Positions 1 through 64,000 of a DNA stretch of 64,000 nucleotides are shown here, piece by piece. Each line of letters begins with the position of its first letter. Position 1 is the stretch's first letter. This DNA is from Hydrolagus affinis. Taxonomy: Eukaryota. The stretch is from assembly GCA_012026655.1 (NCBI GenBank), contig JAAILG010000369.1, forward strand, positions 1 through 64,000. Reading direction: 5' to 3'. The notes below the pieces were generated by a model. The model did not search any database and was not told where the DNA came from. It saw only the letters and a list, made by a program, of their open reading frames with translations. The position numbers were made by a program, and so were the translations under genes.

Positions 1-340
1 CAACCTTCCCTCTCCTCCCTCCCTCTCCCACCTTTCCTCCTCCCACAAACATAGTCAATTCACTATACAGTATATTCTGTGAAGTGTTTTGAGATGTGAA
101 AAGCACTATATCAAGTGCAAGAATTATTATTTTTGAGAATCTTGTAGCATGTTGGTTTACAATTACCAGTGGTCAGCAGCAAGTTATAATATTAGTTGAA
201 AGAAGGGCAGGTGTGGGAGTAAAATCAAGGTACACTTCACCAGCAATCAATCATCAATAATACGTTGATCAAAATTATTTTGTGATGACTGCGAAACAAA
301 TCTAGGTAGTTCAAACCAGTGTTATTGCAAACAAGCTGGT

Positions 341-346
341 TTTATT
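341..346 (-). terminator. Candidate CCPG1 polyadenylation signal AATAAA
   Basis: tttatt on + strand, ~800 nt downstream of the stop in AT-rich UTR-like sequence; other candidates exist (e.g. ~547). Confidence 0.45.
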
Positions 347-1144
347 TCAACACAAGTATATTCAGATCTGCAAGTCAGTCAGATTTGCATACACGTAAAA
401 CAAATGATATTCCTAATTCTTGGGACAATGTATGAACTCATAAAAGACTGAATCATAAAGAAATATTCTGTTTGGAATAAGCCAGCGTCTTTATTATTTA
501 TCAATGAAGTTTTCCATTTTATCATCAGTCACCTACATGTGTTCACTTTATTTGCTAAATGGAGAAAGGTACTTTCTTGCAACCAAGGTGAATTCAAATC
601 CAAAACATAAAGCATATCTACTCAACAGAAATTTAACACAGGTGAGTAGATCTGTACAAAAGCTTACACAAAAGTAGGGAAAACTAAAAGAACTGGGTTA
701 ATTTTCACCATAGAATAAAATTACAACCTTCAAATAGTGCAAAATTTAGCACACCAAATCTTCTTAATAATTTACACCTTATGAAATTTAAATTCACATG
801 ATAGCAAATTCCAAACTTGCCAAAGGATAGAGATTTGCATTTTCACACATGTTATACCATTGCATGCAAAGACTTAGCGAACACACTAAAGACCCTGCAA
901 TTTTAAAACTCTTAATACCAAACTACTTTGGCATAACATAACACACTTACAACACAACAAACAGCTTAGGAAGTTTCTAGCCAGTCTTTTGCTAATACAA
1001 AGGAGAAAATACTCTACTCTCATTACTTGAAATCAAATAAGATGCATATCGTTTTTTTTTAATGGCATCACTCTTAGGCATGTTTCATAAAGCAGCATTC
1101 AGATACGAGCATATTTAAGCACAGATTTATGCAGTTTACACCCA

Positions 1145-1370
1145 TCAATATTTTGGATCAAAAGGCATTGGACCCAACTCAATTTCAACATTTGCCATAT
1201 GTCTTCCATTGGTACGACTTCGCTTATTCCATTTCCGCTCCTTGTGATAAGCCTGTTGATGATAAGCCTGTTGATGATATTTCCGTTGATGTTTCTGATG
1301 TTTCGGGCCTTCAGCATTCTTAGATGACTGCTTTTCATACTGTTTGTATTTATGAGTGTTAAAAAGTCGA
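1145..1370 (-). CDS. CCPG1: CCPG1 last coding exon
   Basis: Acceptor ttttcag, phase 2; encodes ...[26 protein letters not shown] at 1145-1147. Confidence 0.93.
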
Positions 1371-4300
1371 CTGAAAAGTTAAGAAAAAGTTAATTTTTTT
1401 AGTATTAAAAGTTTCACAAATTGTACTGCTAATGTTTATCAGTCATTGAGTCAGATTATGTTTAAATTTTACAAACAAACATGATTCACTATATTGTGTG
1501 GCATAATAAAGCAGAACATTTTCGATTTTTAAAAAAATAAAGTGACCAACTCGATCCAATCCAGTTGAAAGTAATATTTATGCAACCCAAGAACTTTTTA
1601 AAATTAAACAAATAATAAACTGTTAAGTTTATTATAGCATCTATAACATCAAAGTGCTTCAGAAAGTTTCTGTGTTGGTGGGTGAACCTGGTAGCCAATT
1701 TGCACATAGCAATATCCCATAAACAGTCATGAAGTGAGTGATCAAATTTATATTGAGAATTGTTGGTCAGGACAGTGAGGAAAACTCCCTTCTCTTTTTT
1801 TAGTGTTATGGGACTTTGAATATCCACCTAATCACAATTGACAATGCAGCATGCCCCGGGAATGCACTGGAGTGAGCTCAAAGTCCTGATATGGGGCTTG
1901 AACACACAACCTTCCCATCCAGAAATGAATGTGTAAATCAACTGAACTACACTAACATTTAATTCAAGATTAATTTTAAGCCATATTTATAAATCTTAAC
2001 ACACAAAAAAAAATCTAGAGTTAAAATTGTTCAAATTTACCTTGGTCCAAACTGATTAAAATAAGTGTCACCAAAAAAGTGACGATAGATGTATTCATCC
2101 AGGTCATCAAAAGGGTCATTTTTGCCTTCTTGATTCTCAACAATATCCTCCAGGTAATCCTCAACATCATTGACAAAATCAGAGAACAACATTTGGTCAT
2201 GTATGAAGAGGCCATTGTGGAAGAATTTGTTTATAAATTTCTCCAGTTCACCCCAGTGTTGGAAGTTGACATCCTCCTGTTGAAGATATTTATGCAGCAG
2301 GTCCTGGAAGTCTTCAACCTTGATGGGATCAAGGATTTTATTAAAGAGATAAAGGGATTCTTGATGGGCACATTCAAAGACATCAAAGCAGCCCATAGGG
2401 CCCTGGCGATAGGAATGTTTTCTAAATTGATCATAACCGTTTGTACGTTTGGCAAAGCTAGGTGACTCTTCAGGATTCATTTTATAGGGTTTCCCTGAAT
2501 CCTTGTGGAATTGCTCATTGGGTTTATAATGACCAGAATCTTTGCTTTGGTGAGCGGTTTGACGTTTGTATTCTTCTGAGCTACATGGGCGTTCATTAGA
2601 ACATTGATGGAAACCACGATGCCTAGCCCTTGCATCTCTTGATTCTTCTCGTCTTTTATTTTTGTAAAATAAATTTTTCGCTGAATCTTTGAAATGTCGG
2701 AATGTGGATTTGACCGAATCAGAGAACTTTTTAAGGTTCTCTTTTACAGCTTCTTTCGCCTGTTTAATTTTTTCCTTATGATGTCGCACAAACTCTTTGG
2801 TCGAGTTTTTCACAGCGTCAAAACTATTTTTAAATGAGTTCATGACATTTTCCTTGAATTGTGCTCTTTTGCCACCTTTCCCACCAAACTTTTCCTTTGA
2901 TGTTCTGGTATTCTTTGCCGAAGCCTTAACTTCAGGTTCATCTTCCTTTGCTTCTTTAGCTTCAACATAAAGGCGCTCCCACAAGTCAGAACGCTGCTGC
3001 TCAAAATCTAGTTTCTTCTCCAGCTCCGATAGTCTTGTTTGTAAACCTTCTTGATCTGATTGTACCATATCATCATCAGGTTGAAGCTGGCTCAAAGAAT
3101 CTAGTTCCATCCGCAAAGCTTCAGTAATTCTGCGTTCTTTGTCTAATTCCTTCCTTAACATCTGAGCTTCACTTACAAGAGTCTCTTTCTGTTGAAGGAA
3201 ACTCTGCACTTGTTGCTTTTCCACCTCCAAATGATCCTTTAGCTTCTGGTTCTCATTGATGATTGTTTCAGCATCGATACGTTTTCCCTCTAATGTTCTG
3301 ATCTGTTCCCTCAGGTTTCGAAGCTCACCTTGCAGCGAGGACAAAGCTTTTTCTTCCCTTTCCAGAGATTCCTTCATTCGCTCATTCTCTTTAGCAAGGT
3401 TTTGGTGCTGAAACTGAACAGACAGCTTCTCATCAACAGTCTGCTTCAAACGCATAGCCAAGTTTTCTCTATATGACTAGTCAAGTAATCAAAAACAGGA
3501 AGACTATTAAGCATGTACAGTGTGTGTAAGAGGCATTCACATTTATTATATACAAGCAGCATATACTTATATAAACAACCACAGGGGTAATAGTTTCTGC
3601 ATAAATGTTGCTATGATTTAGGCGCACAAAATCTATGCTATGATTTAGACACTGAGTTTTGAAAGTCTTCTCACTTATAGGCATAGGTCTAACTGAATGA
3701 CCATAGCAGTTACCACATATGTTCAACACAAAGTATTCACCAGGTGAAAGGGTTTAGGGAATATAGGGTTATGGCTCCCAGAAGCACAGAATAGACAATT
3801 TAAAGTATTATTTACACATACACAGGTGATCTTAGGAGTTGCTATGTGATTCAACATGGGAATAAAGAAGTGTAGGGGAAATGAAAGCATGAAAATACAA
3901 CTCCCATCTCCTGCTTCATGGATGCTATGTTGGAATTGATACATTAGTGGCAGAATTAATTTTCATCTTGTCAAACAATAAAGATTTAAAAGCCTTTAGA
4001 TTTGTTTTATTTATCCCTCATTCCATAGGTAACTTGTAAACAATAATCTTTATGATTTCCAACCGGACACAATACTTTATTGTGTTCCGCATTAAAAAAA
4101 AACTGAATAAGGAATCACAACAAGCTGACAATACATTTAGCCCTGAAATTGAAGCACATTGGATATCACCAGCAGAATGTTGTTAATTTGGATCCATTAC
4201 TTGTAATATACACGAATTGTGTTTTTGATGCACCCATATATATATATTTTATATATATATATATATACACACACACACATTTAATTTCAGAAAACAGTCT

Positions 4301-7300
4301 TATATCCAAGACCAGCTGAGTTACCTGAAGCTCAGTATGCGTTCGTCTGAGTTGCTGATTCTCCTTTGTCATTTTATCCATAAGTTCATTCACTGAAAGC
4401 ATCACATCTTGTTTTTCCTTTACTGGCTGCCCTGGTGTATCCTAAATTGTAACACACTTATTAATTGCCACTGGATGCACCCAGGACATTTTGAAAACTT
4501 TGCTGCTCTTCCTATAACTCAATACATTTATCCAGTGAGAAGCTAAATAGTAGAGTAGAAAGGTCCTACGTTTGATTCAGGTTGTACTAAGCCAGCAGAT
4601 CTTCAGTTGAAGCTGCACCAGAGGCACTAAAACTGGTCTAAGCACCCAGGATTGGGAGGTCAAACATTAGTTCCATGGGATATTTCATCCTTTAATGTTG
4701 TGCTAAGAGATTCTATTTATTTAGGAAAGTCACGGTTAAGCATAATACAAATCAATCAATCAAAACTTACATTTATATAGCGCCTTTCACGTCGAAAGGA
4801 CGTCCCAAGGCACTATACAGTTGGGTAGGGACAAGAGTAGGGGTGGTGGGGGGGTGGGGGGAGAGGTCGGGGCAGGATAATAATAACAAAATAATCCTTG
4901 GATTTGCTATAGCGCTTTTCACATCTTATCGACGTCCCAAAGCGCTTCACAGAATATACTGTAGTGAATTGACTGTATATTTGTGGGAGAAACGCGGCAG
5001 CCAAATTGCGCACAGCAGTGTCCTACAAACATTCGCGAAAATGGGGCCAGGGAAGAAAGGAGGAAAAGAGGGCAAAGGGAAAGGGGGAGGGAAAGGTGGG
5101 GCAAGGTCATGGAGGAAGAGGGGAGAGAAAGCGGTGTAAGGGGGATAGGGAGGGAAAAGTGGGTGGGGGGCAAGATTAGGGAGAAAGGGAGGTAAGAGGG
5201 AAGAGGGAGGGAAGGGGAAAAACAGGGAGAGAAAGTGGGGAAAAGGAGTGAGGGAAGAAGAAAGCACTCTTTGTAGTGATGCTTGTATGCGTTATTACCC
5301 ACCTTGTCTATAATTGCATCTTGCTCTTTCTGGCATTGAAAGAGATCATCTCTAACATCGTTTATTTCATCTTCATGGAGTTTCATTGTTAGTTTCTGTT
5401 GCTTCAGAATCTGGGAAGTTCCTGTAAACAGCCAATAAAAAGCACACCATGGCACTATAAAAAATGCAGTTTTCTTGGAAACACAGGCTACTCAGAGTAG
5501 TAGTAATGTTGAACAGCCACCCAATAAAAATCAGTCGATGCTGCATCGCTTAACTCCTTCAAAAAAAAACTTATTCATGCCTCAGAAAAGCATCCGAAGT
5601 GCATAAAGACAGATGAAGACCAAAGTGAACATTCAACAAGACACCATTTCTGGAGGGTTTGGGGTCAGACTGTGAAAGGAAGGTCAGGGTTGAATAGAAG
5701 TTGGGCAAGTGGAAGGGGGCAAGCATTAGATGAATCTATTGCAGCTTTTACCCAATTATATTGGAGTTCTGGGAGCATCTGCACAATACTACCCCCCTCC
5801 CCCACCAAGAAGTAGCATGGTAGGATAGGTTTTTGTGTAGGAAAGGAAGGCAAGCGCTTGATAAGCCAAAAGACTGCTCTCATTCCACATTTTCTTGTAG
5901 TCCATGTATCTTTCACCGCTTGCAATACTGGTTATTATTTCAAAACTATTACCAAACTATTACTTTCACAATCCATGTGAGAGTATTTCACACTAGTAAA
6001 ATAGGAAATGCTGCTCTGAGATCTGCAAAGGGGAGAAAGAAGGAAAGAGAAGTAAAAGACCACTATTGGTGCAAACTTCTTACGATAAACCTGAAGGAAA
6101 AATATATTTAAAGTTTTCTAATTTACTACTTTTTCTCTACATGAATTGAAGAGTTGATGTGACTGAGTTTGTACCTCTTGGATCACTGCAGATATAAAAC
6201 ATGAATGTACTGTACCTAGAAAAAAATCTTCATACAATGTCTCACTTCAGCAATTTTTGTCTTATGCTCAACAGGTCAATTGGTTTCACTGAATTCAAAG
6301 GATTAAATTTAAAAACATGTTTTCTTCACCTTTACCTACTGAATAGGTTGCACAATGCAAACAAAGTCATGGCGAACTGCAAATGCGTATCAGTCTTGAA
6401 TTATATCTTGTTTCAAAGAAGAAATCTACCCATCCTTAATTGGGAAAGAAAATAACTATTCCTTACCCTGTAGATATATTCACCTCTGTATAAATTACTC
6501 TTGAAGTAGATCTAGTTAAGAATAGTATTAGTTTTCATACAAAATGCAATTTCAAGTTTAAGTTGATCTCCAGAGCAATTTAAGTATTTTAACAGGTTTC
6601 AATTTTCAAAATTCATGCTAATGCTTCTTGAGAGTAAAGCATTTCATATTACAGTAATATGTTACTCATGCCCAGCAATAATAAGATCTCTACAAATAAG
6701 AGTATTGAAATTGTTAAAGTCTTTTTCGATAAAACTTTAAAAAAAGTCTCGAAATAAAATGCATTCTTTGAGAAGTGATTATTTTAAAAATAATTTACAT
6801 TAAATGTTCTGTAATTAACAAATTATCATTTCAGCTATGGATTCAGCCTTGAATGGAAGACTTTCTGCCAATTGGATGGTTCCTACCCAAATGAGTTTAG
6901 GCAATCTCCAAGCAAGTTCCCCATTTCAATGCACCACTGCGAGAGGTGTCTGGCACGGCCAATGAAACAAAACTGCTATCAAATTTATACAAATTGTCCA
7001 TCTTGATTCAGAAAGGCCAAGCTATAAAGGGTATCTAGTGCCAAAAAATGTTTTAAATACTAGAAGTAGAAAATGTGGCTCTACATTTGCGGATAGCCAT
7101 GTTACATCTTGACACAAGAGTGCTTCATGACAGTAACTGTCCAGCCTTCCTCAGTAGACATCCTTTATCTTGACAGGAAAAAGAAAAGAAACAGTACACC
7201 AGAGAGGCGAGACAACTATCAGCCGAGTTATGGATTTTAAGTTTAATGAGGGCCATCAAGAACCTGGGCGAGTCTCTAATTGTCAGTTACCTCATGAGAT

Positions 7301-10300
7301 TCACTTCATACCTGTCTTTTGTGTGAATTGCTAAGAACATAAGCAAACAATTTCAGAAAGATCGAGAACTTGGTGGTGAGGAAAACTATGCACAGATTCT
7401 CACAAAAGCACCCACCCTTGATTTTAACCTGAAATTAAAGTTACACACGTCAATGGATTTGCACTGATATGAAGCAACAAACTCCTTTAGTGGCGGTTGA
7501 TCTTCAATTTCCCATTAATAAAAACATCAATCATAATCAGCATGCTATTGGAAAACCTAGATGAGATTACTCGCTTTATACACTGTTTCTGTATATTAAC
7601 TGATTTCAGCTTTTACAAAATGTATTACAAATAGCTTTACATGTTTTTAACAAAGCATCAAAACCTAAAAGTCTTGGCGATATCTGTGTTACTGCATAAG
7701 GACAGCATTCAATATTAAATCACATTTTACATGCTGCACAATTAAATACTAAATGAATACTTCTAATAATTTCACATCAAACCCAGGCACCAGATTTTTT
7801 TTTGGGGGGGAGGGGGGGTGATGGAAGTGGGTGGAGGAGACTTTACTTCACTGAAAGAGCTATACCATTTGTTACAATAAGTAGAATAGAATATGTGGTA
7901 GTTTCTTAATCTGGCCAGGATAATTTACTTTTAAAAGAACAATAACTCTTCTAGTGTTTTAAAACAAGATTGCAAGATTGGTATGGTACTAATATGCATG
8001 CAGTCCTGAAGTATCAATTCCAGAGGTGGGGTGGTGGAGAGAGAAACGGCCCCAACTCCTAAGAGTGATCAATCTCAACTGTACCAGCTTAAGAGTTCAG
8101 GACGAAGGGATGCACTTCCCTTATTGGGAAGGGAGAGGTATAAAAGGATATTTGTACCATCATGAATCAGCTGTTGCATGTTGAGAGCACATCAGTCCTA
8201 CCTGTCGATGGATATGTTTGTCAAACAGAAATTTTAATTAATTAAATGGTAAACGATTAGGGCACTGCTACAATAAAACTTGCAATATCAAGAAAGGTTC
8301 CCACACAGCTGTCAATCAGGTTAATATGTCCACACCATTCTCATAACTGTTGTTATTGTACTTACTGTCTGTCTTACCTTCGAATGCACCTGAAAATGTA
8401 TAAAACCATGAGGTGGATCATAGAACATGAAGTGATTTGAGACATTGCAACAGAAAGCCATTTAAATTACATGAACAAGACAAAATATCTGGAAAGTTTA
8501 TAACCCAGCCACAGACAAAAAAGTCAGCCCTCATTCTTCATAAATGCACATTTTAATTTTATTCTATGTAAAAGCATATCTATTTTCTCCTTTTCCTTTT
8601 GTTATTTTATTGATATTTTTTCCTTTTAAAATTCTCTCTTTTGGCTGACATACAGAATAACGCAATTTTCTGGGTCTAGCATATCCAAAGAGTTCTAAAG
8701 CATCAATGACTCGTGCAACAGCTATTTCTCACTATATCTTTGCAGCATTTGAGAAGATTATAAAAACTCCTTCTGAATCTTATCGTGTGCAAGTTTCCTA
8801 AATAAATGCTCGAAATGAGAAATTCAGCTAAATCTATAACCATTTGTGCATTTTAAAAATAAGGGTATTTCACATTTTGAGCAACAAATAAAGTGCTGCA
8901 AGATTATTTTTGATCTAGCAAATAATTCCTACCCTGAACAACGCAAGTTTTCCCTCAATAACCCATGGCAAAGCTTAACACTGCCTTGCTAATTATTAAC
9001 TGCTTAGTCTCGCAATTTTTATCCCCCCCACCCTTCCAGAAATTGAGACCCCATTCTGGCAGAGGAGGAGAAAAGTGAGCTAATACGCTTGAAACATTAT
9101 TTAGGATTGTTGAACACAAAATTCTGTCTTTTATTGGAAACTGATTTTATTTATTTATGAGGGTACGTTTCTGCCTCTGAAAAAATACAACTTTATACTG
9201 CCTTTACTATTTGTGTAAATGCATCTTTTTCCCTATGTATGGCTTTGCTGATGCCCACCCCTCCTTCATCTTTCGGTGTCTAAGATGGTAGGTCACCAGC
9301 TAAAAGCTGTTTTTAAGGCACCAATGCGGCACTACCAATGCAGTTCTTGGCCAGACTCCAAAAGCCTCATAATGATGAACTAGAAGACACCACCATCAGA
9401 TTTCTCCTCTCGCTTGTAGCAGATGCTTTGGCACTGCACTGACATCTGAAACTCAGCGTAGCAGAATCGAAAGGTATAAAATCGATAGTTTTCACTCTGT
9501 TGTGCTAGAGCATTACTGCATAAATGCTGCAGTTACACTAAGAGTTCTAGCTGACACTGGCATGTGCTTTTAAAGTGTAAACACAGAGAACATACTACCC
9601 TACCCGTTCTACTGCATTCCAGTCAGAGGAGCACAAACACCTGCTCAAAAGTATAAAACTGACAGTGAAACTGTCAATTATAGAAAGAACTGGCAAGGCA
9701 ATCTTTTTTAAATTTGTAAGGTTGGTTTTGCATTTACACAGCAACAAAAAATGCAAGGCCATCTCCCAATGTTGGACGCATCAGAACTCCAAATGTCAAA
9801 GCGATGCCAGTTTCAACTACAGTTATTCTGCAGCAGAAATTGTTTCAAAACACAAAGTATGTGATAGAACTGTATTATGAAAGGGAAGTAAAACAAACTG
9901 ATCCACCAAATATGCAAACTGAAGAGCTGTCCAAGGTCAGGGCACAACCTACTTTTACTGCTAGTTAGTAAAGTCACACTCCAATAACATACCATAGAAG
10001 TGTCCAAATCCCATGCTGAAAGCTATAACCAGTGCAAGTAAAATGCATTTATTCAGGGTAGTATTGAACCGATGGCGAATCTGCTCCTCGGGTTGCTTCT
10101 GCTCTGGCTCCTCCTCATCGGGTTTCTCCTCAGTTTCTGAAGCAGACATTGTTCTTTTTCTAGTACGGCGTCTTCGCACCACATGACTCGCCAGATCACT
10201 GGTTTCATCGCTGCTCGATTCATCTCTGTTCGGTTCAAATGAGGAAACTGAAAAAAAAGATAACCTCTATAAGGACTTCAGTGAAAGGCTGCTCCATTAT

Positions 10301-13300
10301 ATCCAATTTATTAGCTACAAGGGTATTTATCAACTTTAGATCCCATTGTATACAAGTGCTCTGTGCCTGTGGTACTTAAATTCAAAAAGTTGACGATCAA
10401 AAAGACAGTTAAAATGACTCCACTAAATCATAATCACTTTCCAATCTGATTGCCTACCTGGTTGTTCTAAAAAATGCTCATTTTATACTGCGGGGCAAAG
10501 GGGTCAGAGTCAGCACATAAGTGGAAGTATGGTTTGCTCAGCATGGTTTTCTCTCTGTCAACACAATTTAATCTCTAGTCCGTGCCAAGAAAACTAACCA
10601 ATTTCAGCCAGAACAACAGGATGTCCGTGAGGGCATTTTACACGGGAGCAAATGAAAGGGATGAATCACACTTGCCCATGTGATCGACAGGTGTCAATCC
10701 TGAACTCAGAGAAACTTTGTGTGTAGCCCCGGTTTGGGGCAACTGATTTTCAGGCAAGTAACATGGTTTTGTTCTCCAAAAGAATACTGGATTCTGTAAT
10801 TTAGGATGTGGAATTGCCACCCTTTAAAATGCAATGCAGCATTAGAAAAATATTTACTGTGCTTAATATTTCAAAATAAAAGATACAGAACAGCACGAAT
10901 GCTGACTTGTCAGAAGCAAAACAGCACTTATTGAAATGCTCTTATCATATATACAATAAATATAGGTAACTGTATACGACTATCAATAAATTAAATATAG
11001 TATAAGAATTTCCTAGACAGTAGTGAGGAAAGCTTTTTAAAAATCCAGAAGTTCTTTCAGCACTCTGTAGAGAAATACCAAGCACAAGGTTTAACTGTAT
11101 GATAAAAACTCACCACCAGAAACTTGGTTTAAAGTAATACAACATTCTAAAAGTCTCACAGAAATAAAATGAAGTAGGTAGATATTCTAACCTTTGCCTA
11201 TATTTAAAATACAAGTACTGTAATTAGATTTAAAACACATTTCCCAACAGCACAATCGAATCAATAAGTCTGTGGGAAATACCATAACCACGGTTTATAT
11301 ACCCGGCTAGTTGTATCTTCTGCCTGCCCTCGATATGATAGGTGTCTTGAAAGGCAAGCTGTGCTGCATACAGATCTCAGCATTAAGAAAAGTACACTAG
11401 GAAATATCACCCAGTGTCTGAAATTCAAGTTTGTATTCATCCTTTGTATTAAATGGTGTCTCACGTATCACACCAGACAATTTTGTGCATGTCAATTGCT
11501 AATGCTGAAAGACTATCCCACAGATGAAAATCTTTACTGGTCCAAAAGAGTGAACAAGCAAGCCCAAGGAAAAAATGAAAGCTTACTGTATGATTTATTA
11601 CAACAAATTCAATTTACAAAAATGCAAGCATGCACGTCACTGCAAACTAAATGTTGCTGTTTGTATTAATCAGTTGAAATGCTAATTGTTTTTAACTAAG
11701 CTTTTTTGCTACTAAAATAAAGTTCACATGAATACAATTCAAGAGGTTAATCTACAGTTGTTTCAGCTGAGTAGACTCAACTACTAGTTGAATCATGCAA
11801 AGTAGAATTGATTAGACTAGCTGATGCAAACCTTGGGCCATCTCCTCCTGACACTATACAAATGTAATTTGTGTTATTGTAAGACATTTTCTTCTCAATA
11901 ATAATTCTGTGCCCTAAGTCTTTGTCCAAAATTGTCTTCCTCACTACAATCATTGCCTGATGTGGAAAATGGTAGTGTCATACCAGAAAGTAGGTGACCT
12001 TCTGAAATTAGGGTTAAATATCACTGTTGATAGAATGTAACGGGAACTCTATCCTGGATCTAAGTCATGTTACGATAAAAATGAGAACGTTCAACCCTAA
12101 TATTGAGTGCAACATCATTCTTTCCTTAGCATGAACATTTCCACACCTTCATGCATACAGATTACGTGCAATGCTTTACCATAGTAAACTCAAGCTAAAA
12201 AGCTCAAAATAAAAATTTGAAACATAAACAGCTTAAAGTACATGCAGTGTGTGTGGTGAGGGGGGTGCGGAGTAACAAGGAATGTGATTTACGGAGTAAC
12301 AAGGTTCAAGGAAATCGTCTTAACTAATTCATCCAAATAAATCATCCGGGTATCAACAGTAGTTACATAGCAATGTCAGGGAAGCAGACCAGCAGTCGAT
12401 AATTCTAGCCCAAGATAATTCTTCTCTAGATCTTCAAATTAGACTGTCAAAACTACCTCTTGCAGAGCAAGTCAATTAAGTGAATGCTTTAAGCTTTCTT
12501 TTTAACTGCTAAGCACCCATTGTTAGGGAGGTCTCAATTAGGAACTAACAACGGCAGTGCATCGAATGATGCATTGACAAAGACATCTCTTTCCAAAGGT
12601 TACTCATATGCCTAATTTTACTTTTTGTAGCAAAATACATTTTTTTTTAAAAAGAGAGCTGACAAACACACCTACGTACTCTACAATTATGAAATTGTCT
12701 ATTACGTTTCACCCACAAAATACAATCAAATCCATTTTAACAGGATATGCTATGAAGCTCAATGACATAAGGTGCTACACCAAATGCAATTATTATTAAA
12801 ACTACAACATTAAATTCTTTAATTTAAAGAATTAACTAAAGTACAAACTGCATGAACTAATTTATAATAATGGCAAACAAAAAAAAGTGGATAGAGACTG
12901 ATTAACATGAATTTACTAAGGCTGAGAAAGTAATTCTAATCTACCGGGAGAATAAACTAGTGCTCTAACATTAGCTGCCCATTAGTATTGCACAGAAAAA
13001 AGGAAAGCATGTGAGCTGGTGCCACCATTGCTCAATGGTTGCACAGTGAACATTAAAAACATAAATGCAATCCCTGATCATGTGGTTTGGCTTAATTCCA
13101 AAGTGTATGGCACATACAAACTAAAGCAGCAGCTTTGTATTGTTTATATTAGTTAACAAATTACAGGTGATTTTAAATATAAAGTCAGGGCAAATAAAGC
13201 ATTGGACTATTTACCAAATAAAAAGATTGTTCAACATTTGTTCTGGACATAGAAGGGGCTCCTCATTGGATATTTTTAAAAATTAATAAATGTACTATAA

Positions 13301-16300
13301 ATCACATTCAGCAAGACAAGTTGCAAGCAAATCCTACAGGTCAGACTAAATCACACCACCTGGAAAGGTCAGGTTGCCTGACAGATGCTCTCTCAGACGA
13401 TTACCCAATTCTTTTACATGTTCTGGAATCCTCCAAAGATGCTCCAGCATATTTTCTTTCACAAAAAAAACAAGAATTTACATGGCTTAATGAACAGATC
13501 ACACATCAAGGAAATATTTTGGATTAGCTGCATATAACTATATGTTCAAAACATGGGGATTCATTTATCCATACTCAGAAAGGTCCAGATTATTTTTGTT
13601 TAAATTTAAAAACTTTTATTGATCTAGAAGCCTAATTGCAGCACAATATCATAAAGCAATCATAAATTGAGCATCCATCCACTTTTATTTTTCATTAGCA
13701 AAGGAAAACAAATGACACCCTGGTTCTGGAATCCAACATTTATTTAGATTTATAAAGAGCAGAACTGTACAGAAAAATTTATACTAATAGATATCTCCTC
13801 AGTTCCTTCTCCCAATGATCCAAATGAGGATAAACATGCTCAAGGGAAATCATTGCATAGATCATCCATTCAGAGAAAAGGTTTAGAGATGGAGCACAAA
13901 CTGTATAATTCTAAAAATACTCAACTGGTGCTGGCTAAACAGATGTATTAGTTGTGAAATAAGGGGAGAAAATATAATTTAGATTTATGCATTTTTTTTT
14001 GCTTAGAACCATTTAGTTTGGGATTCAATGTAGTTTTGTACCTACAACGGTCAACACAGGGCAAATGGCACTCATGGTTTCACACCCCATTTTCATTTCT
14101 GGTTGGCACTTTACCTTGGTATAGCCAAGATAAATAATGTTCAATGGTGATTGAGGAGTTAAGCCAGCTTGGCAATCCAGAACACAAAGCATTGGAACAC
14201 CAGTTTGTTCAATCACCACAGTGTGGAAAATACCCAACTAAGACAATGAACCCAGTGGATCACGTCGGACCTTTTCCCAGTGGTTTCTAAACATTTTCTA
14301 CCAACCCTCAATATTCAACCTTTCAAGAATTTATTTTGGGAAAACTTGTGGTCATTGTATGTGCCAGTTGGCTAATACTTTAACAGCCTATTTCACCTTT
14401 GATTAATTTGGTCACTTCAATTATTTTACATTATATAACATTGCCATTATGATTTTATATTCTGCCTAGTTATTAGATGAGACAGATAAACACAAACAAA
14501 ACCTTTGCCACTGAATATAATAGCATGGAAAATACAAAAAATTACTGCTATGTTTATACATGGAAGACGTGTTTGTAAAAACTAATGTTTGTATAGAAAA
14601 TTAGTGTGCTGTTTTGCAATGCACTTTTCATTTAGTTCTCTCCAACCCATTAGTTAAATCATATACTTGATTGCACAGACCTGCAAATGACAACAGAGGC
14701 ACATGTCCTGAGTCATTGCAGCAATTAATCAATTGATAACAGTCAGAAAACATACGTATGTTCAACAGAACTAAAAGTCAACACTGAGACTGTCACTATT
14801 TATCTCAGCTTTGTAATGAAGTTAAGCAATACCTTAAGCATTCAAAAGAAAATCAAGAACGCTTAGAAGAATGGGATTACAGTAGTTAGCTTAAATTGGC
14901 CACCAAAAGGACCTCCAGACCCGTAGGGGGGCGATTGCGTGACTGAAGCGAAGCTCAGCCAGGACGATACCTCTGTCTCTTTTGTGGACTCAGCGCAACT
15001 CACTAGTACAGTCTTTCATACAAATTGTTCAGCAGTGTCGCCTCGGGCACTTTTTAGCATTTAAGAATAAAAAAAACTGATGACCCTTCACGAGCCTACT
15101 GAGGACCCACACGACCCTGCATTGGGTCGGGTCCTGAGGTTGGGAACCACTGCTCCAGAATATAAGCAAATATGAAATTTTAAATCCCATGAAGCACTCA
15201 GAAATCTGGATGATGCAATAATCAAATGCAATGATTAGGATTATTACAAATGTTATATATTTATATTTTATGATTCTTGCATTTTTATGCGTTACACGCT
15301 AGCACCAGCATCTGAAATAGAATTAAGTCAATAGCTGCAGTATCAACGACATATTAAATCAGTAATTTGCTTCTTAAAATCCTGCTGGCAGCCTAAATAT
15401 TAATACTTGTATTTGAATAGAGCTTTTCACATCTTCTCGAACTCTCAATGTGCTTCCCAGAATATACTGTAAAGCCCTGAATTGACTGAATGTTTGTGGG
15501 CGAAACGGGGCATCCAATTGCGCACAGCAGTTTCCCACAAACAGTTGCAGAATTAAGTGACCAAATTATTATTTTTTGAGGGATTATCATCAGGCGTGTG
15601 GAGTAAGGAAACTTGCCAAAGGTTTCGCCCTGCCTGGGATTGAACCCAGATTTCTTGCTTGCAAGGCAAGTGCTCTAACCACTGAGCTACAGGACTACAT
15701 GTCCTGATCCGGTCTTACCAGTTTCAGTTGGGGTGAAGGTATACTGGCTGCTGGAAGAGGAACCAAGGTTCAGTTCTTCATTATTTGTATCCTGTTCAGC
15801 TTCAACTTCAGTTTCCTCCTGAACATGCAAATCCTCTACAGGAGGTGAGTCAAGGGTAACAATATCTGAATCGTCACTGGTAGCACCAACAATAGCACCA
15901 TCATCAGCCGATTTTTCTTTTGGTGCCTATTCAAAAGAATAACAGGTATGTTAATTTTTCGTTTAGATAAAAATCTTCAGTATTCTACATTGTTGTTCTT
16001 TAAAGCAGTTAACTTAATTCTGATGTCCGGCAGAGGCGGAGTTGACATGCCACAATTTGCTGCACTCTTTGAAACCCTTTATCTGATGTGGCAGACACAA
16101 TACAGGCTAGCTTTGCTTGAAATGCTGAGGTTTCTAAAGCAATGAGTCAATTTGAACTTAATTAAAAACTGTTACCACACAAGCAAATAATTGAATTGTT
16201 TTGCAAAACAAGTTTTATTTTTCTTTAAATGGTAACTATAATTGTATTTTTTTAAAACCCAAACATTTTCTGCTTTGGGAGCCAAGAGACAACAATGTAG

Positions 16301-18731
16301 GAAGAACAACAACAACAACATTACATTTGTATAGCGCCTTTCATGTCAGGAAACGTCCCAAGGCGCTGAAATGAAGAAATGAACTGCTCACCTCAAAGAG
16401 CGATTCCTTTTCTTTCAAAGTGACTGAGCAGTCAGGAGCGTCTGTGACTGATACTGAACAATCAGTTTCAGCTCCTGCAAAACAATTTACGTTGAAAAGA
16501 AATATTTTAGACTGGAAAATTAAAGGTGACTGCAAGCAATCGGACTAAATATGAAATATCCGAATAATGTGATAGCCAAGCAGTTTGAAGTGCTAAATAT
16601 TCCAGTATACTCAATTTATCTGCTAAATCATTGGGCAGGGTAAAATAAAAGTATTATTAGCCCTTAACACTAATTTTGACAAGTAAGTGGCTCATTGGTT
16701 GTTGCTATAGCTTTTTCTAGCTATTTCCTGTTCGAGGTTTGCTGTTTGTTCAGATCATTAACATTTGTTGTATAATTCAGCTCAATATTAGGTCAAAAAG
16801 CTTACGAAAAATGTTAATAGGGTGGAATTAACCAATTGGTAGTTGCAATTAACTTTTAAATAAGGATTGTTACTTACAAACCATTTTCTCTATGGAGGAC
16901 AATGGAGGGGGAATTCTCACCAAATGAGGTGAGAAAGGTTAGAGAATTTATGAAGCTTGAACAAAATGAAATGGATTTCAGCATACACTGGAGGGAATAA
17001 ATGCTACCAAACACTGCTTGTTCGGACATAGCCAATTTTTAATGATAGCAGTTTTAAAGTACACAGTTGGAAGAGACAATATAAGGCTTTGTAAAAAGGT
17101 AATGCATGGTCTTAGCTATTTAAAGAGAGAATACCCATTTTAAAATCTAAGGCTTTGATGTGAAAACTAGATTCTAAAATTTGTGCATTTACATGAATCT
17201 TCATTTATAACTAGATTATAAGCAGTAAATGTTTGTCAAGTATTTTAGCTGATTATTCTGCCTACCAGAGGGCTTATCTAACTGTTGATGCTCCAGAGGC
17301 CCTGAGCATTCAGCCTCTCCTCTGTCTGGACTCAGTACCTCCACATCAGAACCCTATTAAAAAGTTTTAAAAAGTCAGTCAGCAAACAATATTACAGTAG
17401 AAAGTGCAAAATGTACAGAAGTATTTGCAGTTACAAAAATAATGTGATTAAGGAATATTTTAATCATTCTAAAAATACTGGAATTTTTTTTAAAACCAGC
17501 AAGTTGAGGCTAAACCCCATATCTGATGGAGCTGTGTTAAGGTATAGATGGTTCCGCTCCCTCATTCAATGGCTTTTATAACTCCAGTGCAGGTGTTTAT
17601 GAGAGTGAACCCGCACCAAGCTCCATGATCCTATCACCCCCATTCTCGCCCCACTGGCATCCCATCACCCAGAGAATTCAATTCAAGATTCTGCTCTTCA
17701 TCTTTAATGCCCCTCATGGCCTTGCCCCACCAAACATCTGCGACCTCCTAACCCCCTACCAACCTGTCTGTTCCCTCTGCTCATCAGGCTCCAGCCTGCT
17801 CCATGGAGGAAACTATCCAACAAGCTGGCAAAAGTTAAACATTCAACTCTACTGTGGTTGCACTGGTGGCCTCAATGCCAAGCTACTGTCACATGAAAAG
17901 ATGGCGAGTTTGTTCATCCCCATCATCAGAAAAATGAAAAAGAAATGTCTCATCCAAATTAAGGTCATTAACAGGGACATCAAGATTCTGCTTGACCTAG
18001 TGCAGGGAGAACTTATCATTTTTAGCAGCAAGCATTTCATTATTGAATAGTTATAGTACACTATTTTTCTCCTGTAGAAACAGAAATATCTATGCATTTA
18101 TTTCTAGCATTCTAACAATTTTTTTCCACACATCAGTGATTTGAATTTTTGTTTTTTTGGGAGGCTTTATGTTAGTATGATGAGGGGGAAAAAGATAATA
18201 TAATTATGTGAACCCTAAGAATGCCACTTACATATTTACACTGGTAGATTCTCACATCCAAGATTCACAGGGTCATCAACAACCAATCTATTAACTAACT
18301 TCTTATGAGCTACAAACTCAGTCCCAATTAAAAAAGAGAACCTCCCGAAATGGATGGGGGAAACTGGGAATGTTATCTTAAATAGTTAGAAATAGTTCCA
18401 TATGTTAGATATGATAAAATGAGAAGTAAGAATAGAGAATAGGGATTAAAAAGTAAAGATAAGCAACAATAGGGACGAAACTTCTTTTTAAAAATGAACA
18501 AAAATTAAACTATTAAATTATTCAGAGCAGTGCACAATGGGAACCTATAAATGTGCATAATTCCATTAGTGTGTTGGAAATTCTTTGAATTTTATTGAAT
18601 TTAGGTGTTGAAAGAATGCACAAATCATCTACCACCTTAACTACAAACAAAGTAAAAGAAAAATCTTGTACTTCATGGTGTATAATGGTCCAACCACAGG
18701 AAGATTCACTATCACTGGAACTCTCGGACAT
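1145..18731 (-). CDS. CCPG1: Cell cycle progression protein 1 (ER-phagy receptor), spliced gene span
   Basis: Coding exons 18672-18731, 17266-17353, 16392-16474, 15719-15926, 9993-10247, 5303-5421, 4325-4441, 2041-3476, 1145-1370; total 2592 nt = 863 aa + stop, all GT-AG with consistent phase. Diagnostic peptides [107 protein letters not shown] and C-terminal [15 protein letters not shown] match recalled vertebrate CCPG1. Confidence 0.97.
1825..1955 (-). mobile_element. Degraded Deu-domain/SacSINE-like SINE fragment
   Basis: gacaatgcagca...tgcactggagtg...ggggcttgaacacacaaccttc resembles the chondrichthyan SINE body and tRNA B-box. Confidence 0.45.
2041..3476 (-). CDS. CCPG1: CCPG1 large lumenal-domain exon
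   Basis: Corresponds to the 474-aa ORF 2037-3461; acceptor gactag at 3477, donor AG|gtaaat at 2040. Confidence 0.97.
4325..4441 (-). CDS. CCPG1: CCPG1 117-nt phase-0 exon ([39 protein letters not shown])
   Basis: tttag| ... CAG|gtaac; open reading frame, frame-preserving, coiled-coil-like. Confidence 0.85.
4890..5032 (-). mobile_element. SINE 3' half (L2-like tail)
   Basis: Shares aaagcgcttcacagaatatactgt...gaattgactgtatatttgtggg with many other copies in the window. Confidence 0.85.
5045..5262. repeat. G/A-rich low-complexity tract
   Basis: Nearly pure purine run; explains the overlapping spurious ORFs. Confidence 0.85.
5303..5421 (-). CDS. CCPG1: CCPG1 exon (TSQILKQQ...[13 protein letters not shown])
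   Basis: ttacag| ... AAG|gtgggt; similar to recalled human KIHEDELNDMKDYLSQCQQEQ. Confidence 0.92.
9993..10247 (-). CDS. CCPG1: CCPG1 exon containing the transmembrane segment
   Basis: Encodes [40 protein letters not shown]; canonical splice sites. Confidence 0.95.
13360..13455 (-). CDS. CCPG1: CCPG1 alternative cassette exon, 96 nt ([32 protein letters not shown])
   Basis: Polypyrimidine tract then aag|, weak donor CAG|gtggtg, phase 1-1, open; resembles a 32-aa insert recalled from mammalian CCPG1 isoforms (..EKLWKIPE..). Confidence 0.7.
14278..15152. mobile_element. hAT/Charlie-like non-autonomous DNA transposon remnant
   Basis: Ends CAGTGGTTTCTAAAC (14278) and GTTGGGAACCACTG (15152) are near inverted repeats of Charlie/MER5 type; the 8-bp flanks do not match. 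Confidence 0.5.
15401..15698 (-). mobile_element. Full-length tRNA-derived SINE
   Basis: tRNA-like head (gtcctgtagctcagtggttagagcac...ggttcaatccc), conserved body, L2-like tail. Confidence 0.9.
15719..15926 (-). CDS. CCPG1: CCPG1 exon with second FIP200-interacting motif
   Basis: Encodes [14 protein letters not shown]...[11 protein letters not shown]; donor G|gtaaga. Confidence 0.93.
16392..16474 (-). CDS. CCPG1: CCPG1 exon
   Basis: ttgcag| ... GAG|gtgagc; phase 1 to 0 fits both neighbouring exons. Confidence 0.85.
17266..17353 (-). CDS. CCPG1: CCPG1 exon ([10 protein letters not shown]..., first FIR motif)
   Basis: Matches recalled human GSDIEML; canonical splice sites. Confidence 0.9.
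17620..17802 (+). mobile_element. L2-clade LINE ORF2 C-terminal fragment
   Basis: [39 protein letters not shown] matches the L2 motif HWLP..RI.FK.L...KA.HG.AP.YL..LL. Confidence 0.8.
18672..18731 (-). CDS. CCPG1: CCPG1 first coding exon ([20 protein letters not shown]; LIR WTII)
   Basis: ATG at 18731, acceptor at 18748, donor GAA|gtacaa. Confidence 0.93.
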
Positions 18732-20521
18732 CTTCAAGCCCGGTTAACTGTAAAACAGAATATATCAAACATAAGTCCAGTTCTTTGCAGTGGAGCAGTA
18801 GACAATTTCAGTACATTATTTCAATAGCAGTTAAGATTCAATTTAAATTATGCTACCTGCTCTGAACTGAAAACCATTAAAAAGCCACAATTTAGTTGCC
18901 AGAAGGTATTTGTCTCTGAAGCCGCAATAATCAGTCATCTCTCTTTACACAAATATCTAACCAGCAGACAAAGCATCTATTCACAAAGCAGCTGTGCAGG
19001 TTTTATGTGTGAGCTTAAAATGAAACTGGAGCTTTGAGCACTACGTCAGACAAATCCATGTGATTACAGTGTAGAATAACAAACCAATCCAACCTAAGAT
19101 TATTCTAACAGCTTTTCAAGAATACTGTACCACAGTATTATTAATAGTGATCCTTATCTTTCCACGTGACAATTTTTATTTCAAAAGTAGTTCTGTTTTT
19201 TCAAAAAAAATGAGATTAAAGTACAAGAATCTTAGAAGCAGCTCATTTAGGATTCTTTTCTCCTTTCAATTTATCTTTCTTCCTTGCACTGTACCATATG
19301 AAGCTGACAGCAAACAGGTGTTCAAGGCACTGCTAATGCCACTCTTGAGCCAGTAGCTTGGATAGAAGCCTAGGGAGATTCACCTGCTAATTTTCTCCTA
19401 TTCCCGTTAGACAAATGTCTATCATCTTAGCCCATCTCTGATCAAGGTCATAAAATTTTCATGTATGGAAATCATTGGTTCTAACTGTGTTCTATTATTA
19501 TAATACAGTGCAATGATTATAATACAGTGCAATGATAAATAGAATAATGATCCATCTGATTTAAAACACATTAAAACTTTTATTGTAACAAGGTGCAATT
19601 TAATTCCAAATTTATTCCTAAAATTATAGTAGCTTAAAACAAGAGTTCCGTAGTCTCTGTTTGGTCTTATCCTTTAAATTCACTGAAACATTTTGCACAA
19701 AAACACCTGCATTTGTATGGTACCCCTCATGAAGGAAAGCATACAAAATCCACAAAATATTAAACTATTTTGTTTGTTAAAATGCATCTGCCCAGTGAGA
19801 CAGTTTGCTCCCTCCCAATCTCTTCTTAAAATCAATATTTTTCTGATCTTTGTAAAATAAAACTTAACATGGTCTATGATCTTTACAAACTGATGCAACA
19901 CCACCAATATGTTGCATTTCAAGATCAAAGAAGGAAACAGGAAGTTGACAAAAGTTGCATTTTACAAAAGTTGCATTGAAAACAAGACAAATATTTCTTG
20001 CAATTCCCATAGAGGTTAAGTAATTTAGATCATGAAAATTATCGTGGGATTGAGCACTGTTTATACTGAAACAGAAAACACCTTATTCTTCATCTATTAA
20101 GGGATTTTACTAAAATTAAAATCCTTAATGATGCTTAAAACAACACAAAAAATGCATAAAAATCAATAAATCTTCCTTAATCATTGACAAATATGAAAGT
20201 GTAAAAACATATTCACTAAGACACAGTGTCTCGCTGGTGTGTAATGCAGCTCCATTGTTTTGAGGATGTGCCAAAAAGTTCAGGCCCAGACAGAAAAATA
20301 GCTGCTCACACTCTCGCCATTGCAGTACTGGCTTAAAAGCAGAATAGTTACTGACAAGTATATCGCCAGAAAAAATCTGGAATTAATTTATTCACAAATC
20401 TTGTACTGATGAACAAGATTCAACAAGACAAATCTCAAAAACTATGTAAAGTGTAAGATTTCCACCCAGTTCATGGTATATACTATAGATACTCTATATA
20501 CTGGAATAGGAGAGGTAGTTA

Positions 20522-20829
20522 GTAGTCCTGCAGCTCAGTGGTTAGAGCACTCGCCTTACAAGCGTGAGATCCAGGTTTGATTCCAGGCAGGCAAAACCTT
20601 GGGTAAGTTTCCTTACTCCACATGCCTGACAATAATCCCACAAGAAAAAAAACAACAATAAATTGGAAACTTCAATCCACGACTGTTGAGGGTCATTGCT
20701 GTGCGCAATTGGCTGCCATGTTTCAACCATAGATGTAGTCAATTCACTTTACAGTAAATTCTGTAAAGCACTTTGAGACGTCTAGAAGACATCAAAAGCA
20801 CTAAATCAAATGCAAGGATTACTATCGTT
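20522..20829 (+). mobile_element. Full-length tRNA-derived SINE
   Basis: Head gtcctgcagctcagtggttagagcac through tail caaatgcaaggattt. Confidence 0.9.
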
Positions 20830-22899
20830 ACTATGGTAAGTGGAGCCGAGATTGTGGATCATTAGATATTCAAAAAGTTGTTTAATGACTTACTTTATAA
20901 ATGAGACTAAAGGGATGAAGAAAATTTCAATTTTAAGTACAACATAGTACCAGACCAGAAAAGGCCATTGATATCCATCTGACCGGTCACAAAGTTTGAA
21001 AGATAATATGATGCTCTTATCTTGCCTTCCATTATTTCTTTCAGCAGTTTCATCTTAAATTTAAAGTAATTTAATTCCAGATCCTAGAGATCCTTGATCC
21101 TGAATAGTAATTACGTCACAAGGGTTTGAGTACAAAGGTTTAACAATCCATTATTATCTAGTTGCAACTTTTTGGATGATTATTAATCAGCCATTCACAG
21201 TTGAGAGTAAAACTACAGCTATTTAATGCAGAGCTCAAAATATAATTTTCATGTTAATTCCTCTGGATCAATCACGACTAAAAAAAACACACTAATAATT
21301 TCTGTTTTGGCACCTGTGAATAGTCATCAACACTTGAAACATGGCCATTAATTCCAGAACAAAATTATACAGCTGTGGCTGTTGTATTATTCCGTCATCA
21401 TTACAACAATAACTTGTATTTATATAGCAGATTGCTAGCCATCCCTCAACCATATCCTTATCGTTCTGAACTCCCCTCACCCTCCAAGGTCTATCATGAC
21501 AAAAAAGGAGGCGGCTGTGTCAGGGAGAATAGACACTGGGGCAGTTGGAGTGGCTGCTTTGGGACAACTGTCAGCGAGATCCATGATGGGGCCTGGCAAA
21601 GGATGGAGCAGAGGGAGACAATGATTGGGTCCAAAAGGTTAGGAGGACAGTGGGAGAGAAGGAGTGAATGGATGTCGCAGAGTAGATGGGACAGCATTTT
21701 TGGGTGGGTGGGGAGTAAGTTGTAAGCTCGGGTCAGGGGGGCAGCCAAAACGCACACGCAGAGACTGGGAGCAGCGGTGTTCAGCAGGACATGGTCAGCC
21801 CACAAGCATGGTGGAGGTTAGGGGAGACAAGAGAGAGTGGCGCACAAAGTGGATAAGAGCAGGATGGAAAAGAGGTGAATAAAGCAACAAAACAATACTT
21901 AAGCTCGTGGAGTGTTTGAAAATACGGGGAAATGATATCACACAGGCAGTTTGGGTAATTCGTCCGGGAGGGAGATTTTGAAAACAACAACAACAAAATT
22001 AGATTTGTAGCAGCTTTTCCTTCCTTGCCTGGAACACTGAGCCCTCAGCCCCCTCGCTGACCGTTTGCTCACCCGAGGCCTCCACTCTGGCAATCAGATC
22101 TTATACAGTGTAAAATTTAATACATAGCTGCCTTTTAAAAAAAAGCCTTTTTTTGCATTGTTGCTGTCATGATGACGGAATAAAACAGGCACAGCTGTTT
22201 TGTTCTGGTATTAATGGAACAAAAAGTAAAGTGGGCACAGTAGCTCGTTGATGTATTAATTTATTTATGTGGTCATCTTTTTTGGCTTGACCTCTCTCTG
22301 TGTTTTCCCAGCAAAATCAAGCCAAGACAGCTCAGCTCGCAACCAAAATAACTCGACAACGCCCGGCTCCCTCCTCTGCCCTTTTCAGCCATCTGATGTC
22401 TACATGTCTCCGAAGATGGTGCGTGGAACATGGGGGTGTGTGTGGGGGGGGGGGAGGGGGGCAGGATATGATGGTATGATGAGTGAGGCCAGTGTCTATT
22501 GATGGAGTGGGTGGGTGTGAAGAGAGATTGCAGGGAACAGAGAAACAGAGAGCTACTTAAACCCCCTGCCACCACTGGTCTGTTAAGTGTCCTCAGAAGA
22601 CGCTCTCTCCAAGGTTAGCCCCCAAACACTAGCCCCCTCCCGCCCTACCCAAAGTAGCCCAATGTTTCATTATTACATCCTCCTTTGCACACCAGCAGAG
22701 AATGGTTGATTTAGGTCAGTCGGTGCTTTTGAAACAGTGGTTAAAGTAAAGCTCATCAAAGGGTGGGTGGAGGGGGGCGGGGTGGAAGAGAGAGTTCGAC
22801 AGTGACGTTTATTACAAGTTTAAATAAAAACTTTTTTTGGGGGGGAGGGGGGCGGGGGATGGGGTGAGGTTAAATAAAAAGACTCCCCCGCTTCACAAA

Positions 22900-24300
22900 C
22901 ACACGTCGAATTAATTGAGCGTGAAAGTCGCCCATTCTGGCAGCATTGCTGTCTCTGTCTCTCTCCCCCCCTCCTCCTGCCTCACAACAACACCGTCACG
23001 TGCTGTGACAGCCATAATCAACCGTTTCTCCTCGAGCTCGACAACCGTGGAGTGACACCGAGTGACCCACACACACGACACACAGAGAGAGAAGGGGAGA
23101 CTGAGGGAGTTAGTCTTTCGCTCCCCACCCCCACCTCAACTCTCTCTTTTATAACACTTCGTTAACGACATTTTAAATATATATAGAAAAATAAAAAAAA
23201 GACACGCCGCTGCTTCACTTTATCTTACCTGCTTCACTTTTTTTCATCCGGTGATTGGGATTGAAGAGGGATGATGATAGGTGGGTGGGTGGGTGGTTTT
23301 TTTGGGGGAAAAAAACAGAACCCGCCGTCCTTCTCTCAGCCGGTGTGGAAAATACAGTCGTTGGTTCGCCCCCCCCACCACCTCGGCACGACGACAATGT
23401 TAATGTTGTTGTCGTCCTTGTCCACCTCCACCCGCCTCCCTCCCTCCTTCCTCACCTCGCGCGCACACGCGCAGATAAACACACACAATAACACAAGCGC
23501 GTGCCCACAACCCCCGGCCGCGCGCGCGCCCCTCCCCTCCCGCTTGTGATGTTTTGACTTGACGACGGAGGAGGCACCTGTGACGCGGCGACGCTGTGAC
23601 GATTGGTCTCCCTCCCCCTACCCCTTACAAACCCTCGATGCGTCACAGCGTCGCCGCGTGTGACGCACAAGCACCCCCCCTCCCCATCCTCCGTCGTCGA
23701 GACGAAACGTCACGGTCGTGGTCGCGCTCTTGGTCTAGCGAGCGACGGTTGATTACGGGCTGGGACAGCACGTGATGGTGTTGTTGTGAAGCAGGAGTAG
23801 GATGAGTGGGGGGGGGGGGTTGAAGAGTTAGCAATGCTTCCGGATTGGGCGAATTTCACGCCCAATGAATTAGAGGCTAATTAGACGTGTGTTTGGAGGG
23901 GGTTAGGAGGGAAACAATCTCTTTTTTAAACCCACCCCCAAAATAAGTTTTCATTCAAGCCTTTATACACGTCACTCTCTATTTCTCTCCCCCCCCCCCC
24001 TCCCCCCACTTCATTTTTTTTCCCTTTTGAAGGGTTTTTCTTTAATCACTGTTTCAAAAGCATTGACTGACCTCCTCCCCCTCCCCGCACTACCCTCCAT
24101 CTTGCGCGCACGGCATTGTGGGACTTGTAGTTTTCACAGTCTTCCCTCTACGCTCTAAGGGAACTACAGACGCGTCAGCGCCTCGGCCGGGCCAATCAGG
24201 AGGCTGTTGCCATGGCGCCGCTTCCACAACAAACCGGAACCAGCTGGGAGACGAGACTGTTAACCAAAGGCAAGACCGCCATCACACCAGTGGGGGACTG
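22900..24300. promoter_or_regulatory. CpG island, bidirectional CCPG1/PIERCE2 promoter
   Basis: High CpG density; TGACG half-CRE sites; CACGTG E-boxes; ZNF143-type motif AACTACAAGTCCCACAATGC (- strand, 24113-24132); CCAAT 24192-24196; X-box-like GTTGCCATGGCGCC 24206-24219. Confidence 0.85.
23229..23560 (-). other. CCPG1: Putative non-coding exon 1 of CCPG1
   Basis: Strong donor CAG|gtaaga at 23228 inside the CpG island; the 5' boundary is a guess. Confidence 0.55.
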
Positions 24301-24318
24301 AAACAAGACATAAGAGTG

Positions 24319-24782
24319 TAAGAATTTGCAGGGCGAAAGAAGACCGAGGTCCATCTAGTTCGCCTTCCACCATTCCTGGCAGTCGCTTGTCTCCCAAACT
24401 GTGCGCGGAATCCCGAGATAATAAGAACATAAGAATATACGGTCAATTTTCCTACTTTCCTTCCCCCAACCACGACCCCTTCCTCACGACCCCTTCCTCA
24501 CCACCCCCCCACCCACCCCCACCCCCCCCCTCGCTCTGGTCCCAACCTTGGGACGTTGTTGTATCCTGTGAAGGGCGTTGAAACGTCAATAAGACGTGGA
24601 AGGCGCCATATAAACTTAAAGATTATTATTATTTATTATAATTTGCTGGGCGAAAGAAGACCGAGGTCCATCTAGTTCGCCTTCCACCATCCTGGCAGTC
24701 GCTCGTCTCCCAAACTGTACGCTGTATCCCGAGATAATGAGAACATAAGAATTTGCTGAACGAAAGAAGACCGAGGTCCATC
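24319..24782 (-). mobile_element. Tandem CR1-like LINE 3' ends (about 2.3 copies) with an intervening L2 tail
   Basis: Unit atttgc.gggcgaaagaagaccgaggtccatctagttcgccttccacc...gaacataagaat at ~24319-24436, ~24640-24752 and a partial copy to 24782. Confidence 0.7.
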
Positions 24783-24933
24783 GGCAACACAGCCAGCAAA
24801 CCAAAGTGGGCGATTATAACAACGCAACACAGCAGAGCAGAGGACTAAGGGACGCAGAACCAAAAGCAAGAGGAACAACCAGAAGCATTGCCGATTGAAA
24901 GGGAAGTGACAACTGCATTATTTAAGAAACAAA

Positions 24934-25281
24934 ATGTGTGATGAGACCAATCCAATCCCGGCCTCTGACCCTCAGCTTGAGAAGAAGCAGCAGTCTTTAC
25001 CTTCCCAATTGAATCAAGGAAACCCTGTGTTTTCCTACACTTCTCAACTTTCAACGCCGTCACCTACATCGTATCCATTTGTCAACCCACAGCACCCACT
25101 CTTCAAGACTACTTCTGCTGAATATGGATCAAATCCACCTACTTGCGAAACAGCACCAACTACACACAATCCATTAACACAGACATTCTCTGAACCACTG
25201 AGAAATGCTGGGATGTACCGTGATTCCTCTCTGAATACCTACTTGGACAGGAGCGAAGTCGTTGACTATTTTAGTTTATAA
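24934..25281 (+). CDS. PIERCE2: Piercer of microtubule wall 2 (C15orf65 ortholog)
   Basis: 115-aa ORF with NQGNPVFS, FKTTSAEYG and FSEPLRNAGMYRDSSLNTYLDRS, similar to recalled human NPGNPVFS/YKTNSSHYG/GFYQNNTLNTAPDRT; syntenic position between CCPG1 and DNAAF4; ATTAAA 25366 and AATAAA 25490 downstream. A short upstream coding exon cannot be excluded. Confidence 0.88.
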   Translation: MCDETNPIPASDPQLEKKQQSLPSQLNQGNPVFSYTSQLSTPSPTSYPFVNPQHPLFKTTSAEYGSNPPTCETAPTTHNPLTQTFSEPLRNAGMYRDSSLNTYLDRSEVVDYFSL

Positions 25282-26699
25282 TATTTACTTTTGCATTTTA
25301 TAGATGGTTGATCGCAAAATAGAGCTAGCTGATGAATGTATCTATTTTGCAATGCTGTACAGTGCATTAAATAATATGTTCTAATTCAATCAACTCTAAT
25401 GTAATAGTTTGATAAATATAAGAAATAATCATGCTATTTTTCTTAAAAGTTAGGGGAGGAGCAGTAAAACTGCAACCTTTTTAAATTCAAATAAAGTTAA
25501 CTTGCTTTAGTTGCTTTGGTTAATTGTTTCACCCTTCAGAGAAGAATGCCAGCTTAAGTTATTTTGAATTGTATTTCATTACTGTACAAATTAAATGGTT
25601 GTGACTGGGAAGGTGACTCCGAATTAAAGTGTTATTTGAAGAATACAGTCTACTGCATCTATATAAATCAGTATTTATGCAATATCAAACTATTCCATTT
25701 TCATACCAAATTGAGGCAGCTGTTCACTGTTCATTTTAATGAAAAATTGTATTGTAAAAATCAATGTAACATTCACCTTATAATAAAACTATTAACAGTC
25801 TGCTAAATATTATTTAATTGCAGTACATTACAATTAAAATGTTTGTTTCTCTCGGAAAACAATGCAATAAAGTGGATTCTCTTATTAATTTGACAATCAT
25901 TGTCTTAGGTTTGTAAAGGATGGCAATCTATCACTAAGGTGTGAAATGCACAACACGTATAGGTAACAACAACAACTTTAACTTATCTAGCACTCTCACA
26001 GAGCACTTAACAGCGGCAAAGCCTGCGGGGTGGTGGGAGGTGACCTTAAGCACAGTTCCAAAAGAAGGTTTTCAGATGGGACTTACAAAAAGGGGAGAGA
26101 GGGAGCAAGGCAGAGGGAATGGCGAAGAGTGTTCCAGAGTTTCTAGGTAATAGCAAATAACTCTTGTTATATCTTTGGGAGTGTCAAAATTTGGGCCCTC
26201 CAAATGTTATCCAACATGACACTTTCCTTTATATAAACTGATTCCATGTTTTCACTTGTGATGCTCCAATAGGGAATGTATAAGAGTCTTGTTGGTTTGT
26301 TTCACATTTTCTCTATCCCTCTACAGCAGAATTATCCTGATTTTGCTTAATAGTTTTCCGTATGATCTAGTCCAGAATCTGGAATACTGTTGTGCTGAAG
26401 GGTGATTATTAGACATTTACCTTCTGCTTTAGTACAGCACATTTATAATCCAACCCACAGTTCTATTTTTAAGAAAGAGAATGATTGGAGAAAACACTAG
26501 TTCACGTAAAGTCAATTTAAGGTCACCTGTGTTACCTTAGAAATATGGTCTAAGAAACCTGAGAAATATATCTTTTGGAATTGTTAACTGCTCACTTTCT
26601 AGGGTAGATGTAAATGATGGAATACAGTTCTTTCAACTACTTGTCATCATGAGCCAGGCAAGAAAAATACATGCTCTCTCCCCATTATACCGTTTATAA

Positions 26700-26932
26700 T
26701 CATTGCATTTTTTAATATAGCGTTTGTCATGTCACCTCAATATCTCAAAGTGCTTCACAGAATATACTGTAAAGTCTAATGACTATATTTGTGGGCAAAG
26801 TGCAGCAGCCAATTGCATTCAGCAGTGTCCCACAAACAGTCATTGATTGACCAAATTATTGTTGATTTTTCTTGATGGATTATTATCAGGCATGTGAAGT
26901 AAGTAAGTAAGGAAACTTGCCCAAGGTTTTGC
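26700..26932 (-). mobile_element. tRNA-derived SINE, head truncated
   Basis: Same family body and tail. Confidence 0.85.
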
Positions 26933-27251
26933 TCTTATATGTTATAGTGAAGTTATACACTCCCTTCCCTGCTAAACTGTCATAAATTTAAAAAGATAAT
27001 TATATTTGATCCTCATAAGGAGTTGGAAACTCAGCAACACCAATTATGTTTAATTCATCTTATGTAAAGTTAAAGTTTTTCTAAATTTGTCTAAATTTAG
27101 ATTTTCTGGTTTAATCTAGAGGCCCAGTTTGTATTTAATAAGTAAGTTTGGTGCTTGTCTCTGATATATTTTTGGTGACATAACAGAGGTTGAAGGTAGA
27201 AATCCATTTGTTAGAATTATGGTGTCTAAAACTGCAAGTTGTTTTGTTCTT

Positions 27252-27361
27252 TTAAGGATCTGGCAGAGTTCCTTGAATCACTTGCCGTATCTTCTCTGCA
27301 TCCGCTTGGATTGTCTCGTTATTTGGGTTAATCTTGAGAGCAGCTTGGTAGTCCTGGAGGC
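27252..27361 (-). CDS. DNAAF4: DNAAF4 last coding exon
   Basis: [13 protein letters not shown]...[11 protein letters not shown] at 27252-27254; ATTAAA at 27134-27139 (- strand). Confidence 0.95.
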
Positions 27362-30300
27362 CTGTCAAAACAGATACGAGATATCCAATCAATAACAATT
27401 CATGTCAGGAGAGACACCGGTTTAGTGCTTAATGTATTCTGAATGAGCCATTCTCAAGTGGTGGTGGTTCTATAATTGGTCTGAATATTACGTCCCCAAA
27501 TTAGGCTCAGTTCCTTCTCCTGATAACTCATGTGCGTGACCTTTACATTACAGCAGTATTAGCTGTGATGTCCTCACAATGGAAGAACCCATCAACACTT
27601 AGTTTCTAGGTTCGTAATCGAGAAATGACTACTTGGATGATGAGCAATGGAAGTGTGCTCCACAACAACAAAATTACATTTGTGTAGCGCCTTTCATGTC
27701 GGGAGGACATCCCAAGCTGTTGAAAGGCAATATTCTGACACAACAGCCAATATTCATGTGAGAAAACTGGAAAGCAAAAGAAAACTATTATAAAAACCGA
27801 ATATTGTAACTACCATATTCTTTTTTCGCAATAAATGTCTTGCTCTTACCTTCGACATACAATTCCAGCTCACAAAATGCTGTCCCTCTTCTAACATGAG
27901 CCTTCACTCTGGTGTCCGCATTGTCAGGAACCGGCGGTGTTAACAAGTCAAGCGCCTAGAAGAGAAAAAGCTTGTATATGATATTGAAAACAAATAAGTA
28001 AAAACATTGCAATTGAGAGATTACATCTCGTTCGTGGGATTCGAGATGGGAGTTTTAAGATTTTCAAAATTCAAGGATAAACATTATGTTATTAGTAAAT
28101 TTAGAATTTATTACTAATTTCCTACAGTTTCTAAAGTATAGTTGCAAAATATTTGCTTGTGGGAATATTTGCTCAACCACAAGATACATGGTCAAATCTG
28201 CTTTAGAGTACTGTATATTATGTGAAGGGCTTTTGAGATGTCACAACAACATGATAAAGTGCCATATCAAATGCAAGAATTATTATTATTTTATTACTGG
28301 GAGGTTGAACACGCAGGCATTTTCAAAACATATTCACACAAAGTTGAAGGGATTTTTTTTGAGGACATGGAGGATAATAAGAAGACATGCATATCATAAT
28401 AATCAATAACATGTTTAGCTGTTTGGACTGTTTGTTCTGTTCGGAATACACATTTGATATGGTGCACTGTTTTATGACCTTGGAAAATGCAACTTGCAAT
28501 TGGTAGAAAGGTTACACAGATTAATAATGAGAATAATCCTTGTATTTGATATAGTGCTTTTCACTTTTTTTTGTAGAAGTCTCAAAACATTTCACAGAAT
28601 ATACTGTAAGGTGAATTGACTGTATATTTGTGGGCAAAATGCGGCAGCCAATTGCACACAGCAGTATCCCACAAACAGTCGTGGATTGAAATGACCCATT
28701 CATTTTTGAGTTAATTACTATTAAGTAAACTTGCCCAAGGTTTCGTCCTGACCTGCCTGGAATTGGAATTGTCTCTTGCTCGTAAAATGAGTGCCCTAAC
28801 CACTGAGCTACAGGACTTTTATTAAGTGAATTAAAATCAACTTTTGATGTACTTTAATGCAATTTTCTTTTGGGATTGGTCAATACAAGCTCCATAACAT
28901 CAGTCGGGTTGATTGAAAACTAGGGAGTGGCCAATCACAGATCTTAGCCAGGGAACAAAATTAAACACAAATGGGCCAAACAATTTTGACATCAATTCAA
29001 TTGCCCTCTCACATTGCTGTGGAAGAAGAAGAGGCGAGGAGGTACGCCAGGCTTGTTGGAATTGGCCCTCGATTAATCTTTTGGCCAAGAGAGAAGTTGG
29101 AAAGGGAACTTGGCTTATTCCCTTAGTCAGCAATATATTATCTAGTTTTCTAGGAACTGAATGTGAACTAACCTTGCAGCAGTCTTCAATTACTTTGTGC
29201 AAGTTTCTCAATTTAAGGTGGCACGCAGCCCGGTTCAGATATATGACTGGAAGTTTATTGTTCAGTTGTATGGCCAGGTTGTAGGCATTAACAGCAGCAA
29301 GGTAATTTCCTGTCCCAAACAGCCTACTGGAAAAAAAGAGGGTACATTTTAGAACCCCTGAAGTCCAACACATGCAAGTTAATTCTTAAATTTAATTCTT
29401 AACTTTCCGTCATCTTTCTGTCAATCTTGGAATATCCAACTTGCAAGTGGTAGAAAGGTCACATAAATTAAGTCTATTAAAATCGGTACTAAGCAGTATA
29501 TCTTGTGTAGCGCTTTGAGATGTACTCCTGACAAGAAAGGCACTATATCAAGTCAATTTAATTAAATATTTGTTATTTATTAATTATGTTTAGCTCCTCG
29601 CCTGCCGCAAAATTCATAAAAATACATATTTTAAAAATGTCTAATTTTATAATTTTATAATTTTAATAATAAACTTACTTCCCCTTGTCCTTCAGCCAGT
29701 CAGGATTTTTCTCTTCTTCCTTTAAATCGTTCAGCTCAGGAATATCTATATTTTTACACCGTCTAGCTGCTGCCTGTTTTTGTAACCACTGCAAAGAGAT
29801 AAAGAACATCAGTTTCAGTGCAAAGTCGCAGAAATCGTAAAAACAAAGTCCGATTACTGCAATGAAATCCTCCTGTTAAATTGCTATCATTGTCTTTGGG
29901 ATTCTTTATACAGTACCACTAATAACTTGATCCCACTTGCAAAGTTTTGAACAGAAACCAGCTGCTCTGGGTTCACGCATATTTTCCAGCCAGATTACAG
30001 CTAAGCCTTGTAGCAGAATGGAAGTAAATCACCAACCCACCAACCATGTTTTCAGGATTTACTGTAGATGAATGTATAAGTCTGTAAGTGTGAAGTAATG
30101 CTGAAAGGTTTATTCAATTTCTTGATAATGGTAGATTACACAATGTTTACCTCCTCCTCTTCAGCAATGAGGGATTCCCTTAAGGCAGTAGGAAAGACTC
30201 GAGGTGTGAACTGTATGTTAATACTGCCAGCCTCGCGCGGAGCTGGTAACATGTCCTCCTTGGAATCTCCAGTAAATATATCAGTATTGCCATCTGTGTA

Positions 30301-33300
30301 AATATCAATCATCAGAAATCATACTGTTAACCAAACGCGGTTTGCCATAATTATGAACTAAATCAGTCAGGAAAACAAAGCAATCCTTAATGTGCTGATT
30401 AAATCTCAAACTTTACACCAACGTATTGCACCATCAAATTCTGACCTCCAATTTGAGGTATTTAATAATGGGAAGTCCTATTAATTATTATTAATTGGGA
30501 TTATTATTAATTATTATTGTTGTTGTCATCAAGGAGTCAAAAGTGACACCAAGGGATTAACTATGTGGCAGCCAGTTGCGCACTGCAGTGTCCCACAAAC
30601 AGTCGTGGATTGAAATGCTAAATTTTATTATTGTGCTTTTTTTTGGAGGGATTATTATTTGGTGTGTGGAGCAAGGAAACTTGCCCAAGGTTTCGCCCTG
30701 GACTGGATTCGAACACAGGCCTCACGCTTGTAAGGCGAATGCTCTAACCACTGAGCTACAGGATTCCATCCTTAAATAATGAAGGAAATTCACAGATGAT
30801 GGTCATATTGCCAATGGGATTAATTTGAAATAGACACTATGTAAAACTTAATTTACCTTTTTTAAGAGAAGGTTTGTTTGGAGATTGTGTGACAAGGTGT
30901 TTATTTTCTTTATTCCTCTTCCTACTGTTCTCTGCCTCTGCTCTTTGCCTTGCAAGCTTCAATTGCTCCTCTCTCTTTTGTTGCTTCTCTCTCTTGAGTT
31001 CCTCCTTCCTTTTTAATTTCTCTGCTCTCTTCCGCTCTTCCTCTTGACGCTGCTGAAGCTTCCACTGCTCCAGCTCCTCAGTGGCTTGTCTTCGCTCTTG
31101 TTCCTTCAGATCTTCGATGTGTTTCCTGTTACTCTCGTCTATCTAGAATTTTAGCACAGCTCAATCTCAGTGTTCTTAGCCAGAGTTTTATGTACTGTAA
31201 GAAGATTTCACTTCTGTAAACATTGCAGTGAATACAGTATTTGTTATCACACACATTTATTATATATATTATGTATAATCTTACCACAGATACATTGAAT
31301 ATATTTATCCAAACATCATTACGTATTTGATTTATCGACCATTGAATAAATATATTCAAAAGATTTTCAACTTCTTCAACAATAGGTTATAGTAATTGCA
31401 ACAAATCATGGAGTTTTGATATTTCTAAAATGTGTTTTAAGATGTGTTTTAAGTAGGATATGATTCACCCAACAATATTAGTCCAGGACCATATAATTAT
31501 TTAGTCAACTTCACATCTCTGTGAAGAATCTCTCTCTCACCGAGATATCAGTAATGTAGCAAACCGCCTCTAATGATCCACCTGGAATGCATGGAACCAT
31601 CACTTTAAACTATTAGCTGAAGGAGGTTGAATCTGCGATGCTGAATTTACCTGCATCATAGTTTCCAGGGTATATTTCTCGTTTTGTCGTTTTTGAACAG
31701 CTTTTTGTTTTGCATTCTCCTCAGCTCTCTCCTGAGCAGCGAGGACAGCATCTTCTCTCTTTTTCTGCAGTATTTCCTTGTTTTCTAATAACAGAAAGGC
31801 CCAAGCTGGTTATGCCAACAACAACAACAACAACAACAACATCCTGATCAAATCACACACTTTGCGGTATTCTTCAAAAAAATTGCTTCCCCGCAATACC
31901 AATAAATTTACTTTCAGCTGAAGAAATTTTAGACAAAGCAGAATTCCTAAACCTTTCCTCACCTTCCAGCGTTGCCAGCTGCTCCCACATTGTGGGCTCC
32001 TTTTTAAGCAAAGTGAAGATAACGACGCCATTCCCAATCTTCGCTGAGCTTTTTGTATCATCGATCGGGGCGAAGAGCACCACTTCAAACAGAAATGGAG
32101 GAAAGTTTACCTGTTAAAACAAGCCACTTTGATGTTAAATTGTGTATACACTACTGTTGTATGGAGAAATCATTTATTGCACTAACGTACTTATTGCACA
32201 ATAACTAAAAATCCAAGTTCAATTTTTCTTTACATTTGTTTTTATTTTGAAGGGAGTTTTCTGTAGCAGCAGTAACAACTGCAACAACTTGCATTTATAC
32301 AGCATCCCCTTATGCAGGGTAGCTTCTGAGACAGCAAACCCAATATAGGCTCTGAAGCCTGGATTGTGAGCGGGACTGTGCATGGGTTGACACAGAAGTA
32401 GAAAATGTCAATTATTTCAAGGACAAATCAAATAGATTTCTATTAGGAAATAATATCTCGGTATACACATTACATCATTTAGGACATGATATGTTTGCCT
32501 GTGACTGACTAACAGGATAGTGGAAGGTAAACCGGAATAGCAATTCTTATCAGACCTTAAACACAGCTCCCATCTTCTCTCAGCTTTGCCCTCTCCCAGC
32601 ACCGGTGTACCCCCTCTCTTCTTCTAGACTCATTCACATATCCTTTGGGCCTTAAGACACATCTTTTCTTTCTATAATCACCCACTATTGCCTTTTGTCT
32701 TGCACCATCAGCACGGCCGATCTCGTCATTCTCTGTCCTCCAGTTAAATATTTCCTTTTGTCTTTCTTTCCTTCCCTTGGCCTTTGCCTTCCTCCTTCCT
32801 TCTCGGCTCGACCTCATAATCCGCTCCCTTCCAATATCCCCCAGCTCTGACGAATGGTCATTGGACCTGAAAAGTGAACCCATTTGCCTCACTCTCCCCA
32901 TGGACGCTGACCTGCTGGGTGTTCCCAGTGACTACAGTTTTTATCACAGATTTCCAGCATCTGCTGTATTTTGCTTTGTTTTGTTTATAGCAACTTCTTA
33001 TGACTGAATCCATCAGAGATAGAGAGACGGACCAGGAGCTAGCTCTCCCTCCCTCTTCATCCATCCATCCATCCCTCTCTCCCTTCTCCTCCCCCTCTCT
33101 GGATCACCCCCATTCCTCCCTCCCCTTCCTTTGTTCCTTCCTTCCCTAGCTCTGTCTTCATTCCTCTCTCTCTCCTTCCTACCTTCCCCCACTCCCTCTC
33201 TTTCCTTCCTACCTTCCCTCCCTCCCTCCCTCTCTCTTCGCTCTTCTCTTTCTCCTTTCTCCCTTCCCTACCTACCAACCTAGCTCTTTCTCTCTCTCTC

Positions 33301-33478
33301 TCTCTCTCCTTCCTTCCTTCCCTCCCCCTGCTCCCTTCCTCCCTCCTCACCTCACCTTTAAATACTCTTCTGTGCAAAACACATCAGCTTTGGCGGCGAT
33401 CACCCCTTTCAGAGGCACTTTGATGTAAATGTGTGACTGACTCTGCTCCCAGCTGTGATCCCTCACCATCAGAGGCAT
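27252..33478 (-). CDS. DNAAF4: Dynein axonemal assembly factor 4 (DYX1C1), CS + TPR domains, spliced gene span
   Basis: Exons 33356-33478, 31963-32110, 31651-31784, 30857-31142, 30151-30293, 29679-29788, 29173-29326, 27850-27955, 27252-27361; 1314 nt = 437 aa + stop. Peptides [81 protein letters not shown]. Confidence 0.97.
27850..27955 (-). CDS. DNAAF4: DNAAF4 coding exon 8 (TPR)
   Basis: [27 protein letters not shown], 106 nt. Confidence 0.95.
28522..28816 (-). mobile_element. Full-length tRNA-derived SINE
   Basis: Head ...aaccactgagctacaggac and tail taatccttgtatttgatatagtgc. Confidence 0.9.
29173..29326 (-). CDS. DNAAF4: DNAAF4 coding exon 7 (TPR)
   Basis: [18 protein letters not shown]...KVIEDCCK, 154 nt. 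Confidence 0.95.
29679..29788 (-). CDS. DNAAF4: DNAAF4 coding exon 6
   Basis: [10 protein letters not shown]...NPDWLKDKG, 110 nt. Confidence 0.95.
30151..30293 (-). CDS. DNAAF4: DNAAF4 coding exon 5
   Basis: [33 protein letters not shown]. Confidence 0.95.
30565..30766 (-). mobile_element. SINE 5' half
   Basis: tRNA head plus body. Confidence 0.85.
30857..31142 (-). CDS. DNAAF4: DNAAF4 coding exon 4 (charged coiled coil)
   Basis: 286 nt, [28 protein letters not shown]... Confidence 0.92.
31651..31784 (-). CDS. DNAAF4: DNAAF4 coding exon 3
   Basis: 134 nt, ends TMMQ|gtaaat. Confidence 0.92.
31963..32110 (-). CDS. DNAAF4: DNAAF4 coding exon 2
   Basis: [18 protein letters not shown]..., 148 nt. 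Confidence 0.95.
32540..32990 (+). mobile_element. Penelope-like element 3'/pLTR remnant
   Basis: ctgacgaatggtcattggacctgaaa...gacgctgacctgctgggtgttcccag...gatttccagcatctgc, recognised as a common chondrichthyan repeat end; related sequence at 40123-40260. Confidence 0.55.
33040..33350. repeat. C/T-rich low-complexity tract with (CT)n in DNAAF4 intron 1
   Basis: Nearly pure pyrimidine run. Confidence 0.85.
33356..33478 (-). CDS. DNAAF4: DNAAF4 coding exon 1
   Basis: ATG at 33478, 123 nt, AAG|gtgagg. Confidence 0.95.
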
Positions 33479-33490
33479 GGCTCCCAGGCG

Positions 33491-33523
33491 GTTGCTAGTG
33501 ACGCCTTTCGGTTGCTAGGCAGA
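33491..33523. promoter_or_regulatory. Tandem RFX X-box-like motifs at the DNAAF4 start
   Basis: GTTGCTAGTGAC (33491-33502) and GTTGCTAGGCAGA (33511-33523), 13-45 bp upstream of the ATG. Confidence 0.65.
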
Positions 33524-35602
33524 GTCTCTTCCGGGTTCACTTCCAGCTGGTGTTCTCCCCCTCCCTCCCACAGGTTGGGCGGGTTTCACGCCCAATTGGG
33601 CTTGAAAGACTCTGCTTTGGGCGGGCGCCTAATTTTTAAACCTTTGAACTCAAAATGAGCAAAACCAATGGGAGCCCCTCTAGCTGCCCACAGGAGGCAA
33701 CACATAACATTGGGCTACTGTTGGGGCTAGTCATTGGTGGGCTTTGGGCTACAAATGTAGTTTAATTTAACAATTCAATAATTTAACAAGGTAGGGCTTG
33801 TTTACACTCTCTCTCTGCCTCTTTGTAAGGAGGACAAGTTTACAACATGTTTGCTAAGTGGACACATTCACCATGATTATTATTATTTATTATTCACTAT
33901 TATTATAATAATTATTATAATTATAATCTATTATGTATAAAGATTATTATTTATTAATTCACCAGATGCTCGTTGCAGCGCTGAACACTGATTGTCCAGC
34001 ACCTTGGGTCGCCCTCCCGACATACAAATGTAATTTTGTTGATGTTGCCATTGATACCCTGAGTCTGAATTAAAGTCCCTGAAAATCCGTGTAATTTACA
34101 CGTTAATCTCTGCCCTTTGCCACGAGCATTCCTGACTCTTCCCAATCCAGAGAAGCACAAAATACGACAGGTGAGAATGGTATTGACAGAGTATATGGTA
34201 CAGTATTGATACCCGTGCCGAAACTCACAGCGCAGAAGAAAGCTTTTCGGCCCATCGTGTCTGTGTTGGGTGTTTGAAAGAGCAGTGGTATTTGCCGGTC
34301 TTTTCCCCATAGTCCCCACCCACGGCCTTTGAAGCACTTTGAGTCGTCTCCACAGTGTGCTAAGGCACTAAATCAAATGCAAGGATTGTTATTCTTACAA
34401 TAAATATCATCTGGTACTAAAGGAACCCGCGGAGCAGCCCAGCTTTTGCTTGGCAGACAAATTGGAATTTCACATTCGCTTTTGATTTGCTCAGACACTA
34501 TGTTAAGTGGTACTGCAAACATCTTCCTGCATTCACTGCTGTGCGCAGATGGCCATTTATACTGTTTCTAAATAAAATTGGCCACTCACTCCATGGCTGT
34601 TTGTGGGACCCTGCTGTGAGCAAACTGGTTAATGCATTTCACTCACAAAATTCAGTTAATCCACTTTACAGTACATCATGTGAAGCGCTTTGACACATCT
34701 TAATGACATAATAAGGTGCTATATCAAATATAAGGATGATTATTATTATTATATAAGGATTATTATTATCACTACAGTACTATGGTAGAAGCTGAAGTCT
34801 TTTAAGAATTCACATATCAACTAGCAAGGATTTGAATATATATATATTTAAGCTCGGGATGAGGTGAATTGCTCATCTCAATAGAAAGCCAGCAGCAGTT
34901 GAGATTGTGGCTCCAGTGATTCTGGGAGTTTGACATGTAGTCTGGCCTAAATAACAACGAGCCAGGAAGTCAGTGCAAATGCGAAAGAGATCAGTGAAGA
35001 TAAATAACAGGAAGACGAGATATAAGAACAGAGTTAAGATAAAGAAGTTGCACAAGAGACAGGCTCGCTTATGTAAACACTTTCTTTTTAAGAAGATTGC
35101 GAGACCGTAAACTCTATTATCTTTTGGTGAAAGGGGAGAGTCAGAGTGCAGATTAGAAACCTGGCTAAAACACTGCTTTCGTCCAATCTCTGGGCAAGTG
35201 TTATCAGTATCACAGTGAGTCTTGATGACTTCAAAAGTATTTCAGCCCTGAATAATAGGGCGAGAGATTGCAAACTCTCCCACCACCCCCACCCACCTCC
35301 CCTTCCACCTCCGGCTTATTCAATGGGCATGAACCTTACAGGCCAAAGATTAAGCAAACACGGCTGACTGAGAAGAGAGAAATTCCATCAAGGAGCTTAA
35401 AGTTGAGGTACAAGGACTGAAATTAGAGATGAAGTGAAGGAATGCAAAGCCGAGCAAAAGAAATGAAGGCTCGATTGCAAATTGAAACTGAAGCACTTTG
35501 ACTTGGTTTGTCGAAGAATTAATTGCATTCTAATATTGGAGTCCATTGAACTTTGCGGCAACAGATCAGAAGTCAATGTACCAAACCATATTTGGGCACG
35601 TG

Positions 35603-35941
35603 GAGTCCTGTAGCCCAGCGGTTAGAGTATACTCACATTGCAAGCGAGAGACTTGGGTTCAATTCCAGGCAGGTCGAAACCTTGGGCAATTTTCCTTACT
35701 CCACATGCCTGATCATAACCCCTCGAAAAAGAAAACAATAATAAAATGGTTATTTCAATCCACGACTATTTGTGGGACACTGCTATGCACTATTGGCTGC
35801 CACGTTTCGCCCACAAATATACAGTCAATTCACTTTACAGTATATTCTGTGAAGTGCTTTGAGACATCTAGAAGAAGCCTCGGGACGTCCTCCCAACATG
35901 AAAATCACTATATCAAATGCAAGGATTATTATTATTATTAT
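35603..35941 (+). mobile_element. Full-length tRNA-derived SINE
   Basis: Head, body and (ATT)n tail. Confidence 0.9.
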
Positions 35942-38900
35942 CAATTAACCTGGCCAGACATGGAACTCCTGGACAGTTATCCGGGCGTCATCTTGAAGTT
36001 TTAATTCTTGAATTTCAAAAGATTGTATTACTATTATTATCATTATTATTATGGTGATGGAAAAGGAGATTGATATCTACTCAGACGCAAGGAAGGAGTC
36101 AATCCTGCCATCCTATGAGCTATATTAATGTTACAAGCAAGGGGGATTGCAATAACTATGTGGGAGGAGAGAAGCCGGGAAGCAGCAGAGCTGGAGAGAA
36201 GCATTACAGATTTAGACAAGGAACCAAAGTGTTGCTGTTTGCTTATCCAAAATACGGAGTCTTTGCAGTTAGTGAAACAAAAAAACAGCTTGTTTGCATG
36301 CATTGCTATGAGGAAGGCAACCATCTATGAAACAGTAAACAGGATTCCTTAAACCCAGTGAGGAATCATCCACTCTAGTTCAGAAAATTCAAGGAAATAG
36401 ATTTGAATTCTGACCCTTAGAATGGATGCTGGTCAGATATTTCTGCCAGCGAATCAGGACCTTGGGACATCCTCCTGATGTGAAAGGCGCTATACAAGTG
36501 TGATTTTGTTGTTGTGTTGTTGTTGTTGTGGCCTTACATGCACGCACACACGTACAGACACACACACATATATTATAACTTGTATTCTTCAGACTCCCTG
36601 GAACTTATAGTATTCGCTGCATTCCTTAACATAATACCACAATCCCAATTCCAAACTGCACAGCAGACACAGCGATAGATAAGCCTCTAAACATAGAGGA
36701 GATTACAGAATCGATTGTCTGCCTGAATTCAGCCAACTGGCCAGTGGATGATGTGCTGACTGTAGAGTTCTGTTAGGTGCACAAGGAGATGATTGTTTCT
36801 CAATTATTTGAAGCCGGCTGAGAAAGTAGGCAGAAAAGAAAATGTATGTGTGTGCTTGTATCTCGCGCATTGATTTCGCTGATACGCACAGACGTAAAGG
36901 ACACATGGACCTTTGAATAATTATCCACTCGTACCTTGCCCGAATGTCAACTGTTGGCTAAGGCTTCGGCCAATGGATGATTCTATGACTCTCTTTGGTG
37001 ACTTGCTGATCAAGTTGGCTTTGCATCCGGAAGCCAATCATTCGGGCAATGCGGGAGAATTTGTGAAGCCGGTTCACACAGAGTGTGTGTTGTTGGTGTT
37101 CCAGCATTCAAAGGCTCACTTAACATGAGGAGACTCCATACATTGCCATGTTTCACTTTACTGCGGAAACTTTTTCGAATCAATACCAATTTGAGTTGCA
37201 GCTGGAAGCCGAATGATTGATGGGAGGACTGAAAGACACACTGATCCAGGGTCTCTGCTGATGGATAGATAGATAAATAAACAAATAATGCTTGCATTTG
37301 ATACAGCAAGGTTAGCAAAACAGATGGGCTTTTTTTTTACCACAATCATAAGCAGCCAAGCCTAAAAACAAGATTCAATCTCGATGGGAAAGATGAGCGA
37401 GAAGCAGAGCTGTGAGCTCATTATCTGCCGTTCATTTTGTGACAAATATTTGGGAATGATTGAGTCACGGGTAATTGAGGTGGCTCTGAATTTTTAATCT
37501 CAAGTGTAATTCACAACAGATATTGTTCTCACTGCGATACAATATTTAATCACTTTGGTTGTAGGTGCCATGCAAAAGTTTCAAAAGTTCACAGATTCGA
37601 CCACTAGAAGGTGCCATATTCTACCAAACTATTCAATTTTACCGAGAATTCCTCTGCCACAGAGAGTCAAATGTTTCCATAACCAGTGGGTTTCAATAAC
37701 ATCAGCTCCTCGTTACATTCGGAGGATATCAGTCATTGGATAACTGTGGGCCCATCATTCAAGTTGTCAGATTGAAGTTTAATAATTATTATTAATTATT
37801 ATCTTACGTTTCCTTTCACTTCAGTCAGACCAAGTGGCCTTAAAAATTCTGGATATATTTCAAGCAGAGGCCTTTAAGTAGGGCCCAGGGTCATTGCAGT
37901 CTTTTGTGCTTTATCTTAATTTGTATCTCACATGCAAACGATAAATGTTGGAAATTGAAGCCCTGTATGTTAGCCTTCGATATCAGCACTCGCATCCCAG
38001 TTCAATATGAGTTGACTTTTGACACCTCCTCATTCATATAAGAAAGAGTCTTCAGTAAGAGTGAAAAAGAAACAGAAGTGGGTGGGTGGGCGGGAGGGAG
38101 TCGATCAAGTAACTATACAAGATCAAAACAACTATAAGACCAGGAACGGCAGAGGCAGGCACCTTTTTGACCCATAGGATTTGGGGGTTTCAAAACCTGG
38201 TTCTTTCCTTCACAGGCAGATTTTGGATTCATTCCAAACTTATATAAGAAGTCCTTTGGTACAATAAGGGAGATCTGCAAACTCTACCGTAAAATCCATC
38301 AAAGAAATTTGTTGTTCTGCTGTTACCTCATCCAGCAAGAATATCACTGGTTACAGACTCTGATGATTATTAGAGGTTATAGACTGAGCAAATACTTTAT
38401 GGGACATCAGAGTTTCTCTCCTGCTGGGGCGGGCAGGGTTGTTGAATGTGCAGGGAAGCAGGCTAGGGGGATGGGTGAAGGATCCAGAGATTTTTCCCTG
38501 GTTGCCTTTGGGGATCAGGAAGCTATTGGTGTTGAATTCGCTCCCGCCCCCCACAACCCCCGAGGATATAAGAGAGGGTGGGAGAAGTGGCCTTTTCTTA
38601 TTTTGTGCTTTTTGGTAGTCTTAAAAGCTGGGACTGATTCATAGGCCATCAAGTTTTCACCCATAAAATATACAGTCATTACACTTTACGGTATGGTCTG
38701 TGAAGTACTTTTGGATGTCTAGAAGATATGGAAATGCACTATATCAAATGCAAGAGTTATCATTATTGTCATTAAATTATCCATGTAAATTCACTTTTCT
38801 ATTTGAAGTTCTGAATTGTGAATTGCACGACCACTGACAGCCAGCAGAGAGCAGTAATACGCTTTCAGCCTTAAGAAGGAGCATTCCTTGAGTTTAAGTT

Positions 38901-39204
38901 TCTTGCTCTGTCCACTCTCTCTCCCTTTTTGCCATTTGACTTCACTCCCAAAAAATCTGCCACATTTTTGCTGATCACTTTGCTCCCAGTGGATACAAGG
39001 TGAGATGTGATGTGGGGAAAGTATTTCCTTTCCTTTACAAATGCAAAATTTTAAATTTTACCTCAATTTGTGATTCGGAACTTCAAATAGAAAAGTGAAT
39101 TTACATGAACAAACTTAATGATGATAATAATAATCTTTGCATTTGATATAGAGCTTTTCATGTCTTCTAGACATCTCAAAGCGCTTCGCAGAATATACTG
39201 TAAA

Positions 39205-39551
39205 TTGAACACTTGTTCAATTTCTGGGCAGGTTGAAACTTTACACACTTCCCCCACACATCTCTGCTTACCCAGCAGTAAGGAGGAAACCGGTTGTTAA
39301 TCGTTTGGCTGATTGCTTTTCCAGGCATAATAATCTCTTCAAAAACAAAATTTTTAAATACAATAATAATTTGATCACTCAATCCACGACTGTTTGTGGG
39401 ACACTGCTATGTGCAATTGGCTGCCGCGTTTCACTCCACAAAATGTACAGTCAATTCACTTCACAGCATTTTCTGTGAAGCACTTTGAGATGTCTCAAAG
39501 ATGTGATAAGGCGCTATTTCAAATGCAAGGATTATTATTTTTTTATTATTA
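39205..39551 (+). mobile_element. SINE (variant body) with standard tail
   Basis: caatccacgactgtttgtgggacac...caaatgcaaggattattatt. Confidence 0.75.
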
Positions 39552-40409
39552 TTCTCTTTTCTACTCCAGCACAGACTAGAACTGGAGCTGGTGACTTTTT
39601 AGTCTATAGTGTCGAGTAATCACTGGGTCATTTGCTCACGAGCGCATCAGAGGAAATTTGTCAATTTTTTTGAGTGTATACTTTCTAATCATTTAACTAA
39701 TTGACTACTTTGCCGATGAGACCTTTGTCAAATGGATTTGTATCTTTGTTCCTGCACAGTGACACTTTCCAGAGATTGTGGATTCTGTGCCAGCTATCAG
39801 GCTTGAACTGATATGACCTCATTTCTGGCAAATAGATAACAGGGGCTGTATAAAGTCGTACAATCAATGCTATTGATACCAGGAAAGGAAATATTTCTTT
39901 TTAAGGGATTAACTTGATCTGATTATTTTTATGATCTGGCGCAGAGGCCATAGCGAAAGTGTGGCAAAACTACACGCAAGGGAAAGTCGACAAAATACAC
40001 AGAAAGTGAACCATCCCGGGACACAGAACTAACCATCAACTAAAAGGTTATTTTAGGAAGATGAGAAAGCAGGGACAGGAGGAGGCCATTCAGTCCATCG
40101 AGCCTGTTCCAGCAGCTTATTAAAACACAAACAGAAATCGCTGGGAACATTCAGCACGTCAGCCAGCATCTATGGCAGCTTTCTCCGTTGATGTTGCCTG
40201 ACCTGCTGAGTGTTCCCAGCGACTTCTGTTTTTGTTTCAGATTTCCAGCATCTGCAGTATTGTGTGTTTGGCCACCAGTTTATTGGTTCCTGGGAGATTT
40301 TTAAATCGCAATCCCCCTTTTGCTATGCCTCCCCACCAATACCAAATTGAATTCACACCAGATTCCCTCCAGAATAAAGGCTACTTTCAGACCATGTCTG
40401 GTTTCACCA

Positions 40410-40710
40410 TATAATAATAATAATAATCATTACGTTTGATAAAGTGCCTAGCATATTGTCAAGACTTCTCAAAAGCTTCACAAGATATACTGGAAAGTGG
40501 TGGTGACTGTGTATTCTGTGGGCGATATGCGGCAGCCCGTTGCGCACAACAATGTTCCACAAACAGCCATGGAATGAATGACCAGCTGTACTGGTTGCTC
40601 TCTTTTCTTTTCGAATTGAGCCTTGAGATCTTTAATGTCCACCGGAATAGGCAGAGAAGACCAGTTTAACGACTCGTCCAAAGGCTGGCACCTGTGACAA
40701 TGTCACCTTT
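40410..40710 (-). mobile_element. SINE with Deu-like domain
   Basis: gatctttaatgtccacc...gtttaacgactcgtccaaaggctggcacc resembles the Deu core; L2-like tail. Confidence 0.6.
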
Positions 40711-40805
40711 ACACTAAGCGTACGTGAAAAAGCTGCTAATAATATCACACCTGCTATTCCCATTGCAGTGGAAAGTCTTCTCGAAGTAAAAGGCGTTATA
40801 CAAAT

Positions 40806-41093
40806 GTAATAATAATAATCCTTGCATCTGATATACTACATATTCTAGATGTCTCAAAGCGCTTCACAGAATACACTGTAAAGTGAATTGACTGCATATT
40901 TGTGGGCGAAATGCGACAGCCAATTATGCATAGCAGTGTCCCACAAACAGACGTGGATTGAAATGACCAATTTTTTTGGGGAGGGATTATTATTAGGCAT
41001 GCAGAGTAAGGAAACTTGCCCAAGATTTTGTCCTGTCTGGATTCGAACACAAGTCGCATGCTTGTAGGGCGAGTGCTCTAACCACTGAGCTAC
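40806..41093 (-). mobile_element. Full-length tRNA-derived SINE
   Basis: Head and tail as in the other copies. Confidence 0.9.
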
Positions 41094-43199
41094 GTAATTC
41101 TGTTGTTGTTTGATCCTAGCATGGTAAGACCTTGTGGCTTCTATCATTAAATTATCCTGTTTGATTCCATCAGGCTTCCTCAGATCTCTGCACACTTGAA
41201 TTGATTCATGTAGTTGCCTAGTTACTAAAATTGGTTATATATTTTTTCCTACTGAGAACATTAAACCCGATTCACAGTTAAGTTGCTGGCCCTGAATTGG
41301 ATTCAGTGTCCATTGGTTACATAACCAGCAACATACAGAGCATTAAAAATAAGGTTGCAGAGTAAATCTTGTGATTTTTACAATGAAAACAATTGCTGGG
41401 AGTGGCCTGGTAGCTTATGTAGCACAACGAGAGCAGACTTCAGACCCGTTCGGTTAAGAGTTTGTGTCCAAATACTGCTTGAGACACAATTAGGAGTCTA
41501 GCTGGTCTGAGTGAAACATCAAACCATAAATAGACAAGCTAACTGTAGCTGAATTGTATTATTTTCCTTATCCCTAAATCAATGGGAGAGAGGGGGGTGG
41601 GGGGGGAGGGGAGAGTGGGGGTGAAAAAAAACTTCCCTATTGTCTATCTTGTCCCACACTATCACACAGCAAGTATGCCTCAGCCTGACCGTGGAGGTCA
41701 GCCTGATCATTGAGGTCAAAAGCTTTGTTGAAAGTACAGCTGTACAATCAGATTCGTTCCGCAGTTTTACAGCTGCTTACCATCAAAGTGCTCCACGTGA
41801 ATTGTGCAAATTAACTTCTGATGTGAGTTTGGGATGAAACTTTCCACCTTCCCTTCGGAGTGAGTGCTCCTTTTTTAATAACGGCTACAGAACATTTGGG
41901 GATTCAGATGCAAACTGCTGGATTGGAAATCATCTCTCCTTTTATTTAGCTTGTCGGGACCGGCGATATGTCCCGTTATGGTTAGAAGCTGAGCAAACAG
42001 TACCTGACTCAAAAAATTTCTTTTAGTACTTGCAACTGATTCACAAAGTGAATGAGTGGGGGCTTCTTCACACTGCGGAAAATCAATGGCCTCTTTGATC
42101 ATGTTCTCGCTCTCTCTCTCTCTGGTCTGCATGTGTGTGTGTGTGTGTGTGCGCGTTTGTGTGGTGGAAAGGGTTAAATCCAAACAAAGCAGCTGGTGAA
42201 GAGAAGCACACACAACACACACACAGGCTGTAACATCTGCTGCACAGGAGAGAAAATAGACAGTCCTGTCCTTACGTTTCTTCCAAGTTAAATTTCATCT
42301 TTTACAGACATGTAATACAGCAGCTCAGAGAATTACACGTGGCACCAGTCATTTCAAGGTAGAGATAGACGTTGTTTGAAACCTGCAAAACAGCAGCTTC
42401 CCTGTCCTCTCCCCAAAGCAGGTCTTGATGGTAACACAGTGGGCAACTTTACCAACAAGACTCAGCACTAGGCCATACAGACCAGACCGAAAGGTCACAG
42501 GTTCAAATCTCTGTCTGCACTGAGTTGGCTGATTGCAGTCAGGGAGGCCCCCAGCACACAACTGCCCCTCTCAACAGGACAATTTATATTCCCGAGTGCA
42601 TCTTAGCGTGATTGTGTGATGCAGATCAGTGTCAGGGACATCATGTATCACCTTGTGTGTGCGTGTATGTGTCTCATTGCAAGGTGACACGGACACACCA
42701 GAGACATTATCTTGATTTGCTGGTGGTGACTTCTCTGGGGTTTAGATACAGAGAGTGCAACACAGATGGTCATTAGCTGGGCCAAAAGAAAGAAACATGC
42801 GGAAATACTTACCCCAAAAATTGCGGGAACATTTCCACACTTGCAGGGAAATTTTGCTGGGAAATCTGAACGCATGCTGCGGAAAATTTCGATGGAGTTG
42901 ATTGGTGTTATTGAGGTGCATTTTACTGCCAATCTATAATTATTTATACTTTATTTATTGATTTTAAGAAATAGACATGGCGAAACAACAGATTGTTCGA
43001 TTGTAGGTACCTTTCCCAACAGGGTTCCCATCTCCTGCCAATCGCACAATTGAGAAGAAAAGATCGCAACCATTCCTTGCCCTGATGCACCTCTCTCAAG
43101 TTGGATGCAACATGCACTCGAGTCACTTATTCCTTTATTAATCAACCAACAGCCTTGAGAGATTCCACAGAGTGGGATCCCTCCATTTAAGTGGTTATA

Positions 43200-43468
43200 A
43201 GTGAGAGAGAACCGTGTTCCAATTCCAGGCAAGGCGAAACCTTGAGTAAGTTTCCTTACTCCACACACCTGATAATAATTCCCCCCCCACCCACCCACTC
43301 CCCCCCCCCCCCCAAGACAAAAAAATAATAAATCGGCCGTTTCAATCCGCACACTGGTGTTGCGCAATGGGCTGCCGCGTTTCGCCCCACAAATATACAG
43401 TCAATTCACTTTACAGTCTATTCTGCGAAGCGCCTTGAGACGTCCGGAAGACGCGAAAAGCTCTATTA
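43200..43468 (+). mobile_element. tRNA-derived SINE
   Basis: gttccaattccaggcaaggcgaaaccttg...cacaaatatacagtcaattcactttacag. Confidence 0.85.
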
Positions 43469-43755
43469 ACCTAATTTCAAGGATGCTTATTAATATTAGT
43501 GATATATTATAAAGTTGGTATAGTATTAAAGTTAATATTAGTGGTATATTATAAACAAAAACCTGTGTGGAATCAGGAACTGTCCCCAAATCAACCATTC
43601 TATCAACTCATTTTTTTTAATTAGAAGATATTAATGCTCACACAGTTGCCAGCACATTTTCAGTTCAGTGTAAATCTGTGCGGAAAGCTTTGAATAGTCA
43701 CCCACTGGTGACCACACGTGGACATTCATTCATACATTTTCAGATTAGCGTCGCA

Positions 43756-43855
43756 NNNNNNNNNNNNNNNNNNNNNNNNNNNNNNNNNNNNNNNNNNNNN
43801 NNNNNNNNNNNNNNNNNNNNNNNNNNNNNNNNNNNNNNNNNNNNNNNNNNNNNNN
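43756..43855. other. Assembly gap (100 N, true size unknown)
   Basis: Run of N. Confidence 1.
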
Positions 43856-45827
43856 CCCCCCCACTTGTACATCCCTCCCACTAACATACACACACCCCAC
43901 TCACACACTTCCCTCACCCCCCACCATCACACAATTTGTTGCTATTGGGTGAAATGCAAATAGTTTCACTGATATATTTAGAGTTGACATATTGAACCTT
44001 TACCCCAAATCACGTTGCAAAAATCATAACCAATGGCCTGAACTCATGCATCAGTTGAATTCATTAGCAGTTAGTGAAGGGGCCCCACACTTGTGTATTT
44101 CCAATTACAAAAGTAACCAGGGGTCCCCCTGCTCTGCCAACTTGCAGCCTGTTCCTTCTGCTCCTGAATAAAATTACAATCTTATTAAGGCATTGAGAAT
44201 CACATAGCAACTCTCCCTCGTCTTGTCCATCTATTGTTTGAAGGACACTACAGTACACACAATGAATAGCGATCACCCTTGCCTGATCACTCCCATCCTG
44301 CATTGCCTCCTTCAGCTTTTATCCCCTCACTTAACTCTAATGACCCTGCCCTCCTTACCTCGATTAATTTCTTCCCCCTTTTTTTGGGGGGGCCTTAATT
44401 GTACCACAATTTCCCTGATCTCTGCACTTACTTATCCATGCATCAACTATTCCATAGCACTGGGTTGAGTGTTTGTTTATTCGCCCTTGGAAGTCTCCAC
44501 TTTTATCTATCGACACCATAGTCTCGACTAATAAGATTGCGGTTTTCTGCATCGATGCGAGTCGATTTGAGATTTAAAAAAAAGGAACGGACAAAAATGA
44601 AGAAAACCCACGTTTCCAAGTTGCTGCAGAAACACAAACTTTTTGTGGCAACATTTAATATCTTTCCCCGGACGTTTCGTACTTTTATTTTCCCAGTATT
44701 TTAGGTCCCACAGGGCCGCACTCACAAACAAATGGTCAGCACAAAGGCTGACCCAAGACTCTGGTCAGTGCCAGTCTAAACTGGCTTATCTAAGTGCTGT
44801 GAATTGGCTCATCAGGCTTCCCCCCCCCACCACCACTCCTTCCACCCAACCCCCACCTCTCTGCCTGTTTCTCTCTCCCCTTCCCCCAAATGGCCTGATG
44901 AGATCAAAGGCATGTGTGTTGGAAGAGAAAGCACATCCTGCCACACCACACAAGCTGCCACTATTGATCCTTTTAAACACACTTACATTTGCTGTCCCTT
45001 ATTGCTGTCCTGCAGCCAAAATTCCACCCTTTGTTTATTTCCTTGAAGTTAATAATAATTCCTAATATCGCAACTTTCCCAATGTGTCGGGGAGGCATAC
45101 AGCATACACGTGTGGAAATCTTGTCTGGTTTGGTATGTCTTGTCAAAACACTGAGGCTGAGCGCCATAAAAATACAGCACTTTTCACTTCCAGTGGCTGA
45201 CTCCAAAGCATTTAACTGGATTTACTGTAAATTGTCACAAATGCACATTTGGCCAACAAATCCCCAGACAGAATTGGTCATTCACTCCACAGATGCATAC
45301 ATGTTTGTGGGACACAGGGGTGTTCAAATTGGCTGTCGGTAAAGTGAAATGTGCAGGTTTTTTATGCTGTTAATAAATAATCTTCCTCCCTTTTACTGCT
45401 GGAAAGTATGTACTGTGTTGGACCGATTTCAACTTTGAATCCAACTTTGAATCCCTGTGGCGGGTGAGCTTGGCAAAACTTGTGCGTGAATAACAGTCAC
45501 TGTTATTAGTGAGGGACTGGATGGCAACAAGTGCTTGTGAAACCATACAACAGTCTGGTAGATGGGTAAATGAGCCAAATGCTTCAAGGAGAGGGGAGGA
45601 AATTAGCAGGAAATATATCGTTCAAATGAAGACATGGTTTTCTTTGGTTATAAATGTGAACCAGTCAAAATACTGGGTCATATCAGTTTCCAAGTGACAA
45701 GTCGGTTGAGGTAATATGAATAAGTTTCCACCGGGGATAAAAAGCTCAAAAGACGTGAATTGCAAGAATACTTTTAAACATCGGAATGAATGTGCAGCCG
45801 CAGAATGGTCTCGTTTTATGGAAAAAC

Positions 45828-48800
45828 TTTATTTAAACTGTGCAATCGTTCAGAATTCAGATTATTTTACAACAGTTTTAAAACATTTTGGCTTTTTTAG
45901 ACGAGTTATAATTTTTGGCATGACTCAGCAAGATTACAGATCAGGCACCTGTACGTTAGGCAACAGTCACTGTATTGCTAATTATAAAATAGGGGTGGGG
46001 TGGGGAGAAGAGGAACACAGTTTCTCAATAAAACAGTTAAAAAGTAGTTAAAGACATAAATGAGGTACATTCACAAGTCAAGGCAAGCGTTGGCTCTTTT
46101 GCAGGATTGGACACAAGAGTGGAACTGATCCCCTGAGACAAATAAAATTTGATATAATCCAGGTCCACGTGTCCAGTCCGCAGAATCGCAAACACTGTCT
46201 TTACACGACAATTGGCAATTGAAGATGGAAGGTCAGGAACACCTGAGATCACACGAGATACCAAACCCTCCGCTTCTTCCCTTTAGTTCACATCTTAACA
46301 GCATTTCTCTAAATCAAAAACTAACACAATATTGTTCGTTCTTATTTTTTTCCAAAAAAAACAATAGCAAAAAGTAAAGAAAACCCCTCGCGGGTTCACA
46401 GATACCTTTCTCTCCCGCTCTTCTGGCCTGGCTTCATGAGCAAGTCACACAAAACACTTGTCGGTAATCTCTACATTGGTTACCCGAAGGAGTCAGGTGT
46501 GTGGATACCGTAAAGCATCAAATGTGAATACATGACATCCAGCCGCACAAATTTAATACATATTATATCAAAATTAAAATACTATATCAAGACAGTTTAA
46601 TACACAGTTCCAGATTAATGTGCATCAACAAATACTTCAAAAGATGTATTTTGTCAAATTCAAATGAGGTAGTGGTTTCTACTACAATATATTTCACTAA
46701 ATGACTGTAAATTCAAATGAAATACCAGCAAAATTTCATCAGCCACCCAGGACATTTTCCTCCAAGATTTTTGGGGGATTGCCGATATGTTTGGGGGACA
46801 GTTTTCCCTCTGCAAATAGTGTAATGCCAAGGATAAAATGTCCTGGTTGTTCTGCTTACCATTCTGTCGGTGGCACGAGGCATTTTCAGCGGCCACGCTT
46901 AATAGAAACTCCAGTCAAATTTCAATGGCTTCCCTTACAGATGATTACAGTTAAGTTACAAAGCAAGCTTTGCAAATGTTCAGGGAGCAGGGAATAGCAC
47001 ATACTCCTCTGGCAACCCACAAAGAGCTGCTGGCTTAAGAGTCTGCCTGAAATATTCCTCAAGCAGGTGCTCCCTATAAAATTCACATACTCCCTTTAAT
47101 GCCATTATAAAGGTGGGAAAATATACTGGCAGCTATCAACAGATTTAAAAAAATGCTGGTTGATGACTTCGGATAAGAGAATGCGCTTCTGCAGCAAAAC
47201 AACAACAACAACAAAAGGGATTTCGAACAACATTCACAAGGAGACACAAAATCTGCCCTTCCTAGTTACGTCGGACTAAAACGGCTACGTTGATATACAA
47301 AGGTAAGCCAAAAAAAAATAATTCTTTGGTTTTTATGGGCTGCTGTTCTAGCTGTATTTGAAAATAAAGTTACTAATAACTCTGAATTCATTGGTTTTTC
47401 TTCATTTTTGGTTTTCAATATTAAAGCACTTTATTTAGGAATGCAACATGTAACTTGGTGAAACTCATGTAGTTAAGAGAAGGAATCATTTTGCCACACT
47501 GTATGTGTGTATATATATATATAGATATATTATATATAAAATTTTAAAGTTATGAAACGTTTTCTGTCATGTGCTCTGTCTGGGGCTATCAAGTTAGGCA
47601 TTTTAATGTAACCTCTGCTGATAATTAATCTATTGCCACCAAGGCACCGTCAGAGGAAGAGTCTGCAAGTCGCATGGCAGAATTTCAATCAAATCACCTG
47701 AAGATTAAAGTGAATCTTAAAAGACAGCTGGAGTATTTCACTTTGGTTCTTGCGAAAGATTTAGTTTTGCATTAGGGTGTAGAGTCAGTTGGGTGGGGAG
47801 GGGGGGTGGGGGGGGAAGGGGGAGAGGAAGGGCCAATTAGTCAAGTTATCTGAAGTTTTCCTAAATCGGTCAGTCAGTGAAAGAGAATGCTCTTGCGCTC
47901 CTTCAGTGATATTATACCTGTACTTATTGCAATATGGAGTAGAAATGCACATTGTCAGACTACATTTACATTTAGAACGACAAGAGAATTCTCTTTCTAT
48001 TTAATCTGCTTTTTTAAAAAATCAATTAGTCCATCAAGATGCAAAGTGACATAGTTCTTAGGTCTGAGATTCAAGATACTGCGTAGACACAGTGCCCGTT
48101 AATCTTAAGATTAAAACATGTCCAGCGCGAAAAAGTAAATCTTTGGATGTGGACATATGTCTTTTACCTTTGCATACCATCCTGCACTAAGACTATGCGA
48201 TGACACTAATCTGAAAGACAAGTGCTAAACTGACTATATTCTCTAATTTCTGATCTATGCTATATAAAGAGCAGAGTGCAGCTAACCAGAATTGTACTCA
48301 GTAGTTCATACTAATGATCTTTCTTTCTTTCGAGCCGATACAAAGACATAATTGTTTCACTTCATCTAAAAATAAAGTCAAATGCTGAATAAGTTTACAT
48401 TTGAATAGGGCAAAAATGCTCGTTTGAAAACGGTTTTTCCAATATCAAAAAAAAAGTCCAGACACCCATTTAATATCGGTCCAGCAGTTTTGCTGGTAAG
48501 GGAGGAATGGCTACTTTCACCGAAAGGCTGTTTAGATTCTCACTGCAATCTAGCCTCTCTCCCCAAAAAAACAAACGCTCCAAATACATCGATGTCACAC
48601 TGTATTGGAAAAGCAATCAATTTCTATTCAAACACATCCAAGTCACTACTGTTGTAAGATTAGTAACTATCATTAAACAAAGATTAGAATTCAACTGGTA
48701 AAAAATGACGTGGCCCACAAATATCCTATGGAAGCAAACTTTATATACACTATAATTTTCTTTGGTAAGCTTGTTTTAAAAAAATTTTTTGATATAATCG

Positions 48801-51119
48801 GCATCGCAAAACATTTACTGGCACGTATTTCTAGTGATCTGTTCTAACTCTTAAAGGCTACACAGTAACTATTTCAATCAAAACTTCTAGCAAGATACCC
48901 TGTCAGTACGCCAACACGTTTCAGTGCGGCAATTCAAATGTAACAAATTGATCCCTGAGGTTAGATAAAGAATAACACTAAAATAGGTTTTAAAAGAGGT
49001 AGTATCAAACAGGAAGTGCAAGGCTAGAGCACATGAGAGTAGCAGCTTCTATTCCCTGTGAATCTTTGGTATCATAAAGCTCTGTTTTATGCAAGCAATT
49101 CTAAAAAAAAATCACCACCAGCATTGCGATGGGTCAATGGTACTCTTTGGATTACGAGCAACCAAGAGGTTACTTAATTTAATGGCAACACTGAAGTGAA
49201 TTTGTTCTGCATTGGTTAAGCAGGTAGGCAGGCAGGCAGGGGCATTCATTAACTATTTGGAGCAGAATTCAGTTATCTTTTTCACTGATAAAATCCTTGT
49301 GCAGAATAGAATGGTGGTCATTTCTATTATATACATATTCCACAGCAGAATTCACAATTCCACCTCTGCAAAATTCTGTTAAGAGCAGGCCATCTATTTT
49401 TCAGAATGCATCCGAAGCAACAGATAGCTTCCATTCAATTTGAAAACTACAATCAAATTTGAAACTTATTATTAATTTAGGTTCTGAATCAAACTACCAT
49501 TCAAAAGCAAGCAAAATTCTTAATATGGCCTCAGCGAATTTGAAAGCTTTAGTACTGTTCTCCAGAAAGTTTTGTAAAGTGAATTATTCAGTGTGCAATG
49601 TGACATTATTGGCATGTACATGTCATGCAATCTAACGTAATGCATCAGTAAAATGCAGTTCATTATCTAGGTACTTCATTATTAATGAAAAAAATGTCAG
49701 GGTGATGTGGTTCTATAAAAAAAAGTTTGTGCACAGAAGCCTTCAAACAGGGAGCCCACACTACTGAGTCAGTACAGTAAAGTTCCTTAGAATGACACCG
49801 GGCACTTGAAAACAATTTGATTACAATTCTTGGTTTGCGCAATTTAGGTTTCTTCAACAGACAGTGTACCCAAGGGGACTATAATACTGTACTGGGGCTT
49901 TCAAATTTAGAAAGGAACTTCCCAATGTGACAACAAATCATCCCAAAATAACGAAGTACAAGATAAGCGTGATTTCACCGACAAATGAACCAGCGGATGA
50001 TCAGCATATTCACTGATAGAGAGGTGCAAAAAAATGTACTATTTGCTGGGATGCATGAAATCAAAACCTACCAAGGCCAAGTGTGATTTGGGTCACTGTA
50101 GGAGGCATGTAATTCCTAATTTCTGCATCTGCATCGTATTTTCCAGTTTTTAGAACAGGAAGCATTTAGGTAATCATTCCAGTTAACCCTGGCCTGGTTC
50201 AATCTGAACGTTATGCATTCCAGCAGATACTCAACTCAGCGCCTCTAGGTACCCAGACCCACATTTTATGTTGGTTCAGATGCACATTTGTTTCCAATGG
50301 CAAGTGTAGTGTANNNNNNNNNNNNNNNNNNNNNNNNNNNNNNNNNNNNNNNNNNNNNNNNNNNNNNNNNNNNNNNNNNNNNNNNNNNNNNNNNNNNNNN
50401 NNNNNNNNNNNNNCACCCCCCCATCCAGGAACAGGGGTGGAAAAGTTGCAATGTGATCTTAATTAGGTTTCAAATATTTATCAGCGATTGCACTAGGGAT
50501 CTATTTAATATTCTGTTCAGGTTTTTTTGTTGCTGCCTTCTCTCTGCCTCAGTTTTTTTTAAAAAAAGAGACTTGAGGGAACCAAAATAGGTTTGGATGC
50601 CCTGCTCTGCCTTTCAGTATTCATTTTAGAATGGCACCTGCACATGTAAACAGAGCTTTAGTCAAACACTCTCATGGCAATGTCCTTACAGCCCTACAAC
50701 ACAACAGAACGATATCAACAAACATTTCTTTTAGCAAAACAAATATTGCTGTAAGGAAGGAACAGCTATATTAAAGGTAATAGGAGTACAATACCTGTTA
50801 AATACTGGAGTTTACCATTCCGGTAACATTGAGGTAGATTCTTTTTTTTCAGTAGAAAGCCTGAAATATTATTTCTGCTCCAGTGATATACCTTTAAAAA
50901 AAACAATCAAAAGAAATGTAGCGGTCCTTTTTCACATTTTTTTTTGAAATACAGACATTCATGGTGGGTAAAATAAAAATGTAACATTCATAAAAACAAA
51001 AGCGTGGTTAAGAATCTGGGAGGTGTAAAAAGACCCAGATTTGCTTTCCCGAGTGTTCTTTGGTTCCCTGCACATTGTCCACTGTGCAGATAAATTACTG
51101 CACAATACGGTGGGGCTGC
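45828..51119 (-). other. PRTG: Inferred long PRTG 3' UTR (>5 kb, contains an assembly gap)
   Basis: AT-rich, lacks the young SINEs common elsewhere, many miRNA seed sites, AATAAA candidates at 47430 and 45828. Confidence 0.6.
50314..50413. other. Assembly gap (100 N, true size unknown)
   Basis: Run of N. Confidence 1.
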
Positions 51120-51563
51120 CTATATTAGAAATTGGTTGTCGTCATTTTCACCAGCAGTCTTTAGAGAAGGCATTGGACACACTGGCAAGGCCAGCAGGTC
51201 TGAGGTAGTCGTCGTGGTGTGTGAAACAATCAGCAGGAGTTGGGCCTTCTCCGAGGCGGGCGACACAGGTGAGCCGGACACCTTCGCGGGCGGGAAAGGG
51301 CCCTCGAAGGTGGGTGTGGTGCAGATGACGGACGAGAGGTGAGCCAATTCCATTTCCTCCCTGGAGTCGTGCGAGTATCTCCCCGAGTCGGCGGTCTCGT
51401 GGCTCCCCTCGCTGTTGTGGGAACATTCGGTGTCGCCCGCAGTGCTGAACACGGCCTGGAGGGACACGGGGGGGGCCAGCACACAGCAGTCAGACTCCTC
51501 ACGGGTCAGCGCAGCGGACGTCAGGTGATAAGAGCTCAGGTCCCGGCCGTTCCTTCGCAGTGA
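51120..51563 (-). CDS. PRTG: PRTG last coding exon
   Basis: Acceptor cacag; contains [24 protein letters not shown]; TAG at 51120. Confidence 0.93.
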
Positions 51564-52388
51564 CTGTGACCAAAACAACAATGTGTAGGCGTTACGTTTA
51601 GCTACAACTTCAAATCATACAGTCCAGTCAGGCCCCTTTTAAGCCACAAAAAAAAGCAGGGGGTGGGGAGGGGGGGGGTTTATAAAATACAACACAAATT
51701 CCTTCTCATTGAATGTTCATGCAAGTTTGATTAAAACTCATCACGGTGAAATTGAAAATAGGAATCCCCATTGTAACTTAGTTGGTAAATGCCAACTGCG
51801 TTGCCAATAAGGACAAGGAATGACCTGATGTCTGTCCTTATGTCATTAACCAATCTGTTGCTCCCTCTTATCAGTTAAGAGCTCGAATCTGACCTGCTTC
51901 TCTTTGGGTGCCTTCGTCGGTTTCTTTACAGATCTAAAAAATGACCACTTTGGGGGCTTTTCCTCCACTTGGGCAGAGCTCCTGATGATCGCGTCAGTTC
52001 CACCCTGTCCGATCGAAAAACATAATCCATTTAATCATTTGCCAAGAGTCAAGATTGAAAAACTACAGGCAGGTGGGCTGCTCCGGCCACCCATATGACA
52101 TGAGTGGGGCCACTGGAAAAACACCTTGTAAATTCTCTCTCTCTTACCCCACCACCCCCATTCATCTTCAATTATTCACGTCTTAGAATCACGATACTAC
52201 AAATGTTTCTATGTGACACTGACTGACGTGTGTAGAGAGAGCAACATTGGTTGCTTCAAATAATGGGAAGAATCCACAGCTCTGATAACAACTGCATCCA
52301 AGTTAAAAGTCTGGCTGACATGAAAGAAAAGACGAAGGGTTTGATTTTAGTTGTAAAAAGAGGAAAGTTCCTTTTTTAAAAAAAATAA

Positions 52389-52429
<41 letters not shown>

Positions 52430-55276
52430 ACAGGAAGACCAACTTACCTTGGTATCCAAAAAGTCACTCCCAGCCATCATTGGCATCAAGCGGTCTCCGT
52501 TCTCTTTCGGTCCGTCCTGACTCTTCTGCACATGGTTTCCATTGACCAGTGGTCGGGTCACGTGTGCCAGCTGGATGTTACCCTGTTGCTCAGCCTTGAT
52601 AGCAGATGATTTTCTAAGTCATAACAAGAAGCAGCACCATTAAAAGGCCGATCTCCAGATTGACAAGTGTGTAAGCGATGCGCGCATTTATACAATTAAG
52701 ATATTGGATCGTTAGGTATTTTCTAAAACTTCCACGCATTGGTGTGTAAAAGGTATTGGTGGATTCTAACTTCAGGGAATCTGCACAATTACACACAGCA
52801 AAGAGGCATTGATTACATTAATAATAATCCTTACATTTGAAATAGCGCTTTTCACATCTTATCGACGTCTCAAAGCGCTTCACAGAATATACAGTAAAGT
52901 GAATTGACTGTATATTTGTGGGCGAAACGCAGCAGCCAATTGCGCACTACAGTGTCTCATGAACAGTCGTGGATTAAAAATGACCAATTTTTATTAGTGT
53001 GGTTTTTTTGGGGATGGATTATTATTCATGACATTATTCACGATTATTATTAACCACAACACGTTCATACAAATCATCTGAAAATATATGCTTTGTATAA
53101 AATCTTCCAATTATCTCTCCTTCCCCAAACCTACAGTGGTTGAGTTGCATGTTCACACAATACCTGGCTTTGCTTCTGTAAACGAGGATAAGGATGCAAA
53201 TGACGATACAAGTCAGGGCAATGCAAACTCCAACAATAATTCCAGTCATTGACTTTTGGTCCAGGTGGTAAAAGCCGTCGGAATCCGCTGCTGTGTAAAC
53301 ACAATGATACCGGAAGTTAGAACGATTAACTCTTAAGTGCTTCAGTGTGCTCGCTTTCGGTTGTTAGGATACCTTCACCACTGTTAATTTTGGAGCCGAG
53401 AGATTTCACAGGAGCAAAAATAAAGTGGGCAAGAATCTGAAGCTCTTGATGGCTCGAGAATCACCCAAACAACCGATTTTGCACTGACGTGCAAGTTAAT
53501 CTTTATTATTATTATTTTTTATTTATATAGAGAAAAGCTTTTCTAAATTTATACAATTAAACAGTGCAGAACTACCCATGGGTAGATGGGTACACGATTG
53601 GGTTTTAGTTAATTCTGAGTAGGACAACTTCTTTATTTAGCCATAATTCACTGGAGCCAGCATTTAGTTTGCACGTGTCACTTTGTACGTGTCAAACGCC
53701 CCCCCACCATTTTATTCCCTCTGCAAAGCACAAGGTGGGGTTAGAGCACAACAGGTGTCTGCAAATCCACTTGGAATGTTTGACAAAATCAAGCCCTTCA
53801 CAGAACTCACATCCACCCACTTTAGTTTTGACAAAAAATGAATCCTTTGGATTTTCAAACACTGCTCTGCACACACAGCTGGTAATTGTAATGTGACTTT
53901 CCTTTCTTCCCTCATCCCCCCATCGCACCTACCCCTCAGCCCCACCTCCCACCACCAACCCAACCACCACCTCTGTAGATGTGCACTTGCTCAGTGTTGA
54001 ATCATTCCCTCTAAATACAGTCTGATAACATTGAATGAACGAATTCATTTCTGAATGAATTCAATGCTGCTGTAAAACACATTCTTTGCCTTCACCCTCG
54101 AAAATGAGAGCTTTTTATTGCATCACTAAACTATCAGTGGAAAATATTCCTCTCCTCCTTACTGGCAAGCTAAACCCCATAACTTGCATTAAGACCATTC
54201 AAACCAGACCTTGCTTGAATACAAAAATATTAAAAGCGCAATGATTATTATAGATCTGCATTTTGCTATTTCGGCCGTGATATAATTAGGACTTAATTAG
54301 CAGCCAGTTGGGAGAACTGGCTGACAGACATCACTGACGGGCTTTAAGTTGTCTGGTTTTAGATTCCTTCTTTGCAGGTTTTTGATTGCTTTACTTGTAC
54401 TGTTTCGCTGACAAGTAGGCCCGTTGAGGCTGCCATTAAGAGAGGTATTGTCAGGAACAGCCTAAAGGATTACATTAGCCACATAGTTGGAGCACTTGCT
54501 TAATGGCAGCTGACTGTTTACTGACCTTTGGCATCTCCATTGCTGTGAGAGTCAGACCACTTAGGTCCCTGGCTGAGGTATACAGTTTCCTTTGGAGGAA
54601 TGGCCAGTTCCAAAGTGCTCGAAAACGGTCCTTCTCCTACTTCGTTGGTTGCCGATATCTTAATGAGGTAGATGTTTCCGGGGAGAAGGTTCTCCAGCAA
54701 AGCCATGGTAATCGTTCCTACAAAGAAAAAAATATGGAATCAATGGATCGTGTATTAGTGAAGACCAAGGGTGGCAGAAGCTCTCCATTACTGGGCTTGT
54801 CGAGTTAGGTGTTGAAAGATCCCATGGTTCACTATTAGAAAAGGGAAAGGAGTTTCTCCTGGTGTCCTGGCTAACAATCCTCCAGATTTAAAATCAAATG
54901 GGTCATTTATTTTGTGGCTGTTTGTGGGGCATTGCCACACACAAAATTGGCTCCCACGTTCGCTTACAAAAACAGTCACTAACAATCACAGTAAATTATT
55001 GGCCAGAATGACCAGTGGGTACTAGAACAAGCTAGACTGTTTGCAACTCAGGAATTGGGTCACTGTACAGTCATTAGTGGTAATAACAAAGATTCCAGCA
55101 GATTCAGATTGGAATAAGAGGAGAGCCAATAGCAGTACTGTACTAATAAACATGATAGAATATTCATTGCAACCACAGTAAACTTCTCTGATCACACAGG
55201 ATTATTGGGCAAATCACCATCATAACTGCTGGGAGCTTTCCTCTGCTTGACTGATGCACATCCTTAGAGTCAGTCA

Positions 55277-55307
<31 letters not shown>

Positions 55308-58300
55308 ATGTCCATGCACCGGCCACTAACAAACCAGGTCACAAAAACATCAATCACAGACTTAGGAAGAGACGAATAGCAAAACTTCCCCACTTTAACC
55401 AACAACAAAAAAAACAGAATTTTTTATATTATAAAATCCAAGTGTGCAGGAATGCGGTCAGCTTCTCACACAGAATACCAATGATCCGATGACCTTGGGT
55501 GGGGTGGGGGGCGGGGGGGGGGGGAGAAACGCATTTGTATTTTGAGGGTTGGATGAAGAGGCTGTCGCTATTGTGTTTCAATCATGGAACAAACACTGGG
55601 GTCTGATCTTTTTCAGATCTATTAATTATAAAACAGCAACAAGAGGAATTCTATACCGTGCCACCGTCTCTGTTGGACTTTGTTATGATCCATCACTTTC
55701 AGACAGCTGAGTGTAACGTATACATGGGAAGAAAAAGAGAAGGAAAAAAAAAAATTCTGGTTTCAACCAGGGTCGGGTTCACAAAGTAGATCCAAAGTGG
55801 AGGCGGCATTCCCCGTCCCTCAAGAAAGGGGTCAGATTTCAACAGCAACACATCGACACGACAGCCTTCGTCTGATTGGCAGCATTAAAAGGATCTGTCC
55901 TGGGCATGACTTACTGGGGACCTAAGAATGCTGGGGTTACAATGCTCCTAACTTCTGACCCTCTCAGAGGTGGTGCAGCAGAACAAAGCAAAGATGCTTC
56001 GCATTGCTTACCCTGCTATCTGTAATCGATTAGGATTTCCTTCCGATAAGCACGTGTGGAAGTGAAACCAGCAGGTTCGTAATATACACTCTGTCCTCGC
56101 TTAACGGCGCAGTTATGTAACTGTACTGTCGCAGTACAGTGTCTATGTACACCTACGCTACCCAAAGTGGCTTGTTTCCACCCGCGCGAACGACGTAGTA
56201 ACAAACGTTCGCAATGTTAAATGAATATATGTTCCCCAATGTATCAGCAACGCAAAAACAAAACAACGTTGATCGAGGCAACGTTGAGCATGAGGTCTAC
56301 CTGTACATTGCAGTGCGAAGATACATTCACACCATACATTAACAAAAACTCCTGCAACGACCACTAACTTTAACCTGTACCTGCAAATGATGACATCTGG
56401 TATTTTAGTTCAATCTCACTCACTTGGAACGTTTTACAGGGCTGGAAAACTGACCCAAATATTGCTTCTCAAGACTGTAAAATATGTAATATGTCAAATA
56501 ATCCTTGCATTTGATATTGCGCTTTTCACGACTTCTAGACGTCTCAAAGCACTTCACAGAATATACTGTAAAGTGAATTGACTGTATATTTGTGGGCGAA
56601 ACGCGGCAGCCAATTAATTGAGCAACAGCAGTGTCCCACAAACAGTCGTAAAAATTATCTGATTGTAAATTGAAGGAAAATCAATTGAAGCCCAGGTTCT
56701 CAATATAGCTTTAAAATACCATTCAGGTTTTATCAACTATCTATTCACGCCAGGTTCCGTTTTTAAGTTCCAATTTGATCGCTTCTTTATATGCGGTGAT
56801 TGTTGTGCTGGGACATGGCAAATACATTTACTAATTTCTACACATTGAGTGTCAACCCAAGCTCTATATACAGGTTGGTCACCGTACAAACTTTGTACAG
56901 GTCGGTTACTGGTCACTGACTGATTTGCGGTGAGTAGAAGCACAGTACACTGACATATGGAAGTTGCATAGTTATATATCGTGCAATAGAAGTCCCCGGA
57001 AACTCTCTCCTCACAGCTGTGTCAAGAGCAACACTGGATGAAGCCTGGACGCTTTCAATCAATAAATGTGCCTGCAAATCTTATGCTTTATTTTTGTTTA
57101 AAAGACAAGAGAAATCCAATGTACGGTGACACACAAGAGAGAGAGCCAAAGGGAATGATTTGCCACATCGCACAGTTCCCAAGTTACTGCCACAATCACT
57201 GGACCCCGAGAGCAGTGTAGGTTGGGAGCTGGCCAGAATACTGGTACGCTTGGAGAGAAAGCGAACAAGGGAGTCTAGCCTGCACGGGAATAACAAAGAC
57301 ACCCACCGGCCAAAGATTACGTCCCAGAAAATAATCACATGCTTATAAACTCCCAAAAAGCCCATTGAGCGACCTTCCTCACCTTCCCTGTGAAGCACTT
57401 CCCATTCGCCCGCAATCCAGGCCTTTCGGGAAGCGTAAAGGATGGTGTAGTGAGTGATGGCTGTGGTGGTGTCCTCTGGAGGCTTCCAAGAAACCAGGGC
57501 CGTTTCCTCTTCTATCAGAGTGACCTTCACGCCTGCCGGAGGGCTGACCGGGGCTGCGGAACAAAACAATCAATGAGGGAAGGTACGGACAGCCCAGATT
57601 ACAGCCTGCAAACTCCTGGTGGGCGCCTGACTTTGGGGATTCCCCCACCCCTATCCCTCCGTGAGGCTGACCCGTTTGTTCATTACCCACAAACAGATCA
57701 GGAATCTCACTGCGTTGGGGAGGTCGAAAGCCTTTGAAACGGTGTCATTAATTTGCCAGCAGACTGCGCGTCTTATGAGCCGATCTCACAACGCGCATTT
57801 TCAGGGTTCGTTACAGAATTGGGAGATACTCGAGTCTTTTAACAACCTACTGCCTCGCGCAAGAGAGACAGATAGAGACACAGAGCGAGGGTGATGCTGG
57901 TCTCACCTTCTGGCAGAGTCGTCTGATAAACCACCGGACTCCAGGGGCTGGAGAGCTGGTCTGCGTGGAGACGTACGGCAAACTCATACTTAGTGAACGG
58001 TTGCAGACCCCGGACAAGCATGTGCGTTTCAGCCCTATTCAATTCGGAGCGGGGGAGAAAATGAACAATATAAATAGAATGAATTTCACAACAACATCAT
58101 CATCATCATCAAACAACAAGAAGCAATGGATTTTGACCCGAACTGGGGGTTGGTATCAGGAATGGTGGACAGCAGGGGGTAGGTGGGTAGCCGAAGGCAC
58201 GGTCAAATAGAAATGTCTTGAGATGGACTTTGAAGGAGGTAAGGAAGCAAGGCTCAGGGATTGTGAGACTGGGATTGGGAGTTCTGAAGGATGGACCACC

Positions 58301-60590
58301 GATGGTAGGGTGGGTGGGGTGGGGATGGCCGGGTGAGGGGCACGGAGCAGAGGGAAAGGGTTAATTCAACCACACGCTCAATAAAAGAAGTCGTTGGCTT
58401 CGGTGACACAAACAAGAGCTGAATCCACAAACGCAGGCGCAGAACTTACGTCTGAAGGTACATGACCAGTGAGGCGTTCTGCAGCCCCACAGGGTTGCAG
58501 CGGACGGTGTAGTTGATGACTGGCGCGGCGGTGAAGGCTGGCTTCCCCCAGTGCAGGAAGATGGCAGACGAACTGTTGGTCTTTGCATACAGGTGGTGAG
58601 GCGGAGGTGGGGGAGGAACCATGCGATCTCGAACAGCTGTTAATCCAAATTTTTTTAAAATTATAATCATTTAAGGCTTAAAACAAATATGTATTTAAAC
58701 GACAACTTGCATTTCATATAGCGCCCAGTGTGTAGGATAATGTCTCAAGAACGCTCAAGAATGACAGGGTCGGACGCCAGCTAAGCAAGGGAGAGGAGAG
58801 GAGAGGGGAATGTAGGCTCGGGTGAAGAGGTAGTTTTTAAAGATGGGACTTCAGACAGGTAACAATCACAATCCTTGTTTTTGACACTGTGGCTTATCGT
58901 GTCGTCGAGACATCTCACATGATATCCTGGAAGGTGGTATGACTTGTCTATGCTTTTGTGGGCAAAGGTGGCAGCCAATATACACAGAGCAATGTCCAAC
59001 AGACAGCCATATAGTGAGTGACCACAATTTCCTGTCCAGGCCAATGGAGGATAAGAGAAGGGGTGGGACAAAGGGGGTAGAGAGGGAGGGAGCTGCAGGT
59101 AAGAGGTATGCAATATGAAACCCGGATTTTTTTTTCCTTAAAATCACAATCTTATTACTGGGGCATTAATTTAAGTAAAGTGGCTTCTACGGAATACAGC
59201 CGCACACAAAACCTGCGCTTGAGGGATAAGGTGTCTTGAACCTCTGGGACCACAAACTCTAGAATTACAAGGTGGATTTGATTACAAATACACAGACAGA
59301 TTATGTGGATATGAGTCATATCAGGTGATGCGCTTCTGCTAGAAGATTGAAAAGTGTAAACTTTTTTTGTTGTTGCTTTATCCACTGCAGTATTATGCTG
59401 TCAAGATGCTTCTTTAAAAGGGAAAAAAAAAGGTGATGAAAAGTGTAGCAATGGTATATTATCCAGCAACGCGCAGTTTGGTTTACATTTTTATAGCATC
59501 TTGCAGGTTGGGAGGACATTGCAACTAGAAAGGTGCTTTAAAAATCACTAGCTGGGCTCTTAAACTCGAGGTGGGTACCAAAGGTGGCTGGGGAGAGGAA
59601 GGATGACTGAAAGTGCGATTAAATAAGCATGTCTATAAGTAGAACCAGTACATGTAAAGATGCTTTTGAGGGTTGGGATTAAAAAAAGGAATAAAGGGAG
59701 CTCAAGAAAACTTAAGCAGCCAAATTGGTTGGCAGAAACTGCAAGGTAAAAATGTGTATTGAACAGAAACGCACACAAAAGGGCAAGAGACGGGTTTAAA
59801 TTGTTAAAACGAAAAACATTCCCCCCCCCCAAGGTATTGATTTGCTGGATTGCTCTGTGCTTTTCAACAGCCTTCGCTGTGAAGGGCTTGAATTTATTGT
59901 TCTGTGGTCGGAAGCTGTGCTTTTTTGCTAAGCTTTTTTGTGGGACACAATTCCCACCTACTGTATTTTCCGAGATTGTTTTGTTCACCCAGCACAAACC
60001 ATTTTACCTGCTGGTGTGCGAGTTCCTCAAGTGTGTGTGTTTTTTTAAAAAAACGAGAAAGAAAGGCCTGCCGAAAATAATTTATAAAACAAAACAAACA
60101 CGAGGAGACTCAAACTTCCTGGAAATCTCAGTGATTAATGGAAGCGAGTGACTCTAAAACAACTAACTAGCAGCTTTAGCTGTGATTGACAGACAACCTT
60201 TGTTTACCAACCCTCTTAATGACTTGACTTTTGAATTTAGCATTTTGTCATCTGGATTAAGAATTTGGTGGTGGGATGGGGAGGGGGCCGGGCGGGGGGG
60301 AGGGGGTGGGGGAGGAAGGAAGAGTGAAAGAAGTGAAAGGAAAACATTTTGGATGGCTACATTTTAAAATAAATTGATAAGCATTAAGAGCGAATTCCCA
60401 CCAACTCCAGTTTCACTCAGAACACAACTAACATGCAGAACTTGCATGTAGGTTACATGTTCCTACATAGGAATGTTAAAGGTGGTGCACTTACACACAC
60501 ATCCAGGGGTGCTCACAGTCTGATCTGCCTGGTACCCTTCACCCATATAATTATACGCCAGCAACCTCATATGGTACTTCCGTCGAGGAT
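51120..60590 (-). CDS. PRTG: Protogenin (Ig/FN3 DCC-neogenin-related receptor), 3' part; gene continues beyond the window end
   Basis: Exons 60495-60590, 58450-58636, 57907-58034, 57383-57553, 54526-54717, 53164-53290, 52448-52613, 51894-52004, 51120-51563 with consistent phase. Peptides [32 protein letters not shown] segment [45 protein letters not shown]. Confidence 0.97.
51894..52004 (-). CDS. PRTG: PRTG cytoplasmic exon
   Basis: [10 protein letters not shown]...KWSFFRS...KQ|gtcaga, 111 nt. Confidence 0.9.
52448..52613 (-). CDS. PRTG: PRTG cytoplasmic exon
   Basis: KSSAIK...[14 protein letters not shown]|gtaagt. Confidence 0.92.
52818..53030 (-). mobile_element. SINE 3' part
   Basis: Same family. 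Confidence 0.85.
53164..53290 (-). CDS. PRTG: PRTG transmembrane exon
   Basis: [23 protein letters not shown]...; tandem CAGCAG acceptor. Confidence 0.95.
54526..54717 (-). CDS. PRTG: PRTG exon (FN3/juxtamembrane)
   Basis: [33 protein letters not shown]. Confidence 0.95.
54750..54985 (+). mobile_element. Deu-domain SINE fragment
   Basis: gttgaaagatcccatgg..cactatt.gaa...ggagtttctcctggtgtcctggc is a typical Deu-type body. Confidence 0.55.
56087..56303. mobile_element. Tigger/pogo-like MITE
   Basis: Flanked by TA; degenerate TIRs ca...cctcgcttaacg and cgttgagcatgaggtctacctg. Confidence 0.5.
56497..56650 (-). mobile_element. SINE 3' part
   Basis: Same family. Confidence 0.85.
57383..57553 (-). 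CDS. PRTG: PRTG exon (FN3)
   Basis: [16 protein letters not shown]...EVLHRE. Confidence 0.95.
57907..58034 (-). CDS. PRTG: PRTG exon (FN3)
   Basis: [22 protein letters not shown]...TLPE. Confidence 0.95.
58450..58636 (-). CDS. PRTG: PRTG exon (FN3)
   Basis: [18 protein letters not shown]...MYLQT. Confidence 0.95.
60495..60590 (-). CDS. PRTG: PRTG exon
   Basis: [14 protein letters not shown]...STPGCV, 96 nt. Confidence 0.95.
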
Positions 60591-63500
60591 CTGAAAGAAG
60601 CAAAGGAGAAGAGTTTATGAAGAAAAGACTCGAAAATCTGTGTGTGTGTACCATTTAACAACTAAACTTGGGATGTCCTCCCTCCCAAGGCACTAAACAA
60701 ATGTAATTTTGTTAATTCCCAGCAATTCCCATCTTTTATTTGCTGAAATCAAAAATGCTGTTAAGTGAGATGGGTTAGAAGGAATAAAGTTTGCCACCAG
60801 TTCAGGCAACAGCTAAACTAAATGCCAGATAGCAGCAAATGAAAGTCAGAGTAAGGAAATCAAGCTACACAATTTTTGGGGGGTATTTCAACAGGGTCAA
60901 AAAAAATTATATTGTTCGAAAAATGGAATTGTAGTCCACAAAATAACACGCAACACAGCAAAGTACAAAGATGACCAAAGCTGTGGCTGTAGGGAAGTAA
61001 ATCCAATCATTTATCCATCATTTAATGTAAAGAATGTGGAGGATAAATCCTCCACTGATTCAGAGATTCTGTTGCTCTTTTCTGTAATCATTTGCAGCTC
61101 ATCTCGTCTCTTCTGCAATTGTACAGTGACACTGGCATTCAATAGCAATAGCAATCCCCTACAGTGACAATGACGTTTTATGGCACCCTTCTGCATTTGG
61201 CACGCTCCCTGCTGTTCCCCCCGACCAACCCCCACCCCGCAATATTTATTTTTTTGACGAGTTTAAACCCTCTCCTGCCCCCACTCTTGGGAGAGGAGAA
61301 GTTTACCCTCCCTGCCCTCGGCTTTTGTTTGTTTAGTTCGCCTCTCCATCTCTCTCTCTCTCTCTCTCGACTGTTTCAGTCAGGGCACATGACAATCAGT
61401 TTTGCGGTATAGTGCAGTTACTCTCTCATGTCTTTTCCCTATCCCTCTACCCTGCCCCCCTCCACCACCATGATCTCACTGCCCCTCTCCTGTGTGGTTT
61501 GCCTGCTCTATCACTGGGGAGTTTTTTTTAAAAAAAATGCAACACTGGAAAACAAACTTAACCCAGTAGGTATTAAGAGTAAGCAAGGTTTCATCTTGGG
61601 AAATTCCTGCTCTGGTATCCAGGCCACCCAACACTCACCCCAGGGATATTTCAAAGTGAGTTTGTGTTGAGGCCAATGGGCTGGGGGTTGGGGGGGGGGA
61701 GGGAGGGGGGGAAAAAAGGTCAGCAACTGAATTGTCCTCATATATGTCATGTTAGCAAAGCTGCTCTGCTTATACCAACCGGTTCCTCTCAACACCCTAC
61801 ATGAAAATCTGCACACACTGCATTAACACGCCACAGGCACAGTCAAGTTTGCATCCAGGCGCCTTTTCAAAATAATATACACATCGGCAAAGGGGAAAAT
61901 GGGTGTCCTCTACACAAGCTATATACGGCCACCTTATTTTGTGTCCAACTGCCTGGGGTGCCTCTCTCTCTCTCTCTCTCTCTCTCTGCTCAATGAAGCT
62001 CAAGAGGATTTATCGTGGCAAAGGGAGGTCAGAGTTTGGCTACTTTTAGGTCGGAGAGAAGACATTTACCTTCCCTCCCGAAACAGCTCACTAGACATTT
62101 GTCCAGAAAACTTTTTCTTCCCCTCTCCTAACTCCGGATACTGGGTTCTCAAAAAAGGATTTTTTTAAATAAAAACACACAAAGCAAATTCCACAATCAA
62201 AATTAGTGGCAATAAAACTAGATGCCAAAATATTCTTATCCCACAGAAAACAATAAAGGACAGGCTAATTACCCTTCCCACAAAGCAACTTAATCTGCAA
62301 GGGAATGTCAAAGAGGTTGGCAACACTGACCATTCATCATACTGTCAGGTGGCTTAAAAAATGCCTGCTGGCCTTGTGAGTGGTCACCCAGAACCGGTCA
62401 CTGTCCATTAAATGGAGACAAGTGAAGGTCTAATGTCAACACAGAATTGCCCTTCCTGAGAGCGAGACTGCTTACAGCAATGGGCTGTACAATGCACCTT
62501 AACACATGCTGTTTTCTCTTTGTAAATGCAAGCCATCCATCACTCTACAGCTCTATTAAGATATTAAACGAAGATGTTTAAAGCATCTCTTCCCGAGATT
62601 TCAAAGCAGCTTCGTTTTGATGACCTACAGAAGCTCCCGGAAAGTTTGTAAAAAAAACTTGAAACCCACACCAGCAACAGCAACTTTCTGTTCAGTGCAA
62701 AGTTTCCCGTAAAGTTATTTTTTTGTAAGATTCCTCTTTTGTCAATTTCACGAATTTCTTCAATTGGAGTTGAAACTAAATAGAAAGCTAAAACTTATTA
62801 CAAACATGAGAATACAGTAGAAATCAGCCTATGCTTCGAAAACAAGTAAATAATTGAATATGTGAAGTTTTTATGAATATTTATTGGCTCAGTTTATGGG
62901 TTATATATTATATATATAAAACTATAAAATATATGTGTATGTGTGAGAGAGAAAAAGAAAAATATTGTTTCATATAATAAATTAAGGTTTGAAAAAACAT
63001 TTAAATCAAAAAAACAAATTAGCCCAAAATAACCAAACCAACTTTCAGTCGAACCATCTCAATGAGCATTTCAAATGCTCGAGTGCAGCCAGTTTCTCCA
63101 CAAAAAATAAATTACAAGAACAACGAGTTCCTTTACTAGATCTGTATTCAGTAAACCCTGCTAGGCGTGAGTGGATGTCATATGGTGACAGGATGGGGTT
63201 GGCTGAGATATTCCCTATAGTCAAATAAACTCTCCCAACCCTTACAGTCCAAACCCTCGTGAAAAATACTCTTAAGATTAGATATCTTAAGGAACTCCAG
63301 GCTAAACATTCCCTCCTCTACCCTTCCCTTCAGCATCTCCCACAACAGGGCATTGGGGAGATTGGTTAATTCAACATGAATCAGGAATTAAACACAAGAA
63401 CTTTCTGATCTGTACGTTTCAAAACAACACACATGGGATTTGCCTACTGAGATCTATTGTATGCCATGTGTAAATGCATGTGCACAGAGGAAATTGTAAT

Positions 63501-64000
63501 TGCCTTTAATTAGGAATAAAGGATCGGTTATTATATCATTAATAAATCATTTTTCAGGGTTGGTTAATTACACAGTTGAGGCCACCTCTCTGTTCACTTA
63601 ATACAGCACATAATACACACAGGGTATAATTGACCCCATTAACGCATTGGCAAGACTTGGCATTTTCTTAGCACTGGATGTGATTTCGAAAGATTAGCCA
63701 CGCTTTTCTTAATAATACAATGGGGAGAATTAAAAAGAGTTTCATTAAAAAACTAAAACTTTTATCACACAGTAATGGGTGCAAGAATGTGTGTATATGA
63801 ATCCATGTGTATGTTTGTGAGAGACAAATGGTACCAGCAAATGGCACTTTTTAAAAAAAAATGGTAAGCAACTCATCTTCTCGCCATTAAGCTAACGCTG
63901 TAAGGCATCTTGTATCTAATTTCAGCGAGTGATGTATTCTGTTTCCAGGGCCATTAAAGATTGCCTCTACAGACAGGAGTAAATGGGACTGATAAGAGAG

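What the first reader, a model, noticed from the sequence alone, without database searches (positions are those of the whole stretch)
22713..24073. The CCPG1/PIERCE2 bidirectional promoter is a large interrupted palindrome (inverted duplication)
The reverse complement of 23641-24073 aligns collinearly, block by block, with sequence to its left. aggtcagtc..tgcttttgaaacagtg.ttaaag: 22713-22746 vs 24040-24073. caaacacacgtc: 22896 vs ~23884-23895. attg.gcgtgaaa.tcgccca.tc.gg.agcattgct: 22914-22950 vs 23830-23866 (32/37). ctcctgc.tcacaacaacacc.tcacgtgctgt..cagcc..taatcaaccgt: 22974-23025 vs 23745-23797. gacgacggagga...acgcggcgacgctgtgacg: 23561-23601 vs 23641-23698. The symmetry centre is ~23621. 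The ~500 bp holding the putative CCPG1 exon 1 and its donor (~23050-23560) exists only in the left arm. The promoter elements (E-box, CCAAT-like, TGACG) are therefore mirrored into intron 1. Motif blocks are better preserved than spacers, which hints at selection or arm-to-arm conversion. Possible roles are mirrored control of the two divergent genes, cruciform formation, or dsRNA in transcripts reading through from DNAAF4.
Basis: partly seen in the sequence, partly recalled or inferred. Interest (0 to 1): 0.75.

Follow-up and report, generated by a model that had tools for sequence, protein, structure and literature searches.

The report
Old inverted copy of a promoter
In a chimaera-like fish, the shared promoter of an ER-recycling gene and a cilia gene was copied backwards next to itself long ago; one copy kept its key control signals while the other is wearing away, so this looks like an ordinary duplication relic, with one unexplained short signal shared with a neighbouring cilia gene.

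Summary
The inverted repeat is real and larger than reported. It has three collinear mirror segments: 22400-22456/24074-24130 (38/57, new), 22713-23025/23745-24073 (236/283) and 23546-23601/23641-23713 (49/56). Two long stretches (~250 and ~490 bp) occur only on the left. Gene identities hold, and the organism is a holocephalan other than Callorhinchus milii.

The interpretation mostly does not hold. 'Blocks better conserved than spacers' is reproduced by uniform neutral simulation and by SINE-pair controls. The copies are asymmetric: the right keeps the window's only ZNF143/THAP11 motif and a perfect 21-bp dyad; the left has lost both (8 of 8 defined differences on the left). A cruciform is implausible.

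Best reading: an old local fold-back duplication of the CCPG1/PIERCE2 promoter (~90 My or more on a borrowed clock), with a working right copy and a decaying, still CpG-rich left copy on the CCPG1 side. Pairing in pre-mRNA is likely a by-product.

Leads: the outermost segment is more diverged than the rest (p about 0.003), so partial constraint or past conversion is not excluded; and the same dyad sits in the DNAAF4 promoter. Orthologues, genome-wide copy number and transcripts could not be checked.

The parts
22400..22456 (+). Left outer segment (new): decayed mirror of the core promoter; the ZNF143/THAP11 motif is destroyed here (6 mismatches at defined positions). Homology plausibly runs on through the G tract to ~22465.
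   Evidence: 38/57 ungapped to the reverse complement of 24074-24130; best non-self hit in the window
22466..22712 (+). Left-only stretch 1 (~250 bp), bounded by a 3-nt direct repeat (AGG). Holds three TAGCCC words (22616, 22630, 22655) and a 14-mer (22653-22666) also found upstream of DNAAF4.
   Evidence: no other copy in the window by nhmmer
22713..23025 (+). Left main arm
   Evidence: 236/283 identical non-gap columns, 10 gaps, 76 gap bases, Ts:Tv 21:26
22914..22935 (+). Left copy of the dyad TTGGGCG-N7-CGCCCAA, with 2 mismatches; the adjacent CCAAT and CCGGAAG words are also lost
23026..23545 (.). Left-only stretch 2 (520 bp, against a 31-bp linker on the right); CpG-rich; holds the two best minus-strand donors of the region, at 23455 and 23228 (candidate CCPG1 5' exon ends)
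   Evidence: 99.6th and 99.9th percentile of 6862 GT sites, matrix values recalled; no Pfam or Rfam hit
23546..23601 (+). Left inner arm, ending in a 19-bp perfect repeat
   Evidence: 49/56; score 38 vs shuffle maximum 31
23602..23640 (.). 39-bp central spacer
23641..23713 (-). Right inner arm
23745..24073 (-). Right main arm; begins at a donor-like site (first intron base 24071) in CCPG1 orientation
   Evidence: donor at the 98th percentile, about 1 such site per strand-kb
23845..23866 (-). Right copy of the dyad, perfect; 20/22 identical to the DNAAF4 promoter copy; followed by CCAAT and CCGGAAG
24074..24130 (-). Right outer segment: core promoter and a possible short first exon of CCPG1
   Evidence: the exon is inferred from motifs only
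24113..24131 (-). ZNF143/THAP11 SBS2-type motif (ACTACANNTCCCA plus tail), typical of bidirectional promoters
   Evidence: only match in 64 kb at up to 2 mismatches, and it has 0; motif definition in PMC3627581 and PMC3082894
24192..24219 (+). CCAAT box (24192-24196) and X-box-like word (24206-24219) on the PIERCE2 side, outside the repeat
   Evidence: sequence; the X-box match has 2 mismatches and is not above chance on its own (42 of 100 shuffles give as many)
22800..24800 (.). CpG island, peaking at 23400-23800
   Evidence: CpG o/e up to 1.2 vs 0.44 for the window
24934..25281 (+). PIERCE2 coding sequence (115 aa)
   Evidence: Pfam PF14892 E=9e-14; 85% identical to Callorhinchus milii A0A4W3GFE1
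18663..18748 (-). CCPG1 first coding exon and its acceptor; the gene continues to 1148
   Evidence: tblastn with shark and coelacanth CCPG1; large exon 71% identical to shark CCPG1; acceptor
33575..33596 (-). Third copy of the dyad, in the DNAAF4 promoter ~100 bp upstream of its ATG

Best explanation
A single old local inverted (fold-back or template-switch) duplication copied the CCPG1/PIERCE2 promoter region next to itself; two large indels then made the copies 1.2 kb (left, 22400-23601) and 0.5 kb (right, 23641-24130). The copies had unequal fates. The right copy is the working bidirectional promoter: ZNF143/THAP11 at 24113-24131 starts CCPG1 leftwards and PIERCE2 rightwards, helped by CCAAT, ETS-like, X-box-like and dyad elements. 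The left copy lies on the CCPG1 side, mostly in intron 1, has lost those motifs and drifts about neutrally while staying unmethylated as the shore of the island; at most it is a weak secondary enhancer or antisense start. If CCPG1 starts at the core, its pre-mRNA holds both main arms and should fold into a ~300-bp imperfect stem like an inverted SINE pair, probably A-to-I edited, as a by-product. SHOWN: mirror homology, indel map, divergence pattern, motif asymmetry, CpG retention, predicted duplex. INFERRED: repair mechanism, factor binding, start sites, lack of function on the left, editing, age. Which copy is ancestral is not resolved.
For: Three collinear mirror segments far above chance. 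Divergence inside the main arm is uniform: dispersion 1.13 vs 0.66-1.98 in 13 SINE pairs (the pairs share copies and are not independent); simulations match or exceed the observed dispersion in 59-64% and the best 35-column window in 88% of 1334 runs; a 19-bp perfect run has P=0.22 in the inner pair and 0.87 overall. Asymmetry: SBS2 motif 0 mismatches right, 6 left; dyad 0 right, 2 left; 8:0, sign test p=0.008. Shared CpGs kept:decayed 13:7 vs 18:83 in SINE pairs, p=5e-5. No target-site duplication, no Pfam or Rfam hit, no further arm copy in the window. Jukes-Cantor distance 0.19 gives ~85-95 My at 1.0-1.1e-3 per site per My from PMC5499810 if both arms are neutral; older if one is constrained. 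Duplex -346 kcal/mol on the minus strand vs -120 +/- 11 for 30 shuffles.
Against: Identity differs between segments (67%, 83%, 88%; chi-square p=0.006; outer vs rest p=0.003), which one event with purely neutral drift does not predict; the comparison sets an ungapped segment against gapped ones. The left arm keeps the E-box, TGACG half-sites, AACCGT and a donor-like start. Its left-only stretch shares a 14/14 word and a TAGCCC triplet with the DNAAF4 promoter, which is odd for dead sequence. The motifs for the asymmetry test were first noticed on the right; outside the SBS2 and dyad, two positions by eye favour the left copy against DNAAF4. No transcript, chromatin or orthologue data were available.
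Confidence: 0.55

Rival explanations
1. Both main arms are kept by selection as mirrored cis-regulatory modules: the right facing CCPG1, the left facing PIERCE2 as an upstream promoter or enhancer, in the same orientation to its gene as the DNAAF4 copy of the dyad.
For: Main and inner segments are more alike than the outer one; CpGs retained; collinear word chain between the left region and the DNAAF4 promoter scores 28, reached by 0 of 1114 window tiles; a plus-strand donor at 23281 (98.5th percentile).
Against: No block structure beyond neutral; SBS2, dyad, CCAAT and ETS words are broken only on the left; anchored extension from the dyad to the DNAAF4 promoter is not significant in any of 12 tests.
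Confidence: 0.13
2. Same duplication, but older (outer segment, distance 0.44), with the main and inner arms reset later by arm-to-arm conversion or hairpin-templated repair that stopped at the 250-bp indel.
For: Step in identity exactly at the indel; identity rises towards the centre (distances 0.44, 0.19, 0.14); uniform divergence inside the main arm fits a whole-tract reset.
Against: Conversion-maintained palindromes are over 99% identical (PMC8981503, listing only), so conversion is not going on now; inner vs main identity does not differ (p=0.55); no gradient within the main arm; the outer segment is short and was compared without gaps.
Confidence: 0.1
3. The repeat is kept for its RNA structure: the stem in CCPG1 pre-mRNA covers the donor at 24071 and loops out the donors at 23455 and 23228, steering first-exon or 5' UTR choice.
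For: High identity starts exactly at the donor-like site, and the more diverged outer segment is partly upstream of the inferred start; a long stem is predicted; inverted Alu pairs are reported to promote exon skipping (PMC13019027, abstract).
Against: Mismatches that could form G-U pairs favour the plus strand, not the CCPG1 strand (17 vs 10, p=0.25); the duplex is stronger on the plus strand (-377 vs -346); 7 other inverted repeats less than 2 kb apart occur in this window; donors that good occur once per strand-kb.
Confidence: 0.08
4. The arms are terminal inverted repeats of a decayed fold-back or MITE-type transposon, or two insertions of one repeat family.
For: Arm divergence equals that of local SINE pairs; left-only stretches have 3-4-nt direct repeats at their ends; another unexplained inverted repeat lies 0.2 kb away.
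Against: No target-site duplication within 6 bp of the main-arm ends, apart from one asymmetric 3-mer (the ends of the outer segment, found later, were not tested); no further copy in 64 kb, a weak test; no Pfam hit in 10 frames over the arms, the left-only stretches and their flank; 0 hits for a one-frame translation profile in 1.84 billion proteins, also weak; CpGs not decayed; the repeat includes the genes' own core promoter motif.
Confidence: 0.1
5. Assembly artefact (fold-back reads or a mis-join).
For: The window has two 100-N gaps elsewhere; GC-rich, homopolymer-rich sequence.
Against: 54 substitutions in 339 aligned columns, CpG-type transitions among them, and indels of up to hundreds of bases; three different centres; neighbouring exons are intact (479-codon open frame); nearest gap is 19 kb away.
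Confidence: 0.03

Closest known systems
Duplicated regulatory elements and promoters (segmental-duplication families; Weaver and Lowe 2026, PMC13333887; abstract and passages seen)
   Same: A promoter copied within the genome; the copies keep, lose or change their activity.
   Different: Here a sub-kilobase, adjacent, inverted copy with 67-88% identity, in a holocephalan; no activity data.
ZNF143/THAP11 (SBS2) bidirectional promoters (PMC3082894, PMC3627581; passages seen)
   Same: Exact motif inside a CpG island between head-to-head genes.
   Different: A second, destroyed copy of the motif lies 1.7 kb away in inverted orientation.
Inverted Alu or SINE pairs in pre-mRNA (PMC526178 passages; PMC13019027 abstract)
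   Same: About 300-bp arms, about 83% identical, under 1 kb apart, stable predicted stem.
   Different: The arms are promoter-derived and single-copy in the window, not retrotransposons; editing and skipping are untested.
Conversion-maintained palindromes (mammalian X/Y, PMC8981503 listing; nematode inverted gene pairs, PMC1803023 abstract)
   Same: Inverted arms around a spacer; in the nematode cases they include intergenic DNA of divergent genes.
   Different: Those arms are near-perfect and carry duplicated genes; these are 12-33% diverged, heavily indelled and flank two unrelated genes.
MITE and fold-back transposons (recalled)
   Same: Long inverted arms around a unique interior.
   Different: No target-site duplication at the main-arm ends, no crisp termini, no local copies, no CpG decay.

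Membership tests
Local inverted duplication of a regulatory region | Collinear reverse-complement homology above chance | tested here: met
Local inverted duplication of a regulatory region | Host sequence rather than a mobile element | tested here: inconclusive
   Includes the core promoter motif; no transposon hallmarks in the window; genome-wide copy number unknown
Local inverted duplication of a regulatory region | Junction microhomology | tested here: inconclusive
   3-4-nt repeats at the indel ends by eye; the linker match is not significant (125 of 2000 shuffles)
Local inverted duplication of a regulatory region | Single copy in an outgroup | not testable with these tools
   No eukaryotic DNA collection on hand
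ZNF143/THAP11 bidirectional promoter | SBS2 motif | tested here: met
   24113-24131, 0 mismatches, only match in the window
ZNF143/THAP11 bidirectional promoter | Head-to-head genes across a CpG island | tested here: met
ZNF143/THAP11 bidirectional promoter | Divergent start sites under 1 kb apart and factor binding | not testable with these tools
   Needs CAGE and ChIP
Conversion-maintained palindrome | Arm identity above 99% | tested here: not met
   67%, 83%, 88%
Conversion-maintained palindrome | Arms more alike within than between species | not testable with these tools
   No orthologous DNA
Cruciform-forming palindrome | Near-perfect arms with a very short spacer | tested here: not met
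   Spacers of 39 and 719 bp; in yeast, stable hairpins need spacers under 9 bp (PMC8053094 passages)
MITE or fold-back transposon | Target-site duplication | tested here: not met
   main-arm ends only
MITE or fold-back transposon | Dispersed copies | tested here: inconclusive
   None in 64 kb; genome not searchable
MITE or fold-back transposon | Transposase remnant | tested here: not met
   0 Pfam hits in the frames scanned
Inverted-SINE-type dsRNA (works-like comparison) | About 300-bp arms, 80-85% identical, close together, stable duplex | tested here: met
Inverted-SINE-type dsRNA (works-like comparison) | Arms are SINE copies | tested here: not met
   No match to the window's SINE family
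Inverted-SINE-type dsRNA (works-like comparison) | Both arms in one transcript, with A-to-I editing | not testable with these tools
   Needs RNA-seq

The most novel reading that the evidence does not exclude
The 21-bp dyad TTGGGCG-N7-CGCCCAA, with its companion TAGCCC/14-mer block, is the site of an unrecognised regulator shared by two neighbouring motile-cilia genes (PIERCE2 and DNAAF4), spread by repeated local promoter duplication. The inverted copy is kept on purpose, as a mirrored module facing PIERCE2 or as an RNA stem that picks the first exon of CCPG1, coupling ER-phagy and ciliogenesis control at one promoter. All 5 CGCCCAA words and all 4 near-exact TTGGGCGTGAAA words in 64 kb fall in these two promoter regions.
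Probability: 0.15. Interest if true: 0.65.

Novelty: new member of a known kind. Interest (0 to 1): 0.32.

Why it matters
As a relic it is a clean, datable natural case of promoter duplication with one-sided motif loss in a slowly evolving lineage: useful as a footprint of what this promoter needs, but not surprising. It would matter more if the left copy proved constrained, or if the dyad shared with DNAAF4 bound a specific factor, because that would give a testable shared control element for two motile-cilia genes beside an ER-phagy receptor gene. I found no description of this repeat or motif in ten literature searches; that library lacks most subscription papers, and no supplements were read.

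Tried and rejected
Rfam scan of 20000-27000: one hit, the tRNA head of a SINE at 20527-20591, none in the repeat. Pfam on 20 frames, 15 of them in 21300-23900: no hit there. One-frame translation profile of the two arms against 1.84 billion proteins: 0 hits; weak, one frame of six. N-terminal extensions of 121 stored homologues (120 CCPG1, 1 PIERCE2): 7 had one; tblastn with 4 of the CCPG1 proteins gave no hit in the promoter, so no cross-species exon map. A second PIERCE2 search returned only the C. milii protein, and cluster members of that protein could not be listed, so the 5' structure of PIERCE2 stays open. 'Each arm is a complete intron': donors score well, acceptors only at the 76th and 86th percentile; dropped. 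Continuous paralogy with the DNAAF4 promoter: the word chain beats all 1114 tiles and the dyad beats all 852 tiles, but the flank 14-mer is matched by 5 of 852 tiles and anchored extension is null in 12 of 12 tests; only shared motifs are claimed. G-U strand bias: not significant. Mirror homology beyond 24130: none. Literature search for the dyad words returned only incidental matches among the 30 of 334 papers listed. No eukaryotic DNA could be searched, so orthologues and genome-wide copy number are unchecked; the viral and metagenome contig collections stayed unchecked as well.
Full report
Observation. The main pair 22713-23025 / 23745-24073 aligns at 236 of 283 non-gap columns with 10 gaps and scores 130, against a maximum of 31 in 500 dinucleotide shuffles; the inner pair 23546-23601 / 23641-23713 aligns at 49 of 56 and its best local score is reached by 0 of 1000 shuffles. 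The centre near 23621 applies to the inner pair only. I found a third segment: the 57 bases just right of the right arm (24074-24130) have their best non-self match on either strand of the window at 22400-22456 (38/57; next best 31/57), on the mirror strand, and 0 of 200 shuffled queries do as well. The left copy is therefore 22400-23601 and the right copy 23641-24130, with about 250 bp and about 490 bp present only on the left.

Setting. The plus-strand ORF at 24934-25281 is PIERCE2 (Pfam PF14892; 85% identical to Callorhinchus milii, the only hit among 3 candidates). PMC8595878 (passages) gives the synonyms C15orf65 and Ccpg1os and the ciliary role. CCPG1 runs on the minus strand from a first coding exon at 18663-18731 to 1148. 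Its promoter carries the 10-nt X-box core that is in the human DYX1C1 probe of PMC5024701 (passages; compared by eye). The organism is inferred to be a holocephalan other than C. milii. The repeat sits in a CpG island peaking at 23400-23800.

Where the promoter core is. A ZNF143/THAP11 SBS2-type motif occurs once in 64 kb, without mismatch, at 24113-24131 on the minus strand. PMC3082894 and PMC3627581 (passages) define the motif and show that the ZNF143 site is enough for bidirectional transcription. A CCAAT box and an X-box-like word follow on the PIERCE2 side; the X-box word alone is not above chance. The core thus lies at the right edge of the repeat, and most of the repeat is on the CCPG1 side. 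Candidate minus-strand donors lie at 24071, 23455 and 23228 (98.1, 99.6 and 99.9th percentile of 6862 GT sites; matrix values recalled). Which are used cannot be told from sequence.

Are blocks better kept than spacers? Not beyond chance. Thirteen pairs of SINE copies from the same window have the same identity (79-85%) and a dispersion of 0.66-1.98, against 1.13 for the arms (the pairs share copies). In 1334 neutral simulations matched for identity and indels, 59-64% equal or exceed the observed dispersion and 88% the best 35-column window; a 19-bp perfect run has probability 0.22 in the inner pair. Most gaps fall in or next to G, C or A/T tracts. One difference from SINEs is clear: shared CpGs are kept 13 times and decayed 7 times, against 18 and 83 (p=5e-5), so both copies have been largely unmethylated (inference).

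The copies are unequal. The SBS2 motif has 0 mismatches on the right and 6 on the left. A 21-bp dyad, TTGGGCG-N7-CGCCCAA, is perfect on the right and in the DNAAF4 promoter (33575-33595) and has 2 mismatches on the left. All 8 differences fall on the left (p=0.008). The CCAAT and CCGGAAG words beside the dyad are also lost on the left. Against this reading: I first noticed these motifs on the right; the left keeps the E-box, TGACG half-sites and AACCGT; and two positions outside the dyad favour the left copy against DNAAF4. Factor names for the E-box, CCAAT, ETS, CRE and MYB-like words are recalled, not tested.

A result that favours some constraint or conversion. Identity is 67%, 83% and 88% from the outer to the inner segment (chi-square p=0.006; outer vs rest p=0.003), and the step coincides with the 250-bp indel. 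Partial selection on the main arms, a past conversion tract and selection on an RNA stem could each give this. So could the mix of an ungapped with gapped comparisons in a short segment at the detection limit. Inner and main segments do not differ (p=0.55).

The DNAAF4 link. The four words within one mismatch of TTGGGCGTGAAA in the window (4 of the 12 matches at up to two mismatches) and all 5 CGCCCAA words lie in these two promoter regions. Six of 15 TAGCCC words form two triplets, one in the left-only stretch and one upstream of DNAAF4, each with the same 14-mer, in the same order and orientation relative to the dyad. A collinear word chain beats all 1114 window tiles for both copies, and the dyad beats all 852 tiles. 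But the 14-mer is matched by 5 of 852 tiles and extension from the dyad is null in 12 of 12 tests. Shared motifs are shown; shared descent is not. The dyad resembles E2F and Sp/KLF words (recalled); a literature search for its words gave only incidental matches among the 30 of 334 papers listed.

Structure. A cruciform is implausible: spacers are 39 and 719 bp and the arms are imperfect, whereas in yeast stable hairpins need spacers under 9 bp (PMC8053094 passages). An RNA stem is predicted on either strand (about -650 kcal/mol for 1391 nt; arm duplex -377 plus, -346 minus, shuffles -120). Size, identity and distance resemble edited inverted Alu pairs (PMC526178 passages). Nothing suggests it is selected: G-U-compatible mismatches are 17 plus vs 10 minus (p=0.25), and 7 other inverted repeats under 2 kb apart occur in the window, 6 of them from the dispersed repeat family.

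Transposon and artefact. No target-site duplication at the main-arm ends, no Pfam or Rfam hit, no further copy in the window and no hit for a one-frame translation profile. The last two tests are weak, and the genome could not be searched. An artefact is unlikely with 54 substitutions in 339 columns, large indels, three centres and intact neighbouring exons.

Age and polarity. The main-arm distance of 0.19 gives about 85-95 My at the SINE-based rate of PMC5499810 (passages) if both arms are neutral; it is older if one is constrained, and the outer segment (0.44) suggests older still. Two deletions on the right or two insertions on the left explain the indels equally; 3-4-nt repeats at their ends fit either.

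Other literature seen. Passages of bioRxiv 10.1101/2025.11.24.690135 (an ATF4 site at -259 of human CCPG1), PMC9917250 (no CCPG1 promoter map in the passages shown) and PMC2949395 (a CCPG1 antisense RNA); abstracts of PMC13019027, PMC1803023 and PMC13333887 (passages of the last); PMC8981503 from the listing only. None of what I saw describes an inverted repeat at this promoter. No supplements were read; ChIP or editing tables there could bear on the claims.

Verdict. A real, old, local inverted duplication of a bidirectional promoter with one-sided motif loss: a new member of a known kind. Interest 0.32. The open leads are the identity step at the indel and the dyad shared with DNAAF4.

Noticed in passing
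33489-33760 (-), DNAAF4 promoter: Carries the same dyad as the arms, a further CGCCCAA, a TAGCCC triplet with a 14-mer shared with 22616-22666, and two X-box half-sites (33491-33498, 33511-33518).
   Followed up: partly
21345-21412 / 22158-22217: A second inverted repeat (68 bp, 81%, E=6e-10) around a 745-bp GC-richer interior in CCPG1 intron 1, 0.2 kb from the left copy. No clear target-site duplication, no Pfam hit, no other copy in the window. The interior translation looks by eye like a decayed LINE fragment (recalled resemblance only).
   Followed up: partly
24323-24436, 24640-24752, 24746-24782: Young direct repeat (114 bp, 94%) plus a third partial copy between the promoter and the PIERCE2 coding sequence, with a SINE fragment (24562-24631) between the first two copies.
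   Followed up: no
e.g. 15396-15702, 20524-20834, 28511-28817, 35598-35945, 40795-41093: A tRNA-headed SINE family (Rfam tRNA hit at 20527-20591) with many ~80%-identical copies in both orientations; used as the neutral control. Not assigned to a named family.
   Followed up: partly
34000-51100; N gaps at 43756-43855 and 50314-50413: No long ORF resembling the large last exon of PYGO1 between DNAAF4 and the protogenin-like exons (fn3 at 57084-57569), where I recall it lying in human. It may be absent or hidden in a gap; gene order and the name protogenin are recalled.
   Followed up: no
23390-23416: Small hairpin (8-bp perfect stem, 11-nt loop) inside the left-only stretch, seen in the folds.
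   Followed up: no
24160-24169 (+): A second, partial ACTACA word facing the other way from the SBS2 motif, without the TCCCA core.
   Followed up: no
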